A stretch of DNA of 64,000 bases from Raillietiella orientalis (GCA_036172245.1 JAYWIR010000008.1:2232001-2296000), one strand, 5' to 3'. Positions 1 to 64,000 are shown, counted from the first letter of the stretch. Notes: generated by a model from the letters alone, not told the origin. Made by a program: numbers and translations.

Positions 1-2635
1 ATGACGGATGCTATGCATCTGGTCCAGATGTTGAAGCGCAGCTCGAGGTACTGGAGGAAGAAGAAAAAAAACAACGATGAAAAGAAAGGGAAACGACCAG
101 GGAAGGAAGGAAAGAGAGAAAGCTACGTGGGACGTGGGTTGCACACAGCTGAGGGCGCACGAGGGAACCACGCCACTTCTGCCCTACGGGAAGGGTAAGA
201 AGAAAGCTATATGGAATTGCGGCAGCGAGTGAGGACAGGAGAAAGGAATTGAGGTGGCTGATGTTGCTGGTGATGGAGAGAACGGCAATGATCAGGATGG
301 GAATGAGGAATGAGGGAGGGAGAAGGAAGGAAGAGGAGAAGGAGGGAAGGATGGAGGAGAACGAGGAGGGAAGGAAGAGAGAACGAGAAGGGAAATAAGA
401 GAGAACGAGGAGGGAGCAAGCAAGAGGAGAAACAGGAGGAAGGGAAGGAAGAGGGGAGAAAGAGGAAGAGTGGGAGAAAGGGGGACTCACCTGGTAAACT
501 GACGTGTAGGAGAGGCGAAAGAAGACCGGTGCGTAGAAGAGCGAAGTGATGATCAGCATCAGCACGATGGAGATGGAGGTGTAGGCAAACATGGTGCCGT
601 ACTGGTAGAACTCAACTGGCACCCCTAGCAACGTGATGGCGGACATGAAGCTGCAATGAGAAGACAACAGGAGAGAGGAAGAGAAGGAGGGGACTGCTCC
701 CTGATTCCCTCTCGCTGAGGGAGGTGTGGGGCTGTGTGAGCACAAGGCGCACTCCTTCTCTGGAAAGACTGAAGAGGAAAATCGGGGAAGGGACGAAGAG
801 GGAGCGAGATGTGACGAACACTTTCATGTCCAGATGGAGCCATCCTATGTCGGGGTGCTGTGAAGATGAGGTGGCGTCCCGTTCGAGGAGGAGGCAACGA
901 AGAAAGTTCTGTTGGCTCTCTCTTGGGAGCTGCTACACTTAAGTTTTCATCTACCAGAGCTCGTGCCTCCCCATCGGGAGCTCAAGGAGCTCCTCATCCT
1001 CTCTCTCTTTCAGGCCCCACTCCCCTATCCACCTACTTTCTTCCTCAGCCAGTGGAAGGAGAGTGGATCTGGAGGGACTGCTTTCCTCAGGAGATCTTCT
1101 GCGCCTCTACGGTTCCTTCTGCGGCCGCATACGCTTCCTCGTCCCACCCCACCCACACTCCTGCACGCGCCTCTTCCACAGCGGTGAGCAGACTCTTGGG
1201 GTTTCCTGCCTTCTTGATCCTTCCCTTGCGTCTTTGAACGCTGCTGATTAGGGATTCTGACCTATCGCTCGTGCCTTCCGAGGTTCCTTAGCAACCCTCC
1301 TGGAAGTCGGCGGGAGAAAGAATCCCGGACGTCTTTCGTCCGCGGGAGTGGGAGAAGCGGACAGAGGGTCGAGGTGGGTGCGGACACACGCGCCACCTCC
1401 CATCGTCCGGCCGCGGAAGAAGACCGGACGCGTGCTCCAAGCCGCAGCATTCCATGCATCCCGGAGCAGAAGCGCCTGCAGGAGTTCACGAGGACGCATC
1501 CCCAAAACAAAAGCGGAAAACACAGAGGGAGAGGGAGGGATGGGATCTCCCGGCGCTGCTTCGTGGACCCGGGGAATCCTCGCTGCGCTGGACTCCCCAG
1601 AAACACGCGTTTCCTTCGATAGTCCATGTCCCGCAGTGATGGGTGGAAAAGGCGACCCGCCGGCTTCGGGGCGGCGCGCGGTTCCAGGGCCGTCCTCACT
1701 GCCGTCCCGGGAGCGGGAGTCGAGCCGCGTGAAGATCGGAGACCCATGAGGGTGGGCGCCGGCAACGGCAACGCCCGTGGAGGAACCTGCATCCCATGGG
1801 TGGGGTCCATTTGGACGGTCCCCATTCCAGAGACAGCCCTTTCCCTCCGCAACCCTCAGGAGGCGCCTGGGGTTCCAGCGGGCGCCAGCAGGCGGCTCGG
1901 CGGTCCAGCATCTCTCAGGTCTGCAAGTGGAGGACGCGCGGACTTAGGGAATCGATCTCGGAACGGGTTGTTGGGGGGGGAGGGGGGGCAATCAGCTACT
2001 CCCTACTGCTGGTTGCGCCGCCGTTCCTTCTGCCGCATTAGCTGCTGATCCCTGTTTTCATTCTTTGGATCAATACCAGAGGGAAAGCCGCTTGGAGCGG
2101 GACGAGAGAGAAAGCGGGAACAGGGCTCGAACAGCATCACGGTCCACGCGGACCGCACCGTGCGCCCGCGAGGCGCGCGAGCGTCCTCCACAGGGTCCAC
2201 GTGACCCTCCGTCACGCGCCTGGGACCTTCAGGAAGGGGAGCATTTTCCTGAATTTCCTTCCCGTCCTGATTTTCAGAAAGGGGTGGCCAAAACAGCGCC
2301 CTACTCCCAGCAGTCCCTGGACTGGAGGGTGCTGCGGCGGGAGGGAGATCGTACCTGGCTATGAGGGACATGGACGTGGGGAAAATGGCCATGTTGCGGC
2401 TTCCCAGGAGGACTTCCTCAGCGTGCCGGGACTTCTTGACGAAGCTGAAGTAGCACCCTATCAGGAGGGACACGGCCAGAGAACTGGAAAAGATGACGTA
2501 GTCCGGCCAAGAGAAGTGTCCTTCGAACGCGCCCGAGGGAGACGTTCCGTTATCCATTGCCGTTACCCGGAGCGAGGCCGCTGCTTCTCCAGGAATGGAC
2601 TGGTAGTCACAGTCTTGGGTCTGCAAGGAGGCCAT
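1..2635 (-). CDS. Sodium:solute symporter (SLC5 family, SMCT/SLC5A8-A12-like); 5' part of gene, continues off the left edge. Coding exons 2635-2355, 650-491, 50-<1
   Basis: Spliced translation ...FSWPDYVIFSSSLAVSLLIGCYFSF..EEVLLGSRNMAIFPTSMSLIA|SFMSAITLLGVPVEFYQYGTMF...FYAPVFFRLSYTSVYQ|YLELRFNIWTRCIASV has the typical SSF N-terminal motifs. GT-AG junctions (donor 2354, acceptor 651, donor 490, acceptor 51) keep the frame. Exact start codon and paralog identity uncertain. Confidence 0.9.
295..485 (+). repeat. Polypurine (GA-rich) low-complexity tract in an SLC5 intron
   Basis: Almost exclusively G/A on the plus strand. Confidence 0.8.
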
Positions 2636-3589
2636 GATTGGGGAGACTGCCTGTTTCCGTTACCTAGAAACAGGTCGCCCAACGTGAATCGGAGGCAAGA
2701 GCAGCGCAGAGGAGTGCGAGCACAGGGCGATGGTCAGGGTTTTCTTGCACACGCCACTTTCACTCTCACCGGGGGGCAGCACATCTTACGACTCCCGGGT
2801 AGGTCGCATCCCTTAGAAGGTCTGCGGGAGCAGGACCCAGGGCACATGGTCACGGTCCATTCCTGGTGAAGCCGCCCTAGGAGCTGCGCTCGAAGGCGTC
2901 CCTCGGAAGAACGGGGTAGGCGACCGGGTGTTCCGAGGCGTCAACGAAAAACCTTCCTCGAACTTGTCGAGAATAGGAGGAAGAGGGGGGGAGGGAGAGG
3001 AAGGAAGAGAGGGAAAATCCTTCCAGCGCTGATTGCATCGCTTGGATCCCGGCAAAGGAAAATCGGAGGTGCACTCGGGTCGGAAACTGCTCGCAGCTCG
3101 TCCGCAAGGAGGGAAGGACAGCAGCTGGCGCGAGGAGGCCTCGGAGTCGAAAGCCGTGCAGCGTCCTGCGGCGATCGCGCTCTGCCGGTCACCTCAACCC
3201 CCCCCCCTTCTTCTTTTTCCCTCTCCCTTATTCTTCTCAGAAAGACCTTAGGTGCCGCGTCAGAGACCCAGAGTGCCTTAAACGCTCCTCGTTCGCTTCG
3301 GTGGAAAGTCGGAAGACCGGTGGCGCAGAGGGCTCGTCTCGCGTCTTCCTGACCACTGCGAGCTACGACCAACGAGCTAGGCTTGGACGGTGTCCCTGGG
3401 GTTGCGCAGCTCGTCGAGGTCTTCGAACCACGTGCCGGGCCCATCCGTCACGCACCCTGGCAGGGATCCCAGCATCTTTCTGCCGAATTTGACCACGGTC
3501 CTGAGCACAAGCTTTCCTGAACCTTCATGGCCTTCTCCTCCTCCCCTACGTTGACAACACGAAGGGCTGCACCTCCCGCTGCCTCCCGC

Positions 3590-5130
3590 GGCCTCCTTCC
3601 CGGTGGGCACTGCCTCAACGTCACGAATGAAGCGGCGAGCAGCCTATGCGATCTCGGAGGTGTCCCGCTGCTTGGACAGATGGCGCATGCCGACTTTGAG
3701 CGTCTTCACTGCCTCGATCGGGCAGTCGGAGCGCACCTTGAGCTCTACCTCCGCACGAGCAGAAGACTCACAGGTGCGACCACGTTGGCGCCGCCCTCCA
3801 GGGCTGCGATCAGGCAGGTCAGCTGGAACTTCGGCCTACTCCGGTGTGCCTTGGTCTCGTCGGTGCACAGCATCAGCAGCTTCACCTTACTGACTCTCGA
3901 GGCCCGCATCCTGCTCAGTTTCTCATCGATGAAGAACTTGCCCGTCTTGAGACCCCTAGTCTTCCAGATGACGCCCTCCGTGCCTAGGGTACAGGTCTCG
4001 GTCTTCGGGTTGAGCATCTTCTCTCCTCGCTATTCTCTTGAGCACCATCCAAGTGCGCCTCGTTCGAAGGCGCTTGGAGGAGTTCGAGGACCTCGAAAGA
4101 GACGGCGGCTCGGGGGGGTCAACAGCGCCGCGCGCCTTTTGTCGGCGAGACGGAGAGGTCGTGACCGGCAACGACCCACTCTCCGACGCGCCGACGCCCG
4201 AGGCCGGCGGAGGACAGGGGGAGCGACGGTCCCAGAATGGCGGGAACCGTCGATCCCTCCCTCACACAAATGCACCCGCGGGCAGCACTAGGGACAGAAG
4301 CGGCAACGGCGGCGGCGGCTGGGCGCGTGAAAATCTGGAGTTCCAAGGAACCGTTCACTGCCCGATGGTCGACAAGACCGTCTAATGGTGGGGCGCTCCG
4401 AGGTCAGCTGCGCGCAACTTCCAGCGGCCGCGGCCACCTGGAGGAGCAGTCAACTCTCCTACCGGGAGGCTTCCCTTCTTCCCTCCTTCGCCCCTCCACC
4501 TTAATATTTCGAGAGTGCGTCTCCTCCAGATTTTCTCACTTGGTGCACTCGCGCCGCGGAGAGTGTGCCTCCGGGAGGTCCCTCTCCTCGTCCATCCCTG
4601 CTCTCATCCTTCCTCGTTCTTCCCGTTCCTGGACGCCTGTCGTCTCACCCAGCCGGATGCACCCAGGTCGTCCTCGCCCTCCGCGGTTTTTCCCAAGCCC
4701 GGGGGGAAGGACAGCTCCTCCGCTCCGAGCGGGTCGACGCCGCTGGTGCAGAGATTCTTCCGCTTCCGGCGTCCTGCGGACACTCGCGACTGGCCAACCC
4801 CGGAAACTTCCCTGTCGGAGTCAGTGATGCAGGGGAAGGAAGGGGTGTGAAGGAAGATCCCCTCCTACTTGTGCCCCTCTTCCCCCTTCCCCTTCCCGCG
4901 CGTGGATCGTCTTCGGCTGTTCCTCCGCGCCTCCCCACGTCGGGTGGCGGACCAGACTTGGGCGGCGTCTCCCCACCTCTTCTCTACTCGGCTCGGAAGG
5001 CGCTGCTCCTCCACGCGTTCGGACGGGGGAGGTCGGCGGAGGTCCTCCGCACCCCCGAGGTCGCGTGGGCTTCTCGCCGCTTCACTCGTGACGTTGAGGC
5101 AGTGCCCGTCGGGGAGAAAGGCGCCAGCCC
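3590..5130. mobile_element. Two oppositely oriented ORF1-like remnants sharing an inverted segment (~3605-3665 vs ~5050-5110)
   Basis: GGGCACTGCCTCAACGTCACGA(A/G)TGAAGCGGCGAG is present in both orientations. The minus-strand copy reads RGLKTGKFFID followed by degenerate Cys-knuckle-like segments. Confidence 0.4.
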
Positions 5131-5499
5131 TTTGAGACCCCCTTCGGGATCTGCCTTCCCACGACCACCTAGGGGACCGTCCGGGACTCCCCGCTACTGT
5201 CCCCATTTCGCGGTCTCCTTCTTGGTGCGATCCCCTCGGAGTCCATCCCGGGGTTTCTCCCTTCACCATCTGCAGAAGTCCTGTGACCTCCATGCGGGAA
5301 CGAGGGGGATTACAGGACCGCTTCTCCCTCCCCTGAGAAAACAGCGCCGTTTCTCGTGCGCTCTCGACGTCCTGCCAAAGGAGCCTCGCGGCCCTCTGGC
5401 TCTACTCTTCCCTGCTGTCACTTATTCCCGAGAGTGCGCATCCGCTCCAGCTTTCTTCTTTTGCCCTGAGTGCAGGGGTGGCTCTGAGGTCCTCTTCGG

Positions 5500-5830
5500 G
5501 GACCCCGAAGAGGACCTCAGAGACTTGCCCGCCTTCCGCATCGAGTGGACCGCAGTGCCGCCTTCCGTCCAGCCACTTTTCCGCGAGGGCAACGGTGGAG
5601 GACGCACGTGCTCCCCACCGTTGCTCTCCACCGCTCCAGGGAAACCGCGGGTCCAGCTCGGGCCTCAGGCCTGCCCCGAGAAAGAGCGCCGGCTCTTCCT
5701 TCTCCTCCATCTCAGGTGGCAGCAAGGGAGACCCTCCACGGCGGCGCCTCGCACGTCCGGGAAGTGGCGCCACAAAGACCGTTCTTCTGTGTTCCAAGAC
5801 CCGCGTCCTCCTCCGAAGCAACGGAAACGA
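5500..5830 (-). mobile_element. C-terminal ORF2 remnant of a second LINE family; inverted paralog at ~7590-7920 (+), weaker copies near 10150-10390 and 27720-28140
   Basis: Shared frame RRRxRVLEH..EEPALFL..DPRFPW..ARASST.ALA..WLDGR..C. The 27.7 kb copy is preceded by SCGICGKLDTFTHLLLK. Confidence 0.5.
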
Positions 5831-7009
5831 TAGAAGAGGGAGAAAGGAAGGGTTGTTCGGGGTGTCCCTGGGAACCGGAGTCCGGCTTTCGGGAGTTGTC
5901 CGCCCCGCGCAGAGCCAGCCTCAGCCTCACCTACGCGCCGCGCTGGGACCTTCCGGTGCAGTAAGGGAGGAAGCGCCAAAGACACCGCAGCGCCAGTACC
6001 GTTTCTTTCCTCGCGAGGTGATGCCGCTCCCGATCCACGCCGCTACCGCCGCCGCCTCCTCCTCTGGGAGTATCCCTGCCACGTCCACGGGAGCCGGTCG
6101 GACGCACCCGAGCAAGCCGCTCCGCCCGGAGCACAGAGAGCAACAGATGTCGCGGGTGGTGGGGAACGCGCGCTCCCGCGGCTCGCCTGCCCACTCCGAC
6201 CAATCAGCGACCGGCCGACGAGAGACCGTCGGCAGGCGCCGCGGTGCCTGCGACCAGACTGCCGGAGGCAGAGCGCACATCGGGAGCGGCGCCACCTCGC
6301 CGACAGGTTCTCTTTGGCGGGAGGTCCGCCAGCCGACCTGGCTTGAGGAGGAGCGGGTGCGTGCTGGACAAGTGCCGCGGACCCTCCTTCCGGAGGAAAC
6401 GAATGGCATGATCGCGTTTCCTTTCCTCCTCCGCCTCCTTCCCCCTTCACGTGTCCCCATCCTCATCGAAGGCAGACGGCGTGGTACACCCTCCCGAAGG
6501 ATTGGCTGCAGGAAGGGGAGTCACGGAATCACCGCGCGGGTCGGCAAGGGGTTCCGATTGGGGAAGGGAACTGTCCCCATCCTTCTGTGAGCGAGTGTAC
6601 CCTCCCTCCCCTCCCATCCTATCTTCCCTCAGGTCGGGTGCGCCTCCATGGTTGTCCGAGGTGCCATTCTCTCCCCAGGATGACCGTTTCGCTCGAGGCG
6701 TGTGGGAAGCTCGAGAGGTGCAGTCCTCGGACCTCGGAGCCTCTAGGCGACGCACCCAGTTCCCAGCTCTTCTCTCAAGACCTCGGCTATTGGGAGGTAC
6801 GAAAACCATCCCTGAGCTCGAGGCAAAAGCAGGCAGTTGGCTCGAATGTGCTATCCCTTGGGATGGAGGGCAGCAGGGAAGAGCAGAGTCGAGAGGATAG
6901 TTCCCACTGGATTCTCTTGGCAGAGGCAGGACGTCAGGAGCTCACAGGAGGCGGCGCTGTGGTCGCTGCCCTTCAGGCCGATTCCCAGGGACACGCCCAC
7001 CATCCCTCC

Positions 7010-7569
7010 ACCTCTTAGTTGAATGCCCTGCCGTCCAGATTCTTTGGGATCGTCTTAAAGCGGCCCTCCGGATACCGGATGGTGGCAATGTTGGATGTGT
7101 CTTCAGTCTTGTCTTCGTGCGGGACGCCCTCAGTCCAGCCGCAGCACTGGCAGCACTTTGCTGCATTCGTGGTATCGTGGCGGCCTGGAGTGATGCCGAA
7201 GATGAAGGCTGCATCGTGAGGGACGTCATCGAGTATGCTTCTCGCTTCCTGCAGAGAGCTACCCGATGGCCCAATCTAGGAAAACTGAAAATGGAACTAG
7301 AAGGCATCCTGCAAAGGATGGGCGCTCCCAGCAGTCTTCTGTGATCCCTTCCCGGCCCTCCAAACTTTTTTTTGTATTTTGTTTTTCTCTTTTATTTTAT
7401 TTTTGTTTTCTCCCCCATCCCCCTCCACTGCCGAGGAGAGCCACACCGGGCTGCGTCCCGGTGTCCCGGCAGTTCCGGTATTGCGTGGCCGTCAGTGGGG
7501 CCTTGTACCACGTTCTGTATTGACCGTTGAAATGTTTTTAATAAACGTCCCGGCGTAACCGGGTGGCAT
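7010..7569 (+). mobile_element. 5'-truncated Tx1-like LINE 3' end (family T) with 16-bp TSD
   Basis: ORF2 C-terminus (RDALSPAAALAALCCIRGIVAAWSDAEDE...LEGILQRM), structured 3' UTR, AATAAA at 7540. TSD CGCCCAC(C/A)ATCCCTCC at 6994-7009 and 7570-7585. Confidence 0.8.
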
Positions 7570-10424
7570 CGCCCACAATCCCTCCCCCACCCTCCGATCG
7601 TTTGCGTTCCATTGTTCCGGAGGAGGATGCGGGTTTTAGAGCACGGAAGAGCCTTTTTCGTGCGCCAATCCCTGGGCGCGCGAGGCGCCGCCGCGGAGAC
7701 AGAGGAGGAGGAGGAAGAGCCGGCGCTCTTCCTGGTGGTGGGTCCGAACCCCGAGCAGGACCCGCGGTTTCCCTGGAATGGTGGAGAGCGGTGGTGGCTG
7801 GCACGCGCATCCTCCACAGCTGCCCTTGCGACCAGGTGGCTGGACGGGAGGTGGTACTGCCGTCCACCCGATGCGGACAGCGGCGAATGCCCGAGCACAG
7901 ATCTCTCCCGTAAACGGCTGGCCATCCTCTTCCCCGTCCTCCCTCCTCCCTCCTCTCCTCCTCGCGTTTTTTATCCCTTAGTGGGTCCCTCCTCCCCATT
8001 TCCCTCCGCGATCGTTTTCTCCGTCGTCACCATCACGAGCGTCAGCATCACCACTGTCGCCATCGGCTGCCCTCATCGGGTGGCGCATCGCTTTTCTCCC
8101 GAAGCGAACGAAGGCACCCGTTCAAGCAGAGGGCAGCCGGCAAGCGTTTCCAAAGAGACTGTGAAAGAAGGGATCGAGAGAAGAGGTGGGGATGGGAGCC
8201 CTTCCCGCCGTCCGTCAGGTAGAGCCGCCTTCGACCGTTCCCGGTCCCGGAAGAGTAGTCTCTCCCTCCCTCTTTAGCGGACCCTGATGGGTTGGTTGCC
8301 TTCCGCCTACTGGACCGCAGGGGCGGATTCTTGCGCGTGCATGCCGCAGGGGCGTCCAGAGAAGGAGAGAGGGAGAGAGGGAAAGCAGCAGCAGAACGGC
8401 AGCACCCCCTTCCTCTCATGCGGAGCCCTTTGAAAGACCCGCAATCTCTCTCAGGGCGCTGGATGCGCCACCCTTGAGGCGCCCGAGAAGCCCAGAAGAC
8501 GCTGCGGGGTTTCCGACGTCCTGCGGAAACCTCTCCAACCGGGCTGGAGGAACCTGCTGAAGACATGAGTACGGGGAGAAAACAGGGTATTGTGCTGACA
8601 GAAGGGAGGACAACCCCAGTGTTCGTAGCCATGGGACCCAACGATTCCCCCTTTTTGTTTTCCTCCCAGCCCCCCCGCTTCCTTTCTTTGTTGCTGTTGT
8701 TTGTTCGCGGGTCACCAACATGCTGAGGTCAGCCAAATGGATGCCCGACGGCTGGTCTCCGCTTCATCGTCCTCGCTTTGTCCTTCCGGAGAGGTTAGCA
8801 TCCGGTACGAAGAACCCTGCTCCTCTCCGAAAGGGAGCGCCTGAACAACACACCGGAACTAGAGAAGGGGGCCTCCCGCTGCCTCATCGCCCTCGTCTCA
8901 TGGCGTTGTCGAGGAGGCTGCTGGCGCGCAAGCAGCTAGAGACACCGCGGTCGTGAAGGGACGGGAGGAAGACTTCGATTAATTTTAACTTTATTTAACA
9001 CCAAGTCCTCTTCAACTCTGCCAAATATATTATTATTTATCTTCTTTAAAGCAGCATTCATGGCATCAATTTTTACAGTTTTAGCTTCTTCTTTTAAGAC
9101 TTCGAGTGCAGGGGTGAGTGCCTCCTGGAGCCGGTGACCTTTCTTCGACGAGGATGGTGTGGTCCAGCTAGCGGAAGCTCCAACCGTCACCTCCTCCTCA
9201 AGTCGCGCAACTACTTGCCCGCAGTGCTCCGTTTCGGAGTCTGAGACCCGGTGCCCTGGGGAAAGGGAGAGGACGGAAGATGGTCGCTGGAGACGAGATT
9301 TCCTGGAAAGGCCAGCTGCGACGAGGGCGGCGATATATAATGAATAGATAATGTATTTAAATATTTTTATGCTACATAATAATATTAAAATATGTAAATT
9401 TATACTAAATGTGCTCCTCGTCCCTAATTCTCCCTCCTCCTGAACGTATCGCTGGACTAATGTCACGACTCCCTCAGGGTCCGATCACCCCTCGCTAAAG
9501 ACGGGTCTTTCCACCGCTAGAGGGGAAGAAGAGGGGGAGAAGAGTGGGGCCGCCCACAAGTGCGACCACAGTGGCAGAGCTGCGATTGGAAACAGCAAAT
9601 CTCAGGTCAATCTCTTCTCCCTGACGGAAGCAGGGAGGGCGACAGCATTCTTCCTGAAATAAAGATCCCGATTTCCAACCTTTCTCCTCGCTTCCTTTTT
9701 TTTGTGTTTTTGTTTTTCCAATGCTCCTTCGCCCCTTCGAGAAGTTGGAGGCAGTGCAGCCCAATCCTGATAGACAAACTCTAGCTGCTTCCTCCTTCTT
9801 AATCTCCCTCTCTTCTCCCACCCCCATCTAGTCTACTCAGGAGGAAAGGGGGAGTCCTCTTGATAATCCACCCTAAGATCCAAGGGATTTCAGTGTGCGC
9901 GACTCCTGCGGGGTAGGAGACAGCCTCCAGGAACGCCTCCGGATGAGCTGGGGAGGGGAGGCGCAGCCTCAGCCTCCTTCCCTGCCCCCGTAGCTACCTT
10001 CCTCCTCTCCCGCCTACAAGTGAAGTGTGCTCCCACGCGTGCGCACCCTCCTGCCACGAGCAGAGCACGCACCCCCGAATGCAACGCGCTTCCCACGAGC
10101 AGCGGCGCTCCCGTTCTCTCGCGTCTCCTTGCTTCCTTTTCCCACAGGACCTGCATAGACTGGAGCACTCCAGATTACCTGGAGGAGGCGCGAGCCGTCG
10201 GTCCCGACCGTCCCTTGGATTTCCAGGGCATCCTTCTGCGTTTCGCCTCCGGAAGCAGTTGACCCCTCGCCTCACGGTGCGGTTTCCCTGGAAACGGAAG
10301 GGGGGAGGGAGAAGGAGGAATAATACCTTCCCGTCGTCTGAGACCGCATGGTTCCAAGAACCTCGGAGAATGCAAACCGCTGCGAGGAGCCCCTGAGAAG
10401 TAATGCTGCACGGCGTCCTAGTGC

Positions 10425-11100
10425 GGCCGCGTGGCTGCGGCTGTCCTCGCGCGTGGCACCGAGCATCGCGGGTTGGAATCCCACCCGGGGAAGGATCGAC
10501 TCCGAGAACAGGGAGTGCCCCGAGGGTCTCGAGTCTTCCCCCCCGCAGGATGACTCTGGTTGGCCACGGTCTCCGGTGGAAGCCGGAAACTCCCAGATGC
10601 TTCGTTGATTGGTCGGGACTGGAAGTTGACCCCCCGAGGTCCTCCGGTAAGCTAAGAGTCGGTTCCCTTTGGAGAGAGCCCTTCTTGTAAACAGGGAAGA
10701 GTCCCTTCAAGGTTTTCTTCAAAGGAGTAGCAAGGGGAGGTTCTTTTACGGGCTGCTCCCTCTAAAGAGGAAATGATGGGCAGCCCCCTCCAGGTCCCTC
10801 CGGAGAGAACAAGGAAGAGGTGGTTCCCCTTGGAGACTCCCTTCGGAGAAAACTAGGGCAAGGTTTCCCTTCGGGCTTCCCTCCCAAGCGTCAGAGGAAC
10901 GCCCTCCTCCATCCGGCGCCCTTCTTGGATGCATAGGATGGTCCCATCGGGGCTTTCCTCCCTAACTTGAAGAGTTGCCTGCCTCCTCGAGTGGCTTGGA
11001 CAGTGCTCAAGAGCTCCGTGAGTACTGGGAATTTTTTTCTGGTTCTCTCTGAGGGGGCGAACTGTTCTTCAGTACTCAGAGCAAAAAAAAAGAGAGAGAG
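10425..11100 (+). mobile_element. tRNA-derived SINE, copy S1 (uninterrupted)
   Basis: Head GGCCGCGTGGCTGCGG (A-box-like) and GGGTTGGAATCCC (B-box-like, ~10470). Body shared with other copies (GGATGGTCCCATCGGG..CCTAACTTGAAGAGTTG, GTTCTTCAGTACT). A/AG-rich tail. Confidence 0.75.
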
Positions 11101-11119
11101 AGAAGTGACACGCCCGACG

Positions 11120-13000
11120 ACCGTTGCCAACCTGGGAGGATCTCCTGCCCTGTCTCCGCTGTACAAGGCAGCCTAGCATCCATCCCAACTTCATCAAGCG
11201 AGATGTCTCACGTGAAAGATGCGGTTGTCCAGCCTCCTCCTATGAACCACAGACCCATCCAATCTGTTGCATCGGCTCCTTCCACCAGCTCCAGCGTCGC
11301 TTCCGAGAGCATTTGGGATGGATGCCATGGCGGAAACCACGTGCTCCATCTAGAAAAGGTCTTACGAACCTCCTTGCTGCTTGTGCCATTCACGAAGATA
11401 TGACCTTAGGCAAACTCGCTGGGGCGGGAATTCTGGGATCTCCTCATCCGCAAAGAGATTTTGGAGGCGGAAATCTAGTCGGAAAGCTTTTTTCAGCAAG
11501 TGGCTTCTCCTTGGAAGCGTCTCAAAAACACGAGTGATCCCCGGTGTTTATTGGGGGGGGGGGTTGCAAGACGAGCCCCTGCGGGTAGACGGAAGCAGAT
11601 CGATTCCAGGCAGCAGGAGCGACAGTGGCATGAAATGATCTGTGAGCGCTCATGTATGGGTTTGCGGACATCTAGCTTCCTTCCTGGAGGAAAACAAGAA
11701 AGGGGAAACGCGCAAATTTACGAGCTTGCGTTGACTGATCCATGCAACAATCCTCTCCCTTCCTGTTCCTTTTTTTTTTTTTTTTTTTGGCGAGTTTCCG
11801 CGAAGATGCCTTGGCAGCATCTGAGAGATTGGAGCGCCTGCTTGAATCCCTGTTTTCCCTTTTTACCTTCCTTTCCTTGAAACCCGCCGAGCAGTAAATG
11901 GTCCGCGGTTTTCTCGGAATGGAAGATCCCTCTCCCGGTCCTGGCGCTCCAAGGAATCCTCCCGCTTCTGCTTTTCCTTGTTTTCACTTTTCTTGTTTGG
12001 GGCAAGCGGGCGCTCAAGGCGACGATTTCGCCTTTCGATTGCTCCAGGCTCTTTCCCTTTTAGTGAGCGTCTCGCGTCTCCGTGGCAGCCCCGTTCGTGG
12101 AAGTCTCGCGGTGCTTGCCAAGCCGACAATCATGGTGGACGAGCGGTTTTTTCCTCGCCGGTGGATTCGTGTCGAGATGCGGAGGTGGGTGGAGCGTTGG
12201 AGCAGAAAAGGGACGTCCGGGATGGGAGAGAACCGTCCTCTCCCCACCTCGTTGGATGCAGGCAGCGCGACGCGCTGAGACGCAGTGGCTACATCCAGAG
12301 GGACTGGGAGAAAAAGGATGCGCACAGGGGGTTGAGCGTTCTCATCGCAGATTCCGTCCCGTTCCTCCTATGTCTTGACACATAGGTTGGAGTGTCCTCT
12401 CCCTTCGGGATCGTGACTCTGTCGACGAGGGACACGTCGCTGCTCCATCCCGACGTGTGAGAACAGAGCTCCCGGAGAAAGTTTTTATTTGCACTTTGTT
12501 ATTGTGCAGCGCAAACGATGACACGAAGCAGATTCCTCTTGGAGGGCTCCGTTGTCTTAGAGCAAACACGGAGGTCACACACAAAGCCAGCGTCTTCCAG
12601 GGGAGCGTTCCGTTCTTTCTCAGCTTTGATGCCAAGCACGGATGCCTCGTTTCGTTCCCCCTCGAGTCATTTTTATTGCATCCTCGACCGCCCGCGCAGA
12701 CGCCTCGCATCCTCGTCTGCATCAAATTCTGCCTCGTCTCACTGCTCTGCATCCACTTCGGAGGCTCTCAGTCTTTGGTCCAGGGCTGGAAGCGCGCCCA
12801 GAGAAACGAAAGCGCGAAAATCTCACGACTGAAAAGGAGACAGGAAAAAAATATCTTCTTGTTTCGCTCCACGCGTCTCCGACCACGCGCCCGCCATGAT
12901 TCTCAGAGCGGACGGTCTGGAACTTTCCAAGCATCTCCCAGTGTTTCTCGCGAAAGGATCACCGAAGCGGGAAGTACCGCCGTGACAAACACCTTCCTTT
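11120..13000 (-). mobile_element. Old LINE ORF2 remnant: APE endonuclease and linker
   Basis: Degenerate motifs in expected order across frames: EDIFFL, FVSSFALHNN, RIHRRGKNRSST..ASTARLPR (for SRLDR), TADHLL (for SDH), EKSFPTRF, DISLDEV. Confidence 0.55.
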
Positions 13001-13899
13001 GCTCCTTTCCCGCCTCTCGTCACCCGCAGCTCCGCGGAATCCGAAAGATGGCCCTCAGGTGCGGTTGCTTCTTCGTGTCTGGCCGCCGGCTCCGGAATCA
13101 GAGAGAGGACGGGGCCGAGCGCTCGGTAGTCTTGGAGACTTCGGCTCACGCGGCAGTTCGGATTTTGGGGGGTTCTCCGATGGGTGGAAAGGGAGCGCGA
13201 ATCCCTCTGGATCCCGCGCTGAGTCCAGGCTTTCCGAGCCGACGCTGAGGATCCATGGGCGTCCTGGTCGGCGGGTTGTACGACGGAGTCCTCTCGAAGG
13301 AGTGCCGGACACGTCCGAACGAAGAGACCAGTCCAGTTACCTTTCGAAGCAGGCGCTGGCAGTAAATCAAGAACCACTTACCGGGCACGGCGGAAAGGGA
13401 GGCGGTCCTAAGGGAGCCGAATTCCGATAGGGTCTCTCGCCAAGGTGAATCGGCGATGCCAAAGTCTTTCCTCCACGTTCACATGGACACGCCCCGTGTG
13501 ACTCCCAATGACTTAAAGCAGCAATTCCACACGCGTACGCACACAAGGAAAAATAACACGAAAAAGCAAGAAATGGAAAAAAAAACTTTTTCCTATCGAA
13601 CAAATGCTGATGCTAGATGGACAAAAACCTCCATTTTGAGGATAAAAAAAAAAAAAAAAACAATGAAAGACGATGAAAACAAAATTAAGCACATTGTAAG
13701 AGGGGAAAGAACAACGTGCACAACACACATAAAGCAAACAAGCAAAAGTGCCCAACACGAACCGATCACTGGCCGCTAAGGGAGACTCCTGGGGAGTAAG
13801 GATGGACACTGCCAGTCCACGGTACGGATGCTGAAAGTGGATAACCGAAATTCGAACATAGGGCCAATGAGAATAAGTCAGAAAGAAAGGGTGCAAAGG

Positions 13900-15760
13900 T
13901 CGGTGCAAACAAGATGGATCTATAGCACTTTCCAACCTCCTCATGGTGAGGATGGTCGAGAAGGTCACTCTTGAAGATGTTCTTCAAGTTTCTGCAACAT
14001 TCTCAACTTACTGTCCACTGATAGCCTCATGTTCTATATACTCCCTTGCATCAGAGGCGCCAACTGGCCCCTGTTCCGGTAGATGTCACGCCACCATCCA
14101 TCTTTGGGATCTTTTTCGCTGCTTCTCAGGGTTTCAAGGACCTTGGAGAATGCGAAGCACTGCAAGGAGCCCTCGACCCTGCCAACCACAGTCAATAGCA
14201 TTTCTTCACGGTCACTCTGGGAGAACCTCAAGTCTCCTATCCCTTCTCGGATGCAGAAGGCAGCTCAGAATTCATCTCAACTTTATCGAGCGAGCTCATC
14301 TCTAGTGGAACGTGCGGTTGCGCAAGATGCATGCCTTCCTTTTCTAAATCGCAGCTGCTGCGTCATTTCCTTCCTCCACGGAAAAGAGTTCTCCTCTGGG
14401 CATCGTCTCGAGACACCGGGCTCGTGAAAAGTGCGTCATTCATTGGACCCCAACATGGAGGCGATCCAATTCGAAAGGCGTGTGCACCCTGGGTTGCGGG
14501 TACTTCCGGGAGTGCTGCCAAGCAAAGTCGCTATGCGTCGATCCCCCCCCCCCCCGAATCCTGGTGATGCTGAAAGCTTGCTTCCTCCTTCTCAAACGGG
14601 CAGGAAGCATTCAGAACCCCCGAGGCGGGCTTCCCCTCTGCGGCACGAAAACCGGGAGGCCGCAGAGCGGAACGCGTCCTTATGATGGCAGCTTCCATCC
14701 TGCCGAGGTGGTTGCAGCGCCGCGTAGCCTCTCTGCTGTGGCATCGCTCCTAGCCTCGCACAGGGTAGTGCGCCTGACGCCAGTGGTCCAGTGCACGTGA
14801 AGGCAAAACCTCATCTCAGAACACACAGCATCGGCACCAACGATCTGCTCAAGGTCTTCTGGGCATGCCTCGCATCGGAAGCAGATTGAACCTCGCCGCG
14901 CAGAGGGAGAGGTAGTCAGCGGAGCGAAGAGAATCTCCGGGAGTAATGACGTAGCCTGAAGAGCAGCGAAGACCCCGCGCACGGCTTCGACACGATCAAG
15001 GTGATTCTTAACAGGCCGCCGCCAGGAGCGCTCCCGCCGAGCAGCACGAAGAGTCTATGGGGACCGCCCTTCTCCCCTTTCCGTAGTGAGCGCGGAAATT
15101 GGGAACTTCTCGCTCACCGTCCAAGACCGGCCGGCAGGCTTCTGTACGGGAGGAAGCCTGTCTCCCCGAGGTCCATATGTCTCCGCTGGTGCGTGCAAAT
15201 CTGCCGGGTAAGAACTTACCCAGGTCCTCTTTCGAAGGTGGTTAGAGGTTCTTTTTTTTTTTATAATCACCACCCGGAGAGATTCCATGGAGAGTCCGAG
15301 GATTGCTGCGAGGCCAAAGACTCGAAGCGCCATCCACGATGAAGGTTTGTCTTTATCAGGCAGCCGCATCAGACCCAAGCAGCCCTTCTTCCTGTCTTCC
15401 TAGAGGCATCCGCCGGCTTCCATCTCTTAAAGACGTAGCTGAGCCTCTTTTACCATCTGACGAATTCCTCTGTCCACTATCTTCCAGCCACCGTTTGGAT
15501 GCGTCCGCAGCCTTGCGGAACGTACCAGACTGGTGAGGGAAAATGTCCTCTTGGACCACAAGCAGCACGCGGCCACCAAGATCGTTGGACCACCACCACG
15601 GAGGGCCAGCCCAGAGGAAGCAGTGCCTTGCGGGAGGCGAATTTTTCCGCCCCTCGGGCAATCCAGCGCGCCCGGCGCCATTTGGCCGCCCCTAGAAGCG
15701 TGGGGCAACCACCCTCAGGGAGTTTCAGGGGAAGGAGTAGGTGAGTGGGCGGCACTCGGC
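13900..15760 (-). mobile_element. Old LINE ORF2 remnant: APE, linker and start of RT
   Basis: VLLVVQED, NHLDRV, SADYLSL, GWKL, SSLDKV, TFSTILTMRRL. 14250-14330 is similar to 11160-11235. Confidence 0.5.
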
Positions 15761-15919
15761 TGCCACCTCTTCGCCGCTCCGCTTCCGGAGGGAGTGCCGT
15801 AAGCGCGGAGTCGAAGCATTCTCTCAACCTTCGAGAAGATTTCTTCCTTGTACGGGTGGATCCCGAACAGCCTCCCAAAGTGCTTGCAGGTCCCGGTAGT
15901 CCCATCATACAAAGGAAGA

Positions 15920-16460
15920 GTCTAGTAGCCCATACACATTAATATGTGTCGATTGTAGCATTATCAGGAATGAGAACAAATTTGGGGTAGGTAATTCTTC
16001 CTTTGTATGACAATCATCAATAAAACCATCTCAAAGATATGGTTTATTTTTTTTCACATAATATTCGATTGTTTCTAACAGAGACTTTCTGCATAGAATG
16101 TAAAACTATCTATAATTCAGCCTTTTGATTTCTTTCGGTAATTTGATATTCCGAAACAATGTTTTTATGAATTTCTCTATCGGTTGTTTTGGTAAGGAGA
16201 GATCAGTGGAAGACATCAACTTCGATCCAAGTACTGTGCGAACAGCCTTGTGTACATTGTTCTTATCCCTGCTGACAGAAATGATAAAGACAAGTCCATC
16301 TATGTCAAGCATGTACTCAACAGATTCCAGAAAACCAATGAAAAAAATCTAGGACGGCATATATCAAGGTCATCCGCCATTATATAAATGTTTTTGTCTT
16401 CTCTAATTCTTTTGCTAGTTGTATTTTCAAATCTTTGATATTTTCTTTTCTTCTTTCTCT
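15920..16460 (-). pseudogene. Frameshifted fragment of a KAP-family P-loop NTPase, bacterial-like (candidate endosymbiont-derived insertion)
   Basis: Joining frames gives KNIYIMADDLDICRP/FIGFLESVEYMLDIDGLVFIISVSRD...AVRTVLG...DLSLPKQPIEKFIKTLF.../KEELPTPNLFSFLIML. This resembles the KAP Walker-B motif hhhhDDLDRCxP and the downstream hFhhxx motif. Intronless and AT-rich within GC-rich flanks. Confidence 0.72.
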
Positions 16461-17278
16461 CGGACATTGGTCCCTTGCGAACCTCCAGTTGCAAAGAGAG
16501 AGCTTCCCAGAATAGAATAAACAGGAGCGTTTTGAGGAGTTGGAGATGAGCTCAGCGCGCTGCTGAAGACTTTGGGAAGGACAGGGGTGCGAGGAAGGCA
16601 CGAAACCACTCCGGACTACACTGCACCATTCCGTTGGGAGTGGAGCTGAGCAACCAGGTTGACCCAACGCGCGCGGATGCGGGGGTGCATCCACTGACAT
16701 CTCGACCAGACTCGCGGCTCCTCTGCCGCCGAGAGTGGAATTTGATAGGGAGGAAGGAGATCCGTCGGTGGTCAAGGAAGATACCGGCTCGCGCCCATGC
16801 TTTCTAGCAGGAAGTTGAGGAACAGATCCGGGGAACAGTCGAGGAAGCCAGTATCCCTCCCGCTGATCGCACCGGGCACCCACGGCATCCGGCATTTCGA
16901 GCGCACGCGCTCAGATGCAGCTTCTCGCTGCTACTCTCTTCTGGGAAGGAAGCAGAAACGCAGATTGAATCCCTCAGGCTTTGGGAGGCAAAAGATGGCC
17001 TTGGAGATTCCGTGCCAATCGACCACGGACGCTTTGCTTTCGGGTCAGCCCGGGAGCCTCCGCTTCGATCACGGCAGCCGTCATGCCCTCTCATTTCCAG
17101 GAAACTCCAAGCTTTGTCCTTCGGAGAGCGCGCTGGCGCATCAGAGCGCCAAAAGGCACGGAGAAACCTCGTCAGACCACCGACCACCGAATCCACGCCG
17201 CGATGGAAGCGGCGACGTTGTCAGAGAAGGTGGTCCAGAACAACACTCTCGAAAAAGAACGAATTGGCCTGCGCTGCT

Positions 17279-18170
17279 GGCCGTGCAGCTGAGGTCTCCG
17301 CACGCGGGTGGTACCACGTGTCGCGGGTTCGGATTCCGTCCAGGGAAGGAAGGATCGACGGTCAGAACAAGGGGTGCGTCGTCTGCTTCGGCCCCCCTCC
17401 CCCGCAAGATGGCGGTGGTTGACCCACGCGCTTTGGTTGACACCCGGTCACGCCGGGACATTTATTTATAAAATAAACATACAGATCAGTGGCAGGAAGT
17501 TTGATCCCGCCAGAAGAAACCTGCCGAAATCTGACACGCAGGCCAGCAGGGTTCGTCTCGGTAGCACAGGGGAAGGAGAGACAAACAAAAAGAAAAAAAA
17601 AGGTCACGGACTTTGGTGAAATTCGGAAACCCCCGGATGCCCCCGTTGACTGGCCAGGATTGGAAGCTGCTTCTCCAGGGTCCTTCCTGGACATCAAGGA
17701 GCGCCGATTCCCTTCGAGATTTCCCTTCGGTTGTGAAAAGAGAGCCCTACCATCCAGCGGGTTGATGCCCTTTAGAGAAATTAGGAAGCGTCCCTTCGGA
17801 GCTCTCTTCAGGGGACCAACAGGGAGCGGATTCCTTTCGGGTTTCCCTCGAGAAGAAACGAGGAGCGACCCCCACAAAACGGGGGTCCCTCCAGAGAGAA
17901 TAAAGGAGAGATGATTCCCCTTGGGGGTTTCCTTCGGGTTTCCCTCCCCAGGTGTGAGAGGAATGGTCTCCTTTCCTTCCGGAGCCCTTCTTGGATTCAT
18001 AGGATGGTCCCATCGGGATTACCTCTCCCTAACTTGAAGAGTTGCATGCCCACTCAGGTGACGTGGGCAGTGCTGAAGAGCTCGTGCCCCTTCCCCCCAT
18101 CCTTTCCGAGGGGGCGACCGGTTCTTCAGCACTTGGCGAGGCAAAAAAACTGGAAAATAAAATAAAAAAA
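17279..18170 (+). mobile_element. tRNA-derived SINE, copy S2, interrupted by an antisense LINE 3' fragment at 17438-17604
   Basis: B-box-like GGGTTCGGATTCC at 17325. The body resumes at 17605 and ends GTTCTTCAGCACTT...AAAAAAA. Confidence 0.75.
17438..17604 (-). mobile_element. Family T LINE, 3' UTR-only fragment inserted in SINE S2
   Basis: T-rich tract, CTGCGT-loop hairpin, AATAAATGTCCCGGCGTGACCGGGTG end. TSD CACG(CG/GA)CTTTGGT at 17425-17437 and 17605-17617. Confidence 0.75.
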
Positions 18171-18479
18171 TCTGGAAGGAAAACAGTGAAAACAGAAGAA
18201 CCCATAGGGATTTCCATCCCCTTGGACCAAGAGCAGCGATTCCTAGTAAGGCCGCCATTGGCTTTTTTAGAAAAAGAAGAGGAAAAAAAGGGAAGAGTAA
18301 GGTTCCACCAGAAGCCACGAGAGGGTGCAACTCAAGGGGTAGTGAAGAGAGCTCTTCGATCACCCATCCTTCGTGTGCTGTGCCGCCACCACAGCAACCT
18401 CCACTCAAATTCCTTCCTTGGATTCCTGTGCGATTCCGCTGCTGCTTCAGGTGGCTTAGGAACGCTTCCGTTGTAACCC

Positions 18480-19190
18480 AGTCACACCTGCTTCCCAAAT
18501 CTCAGCGTGTTCTGAACTCCGGGCCCATCATTTTATCCTTGGGATCAAGGGGAAGAGGATGCTCCTGCGACGTGGGAGGCGACCTGCCTCATCTCCAGGG
18601 TCGCCGATGCTGCTGGCCAGTGGCAAATGTCGTCCAGCGAAAAGGACCACCCCAAAACTTCGAGTTTAGGGTCCTCCAAAAGATAGATGGGTTCTCTAGG
18701 GATTTCTGTGAAGAACTTGTGGATCCCTTGCTTCCTGCACGAGGCATCCGTCCTCCCTCTTCGGTGCCAAATTCCGACATCTTGCTGGTGCACTGGGAAC
18801 TTCCTCGAAGCGAGGAACGCCACCACGACTCAGTGGAGAGAGACTGCCTAGGGAATGTCCCCATTTCAGGACAGTGGAAAAACTCCCGCAGGTACTGCTG
18901 GAATGCGGGAAGCTGCGTCAAGGATCGCCGAAACACCAAGGTTCGACGGTGCCGCCCTGAAGACCTCTTCAGGGAGACCTCCATGTCTCCAGCTTGCCTG
19001 CTGCCTCCTCTCCCACGATTCCCTACCACGTACGGACAACAATAACTGCCAAAACGGAGGGAGGAGGAATTCGGCCTATATTCCGGCTAACCGTTGACAA
19101 TCACCATCGCTTCCTACATGAGAAGGGTGGAGAAATGACCCAATCCGAGAAGGTAGGTACGAGGAATCCGTGGAGTGTTTATGGGCAGGG
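18480..19190 (-). mobile_element. Old LINE RT-domain remnant
   Basis: AMVIVNG, a degenerate QG/SP region, VAFLASRKFPVH and KLEVLGWSF in RT subdomain order. Confidence 0.45.
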
Positions 19191-19759
19191 ATAGGGGAGG
19201 TGAGCTGCCGAACCTGTGGGCAGACTGACCCGACGCCGGTGAACGCACCTTTCACCCTCTTCCGTCCATCCCATGTCCTATGCAGACCCTCGGGAAGCAA
19301 GTGGAATACCGCGAAGCCCGCCCATCCCATTCCTTATTCATCTATATATTTATTCGTTCCCCTTCCTTCAATCCCTCCTTTTTTCCCTATTTATCTTCCC
19401 TGCAAGGTTGGTCCCTTCGGGTTCGGGCTGACACATGTTGACCTATCCCTGTCTACGACCGTAGAATTTAATTTCTTCATTTTAAATAAACGGTCCACCT
19501 ATCCGGAATGAGAATGACATGCTGGAACATTTATCGGAAACAATAAAGCAAAGAAAATAATATATTGTGGACCCAGTTCCCAAAGAAAAAAAAAACGAGG
19601 TCCGTGGGAGAAGTTCAGAGACACGCAGGTGGGTTGCTGCGGCGGCAGTCCGGGGCGGAAGGAAGCAAGACAATAAATAAATAAATAAGACGTAGGATGG
19701 GGACAGGCGTCTCTGGCAATGCCCTCTCTTCTCGCCGAAGACCGACGAGAAGAATGCCG

Positions 19760-21420
19760 TCTCGCCTTCGACTCACCCTCTTCTTCCAGGCGGGGCCACT
19801 ACGCAGCCGTCCTCACGTGGGCGGCAGCCTCCTTTCTCTGCACCCGAGACCCAAGCACGTGGCGGGCGGCGACGATGGCGCGGATGCAGCCCGGCGCTGC
19901 AAGCTCGGAGCCCGTCGGGACTCCACCTTTCGCACGGAGTATCCCCGCAGCAAGTCCTTGGCCGCGTTTTCCTGGTGCCGGAGCGCTGAAGACAGTCTTC
20001 GCCCAAATTCCTGGATGTGCCCTCAGTGTCCAGTAACACGGGCAGGAACGATTCCGCCGCCCCGCGCCTCAGAAAGATCGGGGACTCAACTCTCCCGGAG
20101 ACGAGGTGTCGGCACTGGACACACGAGAAACCCCAGTTCAGAAACAGCACTACCTCGTGCCTTGGCTTCAAAGGGAGCAGCGGAGGATTCCCACACAAGG
20201 AAGAGACCAGGGGTTTCTCCTAACAGATACCGGTCAAGCAAACCACCGGCTACGCGAGACTTTGTTCCTGGCGTGGCGGCGCAGACGCATCGTGTCCATA
20301 TGCGGACTGGAGCTCTGAAGAGCGACCAAGCTGACCAGGACCAACAACTGGATTTTCTGCCGGCCTGCGAACGATAGTGCCTGGTTGCAGGAAACCATTC
20401 TCACATGGGCCAAGAACAACGAAGCGATCTCGGAGATGCGGCAGCGGCTGCTCCACTCCTACAACAAACGCTCGCTGCAGGATGTCATCGTACAGCCCAA
20501 CACGTGTGCGTGAACAGAAAGGACCTCCTTAGCCGCGGCACTGGCCTCGCTCAGAGAACAACTGGCTAGTAACCAGCTGACCAAATGGGGAGGGAGGTCA
20601 GTTGCGAAATCATTCAGAAGACGAGGGAACTAGGTGGTTGGACCACGGGCCAGCTCACGGACGCTGCGACCCCAAGAACCCCACCGAAAGGATTATTGCT
20701 GCTGGGAGTTCCACAGTAAGACCTGCCGTGGTCCCCAGCGCTGAAGAACAATCGGGCCCTCCCCCTGAAGTGGCAGGAGTCGGCACTTCCGGTGTTGCTT
20801 TGGGCCTCCCGTGCAACGTCCGCCGCTCTCACTAAATATGGGGGACTGTGGACTCCAAGTGCTGCAGATGCGGGATACGAGAAGGCCTCCCTCACCTGCT
20901 TGTAGACTGTGTTGTCCTCCGGCCCCTGTGGTTGCGTTACGCAAAGGCCCTTGGTGCACCGACGGACAATGCCAGGGACGTGATGAAGTGCCTCTTCGTG
21001 CGCGATGCCCTTTCGTCCGGCGCATCCTCAGCAGCTCTTTGCTGCCTAAGTGGGATTGTGGCTGCCTGGAGCTACGCGAGAGGAGGACGGCACGATAGGG
21101 ACGTCATCTGCTTCCCCCTGCGCTTCCTGTAGACGGCAGCAAGATGGCTCCACCTGGGTCATACTCAGTGGTTTGCCACGGTATCCTAGAAAGGATACAG
21201 AGGACGTTCTCCAACACCCGGTGATTCCCTCCCAATTTTTTTGTGTATATTTTTTTGTTTTGTTTTTATTTTTGTTTTCCCACTTCCCCTTGGCTGACAA
21301 GGAGAACCTCGCCGGTCTGCGTGCGGGTTACTCGGCTGCAAGCATGTGGAGGGTCCATGGTCCTACACATGCTTGTTTATTATTTTTTATAATAAACGTC
21401 CCGGCGTGACCGAATGATAA
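19760..21420 (+). mobile_element. Family T LINE, degenerate thumb-to-3' end
   Basis: Collinear with 24897-26478 (WLQETILTWA vs WLQKTVRTWA; CCRCGIREGLPHLLVDCVVLRPLW). 3' end AATAAACGTCCCGGCGTGACCG. 5' boundary approximate. Confidence 0.75.
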
Positions 21421-21449
21421 ACCTAACATTCCCCCCACGGAAGGAGTCC

Positions 21450-23750
21450 CTTGGCCCGACAACGCAAAGTGGTAGCACCACCAGGATGGACCACTCTTCA
21501 CTTTGCCTTCCAGCCACCGATTTGTTTGGTCTCTTCTGCGACGATGCGGAGACTCCCTCCTCGTAGGTTGACAACTGTCATTATTTGCCCCTACTGTCAT
21601 TATTTGACGGCGTTGCGGCCAGGAGGACTATGTGCAGTCCTGCAGGACACTTCCCAGAGCAAAGTTTGGGAGATACCGCAGTTCCTCTGGACGCATTTCC
21701 AGGGTGATAACCCAGATCACATCTGCCTCTTACCGACACTCCTTTCACTTCATCAGGTGGCAGAAGATTCAACGGTGGACTTCCAGGAGCGAGACCGGTT
21801 GCCTCAGAGGGAAGCCAATTCCTAGCAACCTGCATCAGTAGCACTGCAGCCTTCGCTGCCGAAGTACCGAGGGGTGAAGCGCGCAGAAACACACCGCGGC
21901 GAGCTGCACAGTAGGACACAAAAGTGTCAGTTGTCGGAACGGCACCTGCAGTCCGATCTCTTCCAGAGTTCAAGATGACCAAACCAGCATCCCGACGCGG
22001 CGCTGCAGTCGTTGGATTCAAATCGATCGCTCCCCGCAAAGCAGGACTCACCCTTCAAGCGTCTTCCATCGTTCCCCGCGGTTCCCAGCGGGCTGGCGGC
22101 CAAGTTATTAGACTATTTGGACACTTAGAGGCTTCCGACCAGGAGGTTGTGAAACACTCCGTTCTAAGGACACATTTGCATACGTTTGTGTCCTCGTGGT
22201 GTTTGTGTTGATGTTCCTTCCGGTGTTGGGAAACCAATGAACCAATGGAAGCCAAGGGAACACGCGCACACATTTGAGACTGAGGGCCCAAGATCTCGTT
22301 GCAGAAGCCCCATGCTCGAAATATCTGTCTTTGAGATCCTGTTTTCGTGTCTCGAGCAATGTCTTCTGCAGAAGGTTGTTTTTCGAAGCACCTGAAACAA
22401 ACAATGGCGAGCAAAGATGCGTTTTCATTTCCTCGCTCGTCCCTGTTGGATCGTGCAGAGGTTGGCATCGTGAACAACAACTGGATGCAATCCTGTGCCT
22501 GCTCTCCCGTTTGCTGCTCCCGACAGCCCGCCTCCCTCATCCCTGCAGGCTTCGCTTTCGGCAGCAGCTCCTCCTGACTTTGCTGGTCGGCGACGTTCCC
22601 GCACCTCATGACGGTTTTTTTTTTATTTTCAACAGGCCTTCGGCGACGCTGTTTGCCATCATCAGTCTACTCCTTGATGACAGCTCCCCTTCTCATCATA
22701 AGCCTGGCTGTAATGAAGCAGGGAAGTTGCATCCAGACTGGAACTGGTTGTTATGGAATGACGCCATCTCCTTTCAACAACCATCTCACTTTCTCTTCTT
22801 CTGCCCTTTGGTTTGCCTGTGCACATTCAGTGACTGTTGAAAAGTCTAAGAGGAGCACTTCAGTTCCCTCCTAGCTGCACAGAAGTTCTTTTTTTGGTTC
22901 CTGGACTACTGCTTCCGTTTTGCCCCACCCTGGATTCCCACATAATGAAATGAAAAGAAGTTGTCCTGTATATCCAGTGGGTACACCCGGATTTTCACAG
23001 CACAGAGCCGATCGCCAATGGCACCGGCTTCCATGCTGCGAAGTTTGCGCTTATCTTTGACAGTGTGTGGTCGGTGATAATCCTCAGTGGCTGAAGAGCC
23101 GTCATTGTTGGATGTCTAGTAGTTTGGGAGCAGTAAAGGGATGGAATAGGCAGTGAATCGAAGAATTTCAAAGGAACATAGCATGCTTGAGGATGCAGTG
23201 CTCCAGGGATGTATCCTGGAAACGTCGGACGGCCTGTGATGGAATAGCTCGCAGCTGCGGGAAGGGCTGGAGGGAAGAGAAAGACGGAGAAGGTGGTAGA
23301 AACCTCCTCTTCGATGTGATCATCTCTTCAGGCTATTTGCCGGATATTCCGACTCACTGATATTCTCGGTCCATTTGCGGATCTGTTCTCTTGTGAGAGG
23401 AATCTTCCTTGGAATTTCTTGACTTTCTTGCTGAAGAGCATCCGGTGGAGGGCATTTCTACAGCACCTCAGCCACTTGGGCGCGTCAATCACTAGCTCTC
23501 AGAGACCCAAAGAAGCTGATGAGTCCTTCCGCCCTAACTCTCACATATCGATCCAGAGATAGATGTTTCGCACATCAAGTCCACAGCCGACCGATCCCCT
23601 TTCACACGCAAAAGTCTTCTGTCTTTCAGCCTTCGGATGGAAGACGCACGAGATTAGTGCTGATGGAATCTCCCGCCACCTTTTCAAAGTCATCCACCAT
23701 GCGCTCACCGACGATGTTGCAGTTAGCATGAAGCAGTACCGTACGAAAGC
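21450..23750 (-). mobile_element. Old LINE 5' remnant: ORF1 zinc knuckle followed by APE
   Basis: GYTGQLLFISLCGNPGW (~22975-22925, Tx1 ORF1 Y-GQ-CCHC-like), LLETRK, LRGAIDLN (for GGDxN), RCDLGY. Confidence 0.45.
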
Positions 23751-24244
23751 ATCACGTCAATTCGAGGGAGTCGGTGAAGCAAGGGAGTGAGAGGTGAGGA
23801 CACGTCGAGGAATTTGGCCAAAGTTCGCTTGGAATTTTCCTCAAAGACCAGAAAACAAGATGGCCGAAAATTTCAAGCAACCCAGCAGAATCAGAACATG
23901 AACAATAAACGAACAATTTTCGACAACACGACGACCAGCCAAAAGGTCAGTAAAGCAAAAGCACGTATGGAAAGACAATAATAAAGAATACATGAAAAGG
24001 CACGACACAGAGTGCACCGCAGCAAAGGGCACGTGGAACGAGCACGAAAGCACAAAGTGCACGACACCGAACGACCATTCCATTCTGATTCGAACTTCGT
24101 TTCAACCATAAAGCTGATGAGGACAGACTGACTTCGTGGGTTAAGCAAGAGTCAGTCCGCTATTTTTTCGGTCTTCTCTCCTTTCGCTATACTGAAGACG
24201 CAAATCCGTCATACTGTATAGTCTTCCTGTCCGTTAAAGTCGGC

Positions 24245-26678
24245 GTTAAGTACTGAAGAACCGTTCGCTTAGGGGCTCACGAAGATCTTTCACACTGTTC
24301 CACGCCACCCTGAGAGTACGTGCCAACTCTTCAAGTTAGGGGGCACCCTAGGAGTGGACCATCCTATGAATCCAGGAAGGCTTCATAGGAAGGAGTTTGC
24401 TCCTCTTACGATGGAGTGGGAGCACCGAAGGGAACCACCTGTTCCTTATTCTCCCCGGAGGGAACTGGAAAGGATCCGCTTCTGAATTTCTTCTCCTTCC
24501 TCCTCCCTCCTTCTTCCTCCTTATCCCTTCTTCTTCTTTCTTCACCTCTTACCTTCTTTTTCCTCCGTCTTCCTTCTTCTTCCTCCTACTCCCTCCTTCG
24601 GAATGAACACGCAAAGGAACTGCTCCTTGTTACTCTGAAGAAAACCTCGAAGGGACGCTTCCTAATTTCTCTGGAGGGTGTTCCCAGAAAAGAGCAGAGC
24701 GCCTCTGATTTTCTGGAGAGGCATCCCCTAGGGGGCATCAATCCACTCCATGGATAGGCTCTCTATTCACAAACGGAGGGGAATTCTGAAGGGAACTAGC
24801 TCCTTGATTTCTGGAAGAACCCTGGAGGGTCAACTTGTAATCCCGACCAGTCACCGGAAACATCCGGGAATTTCCGAATTCCACAGGTGCCGCACCTTCA
24901 GAAAGCACTGCAGGTGCTCATCCCGTTCCAAAGAGGGAGGTTTTACCTACCGGAACGGGCCGCGGTGTGGAACACCTTCGTGGCCTCCTTCCTCCATCCC
25001 CTGCTTTGTGTCTGTCCTCTGCCATGCAGTATTAGGAAGCGGACAAAGGGCCTCTCCCGGATCGCCCTCTAGGGAAAAGGGAGACTCCGGGTCTACCTAA
25101 AGGACTTGTGTGCTCCACTCGTGGACGGCAGCCCAGGACTCCGTCTGGCTCTGGAGCGAATGGAGCTGAAGCCCAGTTTCGAACACTCACCCTCGTGACA
25201 AACCTCTGGAGCACAACCTGGTGCCAGCCTGCACGTCTCCTCATCCAGCAATCCACCGGCAGCGGGAAACTCGCGTCTTTCCTTGTGCGCCGTCCGCGCA
25301 GTCTCATCCACTGCGGACTGCACCTATGGTAGGTGGCAGTTCTGGCCAAGAAGAAGGAATGGATTTCGTGCCGCCCCTTGAACGGTAGCTCCTGGTTGCA
25401 GAAAACCGTTCGCACGTGGGCTAGGATCCAGGAGCCAAGTGCGGATCCGGTGCGAAGGTTCCTGTACGCGCACAACAACTGCACGCCCCGGGAGATCCTG
25501 GAAAATCCCGTGAAGGGTGCGTAGGCGAGCAGAACCTCCCACGCTGCCGCGCTGCCCTCCCTTAGGGAGCACATGGGCAGCAGCCTCACGGCTAGATGGA
25601 AGGTTACTGTGGAAATCTCTGGAAGGGAGATAGGACTGGGCGGGTGGACGACGGGCCAGCTCGCTGATGCTGCGACTCGGAGTGCTCGACTTCGTAAACT
25701 TTTGCGCAGGGGCGTGCTACTAGGACTTCCGACGGAAGACTTGCAGTGGTCCCCGGTGCTCATTAACACCCACATCCTCCCCTTGAAGTGGCCGGAATCG
25801 ACATTGATGCCACTGCACTGGAGCCTCCCGTGCAACGCCCGCCAGCATCATTGGACACGGGGGGTGAGGGTGGACCCAAACTGTGCCAGGTGCAGGGAGC
25901 AGGAATCCCTCCCGCACCTCCTAGTGGACTGTGTTGTCCTCCGGCCCCTTTGGAGGCGCTTTGGAGCGACCCTTGGAAGCCCCGGAGGCAACACCAGAGA
26001 CGTGATGAGGTTCCTCTCTGTGCGAGACGTCCTGCAGTCAGCCACAGCCTTTGCAGCACTTTGCTACCTTCGTAGGATCATGGCGGCCAGGAGAGACGCC
26101 AACGGAAGAGCCAGCGACAGGGACGCCATCCACTTCGCTCCCCACGTTTTACGAATAGAGACCAGACGTTCCCACCTGGACGTCAATATCAAGCAAGACC
26201 TTGCCGGAATCCTCTGAAGGATGCAGAGAACCACCCCCAACAGGACATGATCCCATCTCGCACCACCACTCCCAGAATTGTTTTATTTTTGTTTTGTTCA
26301 TTTTTCTTTTTGTTTGACCTCTCCCCTCTGCTGTCGTGGTTGTCCTCACCAGTCTGCAAACCGGTAACACAGCAGTGTATCTACAGAAAGGACGTGGTTG
26401 GACCGCTGGTCCAACCACAAAAATTGTAAAGTGTTTATTTTATTTCAAATAAACGCACCGGCGAACCCGGGTGAAAAACCAGTGCCTCACCCGAATATAA
26501 GCCAATCAACGTCGTCCTGCGGGGAGGGGATCGAAAACCCACGACTCGACCATTTCTCGACCCGAAGCGCTTGACAGCAGGGACGCGTGACGCTTGACAG
26601 CGTGTCCGCCGATCCTCCACGTGGGGATTCGAACTCGAAACGCTTGGCACCACGCACGGTGACTGCGGCCACGCGGTC
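24245..26678 (-). mobile_element. tRNA-derived SINE, copy S3, interrupted by an antisense LINE fragment at 24897-26478
   Basis: Head on minus strand 26678-26480 with GAGTTCGAATCCC (26636-26624). Body continues 24896-24245 with the same conserved blocks and contains a TC-rich expansion at ~24485-24600. Confidence 0.75.
24897..26478 (+). mobile_element. Family T LINE, thumb/linker/CCHC/3' UTR, inserted in SINE S3
   Basis: RAAVWNTFVASFLHPLLCVCPLP...RVYLKDLCAPLVDG (L1/Tx1 post-RT motif), zf-RVT-type PNCARCREQESLPHLLVDCVVLRPLW, stops and frameshifts. ~13-bp TSD at 24884-24896 and 26479-26491. Confidence 0.82.
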
Positions 26679-27049
26679 GCCAATGCGGGCGTCGTTTCCA
26701 TCCGTTGCCCGTCAGTGGCTTTCTCTTCCATTCCTCCTCAGCGCTGCGTAGGACTGGAAGCGTCGTCCTGCTCAAATTCTAGTCGGTGGGTCAAGTAGAT
26801 GTCACGGATTCGCAAGGCCACCATGAGTTGCCTCATTCTCTCTCTGCATGCAGCCTGGGGACACCCCATCTTCTTGAGACCCCGTCATTCCGAAGGATGT
26901 CCAATTCCAAGGATCCCTCCGGGAGACTTGGCTGGCAGCAGCACCTTGAGGCTTATCCTCCTTTTGCTTCCTGTAAGTGTCAAATGCCTCTTCAGCGTTC
27001 CCAAACAGGAGGGCGGCACATGACAGCACCATCCTGCTGCCCTTCAGTC

Positions 27050-27540
27050 ACCGCCAGGTCCAGGAGTTCATGGGAACCTGCCAAGATGCCGGTGCTCAGA
27101 TCGGCTTGGTCCGCCTCATTAACAGAGGAGAAGGAAGGGGAAACAAAATAAAAATAAATAAACAAGCATGAAAAACTTGTTTGAGACAGATTTGGGAGGG
27201 ATCGCGGTTCCCGGAGGGGCGTCCTCTGAAGAAGAGTTCCATCCTTGTATCTCCCAGATGGAATCATCTTGTTGCGACCCTCAGCAAGAGTTTCGTTAAG
27301 AGGATGGCATCTCTGTCCTGGTCTTTTCTGGAGACGCCCATGAAATCCCCTATCTCTAGGGGATGGCAAACAACTGCTAAGTACGCGACTGGCGGCAGTG
27401 CACAGCACGCAGGAAGAGGCGTTTATCCATGTCCTTGAAGTTGCCCAGCGGGAACCAGAGGAGCATGGTCGGAGGGCAACACAGGCCACAAGCAGATGCC
27501 GAAGGGTTTCAGCTTTCCCCGGACCTGCCACAGTTTGATT
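27050..27540 (-). mobile_element. Family T LINE 3' fragment
   Basis: ETLRHLLVACVALRP, followed by the T-rich tract and a degenerate UTR hairpin. Confidence 0.65.
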
Positions 27541-28899
27541 TCACACTCCCCTGGGCCAATGATGCAGGAGCGCGTGGCAGATACCCGGTACCCGGTGCCC
27601 GAGCGAAGGACAGCCTCTCTGCTGGATGGAATACCTGCAGACTCCGCCGCCGGAGATCGTGACCGCCCTGGACTGCTCCGTGGCTCCCCCTCCTCAGGCG
27701 GCAGCACGAAGAGGCTTTACTGTTCGCGCGCAGGGGGCTTCTCGTGTAGCCAGCGTCGGCATCTCTGGACGAGGGGGAGCGCCTCTCCGAGCTGCGGCAT
27801 CTGCGGGAAACTGGACACTTTTACGCACCTGTTGCTCAAATGAGGTGACCTTCGGAGCGCGTGGAAACGCCTCGCGGCTGCTCTACTCCGTCCCGCAGGC
27901 GCTCCGGAAGAGCTGCTACGGCTCTGATTCACGCGGGATGGACTTTCGATTTCTTCCCCGGTCGCCCGATCCTGTGCTGCGCCAGGAGGACCATGGGGTC
28001 TCGGAACACCGAGGAAAGAGGGAGCGTCAGCAGAGAAGGAGGACCACACTCCCCGTCCTCGCAACAATGGAACATGAGGTCAGGTGGTTTGTGAAGGATG
28101 CCAGGGTGAAGGAGGGCACCACTCTAAAAGGAGGCTGGAACTGTGCGTAAGTAACGCGAGAAATGGAGCACCTTCTTGGAACTGTCCAGGTGCTCTACCC
28201 AGAGGAGCAGTCCTTTGAGTGGGGCACTCGGGTCGCAGCTTCCGAAGGTTCACGTGTTGACCACCCACCAAAAGGTTTCCCTTTTCCTGCAATGTTGCAC
28301 AGTGACGTCCCACATTGCCAGTGTGCCACCGGCGTGGAACGATGTAGGATCTGTTCCGTGTGTTAACAAACGGCTGCGCCATTTTGACTGTTCTCAGAAG
28401 GCACAACAATCAGCCAGCTAATTGGTTGTCTGGATCAAAGGTTGCACTGTTTCTGTGATTCTGTAATTTCAAATTCAACATCATAGCGGAGAACCTATGA
28501 TGAGTTCAGGGCTCCTCCTTACCTGCAACGATCCCGCCTCTTCCCCTCCTTTCAGAGATGAAAAGTTCATGTCTTCCGATGATTTTCCACAAGTCTGTGC
28601 ATTGGTCTTTCCCGGAAACCACGCCAACCCTGCAAACCAGAGTTCCTCTGGTTGGCAGTAATACAATGCAAGAAACTATACTGGGGATAGGAAACTGGAG
28701 AGGCAGAAATCCAGGATGTGAAGGACGGATCTCAGAGGAATCTCACACTCAATTTTCTTGTTACAGAAAAGTGGCTGGAAGATATGCAGACCAGCATCCC
28801 GGAGGACAGATGATCTCTTTCCCCTCTCTCCCTCCCATGGAGACAGCGGCCATACCCCAGCTCTGCTGGCACTCGTCTTGAGCTTTTCGAACCGTGTCG

Positions 28900-31800
28900 A
28901 AAAGCGCCAAGGTCTTCACTTGGCGTCCCATGGCTCTCGTGAGCGAAGGGGGGCAGGGCAACCATTCCTAACCGGTGAGCAGGCGGCCGTCGAAGTTCCC
29001 TGACGCTACGTGAGAGGTCGCCGAGAGCACCGAATGCAGTCAGTCCCTCTGGAGTGACTCGTAATCATCCGCCTGAAGCTCCAGCCTTTCGGAACCTCCG
29101 ATCTCGTACATCAGGAAGCTCCAGATCTCTCGGATCTCTTCGGTTGCGACGAAGACACCCGATGGAGTGACGGAAAGCTGCGACACCGAGCTTCTCGCAC
29201 GGATCCAGCGAGTCCAACAACTCCATAGGATGGCAGCTCCAAATTGACCGAGCGGACTTTGAGGTCCAAGCAACGGTCTCCTGGCTTCGGTCGGTCCCTT
29301 GGAAACCAAGGACTTCTTCTCCCTGACACGCTGACACTCGCGTCGAAGGAAGTCGCAGCGCGCGCGGAGCGGGGAGCTGCGACTTCCTTCTTCAGCACGA
29401 TTTGGCAAGTGTCCATCCACGCGAGAGAGCCATCTTGGCCATCAAAAAGTCCTTTGCTGAGGAAAATGCGCGAACGAAACCATCCAGGAGCTCCAGACGT
29501 GACCTCAAACTAGCAGGCACCCATCGTAGCGAACGGTCAGAGGCCTTGAGGCTGCAATGCTCCTTTCCCACGCTCATCCTCAAGCTCGGAAGGAACGAGC
29601 CGTCCGCCTGGATCGGACGCTGCAGATCCAACCGATCGACCCGCCAGCAACGCCCAGAGGACCCGTTCCGCTAGGCAGAACTGGCACTGCGCGATGCTTC
29701 GAACGCGGGATCGCGGCGCTGCCCGGATCCCACGCAAGGCGTCGCTTGCCATGGCTGGAGACGGCAGCGGCCTAAGTCGACATCCACGGAGGAGCGAGCG
29801 CACACCGACTCGCTCCGCCGAGGCGATCGGCCCCGAGCGTGGGTGGGTGGCGGCTGTCCACCGTCGAGGCAGGCAGGCTGCTCCCCGCCGCCGGGACAGA
29901 ACCGCTGCTGCCATCTTCCGGGACCCACTGGCGTCGTCGGGGGTCGGCGAAAAGCGAGGTCACGACGACGCTCACGGAAAGCCGGGGGCCTGCAGCCGCC
30001 GCCGTCGGCGCACATCCTCCGGGGGTGCGTGCGAATGAGCCAGCGACGACCCGGAGGTCCGACGCGCTCAGCGGAACTTCACGACGATGGCTGCAGGACA
30101 CGGTCCTGTGGGTCCTTTGCCCTCAGGCGGTATGTCGCGCGGTGCGGACGGTCACAGGCGCGCAAATGATGGATGGTCTTTGGTCCGCTACGGTCGCCAG
30201 ATGGGCGAAGAGCGAGGCAGCAGCGCTACAGTCTGCTTCCCTGAGGCCATCTAGTCCTGGATCGCAAGAACCGGTTGCTGCCGGTAGGATCGAGTGAGGA
30301 AACCTGGACGGATCTCACGCGGCCAGGGCGGTCCCGCGTCTGCATCGGCCTCGGGAGACAACGGAGGAAGAACGGGGAAGGAGGGGAGGATGGGGACAAA
30401 CTACCGACTCTCCGCTCCCTGCGTCACCACCATTGGACCAGCCGCACCAGGTCGCACAATGCGCTTGCTGACCCGTGCGACCGCACGGTGCAGCCCCAGG
30501 AGCGCCAATGCGGACGCTTCGATTCGGTTGCACGCCAGTTGGACCCGCGGCTCTCTGTGAGTGGGGCTTCGCCAGAGGCGCCCGCCTATTTTCATGGATC
30601 CAGGCGAATCGGAACAAAGAAGAAATCCCACGTCAGTCGGCGGGACGGAGGCCTCGACGGGACGTGGCACGCGGAACCCCACGAATAGGCGTCCCCCGAT
30701 GCGAGTGACCTCGCCATCCGCGTCGGCTCTGAAAACAAGGCGTTGAACGTCCGGCGGGATAGGGCCGACCACGGTCGAAGAACTGGAAGGGTCTTCGCGG
30801 GAGGTCGCGCACGGGCTGAGACGCGAACGCACGCGCGCCACTGGCCGTCCGCTCCTGCGGCCATCCGTCTTCGGTAGGAGTGGTTCTCAAAGGAGAACGG
30901 GGACGAGAGCGCGCGGAATTCGACCCGACGCCCTTTCGAAGGCGCGACGCGGCGGCCGTACCCCTTCCTGGTGCTTCTGGGAGCTTCTTCCCTCCCTCCG
31001 GGCTTCTGCTCACCTGCTGAAGGTCGCACGGGCGTCTCCTTCGAACGCGCGGAGGAATGCCGCTGGAGTCATGCACCATGGCCTTTTCAGGATCCGGCGA
31101 CACCGGTCCGTCCCGTCCTCCTCCGGACCCCGTGAGTAACTCCGAATTTCCCGCCTGATGGTGCCAACCCAGCTGCCCGTTCAATCGCACTCCGGTCTCC
31201 TCCTCCCACTTGTCGGCGAGTGCAGGTTCGTGGCCCGCGGCGGGAAGCAGGCGGGTGCACCTTGCGCTCCTCACCGCCCCACTCGCCCTCCGTTCTCGAA
31301 CGTTCGCCGCCGTGCGAAGTTCGCTCGAATGTTCGCTCCCTGCGGATTCCGCAGTCTCGTCGGTGGATTCGGAGACGGGCGAATCCGCGCACGGTCATCT
31401 GTGAAAGGGGGGTGGTGTGCAGGCTGCGCGACCAGCACGTGCTGATGGACCACACCGCATCGCTCGGGGGAAATTCGTCCGGTTCTCGGATGCGGCGCCA
31501 CCCCTGCGTTCTCGGATGCGACCAACGTTTTCATGGTCAGCAGATTCGTCCTCGATCCATCCGAGTCCCAGGCGCACAAGATGCGAAGAGCCACCGACGC
31601 CTCGCGCTCGGTGGTTGTCCTCCCTCCGGCGCCTTCCGCTGCGCGGGGGTTCGCCGAGGGGCCGCAGCTGCGGTGGGAAGAAGCAGGAAGGCAGGTTCCT
31701 CCCTTCGGTGGGCCCTCGTCTCCGTCAGGATCCGGTTCCGCGCCTGGGGAGAAGACCGTGTTCACCCTGGATGCTGTCCGTCCCACCGAGAGTACCTCCG

Positions 31801-32050
31801 GCGCGTTCGGGAGCGCGCCGGGAGGAGAGGAGGAAACTGCGCACCTTTGTCGACCATGACCACGGCCGTCCAGGTTTCCGTCCGAGCCTTCCTGCTGTGC
31901 TCTTCAGTTGTCCCGGGGAATCCCCCTGGGTGCAGAAGTGACGCGGGATCCGAAGGCACTCGAAACCGCACCTCGAGATGAGCAGCCTCGGGGTTGCCCG
32001 CAGCATCCAACATGGCCGCCACCACGTCTGTCAGATTCCGAGGGAGATCG
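28900..32050 (-). mobile_element. Old GC-rich LINE ORF2 remnant spanning RT and thumb
   Basis: In order: NLLTMKTLVAS..RISPERCGVV, VSPDPEKAM (for SLDxEKAF), ALSSPF, RVRSRLSP, LVFRADADGEVT (for YADD), ERVLW..GKGAL. Many frameshifts. Confidence 0.5.
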
Positions 32051-32086
32051 GGACGTCTTCCTCCCGAGAAGGGACCTCCCTCGACG

Positions 32087-32710
32087 ATGCTACCCGGATA
32101 CGCCGGGACGTTTATTTAAACTCTTCAAATAGTCATGACAATACGTGGTACAAGGCCCCACTAACGGCCAACATTTAACAGGACCTGCCGCTACGCCGGT
32201 ACGCAGACCAGTGTGACTCTCCTCGGCAGTGGAAGGGGATGGGAGAAAAAACAAAAAGAAAAATAAAACGAAAAATGGAATTTGGAGGGCGGGGAAGGGA
32301 TCACTGACCACTGGGAGGAGGGTCCATCCTTTGAAGGATGCCCTCGAGGTCCTTCTTCAGTCCAACCAGCTGGGGCCATCCGGTAGCTCTCTGCAGGAAG
32401 CGAACAGCATACGGGATGACGGCCCTCTCGTTAGCGTCTTCATCTTCGGCTTCACTCCAGGCCGCCACAATCCCACGGATGCAGAGAAGTGCTGCCAGGG
32501 CTGCGGCTGGCTGCAGGGCGTCCCACACGAAGAGAAGGCGGTAAACGTCTCTGAGGTTGCCGCCAACCGGTATCCCAAGGGTCGTTCGGAAACGCTCCCA
32601 CAAGGGCCGGAGGGCAGGACAGTCAACTATCAGGTGGGAAAGGGACTCCCGCTCCCCGCACCTGGCACACTCCGGGTTTACTCTCCCCCTCAACTCGCGC
32701 ACCAGGGTGG
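32087..32710 (-). mobile_element. 5'-truncated family T LINE 3' end, close relative of 7010-7569
   Basis: PECARCGERESLSHLIVDCPALRPLWERF...LEGILQRM. End AATAAACGTCCCGGCGTATCCGGGTAGCAT. ~9-bp TSD CC(C/T)TCGACG at 32078-32086 and 32711-32719. Confidence 0.8.
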
Positions 32711-35700
32711 CCTTCGACGTGGGAGGTCAAGAAGAGCCGGCACCAACCGATGCGGAGGTGGGCGGACGGTTTACGGAAACGACCTCATGCGGACAGGGCA
32801 AGAAGATGTATGAGACGTGCGAAGTTGGCGGAGATCCTGGACTGCCTCCGTTCTCGGCAATCCTTCCGCTCTCCCGTCGAGCAGAGCTGCTTCGCGTGCG
32901 TTCCCGCAAGACGTCGTCATTGCGAGGATCCGAAGAGAGCAGCAGGCTGCCTGCGCTCAGGTGCCGGCGGGTGAAAAGGGAAGGAGGGCGCTCGATCCCA
33001 AGGCTCCCGCACGCATTCGAAACTGAAAGGAAAGGAGGAGGGAAGATGTGGATTCCTTTCCCTCGCGCGCGCCCCTCCTTGGACACTGTCGGTGAGGTGC
33101 ACAGCGCGCGCGAGGTCGCATGGCCTTGCCTCGGGACGTGGTCAGGTGGCAACGGTGATCTCACCACCGTCTGGCCGTGTATCCTGACTGCTGGCCTGGA
33201 CTTCCCATCGTCTCTGCACCATCCCTTCTTGGCGCGTTCGGACCTTCAGGATGCCGCGCCACCGTCTGGTGCACAATTCAAGGAACAGACCAATAGGATC
33301 AAGCGATCCAGCCAAAGGGGCAGCGCGTCGCTTCCAGTGGAACGCCTGGCCGACGCGCTAACTGTTTCATAGCCGGAAGACCCTGTGCCGCGCGTCCCAG
33401 CAGCGGCCGATGCTCTCCTGAACGTGGTTGTCAGGCATTCGGGAGAAGGGACCGCTCCTGTGGAGGCAGCTCTGGGGACTCCCTTGAGACGCTCCTGGCT
33501 GCGTTGCCCTCGATGCAGGGACTCTGGGATTCCCCTCAGGTGGCGACGCGCGGCAGCTCCGTTCGATCCCGCCGGGCCACCCCTTGCAGGGCGAGCGTGG
33601 ACGCCACGTGACCAGGACGAGGGGACTTGATGGCCTTCGGCTCGCTCCGGGTGAGAGAATCGTTGTTTCTGGATTGCAAGGTGCCTCACCCCAGGTGAAT
33701 GCTCCCGGACGGAGCGCCTTTGCACTCCCATGGCGAGCGGAAGGTGCAGGTGGGCTGCTCCGAGTGCTCCGGGCCGCCAACCGCAGCGCCGCCTTCTGCC
33801 GCGTTCTCGGCGCCGTGGAGGCAGCCGGGAGCAGACGCGAGGATGACGGGGCTGCCGCGCTGACCCCGCAGTTTGCCACAGAGGAGGCCTGGCAGTGGCT
33901 CCTTCGGGACATCTAGGCGCCGGAAGCGGATTCGCACGCACCCAGGCATCTGCCTCCACGGGACGGCCTGGGATCCTTTCGCCCTCACCCGCGCGCGCGC
34001 ACGTTTGCGCTGCCATTGGTTTCTCGTTTGTGGGTCCATCCTGAGTAAGGGGGATGGGTGCCCGCGGTCAGGTCGAAGCCCGTGAGTTCCCCGATTCGCT
34101 CGCAGGGGGATGTCTTCCGGTCAGTCGCAGCCCGGATCAGCGCAGAGTTGGTGGCTCTTCCTCTCTCCGCTTGCGTACGCCACGAACGCAAGCGCCGCCG
34201 TTTCTCAGGCGATGCTTGGATGACGAGCGGCAGTGGTGCGGTTTAGGAGGAGAGAGAGCATGGGTGGACTCCACGCACAAGGGCGAGACCGTCCGCCTCG
34301 CCTCTGCTACCTCCTCCGCCACCGGACAGACGCCGGGGCGGCGGTCCGCGCTTGACCTGATGGCTTCGACGGCTGCCGATGGTGAGCGCGCGGGAAGCGG
34401 CGACGCTGCGCCTGCTTTCGACGTCTGCAGAGCGTGCCTCGGGGGACGAGACCACGAGGCAGCCTGCCCTTTCGCCCTCTCGAAGATAAGAAGCGGAGAA
34501 GGTCACGTCGGGTGGAGGCGTTCAGGCGCCGGTAGCTCGCCGGCTGCCTTCCTTTGCTCGGGGGGGCATGCGGTGATGTGGAGGGGCGCCCCGAGCGGTC
34601 GGTCGCGGCGCGCTCCCCAAGGAGAGTCCGAGGAGAGCCGTCCGGGCTCCTCTCCAGGGAGGCTGCCATGCAACGGGGCAAGGGAGAGTCGCGAGCGCCC
34701 ACGCACGCGGTCTCCAAGCGTGTGACCACCCGCACTTGGAGCCTGCTCCGTCCCGCACGGCCTCCCTCCCGGCGAGGTTCGCCTCCTCCTCTTCCCCTTC
34801 CTACTCTCCCAGCGCCGCCTGTTGACCGACGATGCGGGACGCGGTCGCTCGGCAACCGGCCGCCGTGGACTTGACGCGTGCGACACTGCGCCCTCGAGAG
34901 GCGGAAGATCGCACCGCCGTTAGGGAGGCGGCTGCACTCCCCCTGCATTCTTGTTCGAGGTTTCCCTTCCTCTCCCGTTGTCGGAGGTACGACTCGCCGT
35001 TTTCGGAGGCAGGACTCCGCCTGACGGAGGCACAGCGGCGCCTCGAAACGAGCGCTGGCGGCCGCGGCGGTCCCAGGGCGCTGTGCAGAGCCTTGCGTCG
35101 CGGGTCGGAATGCCCTCGAAGGAGTGGACGGTGACCAGCGAGTGGTGCCCCTTGGAGGGGACGCTGCGATGGAGGATGAGGGCTCGGTAGTCCGCGCTCG
35201 TATCCGCGTCCTGATGCCCCGTGGACCAGCCCCGGCGATTCGGATCGGACCGCCTCCGTCGTTACCCCCTTCCTAACTCGCGCTCACCTTCTCGCGTGAC
35301 GGCGGAAGAGCCCGCACGTTGTCGAGCTGCTCTGGTGCTTACCCTGCGAGTGGCGACTGCCCTCGAGTAGGAGCCACCAGAGACGACAAGACCATCAACG
35401 GCAAAGAACAAAAAGCTGGGAGGGCGTGGAAGGCAGCAAGAATGCATCGGATCGAAGATGCATAAGCCTGGGACCAATGGTGGTAGCGTGCCCCTGAGGT
35501 CGCCGGTTGGCCTCTAAGAAAGTTAATGAGAACAACCTGGAGTATGGTATTTTATCCCCTGAAATCGGACCACCAGCTTGCGACGAACATTCGACGCTCA
35601 TTCAAGATATCAGTTTGCACTTTTACTCCTCTCACAGAATGACTGCTTCTCAAGCACCACTGTCCTTGCTGTAGCCTGGGTAGGCATAAAACTCGTAGTA

Positions 35701-38700
35701 ACTAACGCTGATGATCCGGGGAGCAATCCTTTAGGGTCTGGGAGGTTGGAATCCTGAAGATGAGCGCTCCCAATGAAACCCTCATCTCGACAAGATGCTA
35801 CTCGCTGTCGCTGTGGCTAGCGGCGAGTTTTTTTCCCCATTCGTCAGGGAGGTGAAGCTGCTTGCAACCGTTGTGCACTTCGTTCGAGTGCATCCTTTGG
35901 TCGTAAACCTTGCCTCACCTCACAATCAGTGCAGGTCCCGTAGCTGAGGGAATTCATGATTCCGTATGAGCAGAGGAACCTTCTTGAAGTCGAGGAGGCC
36001 TTCAGACCATTGGGACACAAGTCAAGATCCACCATCTTTCTTCACTCTTGTACAAGGACGACCCTTCACTTCGAGATTCCCGCGTACAGAGGTGAGCTTT
36101 TGTCTCTCTTCTGGCAACGGATCCGGTTCCTTCATTCGGACAGTCTCAAGAAAGCACTTTGTTTCTTTCGAAGCTGAGGTTCGCGTCTTAAAAGCATTTC
36201 CCCAATGTCAGTTATAACTCCACGGACACACACGTGGGTACCTTTCTGAGATCTTATCACTGGGGACGGGTGCGGCGCTTTCCTTGGGTTGCTTCTCGAG
36301 AAAATTTAAGCGACTGTCGTGGGCTGCTGAGGAACCGCCTGCTTGAACCAGCAGTTTTTCGAAAATGTCAAAAATCCCATCAAAAGGAGGACTATGTCGT
36401 AAAGTCTTTTACTCTGCGCAGAAATTCTGCTACTGCTCGTGCTAAGAACTCGAGATTCCTTTTTCTCTTTTATCGACCCTCGTGATCGATGAGAGCAATT
36501 TCGATCTTCGAAACCGCAAGGCTTCAAAGCAATGTCTTCTGATAACTCAGCTACGTGCAGATTGCAAAATCGTTCCGCCATTTTTCTAAGCACTAAATGC
36601 GAGAATATCTGTTCTTGCCGTATGACTTTTTCGAAAAGATTAAAAAGTTTTTTTGTTTCTTTTAAAAAGAAAGCCATAAGCATCTTAGTGCTCTGATGTA
36701 GTCTGTTACCAAGGATTGTGATTATAAGCAGTAGATTTAGCCAATTCTCCAGCTATAGAACTTCTAAGGAGAGGTGCACCTCAATTACATAAAGTAAATT
36801 GATAATGTAATTAATTACTTCTCTATGAGAGGATTTATAAAATAATGCACTTGAGTGGAATGGGAATCGAACTGATATCATCACACCAAGATCACATAAT
36901 AACTAGTGAGCAGTAAACTAATTGAGTTCCGTGTATATTCTCTGCAAACGTGCTATTACTGAATATAGAGAGTCGTGTAGTAGAGGAAAAGTACTGAACC
37001 ATACTTAACAGATCATTCACGTAAAGACATGCATGCAGTCTAATTCACTTGTTTGGAACCAATAGAAGAAAAAAAAGCAGAAACATTCGTGAAAAGAGCA
37101 GAAGCAACGAAGATGGGCTTCATTGAGCTTTGTGGAGATAATTGCTGCTGAATTGTGCGTGAGAATGATGCAATTTTGCACATGTCCGTGGGGCTCGATG
37201 GCTGCGATCACTTCGCCACTGTTTCTTCGTGGCGAGCTTGACCATTCAGAACCAGATTTACACTCTCCTCGACAGTGGTAGGCAACTGCCTGATTAAAAT
37301 CTCATAAACAGGGAAAATAGCGATTTTAATAGAGAAAGCATGCACTGGTTCTTTTCTTTTCCTTTTTTAAATATTTCTTCATCAATCTACTACTAATAAT
37401 TAAGGGGAGACCTACAAACTACCCCTATAAATACAATGAAGGACATATATGACAGTGTCTGAATCATAGATATGAGTACATAGCTCCAGCACTGTCATAT
37501 ATGTCCTTTCGTCTATTTTCTTCATCTGAGCGGAGTTTCATTAATGTGATCACTCTCTGTTGTTTTCTATTTTCATTCTAAATCTGTTTCTTATTTAATA
37601 TTATGTCAGTGTCGCATACCACTTTAACAGCCCTTGATTAGAGTGCAGAGAAGAGTTGTTCGTAAGTTGAAGCTCCTCATCAACTTATTATCTGCTGACT
37701 ATCTTCAGAAAAAGAAAAAACAGGTCCTTAGCATCCTCCTTGAACGATGAATTACGAAAAGTGTATGACTATCTTTCCTATGACAATTCACTTTTCTACT
37801 AAGTATTGATGGATACATCAATGGTGAATCGATTCCATTCCATTATTGCCTCGTAAAAAAATTGGCATTGTCTGTGCAGCTCGAGACATTCAATGCTTTC
37901 AAAAATTCATAGGTCAGCGGTTCTTATGAAATGGTCATAGAAATTCCCATCATTGATTATACTGTTGCACCATTTAGACATATACCTTTGCATGGCAGAT
38001 ATCTCTTTTCTTATAATTCAATGGAGAAAAGAGGGCAGAAGAATGATTGTAATAGCATGCTTTGCGTATTACTATGTTTTGTGTGCGAATATACTTACTT
38101 TTACGAATCACAATCAAAACCACCATTTATCGAAGAGCAATGAATGAAATTTATCAAAAGCCCATAGAATGTTGCTGAACATTTTTTCATTGGGGGGCAA
38201 CATAACCATATTGACTAGGTTGACATGATATTTCTGGAAAAAAAAAAAAAAAAAAAACCTGTTGCTTAACTTTGCTGTTCGAAATCTGATTCAGATATAA
38301 TATAAAGCAAGTTTTTGTAGGTTTTTGCCATCTAGCTCTCTATCGCAAGGCGGCGAGCCATCCGGGACTCCGTGTTAGGTACACGAAGTAACATATTTTA
38401 GCATTTGGATCATTTGCAAGCAGAATCTCTTTATGCAGTGTCCACCTTCGGGGATTTTAAACTAGACACCAATATCCGAACGATGAATTTCTAAAGGGCA
38501 GAATCCATTCAAATAGGTAGAATGTCAGAATGTTAGAATTGAACCTACAAAGAGATTGACGCACTAATAGCGTCTCTGTAGGTGATGTCCAGTTGGGCAG
38601 GCCAAAGTTCTCGCAAAACGCGGCCTTTAATTGAAAATTCCAAGTCTCTTTACGCTTCTTCGAAAGAATGTAGCAGATTTGGACTGGCCATTCTTCTAGA

Positions 38701-39135
38701 CTATTCCACAATGCACACATCCCATTTGTTTATTAATGAGATGTATGAAGAATTCCGGTTACGGAATTGTACGCACGTACCGGATCTATGCGGAGTGTAC
38801 ACTTCCTAGGTGCTGTCGGCCTACATAACTTCATAACGTAAAGATGTACACTCGAAAGTCAACTCAACATAAAACTTAGTAAACAAACAGGTGTTTGTCG
38901 CAGTACATTCGACACGAGTGTTTGGGAACTACGCACACATTTTCATGTTTGCTATGACAAGTTGATGTCCAAATGGTGGTGTTTCAGTATTCCCTGATGA
39001 AGAATTAAAAAAAAACCATAAGATTACTTGGTATCTCATGTAGAGCCACTTTTTATGCCGTGTTTACGTAATAAAAGCTTTTAGTGTAAATAGTCAAGTG
39101 TGTGGTGTTTAAATTCGAGGGGTCAATTATAAAAT

Positions 39136-42015
39136 ATGGATGAAGGAGGCGCACATATGAAATCAAGTAAGTAAAAGAATATGTGTGAATTAATTTTCTC
39201 AGCTCATTTTGAGCAAATTCGTTTTTGTTATATGAGTATTATTTCTTTTTAGCAACTACAGAGGAGTATTTAAACTCAGTTGTTAAATGTGATCATCATA
39301 TTCAGAAAGATCTTTGTGTGACTCGTGCCAAATATAGACAAGGACGTAAGTTGACTGCTGTTAAGGTATATATAATTTGATTGAAGTTTCATTACTAGTG
39401 CCAATATTTTCTTTATTATTCTCAATCTTGCTGCTTATTAATATTTTGATTCTGAGGATGATTCGTGATAACCATTGAAGGTGTTTTTAGGTGTACACTG
39501 TAAGTAATGAATCCAAGTATTTAATTATGCAAGGTGTACCTAGCATAAATTTGAAAGAAGAAGTTACAAACCTATGTAGTAAATATGGGAAAGTTCACCA
39601 TGTGTCAAAATTAGATAATTATCCAAATGAATCCTTCACAAATACTTTTCTTATCAAGTATAAAAATACTGCATCAGCAAGGTAATTTGATTTTTCATCA
39701 TTTATTATTGACAATAAATGTAATTCTTTATTATTGACAATGCAGTAAAACATTAAGTGAAATAAAAACATTTGAATTGAAATTCAAGATTCAATGGCAT
39801 GTTCATGTATTTTTGTATTCAATAAAAGAACTGGAGAATAGATTTTAAAAGACATAACTTTTGATGGTTAGTTCATTTTCAGTAAAAATGGTTCATTCTT
39901 TTATTGTGAATACAGATAATTATTTGAATGAATTACCAAACGTTTTCTGCGAAATCAGATTTGTTCATGTTACAGAAAAACAATCAAATAAAAAAATTCT
40001 TATTTTACCCCTGATCTGCCAAAGCAAAACTGGAGTTTTCAAAATTCTTTTGTTTCATTAATATCTTGAGAACAGTCCTTATTGTATGAATGAAGTAAAT
40101 AAAAAAATTTCCATATAGAACTGCAAAAGGAAAACTAGATAATTACAATTACTATGGTGGAATCCTACATGTCTGTTATGCTCCTGAATTAGAAACAGTT
40201 CGGGAGACTTTGGAAAAGCTCAGCTATAGGCAATTTGAAATTATGCAGTTATTGCAAAGTTACAGCAGTGTGGATTTGAACACTGAAAGGTAAATATAAT
40301 GTGTAATGAATAATTGCTGTTAAACTTTGTTTAGTTTATTGAATAAATATGGAGCACTCAAGAAAGTATGCAATAAAGTAAATCCTGAAAATGTTGTTTA
40401 TGGAAATGAAGTGAATGCCTCTGGGAACCCAAGTATAAGTACAGCCAATGGGTGTAATTCAATATCAGAAGTATACATGCATAGTAGTATATTTTTACAT
40501 ACATGTAACACACATGCATTAATGTACAATGCAAAAATGGATCAGTTTTGTGTAGGATAACATTCCTATGTTGTAGGTGCATCATATTGCACCTACAACG
40601 TAGTGTGAGTAAATTTGTGTAAATTATATAGAACACTCTGCATAATTTTTTTTCTCTCCTACTTTGCATACTGTACATAAGAATAAGCAAGGAAAAATAG
40701 TTTTTTGGAATTCTTGCATTATTTGTAGGAAAATTATGTTCCATCATCAGTTTGCTGGTTTATTTTTATTGAATTTTTATTATTGTCATGGTAAGAGGGT
40801 AGATCAGCTTGTAAAGGCAGTTAGCTGGTTTCTGTAGAAATAAGTATTCAGTTGGTTAATAAATAAACCACGAAATAGACCAAATGTTTAACACATTATG
40901 GTACCCATGTACATATGTGCTGTTTGTATTTTGTTTCATCAAATCTCTTTGGAAGTGTTGTTTTTTGAACATCATGATTAGGGATGACCTGGACTCCATC
41001 CCTGATTCATGCAAGTTTGTTTATTGATGTCAGATAGTTTTTGATGATTGTATTTGTTCGAACAATGTCAGCTAATTGGTACGGCTGGCCAGATTCATTT
41101 TTTTTCGTAATGATTTATCACACTAATAGAATTTGAATGATCAATAAACCTTGACAAGCAATTCTTCTGTGGGAATTGATCAGTCTAGGTTTCTTGTTTG
41201 AAAACAAGATTTTGGATACAACTGAACAATGTTTAAAGTTGGTTCAGATGAATATGTATATTTATAATAAAAATATGGTTAAAAATTTCGGAGAATGCTA
41301 TTTCGAAAGAAAAGCAAGAATGCTGTGTCCTTGTAAATTGGCGTTATTTCTTTGCAGTTTTTTTTATACAATGACAAAAAGACTGTAATTGTTAATATGC
41401 AAATTGTTTATTTTATGTTAAGAAAATCGAATGTTCAAGGCTGACAAAGCATGAAATGCGCCTCAGCAGTGTGGACCCTATTATCTAACTTTTGATCAGC
41501 TGTTTTCTGATCTAGCAATTTAAATTGCTCCCGTTTTTTGTTGTAATACACAAAAATGGAGATCTACAAAAATTGTAAACAATCTTTTCCCAGAATCCTA
41601 TATTATGAAATGTCTGATATTTTTATTCGAATCGAAATTTCGAACGTAGAAATTAATTTTGCAAGTCGCGAAATTTACTGTTAACCAATCTCGATGTTGT
41701 GATGTTATGTGATTAAAATTAAGGTATTTTGCGGTCATTTTTAAAGTAATTGCATTTTTTAAAGAACACGACGTTTAATTTTAATACTTATGTATATCAT
41801 ATTTGTTTCTAGTCCTGTCAAGTTGCAAACCAGTTTAGTGAAATTACAAGTGATAACCATCAGTAAGTTTTATTATTCAAAGTGGAGTTTATTTTTTGCT
41901 TTCGTCTAGAATGTTGAAAAGGAAAAAGAGTCTCATCTCGATGGAAGAAGCAGTGTGCATGTCTTACAAAAAATTGAGAAAAGTAAGGGATTTTGCAAAA
42001 AGCTTAAACTCCTGA
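39136..42015 (+). CDS. RBM48: RNA-binding protein 48 (minor-spliceosome factor). Exons 39136-39166, 39253-39365, 39491-39681, 40119-40289, 40335-40470, 41813-41862, 41910-42015 (798 nt, 265 aa)
   Basis: HHIQKDLCVTRAKYRQGRKLTAVK|VYTVSNESKYLIMQGVP...YPNESFTNTFLIKY..SAR|TAKGKLDNYNYYGGILHVCYAPELETVRETLEKL matches the RBM48 N-terminal/RRM signature. All introns are GT-AG and in phase. The last three exons rest on splice sites and frame continuity only. Confidence 0.88.
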
Positions 42016-42575
42016 GTCTGATCTTAGACCCAGCTTCCAGTAGAAATATCCGTATTCAAACGGTGAATGTGCTCAGCTCACGGCTCGATTAAATAAGTCA
42101 ATATATTACTCAAAGAATAACAGTCCTGAACAGTCGTAGTTACCACTGGTCAATGAAGTCCTGTTCAGCATTTATATCATGAACTTGATTAAAAACAGTA
42201 CACCTGAAACGTATTGTTTTGATTCAGTTGAGCCATTCCTTGTAATGCAAAAGTGCTGGTTTGTTTTCATGGTTTCAAGTTGTCCTGTTAATGAATGTGT
42301 CAAGTAATCCATTCTAAATAATGCATTTTGTAATAAATATGAAGCAGAAAAAATTTCTTCAATTAAATTCTACACTCACTTGAAATTAAACATATATTAG
42401 CAAGAAGTGTGAATAATAGTTTTCAGGGGCTGATCAATTGGAATGCATCAAGATGATGAAATTTAAAAGCTAAAACTGCTTTCCAAAGTTCGTTCATTTA
42501 TTAAAGAAAACTATATAATTATATAACATATAGTCATTTAACTGCACATTATTCGTTATGAAAGTTATCTGAAGG

Positions 42576-45500
42576 TTATTCCCATTCAGTTGTGCCAGGA
42601 GGTTTTGTAGTTAAGTCATATAAAACACGAGATATTCCAGGTACTGATGAGACCTCAGATACCATTGTGTTGATTACCTGACAATATTAAATTAAATAAC
42701 TCATCAGATTCTAATATTGCACTTACTTCTAATGGTAGATCTACACCTGGCACTGCTGGAACACCTGTCATAAAGTCATCAGTAATAAAAGGTCGGAGAA
42801 CAATTGATCGCTGACATGGAGGTTGCCGACTGCCAGATTCACGATCAAATTGAACGGGTATTAAAATAACAGGCATTTGGCTTATACTATTATAGTGTCC
42901 ACACCTCAACAACACCTAATTTTTAAAAGGACAAAACAAAATCATTGACTATGCTTCAGATGTACATTAAGAACGTATTTTACAAAATATTTACCTGAGT
43001 TGCTACATAATCACATTCCCTTAATGTAGCCAAAGGAATTGGAGAAATACATGTAACTGTCACATCTACTATTGGGTCTTTGACTAGTTCACCAAAAACA
43101 TAAGTTACTCTATTTACATTGTGACAAAGCTGAGGGATCAGACGGGCAAGAAACATCAAATCTTCCCATACTGGATCAGTTTCAGATGATAAAACAACCA
43201 CATGACTATATGATCTCTTATCACCCTACAAAAAAAATTTTGCAATATTAAGCACAGTTTACTTTTCAAACTGTTGTATTAACCCGAATGTTGGCTTTTT
43301 TCATTTTACTTTCACGGCTTTAAAGCACTAAAAATGCAAAACGCGTTGCTGATGTGATTTTTTAAGAAAAGGAGACACTTTTCATGCAAAACTCGGAAGT
43401 CCAAATTTGTCCAAGTGTCTTCAATTATCATAAGTACAACTGAGAAAAGTTTTGCTATTTATTATGGAAGAAGAAATCATTCTAGCCTTCATTCTTAAGC
43501 ACAGACACGCAAACATTTTGATGAACACAAAAATCATGCTGATAATCGCGTTTGAAAGAGTTCAGAGTGTAAATTACCATATTGATAAAAGCCAAAAAAC
43601 AGCAGTTTGATTACCACACACCAAAAATCAAAAATTACTTTTCATGTAAGTGAAACTTCATATTTCCTTATGAAACTGTTGCATTTCCAAATTTATTATG
43701 CCACTGAATCACGTAAAAATTCGGAATGCAATCTTTCATACAGCAAGAATGAAACTCGCGACTTTACCCTTATGCAAAACTCAGAATATTGAAATCCCGC
43801 CGATCACAGGCATTGAAAATAATTAACATCGCAGATCCTTGATTTGAATCTTGCTAAATGCTGCTTAATCAAACAAAGCAATATGCGATATTCCATAATA
43901 AACATAATTAAATGCATTATTGAATCTAACTAGGGAATAACCTTAGTTTCTTTCTGTATTTCTTAATACTACTCTGCCTGTCAGAAAGTCTCAAAATGTA
44001 ATGAAAAGCAGATCAATGTAGAAATCCTAAACACTTTCTATAATTAAAAACTGTGAATGCAATTCTGCTCTAAAATTTCATTTTCTGTTGCAACCTATAT
44101 TTTAAACAAACGACATCATCAACAAACATTCACAGAGGGAATAGGGTAGACATATAGGAAAACCTAATGAATGATACAAAAATGGCTTTAACATCCCAAA
44201 TCCTTGTGGATAAATGTAGTTTATAAAACTGAAATTCATTACACAAACTTTCAAGTTCATTTGAAAGTTATGGTCAAAATCGAAAACAAATTTCCTGGCA
44301 CCCAATTCCTATTCATTATATTTTAAAACATGCAACAAATGTGCTACATACTTGAAAATTTGAGAAACGATCCCATGATAATGGACATGCATTCCTTATA
44401 AACAATACTCATAACACATCCTTTCTGCCTTTTCAATACTTGTAAATGCAGTTACAAATAGACAAGTAGCACAGAGATTGATCTCAAAGCTTGAAGATGT
44501 AAACAAGAAAGCCAACTTGTTTCAGTTACGCTATAGGTTACTAATGAAAGAAGCTAATAATTCTCAAAAAAAAAGAAAAATGCAAACCTTCAAGGTTCAG
44601 AAACTGAATGACATTCATGCAAATCAAGCAAAACTTTTTTTTAGCAATCCATCATCATTTATACTCAATTCATCATAAGCACCTTCACAATTAAGAATGA
44701 TGTATGTTTTTTGTTCTGATTAAAGTGGCAAATCAACTTGAGCTTTGCAAGCACCATTCACACAAAGCAAGACCTATCAGAAAACTTAAGAATAAGCAAC
44801 TTCACTTTGCCCGAAGAAGTTTACTCCGAATTGCAGTTAACTCTGAATTGAATTCCCACATAAAAATAAATACTGGAAAAAAAAAAACGCTCGTCGTTTG
44901 AATCAACATTTAAGTTCGTTCAGAAAAAAAAACACGCAATCGATCCCCAGATGTACTATACTTAATAACAATTATAAAGAAACCTTACATGAACACCAAC
45001 ACATTTTATAGGCAACAAATGGGCTGCTAAATGTTGCTTTTGGGAAATTCTTGTTAAACACTGTTTTTCTTCATAAGATGTACAACCATCGATTCTTTGC
45101 AGCAAGGCATGTTTCTACGAAAACAAAAACATTATTGTAAGATATTTGAAATAAAACCACGAATAAACGAATTTAAAAAAATGAACTTGGCATCAAAAAA
45201 ACAAACGCACTTTTTGAACCATGCTATGGTATTCTACAATTAACTTGAGAATAACTTGAGTTTCAGAGAAATCTTTCCCAAAATAAGCTTCTTTAGCACA
45301 AATTATTCTGATAGCAAGTGCTGGTCCTGGAAATGGATGACGCTGAACTACTTCCTTTGACAAACCCAAATCTATTCCAAGCTGACGAACCTGCAATATT
45401 CCTTCTGTCATGAACAAGTACCACATATAAAATGAAAATCAAGAGCATTTGCATATCAAATTGAAAGCATTCGTATCCAAATCAATTTTACAAACTCATG

Positions 45501-48500
45501 ATGAAAATCAGGATCGCATTCTTTATCCACTATTTTTCAAGACTTATTTATTTTAGTTATTCTGAACATTCCTATTGCAGCTTTTTTGTGAAAATCTTTT
45601 GTTATACAGCCCATGTAACAAAATCCCACATATACATGCAATGATAAAACAGTTTAACAACTTGGATTTACAAGATGAAACTTCATTTCAAACCCCAAAG
45701 TGAAATCACTGGGATTCAAATCTTAGCATTCTATAAAACACTGCAATAGAAAAAGACTAACTTCATCTTTGTGGAAATCTTTAAGAGGTTCCACAATTCT
45801 TCCAGCATCCCTCAACTCTCTAATCATATCTGTATCATTATGATGAGTTTTGATGACATCAGCTTCAGTACTAGCATATGATGATCCAGACTCAATAAGA
45901 TCAGGTCTTAAAGTTCCTTGACACAAAAAAATTTCATTCTGATTTAATTTCATTTCAGAAATGAAATCAAATGCAATCTGAAAATAAATGCATCATATGA
46001 GAAGTAATGGATGGTTTGCAACAAAATCACTGCATACCTGTGGAAAGGTATTACCAATGATTTTCCTTTTATCTTCTGGATCTGTAACGTCACATAATGG
46101 GGCAGTCATTCGTTTACGAAAACGAGAGTCTTTTTCCATATTTATCCAAGTAGTGGCATTGAGAAAAATGTGTCCAGCCTTAATTACTATCGAACAAATG
46201 ATTCACTTATCGGAAATAAAACTTTATGATATAACAATTCATAAGCAGTACAATGTAGAATGGTGAATACAAATGAATAGCAATTGTAAAACTGCATGTA
46301 ATTTCATGTTTTTTAATGAACATTCAAAACACCCCTTAATACAAAACTAAAGACTGGAAATTATATCCAAAGAAACAAGTAACAGCTTCTAAAGAATCAA
46401 AAACTTTACACTTCCACGTATGTGCCATTGCTAAATTTCTAATGTATTTAGAAATCACAATGAAATCGGGAAAATTAATGAAAAACAAGTTCCATATTAA
46501 AATACTATAGATTGAGCAAAATATGTGTATTCTGAAAATTCGCTTAATTCACGTTTAAGTTGGAACTTGCATCATGTCATCTAGAACATTCTCAAATAAT
46601 TACGTTTTTGGTAACCTTTGTATTGAGCAAGACATTAGACTTAATCAATAGGCACAACGAATTATTGCAATCTGGTCAAACATAATTATGCTTTGAAAAT
46701 TCACCATTTCTTTTAAAAATTTTATATAATGTTGAAAACTCACTTTTGATATCAAGGTCTAATTCTTTCGTCATTTTCTCAATGTGTTTGGTTTCATGCT
46801 TTCTCATGAATCCATTATCAATATGTATCCCAATAATCTGATCACGAGGCAATGCTTTATGCAGCAAGACAGCACATACAGAAGAATCAACTCCTCCACT
46901 AAGAAGAATCTTCACAAAAGGAATAAATTCCAAATGAGAAAACCAATAGGAGGATTCAAAAAGCTGTAAAATCTATTTCTGTTATATCACTTAAACTGGG
47001 CAAAAGTTTACTCAATAGAATACAAGAGGATTTCTTACTAAGACTTTTTTATCTTTCACAACATCTTGGATGTACTGAATGCACTGAATCTCTCTGTTAG
47101 AAATGGTGTATGTTCCAACTAAACCAGCAATCCCATAAAGGAAATTTTTTAGAATAGTTTTTCCATTAATTGTGAGAGTAACCTAAAACAGTTCAAATAA
47201 ATAAAACAAGCAGAATTAGTAACTCACTACCTCTGGATGAAATTGCACGCCATACAATCTTAATTTATCATTAGATATTGCTGATACGTGTCCCATTTCA
47301 GATTTTGCAACCACCTTGAAGTTTTCAGCAACTCTTTCAATTCCATCTCCATGTGTGAGAAGTACAAGTTGTGTTTTATCCAATCCACTAAAATACGAAA
47401 ACATCAAACATCATTAAAAATGCTTTTCAAATAACTAAAATTCCCACAAGTACACTCCTAAAAGCATCTAATTTACATATAACACAACTGTTGTTCAACC
47501 TCAAATTATCTCAAACATACACCAAGGAATTTTCAACAGAGATATCAATCTTTTGACTTAATTAATTCAGAATAAAAAAAAAAAATGATATCTGTCTGGA
47601 ATCTGTAAAATGACAGTTGCATAGATTCATAAGCAGGAATCTGATTACTCAATACAGAAATATTACTGAAAAAACTGAATGCATTTAAGATCTGGGAAAC
47701 TTATAAGCAATTACTCATGTTTATAAATAATATTTTCATTATGATAAACATGAACATCAACATCGTATTCCTGTTTCTTCGGATTTTGAAAACATGCTTT
47801 CCATAAAGCATTTCTGACTGTCAATCAGCTGAGTCTTCATTTCCAGTTTAGGAGCAAGTTATTCTGGACAAGCTTTTAATGTTCACATATTCACATTTTA
47901 ATATTCACATATTCAAGGACTACACTGGATTGTTACAGACATCCAAAAGACATAAAACACATTAAAACAAAATAACTATGTTAGGAAACCTTAAAATACC
48001 AAATACTTTGGTGATCATAGCAATACGACCAGTATTACATTCACATATAATGTGCTAAACACATAATCAAGCACATAATCGACACAAATGATATAATGAT
48101 TTCTTAGAATCAGTCTATTCACTCCAAACATTTCTGATGCCAAAACTTCCTTCTGACCAAGAAAATAGAAAAAAAGAATATTGTTGAATTCTCCAGAAAG
48201 AAGCACAAAAATTAATGCCAATGCATAATGATGTAAAGGGCAGATGTAAAGGAAATTTCATATGTAAAGGGCAGTTTATCTTCTTTTTAAGTACACAGAA
48301 TAAAAAAGGTTATACATACGTGCATTAGAAAAGTATAACGGCATTTCACTATTTCTGGATTTCTGCCACCATAGAAAAGATATTATACTTGCTTATTTAA
48401 AAAATTAAATGCAACTGTTGAATCAGATCAGACCAAACTAACTTTTAAGTTAAAACTAACTTAAAAGTTGACTTGAAACTTAAGTTAACTTAAAACTAAC

Positions 48501-50969
48501 TTTTTATTTAACCTATACATGTACGATTTTGATTTCCATAAGTTTACATGTTTGATTTCAATTTACATTGAAGAGAGAGCACACAATGAAAAACAAAAAA
48601 ACACCTAGTTTGAGAACACATGCAACAACACACAACTGATTCTTTACAATTCCTTACAAGATACAGAAAACGTCGCAAATGAACATAAATCTTCGATAAG
48701 CACAGAAAAGAATGGAAATTTTGATGGAGATATTAAAAATAAAACATGTAACCAGGTCTAGAAACCATTCATTCTAAACTGATCATAGAGAAAAAATTGC
48801 AGCTGATGACCCTTAATATTCCACCAAAAAATGCATGCACTTAAATGCTAATTTTCCATATATTTAATGACAAGTTACGTAAAGGTCGTCCTGCATACTG
48901 ATAATTGGAATCAACACTGAAAACAATCAACACTGAAGCTTCTGAACATCTGTATAAATGTAACCAGTGAGGTATACAAAAAAACAGACACATGAAAATA
49001 TTCAAATACAAACAATTACTGCATTAGGAATTTTATGACTAAAAGTTATCCGTTTTTTCTTAATTTTTTAAGTAATTAAAAGACTGCAAGGGAAAAAGTA
49101 TGTATAATGAACTGATATAGTTTCTGGAGCGATCTTAAACTATAAGAATACAACATATTAGTGATAGTTTACATAAAATCTGCAATTCACAAAGCCTGGG
49201 AAATATCGTACTGCTTTCTGAACCACAGGGTATGTTTACTTGTTTACAATTCCAAGTTTAACTACAAATTAATAGCTCCAAATTTTGACCACTTAATGCT
49301 GACATGACTTAATGTTTACATGGCATTTTCAAGAGAGATTTGTAGCAAAAGCGAGATCCAAAGATTTAGCTAACAGAAAAATCACGTATGAGCCTTAAGT
49401 AATATGAACCAACATGCTATGCAAAAGCTTGTATCTAATTATATTTACAAAGGTATACTTTTTCTTTGGCTATGTATGTAACATTTAAGTTATTGCTTGA
49501 AATTGTGCACTGAAACTTATGAATTCATGATTACTTTTGAGGACAGAAAGGATTCAAACCAATACTATTTACAACTAAATGAAAATATTAGGCAAATTCA
49601 TATGGCATACAAAATTCCAATGGCTTTGCATAATGAATCAATTGTAAAATATTCAATGCAAAAACATTTTCACACAATAAATGAACTTTTAACGAAGACT
49701 CATACACATGGATTTTGTATGAAAGAATCTAGCCTTGCAATACCTTTTGTTCTTTAATCAAATCAAAGAACATTTTGGAGGACTCAGCAGTGAACACAGC
49801 TTTACTTCAAAATGATTCCTTCTCTTTTACCATAAGTATTACTACAGAAATATTGTTTTCATACTTTCAACATCCCAAGCAATCTCAAGTTTCAACTTGA
49901 TTCTCCTTCTCCCAGAAAGCTTCAAGACCTTCAACTGAATAATTCTTCCATTTGTTATGAACATTAATACTTCTCCAACATAACAAAATTTGAAACATTT
50001 TATTTTGATTAAAAAAGAAAAAACTGATGCCAAACATTCAGGAACAGTTGTACTTGAAAGTTGTTTAAGCACCAAAACTCTTAACTGCACACGAATAAAT
50101 TAAGAAACCTACAACTCTTGTATACAATTACAAGACTCAAATATAGCTTAATGATACTTGACTACAGTTAATTAATAAAACTACGTAATGTACACACTCA
50201 CATTTCAGTTACAAAATTTTATCCAGATGTTGCATTTATTAAAGCATATATAACTTGCAATTATAAATTTGAATTTGAAGATTAAAGAACTTACTGAAAT
50301 AATAAACATTTATTGTCAACTTCAATAGTACGCTGACCATCTTCAGAAGTATTTTTTTTGCAAACTGTGCCACCAAATTCTTTGTTGAGCATTTGCATAC
50401 CATAACATATGCCTAATACTGGCAGTCCTATTCTGAAAATGTCACTATCAAATTGAGGAGCATCTTCAGCATAAACTGATCCTGGCCCTCCAGATACAAT
50501 AATTGCTCTGCAGGATTAGAATTTTCAAAAATTTTTTTAGAGATGCAGGTTAAACAGACTACATAATTAAATTACAACAACTAAATCTGTCAGTATAAAT
50601 AACTACTTGAATTGATTTGTGAATGATGAAGTAATTAAGAACCAAAACTTGCATTAGAACACATTGATCAAAATTTCGAAAAAAAACTTATAACAATTGA
50701 TGCAAGTTTACAACTATAAGAACAAAACATTGACGTGCGCTGTTTCAGCCACACTAAATAAACTAAAATAAATACTCGAAATCATACCTAAAACCATTTT
50801 CTTTAATGGTGAAAGCTGGGGTATCTAGTGGGAGCATGATACACTCCACATTTAATTCACGCACTCTCCTGTCAATGACTTTCCCATACTGAGCTCCAGC
50901 ATCCAATATGACAATTTTTTCACTATTATTAATTCCATTATGGTAAACATCCAGTGCTGTATCAAGCAT
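42576..50969 (-). CDS. GMPS: GMP synthase (glutamine-hydrolysing). Exons 50969-50788, 50507-50295, 47387-47231, 47182-47039, 46909-46744, 46186-46038, 45977-45762, 45390-45211, 45114-44989, 43225-42995, 42915-42727, 42677-42576 (2055 nt, 684 aa)
   Basis: [32 protein letters not shown] (catalytic Cys), YGVQFHPE (His-Glu), PP-loop [47 protein letters not shown]-terminal [14 protein letters not shown]. All 11 introns are GT-AG and in phase. Confidence 0.97.
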
Positions 50970-51307
50970 ATTGGTGGACTATTAAATTCATAAATTGTAT
51001 TAGGAATTCTGGAACAACAGTGAAAAATAATGTAATCATCTGCAATTGGAATTTTAAAAATTTAGATCAAGCTACAAAGAAAAACCCAAACCATTAACTT
51101 TATCTTTATTGAATGTATTCAAATACATTTAATAAAGATTTGAAATATGCATCTAGAAACACCTGCAAATCCGGTCTTTCATTTGAACATGAAATACATG
51201 TCCGTGGCTTTAAGGAATAAGTTAAAACATTATAGCCGATTCAGATCTTCACTTATTTCTTGGACATTCCGACCAGAAAATCCGTGCACCATAAAATGGC
51301 AATCACC

Positions 51308-51343
<36 letters not shown>

Positions 51344-51534
51344 ACTTAATTTTTCACACATTTTGATTCCAAACTTGCATCAACATGGGAAACCGATTTA
51401 AACGAGGTCGGGCAAGGCAACAACGGGCAATCAAAATTAACCAAATGGCTGCATTCCTTCGTCAAAAACAAATTTAAAAACTCCCATACCAACTAACAAG
51501 TGACATGCTGGATGGAAACTCAAAACGGACTTAC

Positions 51535-51975
51535 TGATGCAAAACTGCGTTTTAAATGCAACCACTTATCAAAGGAATAAAGTCCATCGTGACAAAAACG
51601 CTTGGGCACCTTTTTTTTTTTTTGTTTCTTTCTTTCTTTCTTTATCTGTTCCTTAAAATTAATTTCACATGATATGGAAAGCAATGTGCAGCAGCAAACA
51701 CGAGCAACGGCAGCAGCAGCAGCAGCAGCAGCAGCAGAGTCTGCACGCGTCTTTTTCCGGCAGCCGCACGTTCGCACCACCTCTGTTGAGGGGGGGGAGG
51801 GGGGGGGAGGGAACAATTCGCTGGCTTAACAATACGGGGCGGCAGAGCGCATGCTCCCCGCCGCAGGAGCGGGAGGAAAGAGAACCAGCGGCACCTGACT
51901 CCCGGAGATGATCCCCTTAAGAAGACCCCCACCGCCACCCATCTCCTTGGCGGTTTCGGCAGGACGTTTATATAC
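51535..51975 (-). promoter_or_regulatory. Putative GMPS promoter and non-coding first exon
   Basis: Consensus donor GTAAGT at 51534 and acceptor TTCCAG ending at 51009, just upstream of the ATG. Local GC/CpG-rich patch; TATATAAA on the minus strand at 51974-51967. No transcript evidence. Confidence 0.45.
51710..51737. repeat. (GCA/CTG)n trinucleotide microsatellite, ~9 units
   Basis: Directly visible; lies in the putative GMPS 5' UTR exon. Confidence 0.9.
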
Positions 51976-54900
51976 TCCCGGCACACGCTGCATTTTCCGT
52001 CAATGGGAATGGTGTGGATGAACGCCTTCGTGCCAATTAAAGGGGTTGGTCCTGGGAAACCTGGCGTCCGTCGAGATAATTAGCCGGGGGAAGATTACCG
52101 CCTGAATCTCAATCAACCAGGAGGAATCTCATGCATTCTCAGCTTCGGCCTCCGGAGCAGCCCGCGCTCGGGTCGACACTTCCTGGAAACTATGCACAAC
52201 GAGCACGGAGCCGAGCGCTCGCAAAACGCATCCAGCCAAATCATGGAAATGAATACGCCCCCTCCGTGGCGCCTGATTTACCGAGACTTTCAATCAATGC
52301 GTAATTAAAGTGCATTTATATTCTTTCCACGGTGAGGAAGCAACGAAGTCACCAACGCGGGGAATTCAGGGATACCATACGAAAGTTTCTCCTGGGCACG
52401 CTCAGGATTCCGGCGCAGGGTCCCAGGCTCACCACCCAGATTCGAAGCATTTTTTTTTTCATCTTTATTTCCCCACGTGCTCTGAACCGTCAGTTGGGTT
52501 GCATTTCGGTACTTGAAGTTTCATACAAATCGATTTCTAAAATTTCTCGTGATTTGAAAGCTCCCGTTGAAAGCCATGCTCGGCTCTGAACGTGAAAGAC
52601 GTGATTTCTTACGTGCCTGCAGATTCTCATTTACATTCTCGAACGCACTTGTTTTCTCGAGCGTCAAATAACAGCAGCTCCTGTGCTTGAAAAGAAATTG
52701 CAAGAAAAACTTTATTGTAGGAATGCATTCATCGCGATTGCATGGAATAATGCAAAGAGTTTTTTTTTTCCTTTTCTTTTCTTTCAGCCGTTGATGATTT
52801 CTACAAACGCTGAAGTGAAAGAATCGTTTCACCGATGAAAATGTGAGACGGAATGGGCAAATGAACCTCCATAATCATTATCCTAGCAAAGAAAAGGCTT
52901 TGTGAAATTTTTGTGTTCCCTGGAACATTCCAGCCCTGAAATCGAAGGGCAATTATTCGAAGATTTCAGCTACCGAGGCAACTACAGCGGTCAACCAGGG
53001 ACGCTTTTTTTTCAAAGATGACACACACGCACAGAAGATAATATTTGCACCTAGCAACGGCACCGCCAAGATCTGAGTTCCAAAGAGGAGAAAAGACCAT
53101 CAATTAGGTTTTTAAAATTCGTGCTTATAAGAATCGAGTTCAAAAACAACCAGAATCAGAAAAGCAAAATCATTCAAAGTTCCACAGCTACGTTCGGTTC
53201 ACGCAGTTACCATCTCACTTCTAGCTCCTATCGTTTATTTCGAATGTAAGAGTTCTATTTAACATGTTATCTGGCATCTATAGAGTACCAAGAAGAAAAT
53301 TGAGGATTTGCGATTTTTTTTTTTTTTTTGACCAGGGATCCCAAACGGAATATATCTTTTCTGCCTATGGGTTCAACCAATACTTTGTTAATGAAGATTT
53401 TGATGAGCTTCTCTTGAATGGACTTTTTGTTGACAAACATCTGATGCCCCCCAAATTAATGCAAGCAAGAAACAGAGTGCAATTTACTCCTGCACTGTGC
53501 AACCGAATGCACATCCAATTGAAATAACGAAAACCTTTAAACGCGAGATTCTCATACGACGAAGATAGTAATTCTACTGAAAGATGTCAGATGTTGAACA
53601 CGTGTTTGTTTGTTTTTTCTGTTTTTTTTTTTCATCATAATTCAATCTCTATTACGTTTCTTCACGCTCAAAAGTGAGCTTTCATCCGAGCGATGGAAGA
53701 CCAACTAGAATATGCTTTTCGATCTTATCGGCACCTTGAGCGGAGTAAGAAGAATAATTAAGAGCAGTTCACTGTTTACATTTCCCTCCTATAAACAATC
53801 TGTCTTGCTCTTAGAGGCAATGCTTTAAAAAAAAAAAAAAAGATAATATGCCTTTGTCGAATACTCAAACCATGAACACCAACGTGGAAGTGAGCGCGGT
53901 AAATACTTTCTTGTGCTTTATTATTGTCGAATATAAAATAGATCTCGAGGAGGCAATAAGTCTTCCATAACTACCAGCCTGCAGTTGGATCATCATACGC
54001 GATGGAGTGCACCGGCACAGGGGCAACAGCAGTGACCTGAAGAAAGAGCTGATAGTAAAGAGCGTTTTATAATCTCTGCAAGATGGTGGAACGATGGGGA
54101 ATGCAATGCACCTGGTAAATCTGGAGCTTCGAATGGCTTTCGTTTCGCATAGCAGCTGTGCTCGCCCAAACACCTCGTGTTTTCTTTTTCGAGCTGTCGA
54201 AGTCGAAAACGCCGATCATCCATTTTTTTTTTTTTTTTTTTTTGTTTTGATCCCCTGATTAGTAGATAAGGAGCCGAGGTGCTTGACCGGTAGCATCAAT
54301 TTGTTATTTTAAGAGCGGTTGGTAGTAGAATGGCATTGCTGATCATGGACACAAGGGCGAGAGGGAAACCAGCGTTGGTACGATGCTCTGAAGATGACGG
54401 TGAGGCGAATTCTGGGTTCATCTCGGCCTGAGAATTCCCGATGTCTGGACGGCACTACCACAATTGCCCTGAAACGCACACCGAGAGCATTGGCCACGTA
54501 AGCCACGAGTTCTTTAGACAGGAGGTCGGATCCAAACCTATTGCGACGATGATGCTTCCTCGACTACGCCTGTTACGGATTTGCCGTGCCTCCGATGCAT
54601 GTGCATTGGCGCCTCGCCTTTGACCTCTTCCGCGTTGTCCGCAGAGCGCTTCTTTCCTCCTGGATATGCCACTACCTCACATGAAGAAGGCACCATAAAA
54701 GATGGAGGGGGAAGAGGAGAAGCGGTGAGAAGACAAGGGACTCGAGAACTAGAGGAAGAGAAAAGCGTTTGAAGCATCTGGAGGCTCTCTCTTACCCGCG
54801 CAGAAGCCTCGGCTAGGAGCCACCAAACAACTGGGTATTTCGCTAAGCTGCCCGCTAGGCTATCCGGGTCAAAAATGGCGTCCGCCGCAGGGCCAGAACC

Positions 54901-57349
54901 CCTATGAGATCGCATCTGCATCTCGCTGTAACTGTCACACATGTAAACCATAAACTACTAATAATGCTTCCCTTCTGTTCATTTTTTTACTAATTCTTAT
55001 AAGTTACTGCTCATTGCAAGGCTTTCGCCGGCCCTTAGTATATTACAGAAACGTTACTCTGCACTCTTTTCTTATCGTTACGACGTATTTGCTTGCTGTT
55101 CTATACTTGACGTGATCCATATGTTAGAGGGCATCTCAGCTCTTTCCCTAAGACGTGCTCAGAAGCGTCACAAAATACCAATTGAACTGTGTGAGCATCG
55201 AATCAGATGACGAAATGATTTTCGTGATAATATCCACTGCTTTATGAAATGGAACCGAATACTCATGTGAAATTGCGCGTGGATGCTGGATGCGATAAGA
55301 AATCTGAATTTCCTCTGACTGGTGTTTGCACGATGGATTGGAGGCACCCTCCGTAGGGAGTATCCCGTTGGTGACGAAAGCACACACGCAAAGACGTGCG
55401 AATCACTGGCAATTCGTCTGATTCGCACGTCTTCCCGGGAATCGCGGTTGCCATGATTATCCACTGGTTCAATAAGATGCCGAAACCCAAGGCAACCGCA
55501 GCGACGGAACTCCCCGCGAGCGTTGCAAGTGGATGCGCAGAGATGTGACGGAAGCACACACCGACTGACTCGACTGATGGCAAGGGATCGTCAGCGGTGT
55601 GGAAAGATGGGATGCTTGTGAGGAGCGGACACATCCCGTGGCAGGCGGTGGCCTCAGGGCCGGCCGAGGACTCACGCGCTCGCGCCGAAGAAAAGAGTAG
55701 GATGTCATTTTTCGTTTCTGTTTTGTCCCCTTCCTCCTGTGACCGGCAGCTGGTTCTTGAATCTCAGCACTCTCCGGATGGTTCCGCGCGGGAACGGAGC
55801 TTTGCTTAGGCTCTGGTGGAAAAAAATCGACTCTGACTAGGGTCACGCATTCTTGAAAAAAAGAAAAAAGGAAAACAAATTCAGATGCAGACCAACGCAT
55901 CCCTGCTCCTGAAACCATGGCTGAATCACCGGATGGTGCTGCAGCTTCCCGGTGTCGCAGGCTGCCAAGCATCAGAATAACAGCAAGGGAACCGGGAATC
56001 GATCGATCAGTCCTAAAATCGGGTAGGAAGAGCAGCACTTCGCCTGAAGGAGTTGCTGCCTTTCTCCTTCTTCTTCTTGCCCGCTCAACCGTGTGGGGAG
56101 CGGCACGCTGATTGCTGGGAGAAGCTGGAAACCTGGACGCCGGTGCACTACGCTCCAGGAAGGAGGAAGCGAGCGCGCGAGTGCGAGGAGAAACACAAAG
56201 AGATCCGCAACACTGCGGATGATCCGAAGTCCCCGCACGTGCAGAAATCGGCGAGCCGATTCAAACTGCATCGAAGGGAATCGAATTTGCCGTAATCGAT
56301 TACCAGAAACGATTGCGCTCATGAAGAATGCATTGCACCACAGGCGCTGCGCGAAGCACAGAGCGACCATTTTTGTTTTTTTGTTTTTTTTTTTCGGCCT
56401 CCTCCCCCCCCCTTCCCTCCTTCGGGATATACCTGGTCTCCCGACCGACTCCTCCATCTCAAAGAGGCAAAGAGAACGCCTTCTGCAAAAACATCTGCCA
56501 GTGGTTCCTGAGAGCCACCACCACCGCTGGTGCAGCAGAAGGCGCGTGCCGCCCACACTCTTCTCAGCTTCCCAACGACCCCCCTCCCCCCTTCGCCGCC
56601 GCTCGGGGAGGGCCGCGGCGGCGGCGCTGTGAACTGCACGCTCCGCCAATGGACGCATGCGATGAGTCAGGATGTGACGTAATTCAGTACGTCCTCAGAA
56701 AGTGGAAAATTTGAAAAATAAAATGACCGCGCCGTCGCCCATCAAAAAGATGATCAGGGATCCACTAGGGGTAATTACTGTCGGCAAACGAGAACAAGGT
56801 AGTTGGATTTACCAATCCTGCAATCCAGTGAATTTGGATTCTAAGAAACAATTCCAACTCCAGGGATTTTCCTCGTATTCAATTTGCCGGAAATCTTGCA
56901 CGTTGACGATGCATTTTTCGAGCAAAAATGCTGTGCGTTTGGTTCAAGTTAAGGCAAGAGCATAAATAGTTGCAGCAGTTTTGCGGACGACCTGGATATT
57001 ACCAAAAATTTCATCTTTGATATTTTTCGAAAATATTTTTAAATGTGCCCTTTTGAGAATAGTTATCGAATTAAGGATGATTACATGAAGGCATTCGAGA
57101 TTGAAAGCTCATTCAGGAGAGATTCATTTCTGCCTGCAGACCTGCATTCTGGAGGATTTGCGAACAAAAACTCTTTGGTGAGGAAACGAAGCAAACGGAA
57201 GAGTTACATTACTTTAGATGGATAAGCAGTCCAGTGGACAAAATTGCCAAATGAGAAAAAGGAGGACGTATGGAGACTTCCTCCACACCTCGTGAGTGCA
57301 GAAAATCGATCGTAAGTCTCAAACATTGCATCTGTTTGATTTCCTAATC

Positions 57350-58250
57350 AAGAACTAACCCTAAATTATGAGCGAATGGGCTACAGAGGCAGATGTACTT
57401 TTAGGAGATTGTCTGTCTTTACTCCTGCCAGTTTCGTTATTCGAATATAAGAAAAGGGCTGCTAATTGGAAGGATTAATTGAAAATAGTTTTCTGAATAA
57501 CCATGACAAAATACCGAAGCTATGATGGCTGACATGATGTCTTAACATGACGATGATGATGTTAAGTAGACTACTATTCAGCAGGATAAACCATTGATTG
57601 TACCTATTGATCACCGAACGTCTGAAATGTGTGTCGTTTTGGCTGCAAAGAGATTCGCAAAGACAACTAACAGACTTGATTGACCGTACATCTTACATGG
57701 GATGATCCAATGTGCTTAATTCTCCAAACAGCCGAAAAAGTCGTAACACCTGAATCACCGGATAGTGCTGTAGCAGCATTCAAGATAAACATTCTAAAAT
57801 GAGTTACTTTCTTAGAGTACTCAGTGTCTACCATTTGCTGAACATTCAGATTACGAAAATGCATAACAAAACATTTGCACCATTCTTCTCTCCTCGGTGC
57901 ACAAGGCGTTTCCTGCCATTTCAACACTTTCTATTGCGAAGAACCAAGTCACAGATTCACATTCATGTCTTCAGAGGTGTCCATCATCATGTTTTTCTTC
58001 TCCTGAAAAGAAAGCATGTTGATGTTTCCGCTCTTTGCGAACCCTGCACTACGCTCATCCTTCTAGAAATTAAACCAAACTTCTTGTTTCCCAAGATCGT
58101 GATCTTATTTGTTCCCGGTGCTTTGCAACCTGCCTTTCTGCCTGACTGCTTTCTGATCGAATACACCCATGAAGGCGGTGCAGAAGTCCTACTAACCTAT
58201 TCAGTGCCCATGAATTTCAGGCTCTCCATTTTACCTGTGTTCGGTCTTCC
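57350..58250 (-). mobile_element. Highly decayed LINE remnant
   Basis: Only KAPGTNKI and EEWCKCFV pre-RT-like motifs. Confidence 0.3.
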
Positions 58251-58791
58251 ATAATTAGATTGAAAGTCTGTATCAGTATACCGACAGATCTATAAGATCT
58301 ACGTCTAATTAGGGGCGGCCATTTGGATTGATGAAGCAGATAAAAGGTGGGTAGAAAGATGAGGAAGCTGGATTGCAAAAATGTACTTAACTTTGAGGAA
58401 GGCATTCCTGTACTCTCGTATATCCCTCTACTTTTATTCCCATCTCTCTCTAAGGCGGAATTCACAACCAAAAGGTTGAAGACTATCTTTGAAGACTATT
58501 TCGTGCTCCGTCTGTTTTATTTCCCTTTCCCAGGAAACCAGCCATCTCTATTTAGTAAAATCAAGTTACTCGATCTTGTTTCTCGAGGATTTTGGCAGCT
58601 TTTCAGATGAACTGGGACAATGACTAAGCAACAGAGCTTTTCCATTCCAGACGGTTGTTTCATTCAAGTGAAGCTGAAAAAGGTGGAGCAGACTGAGTTT
58701 CTTCAAGGCAGCATTTCAGGAGTTCGATTTGAGTTGAGACTCTGAGTTATCAAAAGTTCTGAGGATCTTTGAACGAAACGCCCGCGTCGGA

Positions 58792-59420
58792 GACCCTGTG
58801 GCTGCTGCGGTCTCAGCGCGTGGCACCACCAGGCGCCGCGGGTTCGAATACTCCGAAATGAATCGACTCAGCGCGCCGTGAGTGCGAGTTTCTCCCGCAA
58901 GATGACTCTGGTTGGCCTCCACTCATCCGGGTGCGGCACTGGCAAACCGGATGCCCCGACAAGGGTCGGGACAATGGAAGTCGACCTTCCGGTCCTTCCA
59001 GGAATCAAGGAGCGGGGAGCTTCCCCTCCGGTTGTGCAAAAGAGTGGACCCTTCATTCCGGGGAAACCCTTTGTCGGAGAGGTGTGGAGTAGGTGTATCG
59101 CCACCTCTCCTGAGAGTGCTCAGAAAGGAGCCGATCCCTTCAGGGAGCGACCCTTCAAAGAAACTGGGAAGGGTTCCTTCAGGGTTCTCTCCGGAGGAGT
59201 AAACAGGAGCGGCTCCCTTGCTGGTTCCCTCCGAAGAACGAATTCCTACTAGCGGACCCTCTCCGGGTTCCCTTCGGAGAAGAAAAATGGAGTGGACACT
59301 TCCGGGATGTCCCTCCGGAGAGAACAAGGAGGGAGATTCCCTTCAGGGCTCCCCTTCGGAGACAACCAGGGTGGAGGCGATCTCCATGCTGGGGATCCGT
59401 CTCCAGGTGTGAGAGGAATG
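58792..59420 (+). mobile_element. tRNA-derived SINE, copy S4 (3' part truncated)
   Basis: GACCCTGTGGCTGCTGCGG, GGGTTCGAATACT (58840), CCCGCAAGATGACTCTGGTTGGCC shared with S1, then repeated CCCTTCGG units. Confidence 0.7.
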
Positions 59421-59479
59421 GACTCCGAGCTCTGTTGACCTAGGATGCTGGAAACTTTTCAGGGTTTTTGCAGCTTTCC

Positions 59480-60107
59480 TTCCAGTTTTCTTTCTTTCTT
59501 TCTTTTTTGGTTCGACCAAGTCTCGAAGAAGAATTGTTCGTCTCCTCTGGGGGCTCACGAAGTCCTTTAACTAACCCTGTCCACGCCACCCAAGGGTGCG
59601 TGTATCAAGTTAGGGGTGCCCTGGAAGGGGACTCACCGTACCTCATGAATTCAGAAGGCTCCGGAGAAAAAACGGTCCGTTTTTATTGCGCTTTTCGGGT
59701 GGGAGCACCTCGTTGTAGTTGTCTCCGGAGGGGACTCTAGGAGACCACTCCTCATTTCCTTTTTAAGGGATGCTTCCCAATTTCTCTGGAGGAAGCTCCC
59801 TGAAGGGAATAGCGCACACTGGAGAGGCACTCCGAGGGGGGCATCAACCAGCTCCATGTCACCGCGGCTCCATTTTCACAACCGGAGGGAACCTCGAAGG
59901 GAATTTAGCTTCCAAATCTGGGCCAGTCAACGGGAGTATGCGGCTTCCACCAGTGACGCACCCGAGTAGGCCTCCAGCGCCATCCTGCAAAGGGAGGGGG
60001 ACTCGAAACCCACGACACATCCAACTTCTCGGCGTCGATCCCTCACCAAGTGGGAATTCGAATCTGCAACTCTTGGTACCACGTGCGGAGGCTGCAGCCA
60101 CACGGCC
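59480..60107 (-). mobile_element. tRNA-derived SINE, copy S5
   Basis: Minus strand GGCCGTGTGGCTGCAGCC, AGATTCGAATTCCC, CACTGGTGGAAGCCG, CCCCTAACTTGA, A-rich tail near 59480-59510. Confidence 0.7.
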
Positions 60108-60304
60108 ATCAACGAGGTAAGTATGTCCAGAAGCCTCCCCTTCTATAACCAGTGTTGTAACTGTGCACATGATCAATTAAAAGTTTCTAGATCTTTCTAG
60201 GTGCTCTTGGACTGGTCTAGAAGCTTTCCGTAGTGAAGGGAAACCAAGAAGCGTGAACTGAGTCTTTCTTCAGCTATTCCTTCCTTTAGCGAGACTGCTT
60301 AAGG

Positions 60305-62032
60305 TGTGGGCCGATGGGATCGTTCCCGCACCTCCTGCTGGACTGCGGTGCCCTGGAGAGCACATGGCGGAGACTCGCTACTGCGCTCCGCCGACTGCAG
60401 GACCCCCCTCTCTTCGGACTTGCTGCGGAGCTTCTTCACTCGAGGTAGGCTGAAGAAGGGCACCGGGTCGCAGCCATCTGTTGCATCCGCGCCTTGGTGT
60501 CCGCCATGTGTTGGAGTCTCGTTCGCAGCGAAGAGGGGCCACCAGCATGGCAGCCGCCTTCATGAGGACGGCTGCAAAGTGGTCTCACCTGTCAGAAAGG
60601 AACCGAGGACCTCCTGAGGAGAGCGCTCTGGGGCACAGGGAGGTCCCAAGTTCGCTTAAAAGACTTGTGTGCCCTGCGCAAGGATGGTGGATTGGGTCTC
60701 CTTACTCTGGAGTAGATGGAACGACAGCTCCAATTCCGAAGACTCGCCCTTGAAGCGAAGTTTTGGACAACGCCTTGGTGGGCACGCCTCCTCACCAGAA
60801 GAGCAGACGGTTGCGAAAGATTGACTTCGATTATCGTAGCCAACGACACCAGACTGAGGTAATGTGATCATCAGCTGCGTCGATTGGTTGCCTTGGTGCA
60901 GGAGAGCACATGGATCTCCTGCCTTCCCGCAAACTGCACTGCCTGGCTTCAGGAATCAGTTTGAGCACAGGGGAAGATCCACGGCTCGAGCGAGGCGGAG
61001 CACACCTGCCTCCGGAGAGGGAGGTACTCTCCACAACCCCTTCGGGAGATCGTATGCAACCCACGCAAACTGCTGTGAGTCCTCGTTCACCCCTCTTGCT
61101 CCAGTACTGCCCTCCTTGAAAAACGCTAGGGCTAGAGACCTCTCGGCAAGATGGGAAGTGGTCTGCCGTATCCAAGACAGGAAAAAGCTTTTAAACGCGT
61201 AGACAAATCGGCAGCTAACGGACGCTGCGATTCCGAGTGGTCCCGCCTAAAGGACTTCTACGCTGAGACAAGCTGCTCACGATAACTCAGGAGGACGTGA
61301 AGTGGCCCCCAGAGTGCTGGGACAGTGGCACCCTCACCCTGAAGTGGCAAGAGGTGGCGTTGCTAGTGTTGCATTGGGGAATCTCATGCAAGGCACGCCA
61401 CGCCTCCATCATCGGACGCTTGGGAGTGTGGATGCCAATCGCAGAAGTTGAGCAGAGAAGGAGACCTTCCCGCAATTACTGGTAGACAGTATCCATCTCC
61501 CAGCTTTCGGTTATCTACTCTCGTGGATACCTAAAATCCCGGTAGGCGGCCCTAAGAACATTTTTCCAGCGTCTCTTCATGCATGATGCCCTGCCGCCAG
61601 CCGCATCACTAGCAGTTCTCTGCTCTATATGCGGAATCGTGGCAAGCTGGAACGCCAGAAGAAGATGCCACAATAGCAGGGATGCCATCCATTCGACGGA
61701 ATCTTGAAGACCGCTTCCCGATGGCCTCAACTACAACCAAGGAATGCAGAATTTGTCAGCAATCGGAACAATGTGCAGAGGACGTCTCCGGGCTAACAGT
61801 GATCCCTTCCCCGCCCCCCTTTCCCCGAAAAACTCCCCCCCTTCTTTTTGTGTGTGTGTTTTTGTTTTGTTTTCCCTCCCCTTCTATGCTGAAGCGGACC
61901 TCACCGGTTTGCGTGCTGGTTTTTGGCAAGTCCTCTGCGCGTGATGGAACCAAGTCTTCTGCCACAATTTTGTAAACATCACGACTTTTACTATAATTTT
62001 TTATAATAAGCGCCCCGGAAAATCCGGATGAT
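60305..62032 (+). mobile_element. Family T LINE, degenerate thumb-to-3' end
   Basis: RRALWGTGRSQVRLKDLCALRKDGGLGL (~60620-60700), LKWQEVALLVLHWGISCKAR, UTR hairpins, AATAAGCGCCCCGGAAAATCCGG end. 5' boundary approximate. Confidence 0.72.
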
Positions 62033-62754
62033 AAGCCTACCTCAAGAGCTTATCAGTGAGATAGCTAGCATATACAGTCTCTTCTAGAAAGAAAGGAACG
62101 AATAATACCAAGGACCCCTATCCCTATCCCTACCCACTCGCCTTTTTTCATTCATTCATTGTCTCCCCTCCCTCCGTTCCGAACTTCCCTAAAACCCGGC
62201 CTGCGTGCCAGCGGTCATTCCCAATGAACTTCTAGATTTTTTTTTTTGGAGGGAAGGAGGTGGGGAAAAGACAGCTCTTGTAGCCAGAGGATGCCACCCC
62301 CTCGGACTTATGGCTTAGTTTTTTAAGTAAAGGTCCCGGCATCACCGGAGGGGTTTAGCCATTGAATGTACTTTATAATTTTTTCATCTCTGGAATCCCC
62401 TACAGATGCGTCATGTGCTGAAAAGCTCTGTTATAAGACTTTTTGGAACAAGAGAACCACATCACCAAATCTTTAGTTGGTTTTGTCTTTGATTCGATGT
62501 GTACTCTAAATCATGTGCATAGTCATCCCGACAGCACCTGTGCTTGATGTATTCTTTCTGTATCAGAAAGAGTAACCGAGTGTCCCGTCGAGGGTACGGA
62601 CGATTCTATTTTGAGAAAGAGTCTCTATAAAAAGGAAAACATGCCGGCCGAATGGCATGACCTATCCTTTTATGCAGAAGGGTGTACGCCCAAAGAACGT
62701 GAGGATGGATGCGGACTCCTGCCTGGAAGAGCGACCCCGCCGCAATCTGACTAG

Positions 62755-63385
62755 ATTTTCACCCGGACATGCCGAGTATTTATTATAAAAAATAATAAAT
62801 TTACATTCTAGGTAGAACACTTGGTTCTACCACGCACAAAAAACAAATGAAACTCTTTCCCACTTACCACTAGAGATCCGATGGGGGGACATAGGGGATG
62901 GGGAGAAACAGAACGAAAATAGAATCAACAAAGTTATAAAAAAGAGTCTGTTGGGGAGAGGGAGGCTGGGAAGGAATCAGTGTCCCGAGACGTCCCGTTC
63001 ATCCTCTAAAGGATGCTTGCAAGTTGGCGTTTGTCTTTTCCCAGATGGGGCCATCTCGCGGCGATCCTCAGAAAGAGTTCCTACCAATAAATGATTCCTC
63101 TGCTGTGTTGGCCTCTTTTCGTGGCGTTCCATGCTGCCACTATGCCTCGTGTGCAGAATACGGTTGCTACGCACGCGAATCGTTGCCGTGCTTGACTCAC
63201 GAAGAGGCCCTTGGCAACGTCTCTCGAATTGCTCCCGGAGATCCAGAGGACCATCGCAAAACGTCCCCAGAGTGACCGGAGGGCCAACAGTCAGGGAGCA
63301 GGTGCGGGAGGGTCTCCCGTTCCGCGCACCTGTCGCACCCCGCACACACACACACTCCCCAAGGTCCAGTGGTGGAGGCGCGCTT
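62755..63385 (-). mobile_element. Family T LINE 3' end
   Basis: AGCDRCAERETLPHLLPDC, TRGIVAAWNA, end AATAAATACTCGGCATGTCCGGGTGAAAA. Confidence 0.72.
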
Positions 63386-64000
63386 TAGAGAGAAGATAAG
63401 CAAAATGCGGTTTGCTTCCCATTTGCGATCTGCTACTGACAGTTAGAAAAAAGACCACCTGTCTAATGATTTCTCCAGGAAGTCTCCCCTTAAGAAGAAC
63501 GAGTCATTTGTGGATGCTCGGAAAAACAGCAAATTGCATACATGATTCTTGAGCCTCTTCGTGACATTTGAGAGGTTAACTGAACCTTGCACTCTTCATA
63601 TTATCTGGGTCTTTGTCCCTTCTGTTCTTGGTGAGGAGCAGCAGAAGAAAAAAAGCGTGCAAATTCTTAACACCAAATTCGATTATTCCATCACTTGGAA
63701 AATGCAGTTCAGGCAAATAAAAGACATCGGATTGTTCCGCACCAAGACGTAGAGGACTCTTATATTCCAGTGCCTTCGGTAACTAAGCATTCCATTCCAT
63801 TGCTTTTTGAAGCAGCCTCTTCGAACTGGTTCTTGGCGCGTAAGTGGGAACTAATTTTTACGAGAGTGCAGGGCACCTTTTAACAAACTCTTCCACACAC
63901 TCTTCTGCATTCCTTTTTTTTTTCTCGAAGCCTATCTTTCTCTCAGTCAGACTGAGGACTCATCGTACCAATCAATTTGAACAAAGGTTCGTCCCCTCTC

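Follow-up and report, generated by a model that had tools for sequence, protein, structure and literature searches.

Why should two copies of one SINE, each with its own flanks, be interrupted by a LINE at the same nucleotide? The window, by which we mean the whole 64,000-nt stretch of Raillietiella orientalis DNA analysed, contains two such cases, both involving a LINE lineage here called family T. A first-pass annotation had proposed that this LINE uses the SINE as a preferred target. What stands of that proposal is two old and independent insertions at the same site and in the same orientation; the SINE as a preferred target is not established, since only two of nine LINE 3′ flanks lie in it. 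The explanation that we consider rather probable is that the shared site reflects a sequence-dependent but non-exclusive target preference of family T, as judged from two insertions in one window.

An nhmmer profile built from the copies themselves revealed five SINE-like retroposon copies (S1 to S5) of about 650–700 bp each in the 64 kb. They display features of the SINE class: all five begin at profile position 2–4 with unrelated upstream flanks, and A-rich tails are visible in S1, S2 and S4. S1 (10423–11091, plus strand; profile match 10423–11026) and S4 (59477–60109, minus strand, 3′ limit approximate; profile match 60109–59548) run uninterrupted through the position at which the other two are broken, reading ccggt followed by ggaagccggaaa and ctggt followed by ggaagccgcata, respectively. 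S5 (58792–59426, plus strand) is also uninterrupted, with its GGAATTCGG block deleted and its 3′ end truncated against the tail of S4. Profile and alignment thus agree with the earlier description of an empty site in these three copies. The accompanying label of a tRNA-derived SINE was not confirmed: ARAGORN found no tRNA in the window, Rfam gave no match at gathering score, and across S4 and S5 it showed none to a tRNA even at E ≤ 10. Because B-box-like GGTTCGAATCC motifs can be seen in the SINE heads, by eye only, the SINE may still derive from a decayed tRNA. Scanned ORFs overlapping SINE copies gave no Pfam match.

In S2 (plus strand; profile matches 17278–17443 and 17607–18091), the 5′ part (17279–17437; profile positions 3–162, E 5.7e-37) comprises the head with a B-box-like motif and ends in the left TSD, cacgcgctttggt (17425–17437, plus strand), which is identical at 11 of 13 positions to the right TSD, cacggactttggt (17605–17617, plus strand; junction read). 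The latter is followed by gaaattcggaaa, with which the 3′ part begins (17618–18149, plus strand; profile positions 150–704, E 9.4e-137; A-rich tail at about 18143–18149), and in the alignment the same SINE columns are present twice in the TSD region. Between the two TSDs lies LINE fragment D (17438–17604, minus strand), the terminal 164 nt or so of the family T 3′ UTR (nhmmer with a LINE 3′ UTR profile, E 3.2e-40), the 3′ end of which reads, on its own strand, ...AATAAATGTCCCGGCGTGACCGGGTG plus TCA. Three extra nucleotides (ggt/acc) stand at its 5′ junction, and its length is given as 164–167 bp. Directly upstream, in the LINE sense, of the putative first-strand nick stands TTTCCGAATTTC (17618–17629, minus strand), one of two exact matches to the 12-mer TTTCCGAATTYC.

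S3 lies on the minus strand (profile matches 26680–26478 and 24883–24266). Its 5′ part, the head (26479–26680; profile positions 2–166, E 1e-36), ends in the TSD found at the LINE 3′ junction, ccagtgcctcacc (26479–26491, plus strand; junction read), and its 3′ part (24248–24883; profile positions 160–707, E 1.5e-160) starts in the SINE sense with tggaattcggaaa and carries an internal purine-rich expansion. The TSD at the LINE 5′ junction, caggtgccgcacc (24884–24896, plus strand), matches its partner at 10 of 13 positions (11 of 14 counting one A/T). LINE fragment C (24897–26478, plus strand; 1582 bp, 5′-truncated, junctions read) retains the C-terminal region of ORF2 in decayed form and a 3′ UTR rich in T, together with AATAAA, the hairpin CCGG-N5-CCGG, GTG and a tail of five A, so that its 3′ end reads ...cccgggtg+aaaaa. 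The second exact match to the 12-mer, TTTCCGAATTCC (24871–24882, plus strand), is again directly upstream, in the LINE sense, of the putative first-strand nick.

In a five-sequence MAFFT alignment, the break in S2 falls in column 235 and that in S3 in column 234. Both come after ..GG(T) and before G(G)AA(A/T)TTCGGAAA, and fragments C and D are both antisense to their SINE. The junctions therefore bear out what had been reported of the two insertions: the same nucleotide, the antisense orientation, a separate, imperfect TSD of 13–14 bp for each, and inserts of very different length. The exact 12-mer has only its two matches in the 64 kb, both of them occupied sites, and the three empty SINE copies have at least two mismatches to it, or a deletion; two occupied copies with the motif against three empty ones without it is, by itself, not significant. 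S1 and S4 retain GGT followed by GGAA across the site yet are empty, and three of the five exact CCGAATTYC 9-mers are unoccupied.

The 3′ end of family T consists of AATAAA, the CCGG-N5-CCGG hairpin, (G)TG and a 3–6-nt tail, with no long poly(A), and all LINE copies in the window are 5′-truncated. Seven of the nine scored 3′ flanks (A, B, E, F, H, I and J) lie outside the SINE, a caveat that the first-pass annotation had itself raised, and nhmmer --max at E ≤ 100 found no SINE match in any of the seven. Copy A (7010–7569, plus strand; 560 bp) has a clean 16-bp TSD, CGCCCAC(C/A)ATCCCTCC, at 6994–7009 and 7570–7585 (15/16 identical), in unrelated sequence without the 12-mer. Copies B (20234–21421, plus strand) and E (32092–32689, minus strand; the closest relative of A, with 80% UTR identity) and the family T-like copies F (60595–62033, plus strand) and H (62755–63386, minus strand) offer only weak or ambiguous TSD candidates. 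A larger extent of 1355 bp for copy E was rejected because tblastn found no LINE homology upstream of 32684. Judged by eye, the LINE 3′ end (ACCGGGTG) is similar to the sequence with which the SINE TSDs begin, a similarity that might help priming; copies A and E lack it.

The 3′-end pattern was also sought elsewhere. It occurred in one stretch of metagenome contigs, apparently bacterial coding sequence without a LINE-like UTR and judged a chance match, and in two stretches of genome contigs, both from Morganella psychrotolerans and taken as chance from the record titles. Viral contigs held no stretch with the pattern, and in a protein-alignment scan of viral contigs 24 stretches matched a pattern, of which none was confirmed.

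Since the majority of family T copies in the window lie at other places, we speak of preference rather than strict specificity. The same distribution is compatible with coincidence, that is, two unrelated insertions at one homologous position in a repeat-dense region with about ten family T fragments and five SINEs. Both kinds of repeat are very abundant in the window, the chance of at least two of ten insertions falling in SINE is 0.09–0.14, and the finding was selected by a very large scan, so that rare coincidences are to be expected somewhere. Against coincidence stands the shared position. For 5–12 LINE ends placed uniformly in 48–64 kb with five SINE copies of 650 bp, the analytic expectation for the homologous position ±1, in equal relative orientation and in different copies, is 4.8e-5 to 5.6e-4 (about 5e-5 to 6e-4), a post hoc value, calculated after this feature had been picked out in scanning many windows. 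With the exact 12-mer beside the nick in both occupied copies and only in those, we regard coincidence as unlikely, if by no means negligible.

At the other extreme, this LINE lineage could be a strict specialist that inserts mainly into the SINE, just as R2 targets rDNA and Tx1L targets Tx1D. The presence of two diverged subfamilies at an identical site would suit this. So would the criterion by which a LINE family counts as target-specific when one kind of sequence is found in more than 20% of its flanks (Kojima 2015, PMC4494074): two of nine 3′ flanks, or 22%, lie in the SINE, at one position, which is nominally above that mark, for subfamilies 55–80% identical in one 64-kb window. The seven flanks outside the SINE, the unambiguous TSD of copy A at an unrelated target and the three empty SINE copies in the window nevertheless make strict specialization improbable.

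A generic hotspot, at which a nick motif of very few bases (such as YC/AC or CA/C, the slash marking the nick), local DNA structure or chromatin would direct insertion and the SINE would not be recognised, has still less to commend it. A nick at CA/C or C/AC is open to every one of the better-supported junctions, which are those of A, C and D and, tentatively, that of E. Such short motifs, however, recur many times in each SINE copy and thus leave the identical position unexplained, S1 and S4 are empty despite sharing GGT and GGAA at the site, and folding predictions reveal no DNA secondary structure common to the two sites, with z = +1.89 at S2 and −0.86 at S3. We consider this account very improbable.

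That the two insertions are independent, and not one duplicated composite as the annotation had already excluded, follows from their ends, TSDs, flanks and divergence. When the window was compared with itself by BLAST, the S2 and S3 loci shared no homology apart from the SINE. The LINE 5′ truncation points differ (164–167 versus 1582 bp), each abutting its own TSD, and the two TSDs represent distinct variants of the SINE: one has cacg.., the form seen in S1, and the other ggtg.ggcac, the form seen in S4 and S5. In line with the divergence of UTRs noted before, identity across the 172 aligned positions of the 3′ UTR that D and C share is 55.2%, the lowest value among 10 LINE pairs, whereas in the surrounding SINE parts S2 and S3 show 66%, 77% and 68% identity over 148, 133 and 314 positions. 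An ancestral SINE and LINE composite that was duplicated (segmentally, in inversion or by retrotransposition) and then diverged might be suggested by the inverted placement of S2 and S3 only about 7 kb apart, by their common GGAATTCGG variant and by the peak of SINE identity, 77%, just 3′ of the site, but it is largely refuted by these observations and by the LINE parts being less alike than the SINE parts, the opposite of what duplication after insertion predicts.

A target preference of family T offers an attractive explanation for the shared site. Two separate target-primed reverse transcription events would have placed 5′-truncated LINEs, belonging to two diverged subfamilies of one lineage, in SINE copies that were already separate. 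The SINE-sense strand would be nicked between ..GGT and G(G)AA(A/T)TTCGGAAA, which in the LINE sense is TTTCCGAATTYC followed across the nick by AC, and a second nick 13–14 nt away would give rise to the TSDs. The LINE protein would nick or bind by sequence, reading the SINE variant GGAATTCGG rather than GGAAGCCGG. The preference would presumably reside in the endonuclease, probably of the APE type, with the 12-mer as its candidate determinant. A bolder version holds that the whole stem-loop-tailed LINE lineage, with UTRs 55–60% identical, keeps an endonuclease specificity for one bond beside TTTCCGAATTYC in one poly(A)-tailed SINE subfamily, the SINE serving as a safe harbour and being itself mobilised by a different LINE; this we hold to be doubtful.

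The annotation called this LINE Tx1-like, a candidate assignment that would call for an RT grouping with Tx1 in a phylogeny and for an APE-type endonuclease at the N-terminus of ORF2. No RT (RVT_1) or APE (Exo_endo_phos) domain was found by Pfam in 277 scanned ORF translations (14, 37, 149 and 77 in separate scans); ORFs of at least 80 aa at 51.5–57.6 kb and 58.7–60.2 kb, several frames at about 21.0–24.8 kb and frames overlapping SINE copies or fragment C lay outside these scans. The part of the element in which an APE domain would be encoded is missing from the window. In fragment C, the C-terminal frame of ORF2 spans 294 codons (25333–26217, plus strand) with one in-frame stop (25522–25524) and contains a zinc knuckle, CX2CX7HX4C. 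The knuckle is also present in copies B and E, copy A starts just past it, and related ORF2 C-terminal frames occur in A, B and E. A C-terminal CCHC zinc knuckle is common to the Tx1 and L1 clades and is therefore not diagnostic of Tx1. A zf-RVT match in fragment C (E 1.5e-4, 22.8 bits) and a second one (19.1 bits) both fall below the Pfam cut-off of 27.5, and a Pdase_C33_assoc match with E 8.5e-4, which is below its cut-off too, was regarded as spurious. Atlas neighbours of the C-terminus are unnamed or zf-RVT clusters, with zf-RVT in 25–64% of members. Among 1.84 billion representatives, phmmer gave seven weak matches at E ≤ 1e-3, the longest 375 aa, none of them reaching E ≤ 1e-10; the top match is a fragment of 87 aa encoded on a single JGI contig of 2870 bp. 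A word-index search for longer relatives returned none, and no PDB entry matched at E ≤ 10.

Nested insertions of LINEs and SINEs are familiar from L1 and Alu, which insert in A-rich parts of Alu where the SINE matches the nick site of the LINE endonuclease. The preference of L1 is, however, for a degenerate TTTT/AA motif found everywhere. The family T case differs in having a specific flanking 12-mer and a LINE without a poly(A) tail. Closer parallels are found in the Tx1 clade. The annotation's statement that several of these LINEs are sequence-specific, one of them for a DNA transposon, agrees with the account in Kojima 2015, where Tx1-clade LINEs are often target-specific and other transposons are among their targets (PMC4494074). 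Tx1-Mar families of crocodilians insert antisense at about position 240 of Mariner-N4_AMi, and the SINEU-3 copies co-targeted to that place are flanked by TSDs of roughly 16 bp (PMC4494074). As in family T, related LINEs there use a fixed region of another repeat, antisense in the case of Mariner-N4_AMi, and show a preference rather than absolute targeting (PMC4494074). In contrast, the crocodilian targets named in that paper are DNA transposons (Mariner, Harbinger), LTR retrotransposons and microsatellites, with no SINE among them, and clade membership was assigned there by RT phylogeny with genome-wide evidence (PMC4494074), whereas family T offers two insertions and no RT match among the scanned ORFs.

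The endonuclease of Xenopus Tx1L selects a site inside a mobile element, Tx1D (Christensen et al. 2000, cited in PMC4494074), as a putative endonuclease of family T would. The Tx1L target is, however, a piggyBac-type DNA transposon, the specificity of Tx1L is strict and its enzyme was assayed in vitro (Christensen et al. 2000, cited in PMC4494074). Keno, Kibi, Koshi and Utopia likewise integrate sequence-specifically into multicopy sequence, but what they enter is either a host multicopy gene, that of U2 snRNA, or a simple repeat in the case of microsatellites, and Utopia uses a restriction-like endonuclease (PMC4494074, PMC4640811). Our literature search found no report of a SINE as the specific target of a LINE, although the supplementary Tx1 target list of PMC4494074 might include SINEs.

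If confirmed genome-wide, a SINE would join the known targets of site-preferring LINEs, which comprise rDNA, snRNA and tRNA genes, microsatellites, telomeres, DNA transposons and LTR elements. Fixed-site, fixed-orientation targeting of mobile elements is already documented for the Tx1 clade, and the gain would therefore be incremental; it would be more than that only if the specificity turned out to be exceptionally strict, or to have been kept over deep divergence among LINEs. Confirmation would also provide a compact, defined target for studying how a LINE endonuclease or DNA-binding module reads DNA, such modules being of interest for engineered site-specific insertion. Were the safe-harbour version true, family T would be a LINE that parasitises a SINE mobilised by a different LINE.

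The SINE-like retroposon copies S2 (17278-17443 plus 17607-18091, + strand) and S3 (26680-26478 plus 24883-24266, − strand) are each split by a fragment of family T, a LINE lineage with a CCGG-N5-CCGG 3′ end: copy D (17438-17604, −) lies in S2 and copy C (24897-26478, +) in S3, both antisense to the SINE. In S2, the left target-site duplication (TSD) cacgcgctttggt (17425-17437) is followed by copy D on the minus strand, and the right TSD cacggactttggt (17605-17617), which matches the left one at 11/13 positions, by gaaattcggaaa; in S3, read in SINE sense, ggtgaggcactgg (26491-26479) precedes the reverse complement of copy C, and ggtgcggcacctg (24896-24884; 10/13 matches, or 11/14 with one ambiguous T/A) precedes tggaattcggaaa. 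A five-copy alignment places the breaks at columns 235 (S2) and 234 (S3), and S1, S4, and S5 run through the insertion column uninterrupted. The same-site observation made in the first-pass annotation is confirmed, together with the antisense orientation, the separate TSDs of about 13 bp and the empty site in the other three copies. Read in the direction of the LINE, the sequence before insertion was TTTCCGAATTYC/AC... at both sites, the slash marking the break, which places the first-strand nick two nucleotides past CCGAATT in both.

A profile made from the SINE described in the first pass recovered five copies from the window: S2 and S3, each in two parts, S1 (10423-11026, +), S4 (60109-59548, −), and S5 (58792-59426, +), with overall pairwise identities of 55-69%. 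All share one start position on the profile and have unrelated sequence upstream, and A-rich tails close S1, S2, and S4 somewhat past the profile end; the element thus behaves like a poly(A)-tailed SINE of about 650-700 bp. Its earlier designation as a tRNA-SINE found no confirmation, since ARAGORN detected no tRNA in the window and Rfam gave no match at gathering score, nor any tRNA over S4 and S5 at E ≤ 10. By eye, the SINE head contains two B-box-like motifs, GGTTCGAATCC and GGGTTTCGAGTCC (profile ~50-62 and ~125-140, ~75 nt between; exemplified in S4 at 59960-60060, minus strand), a pairing suggestive of a dimeric, tRNA-related origin. The LINE insertion site lies roughly 25-30 nt past the second unit. 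About 25 nt (CTGGAAGGAAA...) are common to S2 and S4 beyond their A-rich tails, so the true 3′ end of the SINE may lie past the first A run. S5 and S4 stand tail to tail (58792-60109), S5 being 3′-truncated against sequence just past the A-rich tail of S4, and S3 alone among the copies carries an internal purine-rich (GAA/GGA) low-complexity expansion of ~120 bp (24480-24600).

A search with a profile of the 3′-terminal ~330 nt of family T, as first delineated, gave 10 LINE matches at E < 0.01 plus a further one at 0.019, and extents were lengthened by BLASTN and TBLASTN using the longest fragment. Besides C and D, this yielded copies A (7010-7569, +), B (20234-21421, +), E (32092-32689, −), F (60595-62033, +), G (27078-27579, −, adjoining an inverted piece at 27734-28030, +), H (62755-63386, −), J (~18567-19515, +), and a short piece, I (62315-62349, +). 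Every copy in the window is 5′-truncated, and the 3′ end common to them runs through a T-rich UTR, AATAAA, and the hairpin to (G)TG and a tail that is short and variable, a long poly(A) being absent; the CCGG-N5-CCGG hairpin is invariant, with four pairs and no covariation. UTR identities of 55-80% indicate that these are old, diverged subfamilies. After ...CCGGRTG the sequence is subfamily-specific, being GCATCG in A and E (7566-7571, 32084-32089) and ATAA(A/G)CCTA in B and F (21418-21426, 62031-62039), so the true LINE 3′ terminus may lie a few nucleotides past the hairpin and vary by subfamily. Two LINE-T-like 3′ ends stand tail to tail at 19484-19560, where J terminates in ...AATAAACGGTCCACCTATCCGGAATG at ~19515 and a decayed minus-strand end (..GATAAATGTTCCAGCATG..) begins at ~19520-19560, its UTR match (19814-19518) being weak at E 0.019. 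The two pieces at 27078-27579 and 27734-28030 are head to head, ~150 bp apart, and span the same part of the element (~924-1479 of copy C), the minus-strand one lacking its last ~95 nt. Copy A may also sit within a further mobile element bounded by terminal inverted repeats, as its region is bracketed by an inverted pair of ~298 bp, 75% identical (5529-5826, +; 7607-7883, −).

The coding remnant of family T contains a CX2CX7HX4C knuckle, and the remnant matches Pfam zf-RVT at 22.8 and 19.1 bits, under the cut-off of 27.5; scanning 277 ORF translations, a subset of those in the window, revealed neither a reverse transcriptase nor an endonuclease domain. The remnant had no match in the PDB and no long relative in a search for longer proteins, exhaustive phmmer returned seven weak matches, none at E ≤ 1e-10, Atlas matches were to unnamed or zf-RVT clusters only, and the single related protein fragment is of JGI origin. 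The first-pass label of Tx1-like is therefore putative. Metagenome, genome, and viral contigs contained no confirmed relative (0 stretches in viral contigs); one metagenome-contig stretch with the LINE 3′-end pattern was judged on inspection to be a chance bacterial match, as were two genome-contig stretches from their record descriptions only. The window looks eukaryotic. Its GC content is strongly bimodal, with repeat-dense flanks at 52-66%, the repeats being rich in CpG, vs an AT-rich block (~38-52 kb) at 30-36% that contains one or more exons of a gene resembling GMP synthase (exon-like ORF 46676-46972, −, with the SGGVDS... signature of the GMP synthase ATP-pyrophosphatase domain).

The data fit a target preference, not strict specificity, with n=2. 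The likeliest reading, toward which we lean, is that the family T lineage would have a sequence-dependent but non-exclusive preference for a motif on one SINE variant. That variant would be the one with GGAATTCGG rather than GGAAGCCGG; the empty copies S1 and S4 carry GGAAGCCGG, and S5, also empty, has a deletion. The exact 12-mer TTTCCGAATTYC occurs twice in the window, both times at an occupied site, and no predicted single-strand DNA structure is common to the S2 and S3 sites (z = +1.89 and −0.86), both of which favor a sequence cause. With up to two mismatches the 12-mer has 28 matches vs 18.6 expected. A generic short-motif hotspot is an unlikely alternative account of the insertions.

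That family T is a strict SINE specialist is likewise unlikely. The proposal that the SINE is a preferred target gains from two independent insertions at one site in one orientation, but its strong form fits poorly: only two of nine scored 3′ flanks (A, B, C, D, E, F, H, I, J; filters off, E ≤ 100) match the SINE profile, a clean TSD of 16 bp (15/16) flanks copy A in unrelated, non-SINE sequence, and three of the five exact CCGAATTYC 9-mers in the window are unoccupied. For B, E, F, and H, the duplications are weak or ambiguous. That two unrelated insertions met at one SINE position by coincidence is unlikely: if 5-12 LINE ends fell uniformly over 48-64 kb containing five SINE copies of 650 bp, 5e-5 to 6e-4 pairs would be expected to agree in position (±1) and orientation in different copies. 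This figure is post hoc and so is no formal significance level, and the selection of the feature out of a very large scan tells in favor of coincidence. Very unlikely is the duplication of one ancestral composite of SINE and inserted LINE, in which the LINE parts should be at least as alike as the SINE parts: as to the INDEPENDENCE of these insertions, the S2 and S3 loci lack similarity beyond the SINE, the LINE 5′ ends differ (164-167 bp vs 1582 bp), each directly abutting its own TSD, these TSDs derive from different SINE variants (S2's like S1, cacg..; S3's like S4 and S5, ggtg.ggcac..), and D and C, the least similar LINE pair, are 55.2% identical over 172 positions, less than the SINE parts flanking the inserts (66-77%). 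The two insertions are independent events, as first proposed.

Target preference is common among Tx1-clade LINEs (Kojima 2015, PMC4494074): the Tx1D DNA transposon is the target of Tx1, U2 genes are that of Keno, and microsatellites that of Kibi and Koshi, and crocodilian Tx1 families favor Mariner-N4_AMi, certain LTR retrotransposons, or Harbinger, a family counting as target-specific once a single kind of sequence makes up >20% of its flanks. Insertions at Mariner position ~240 lie in opposite orientation, and SINEU-3 copies co-targeted there have 16-bp TSDs (PMC4494074). The crocodilian elements share their anatomy with family T (n=2), namely antisense insertion at a fixed position with TSDs of 13-16 bp, whereas their targets are Mariner, LTR retrotransposons, and Harbinger and that of family T is a SINE; the literature searched yielded no LINE specifically targeting a SINE. 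If the preference is true, family T would join the LINEs already known to prefer a site in another repeat.
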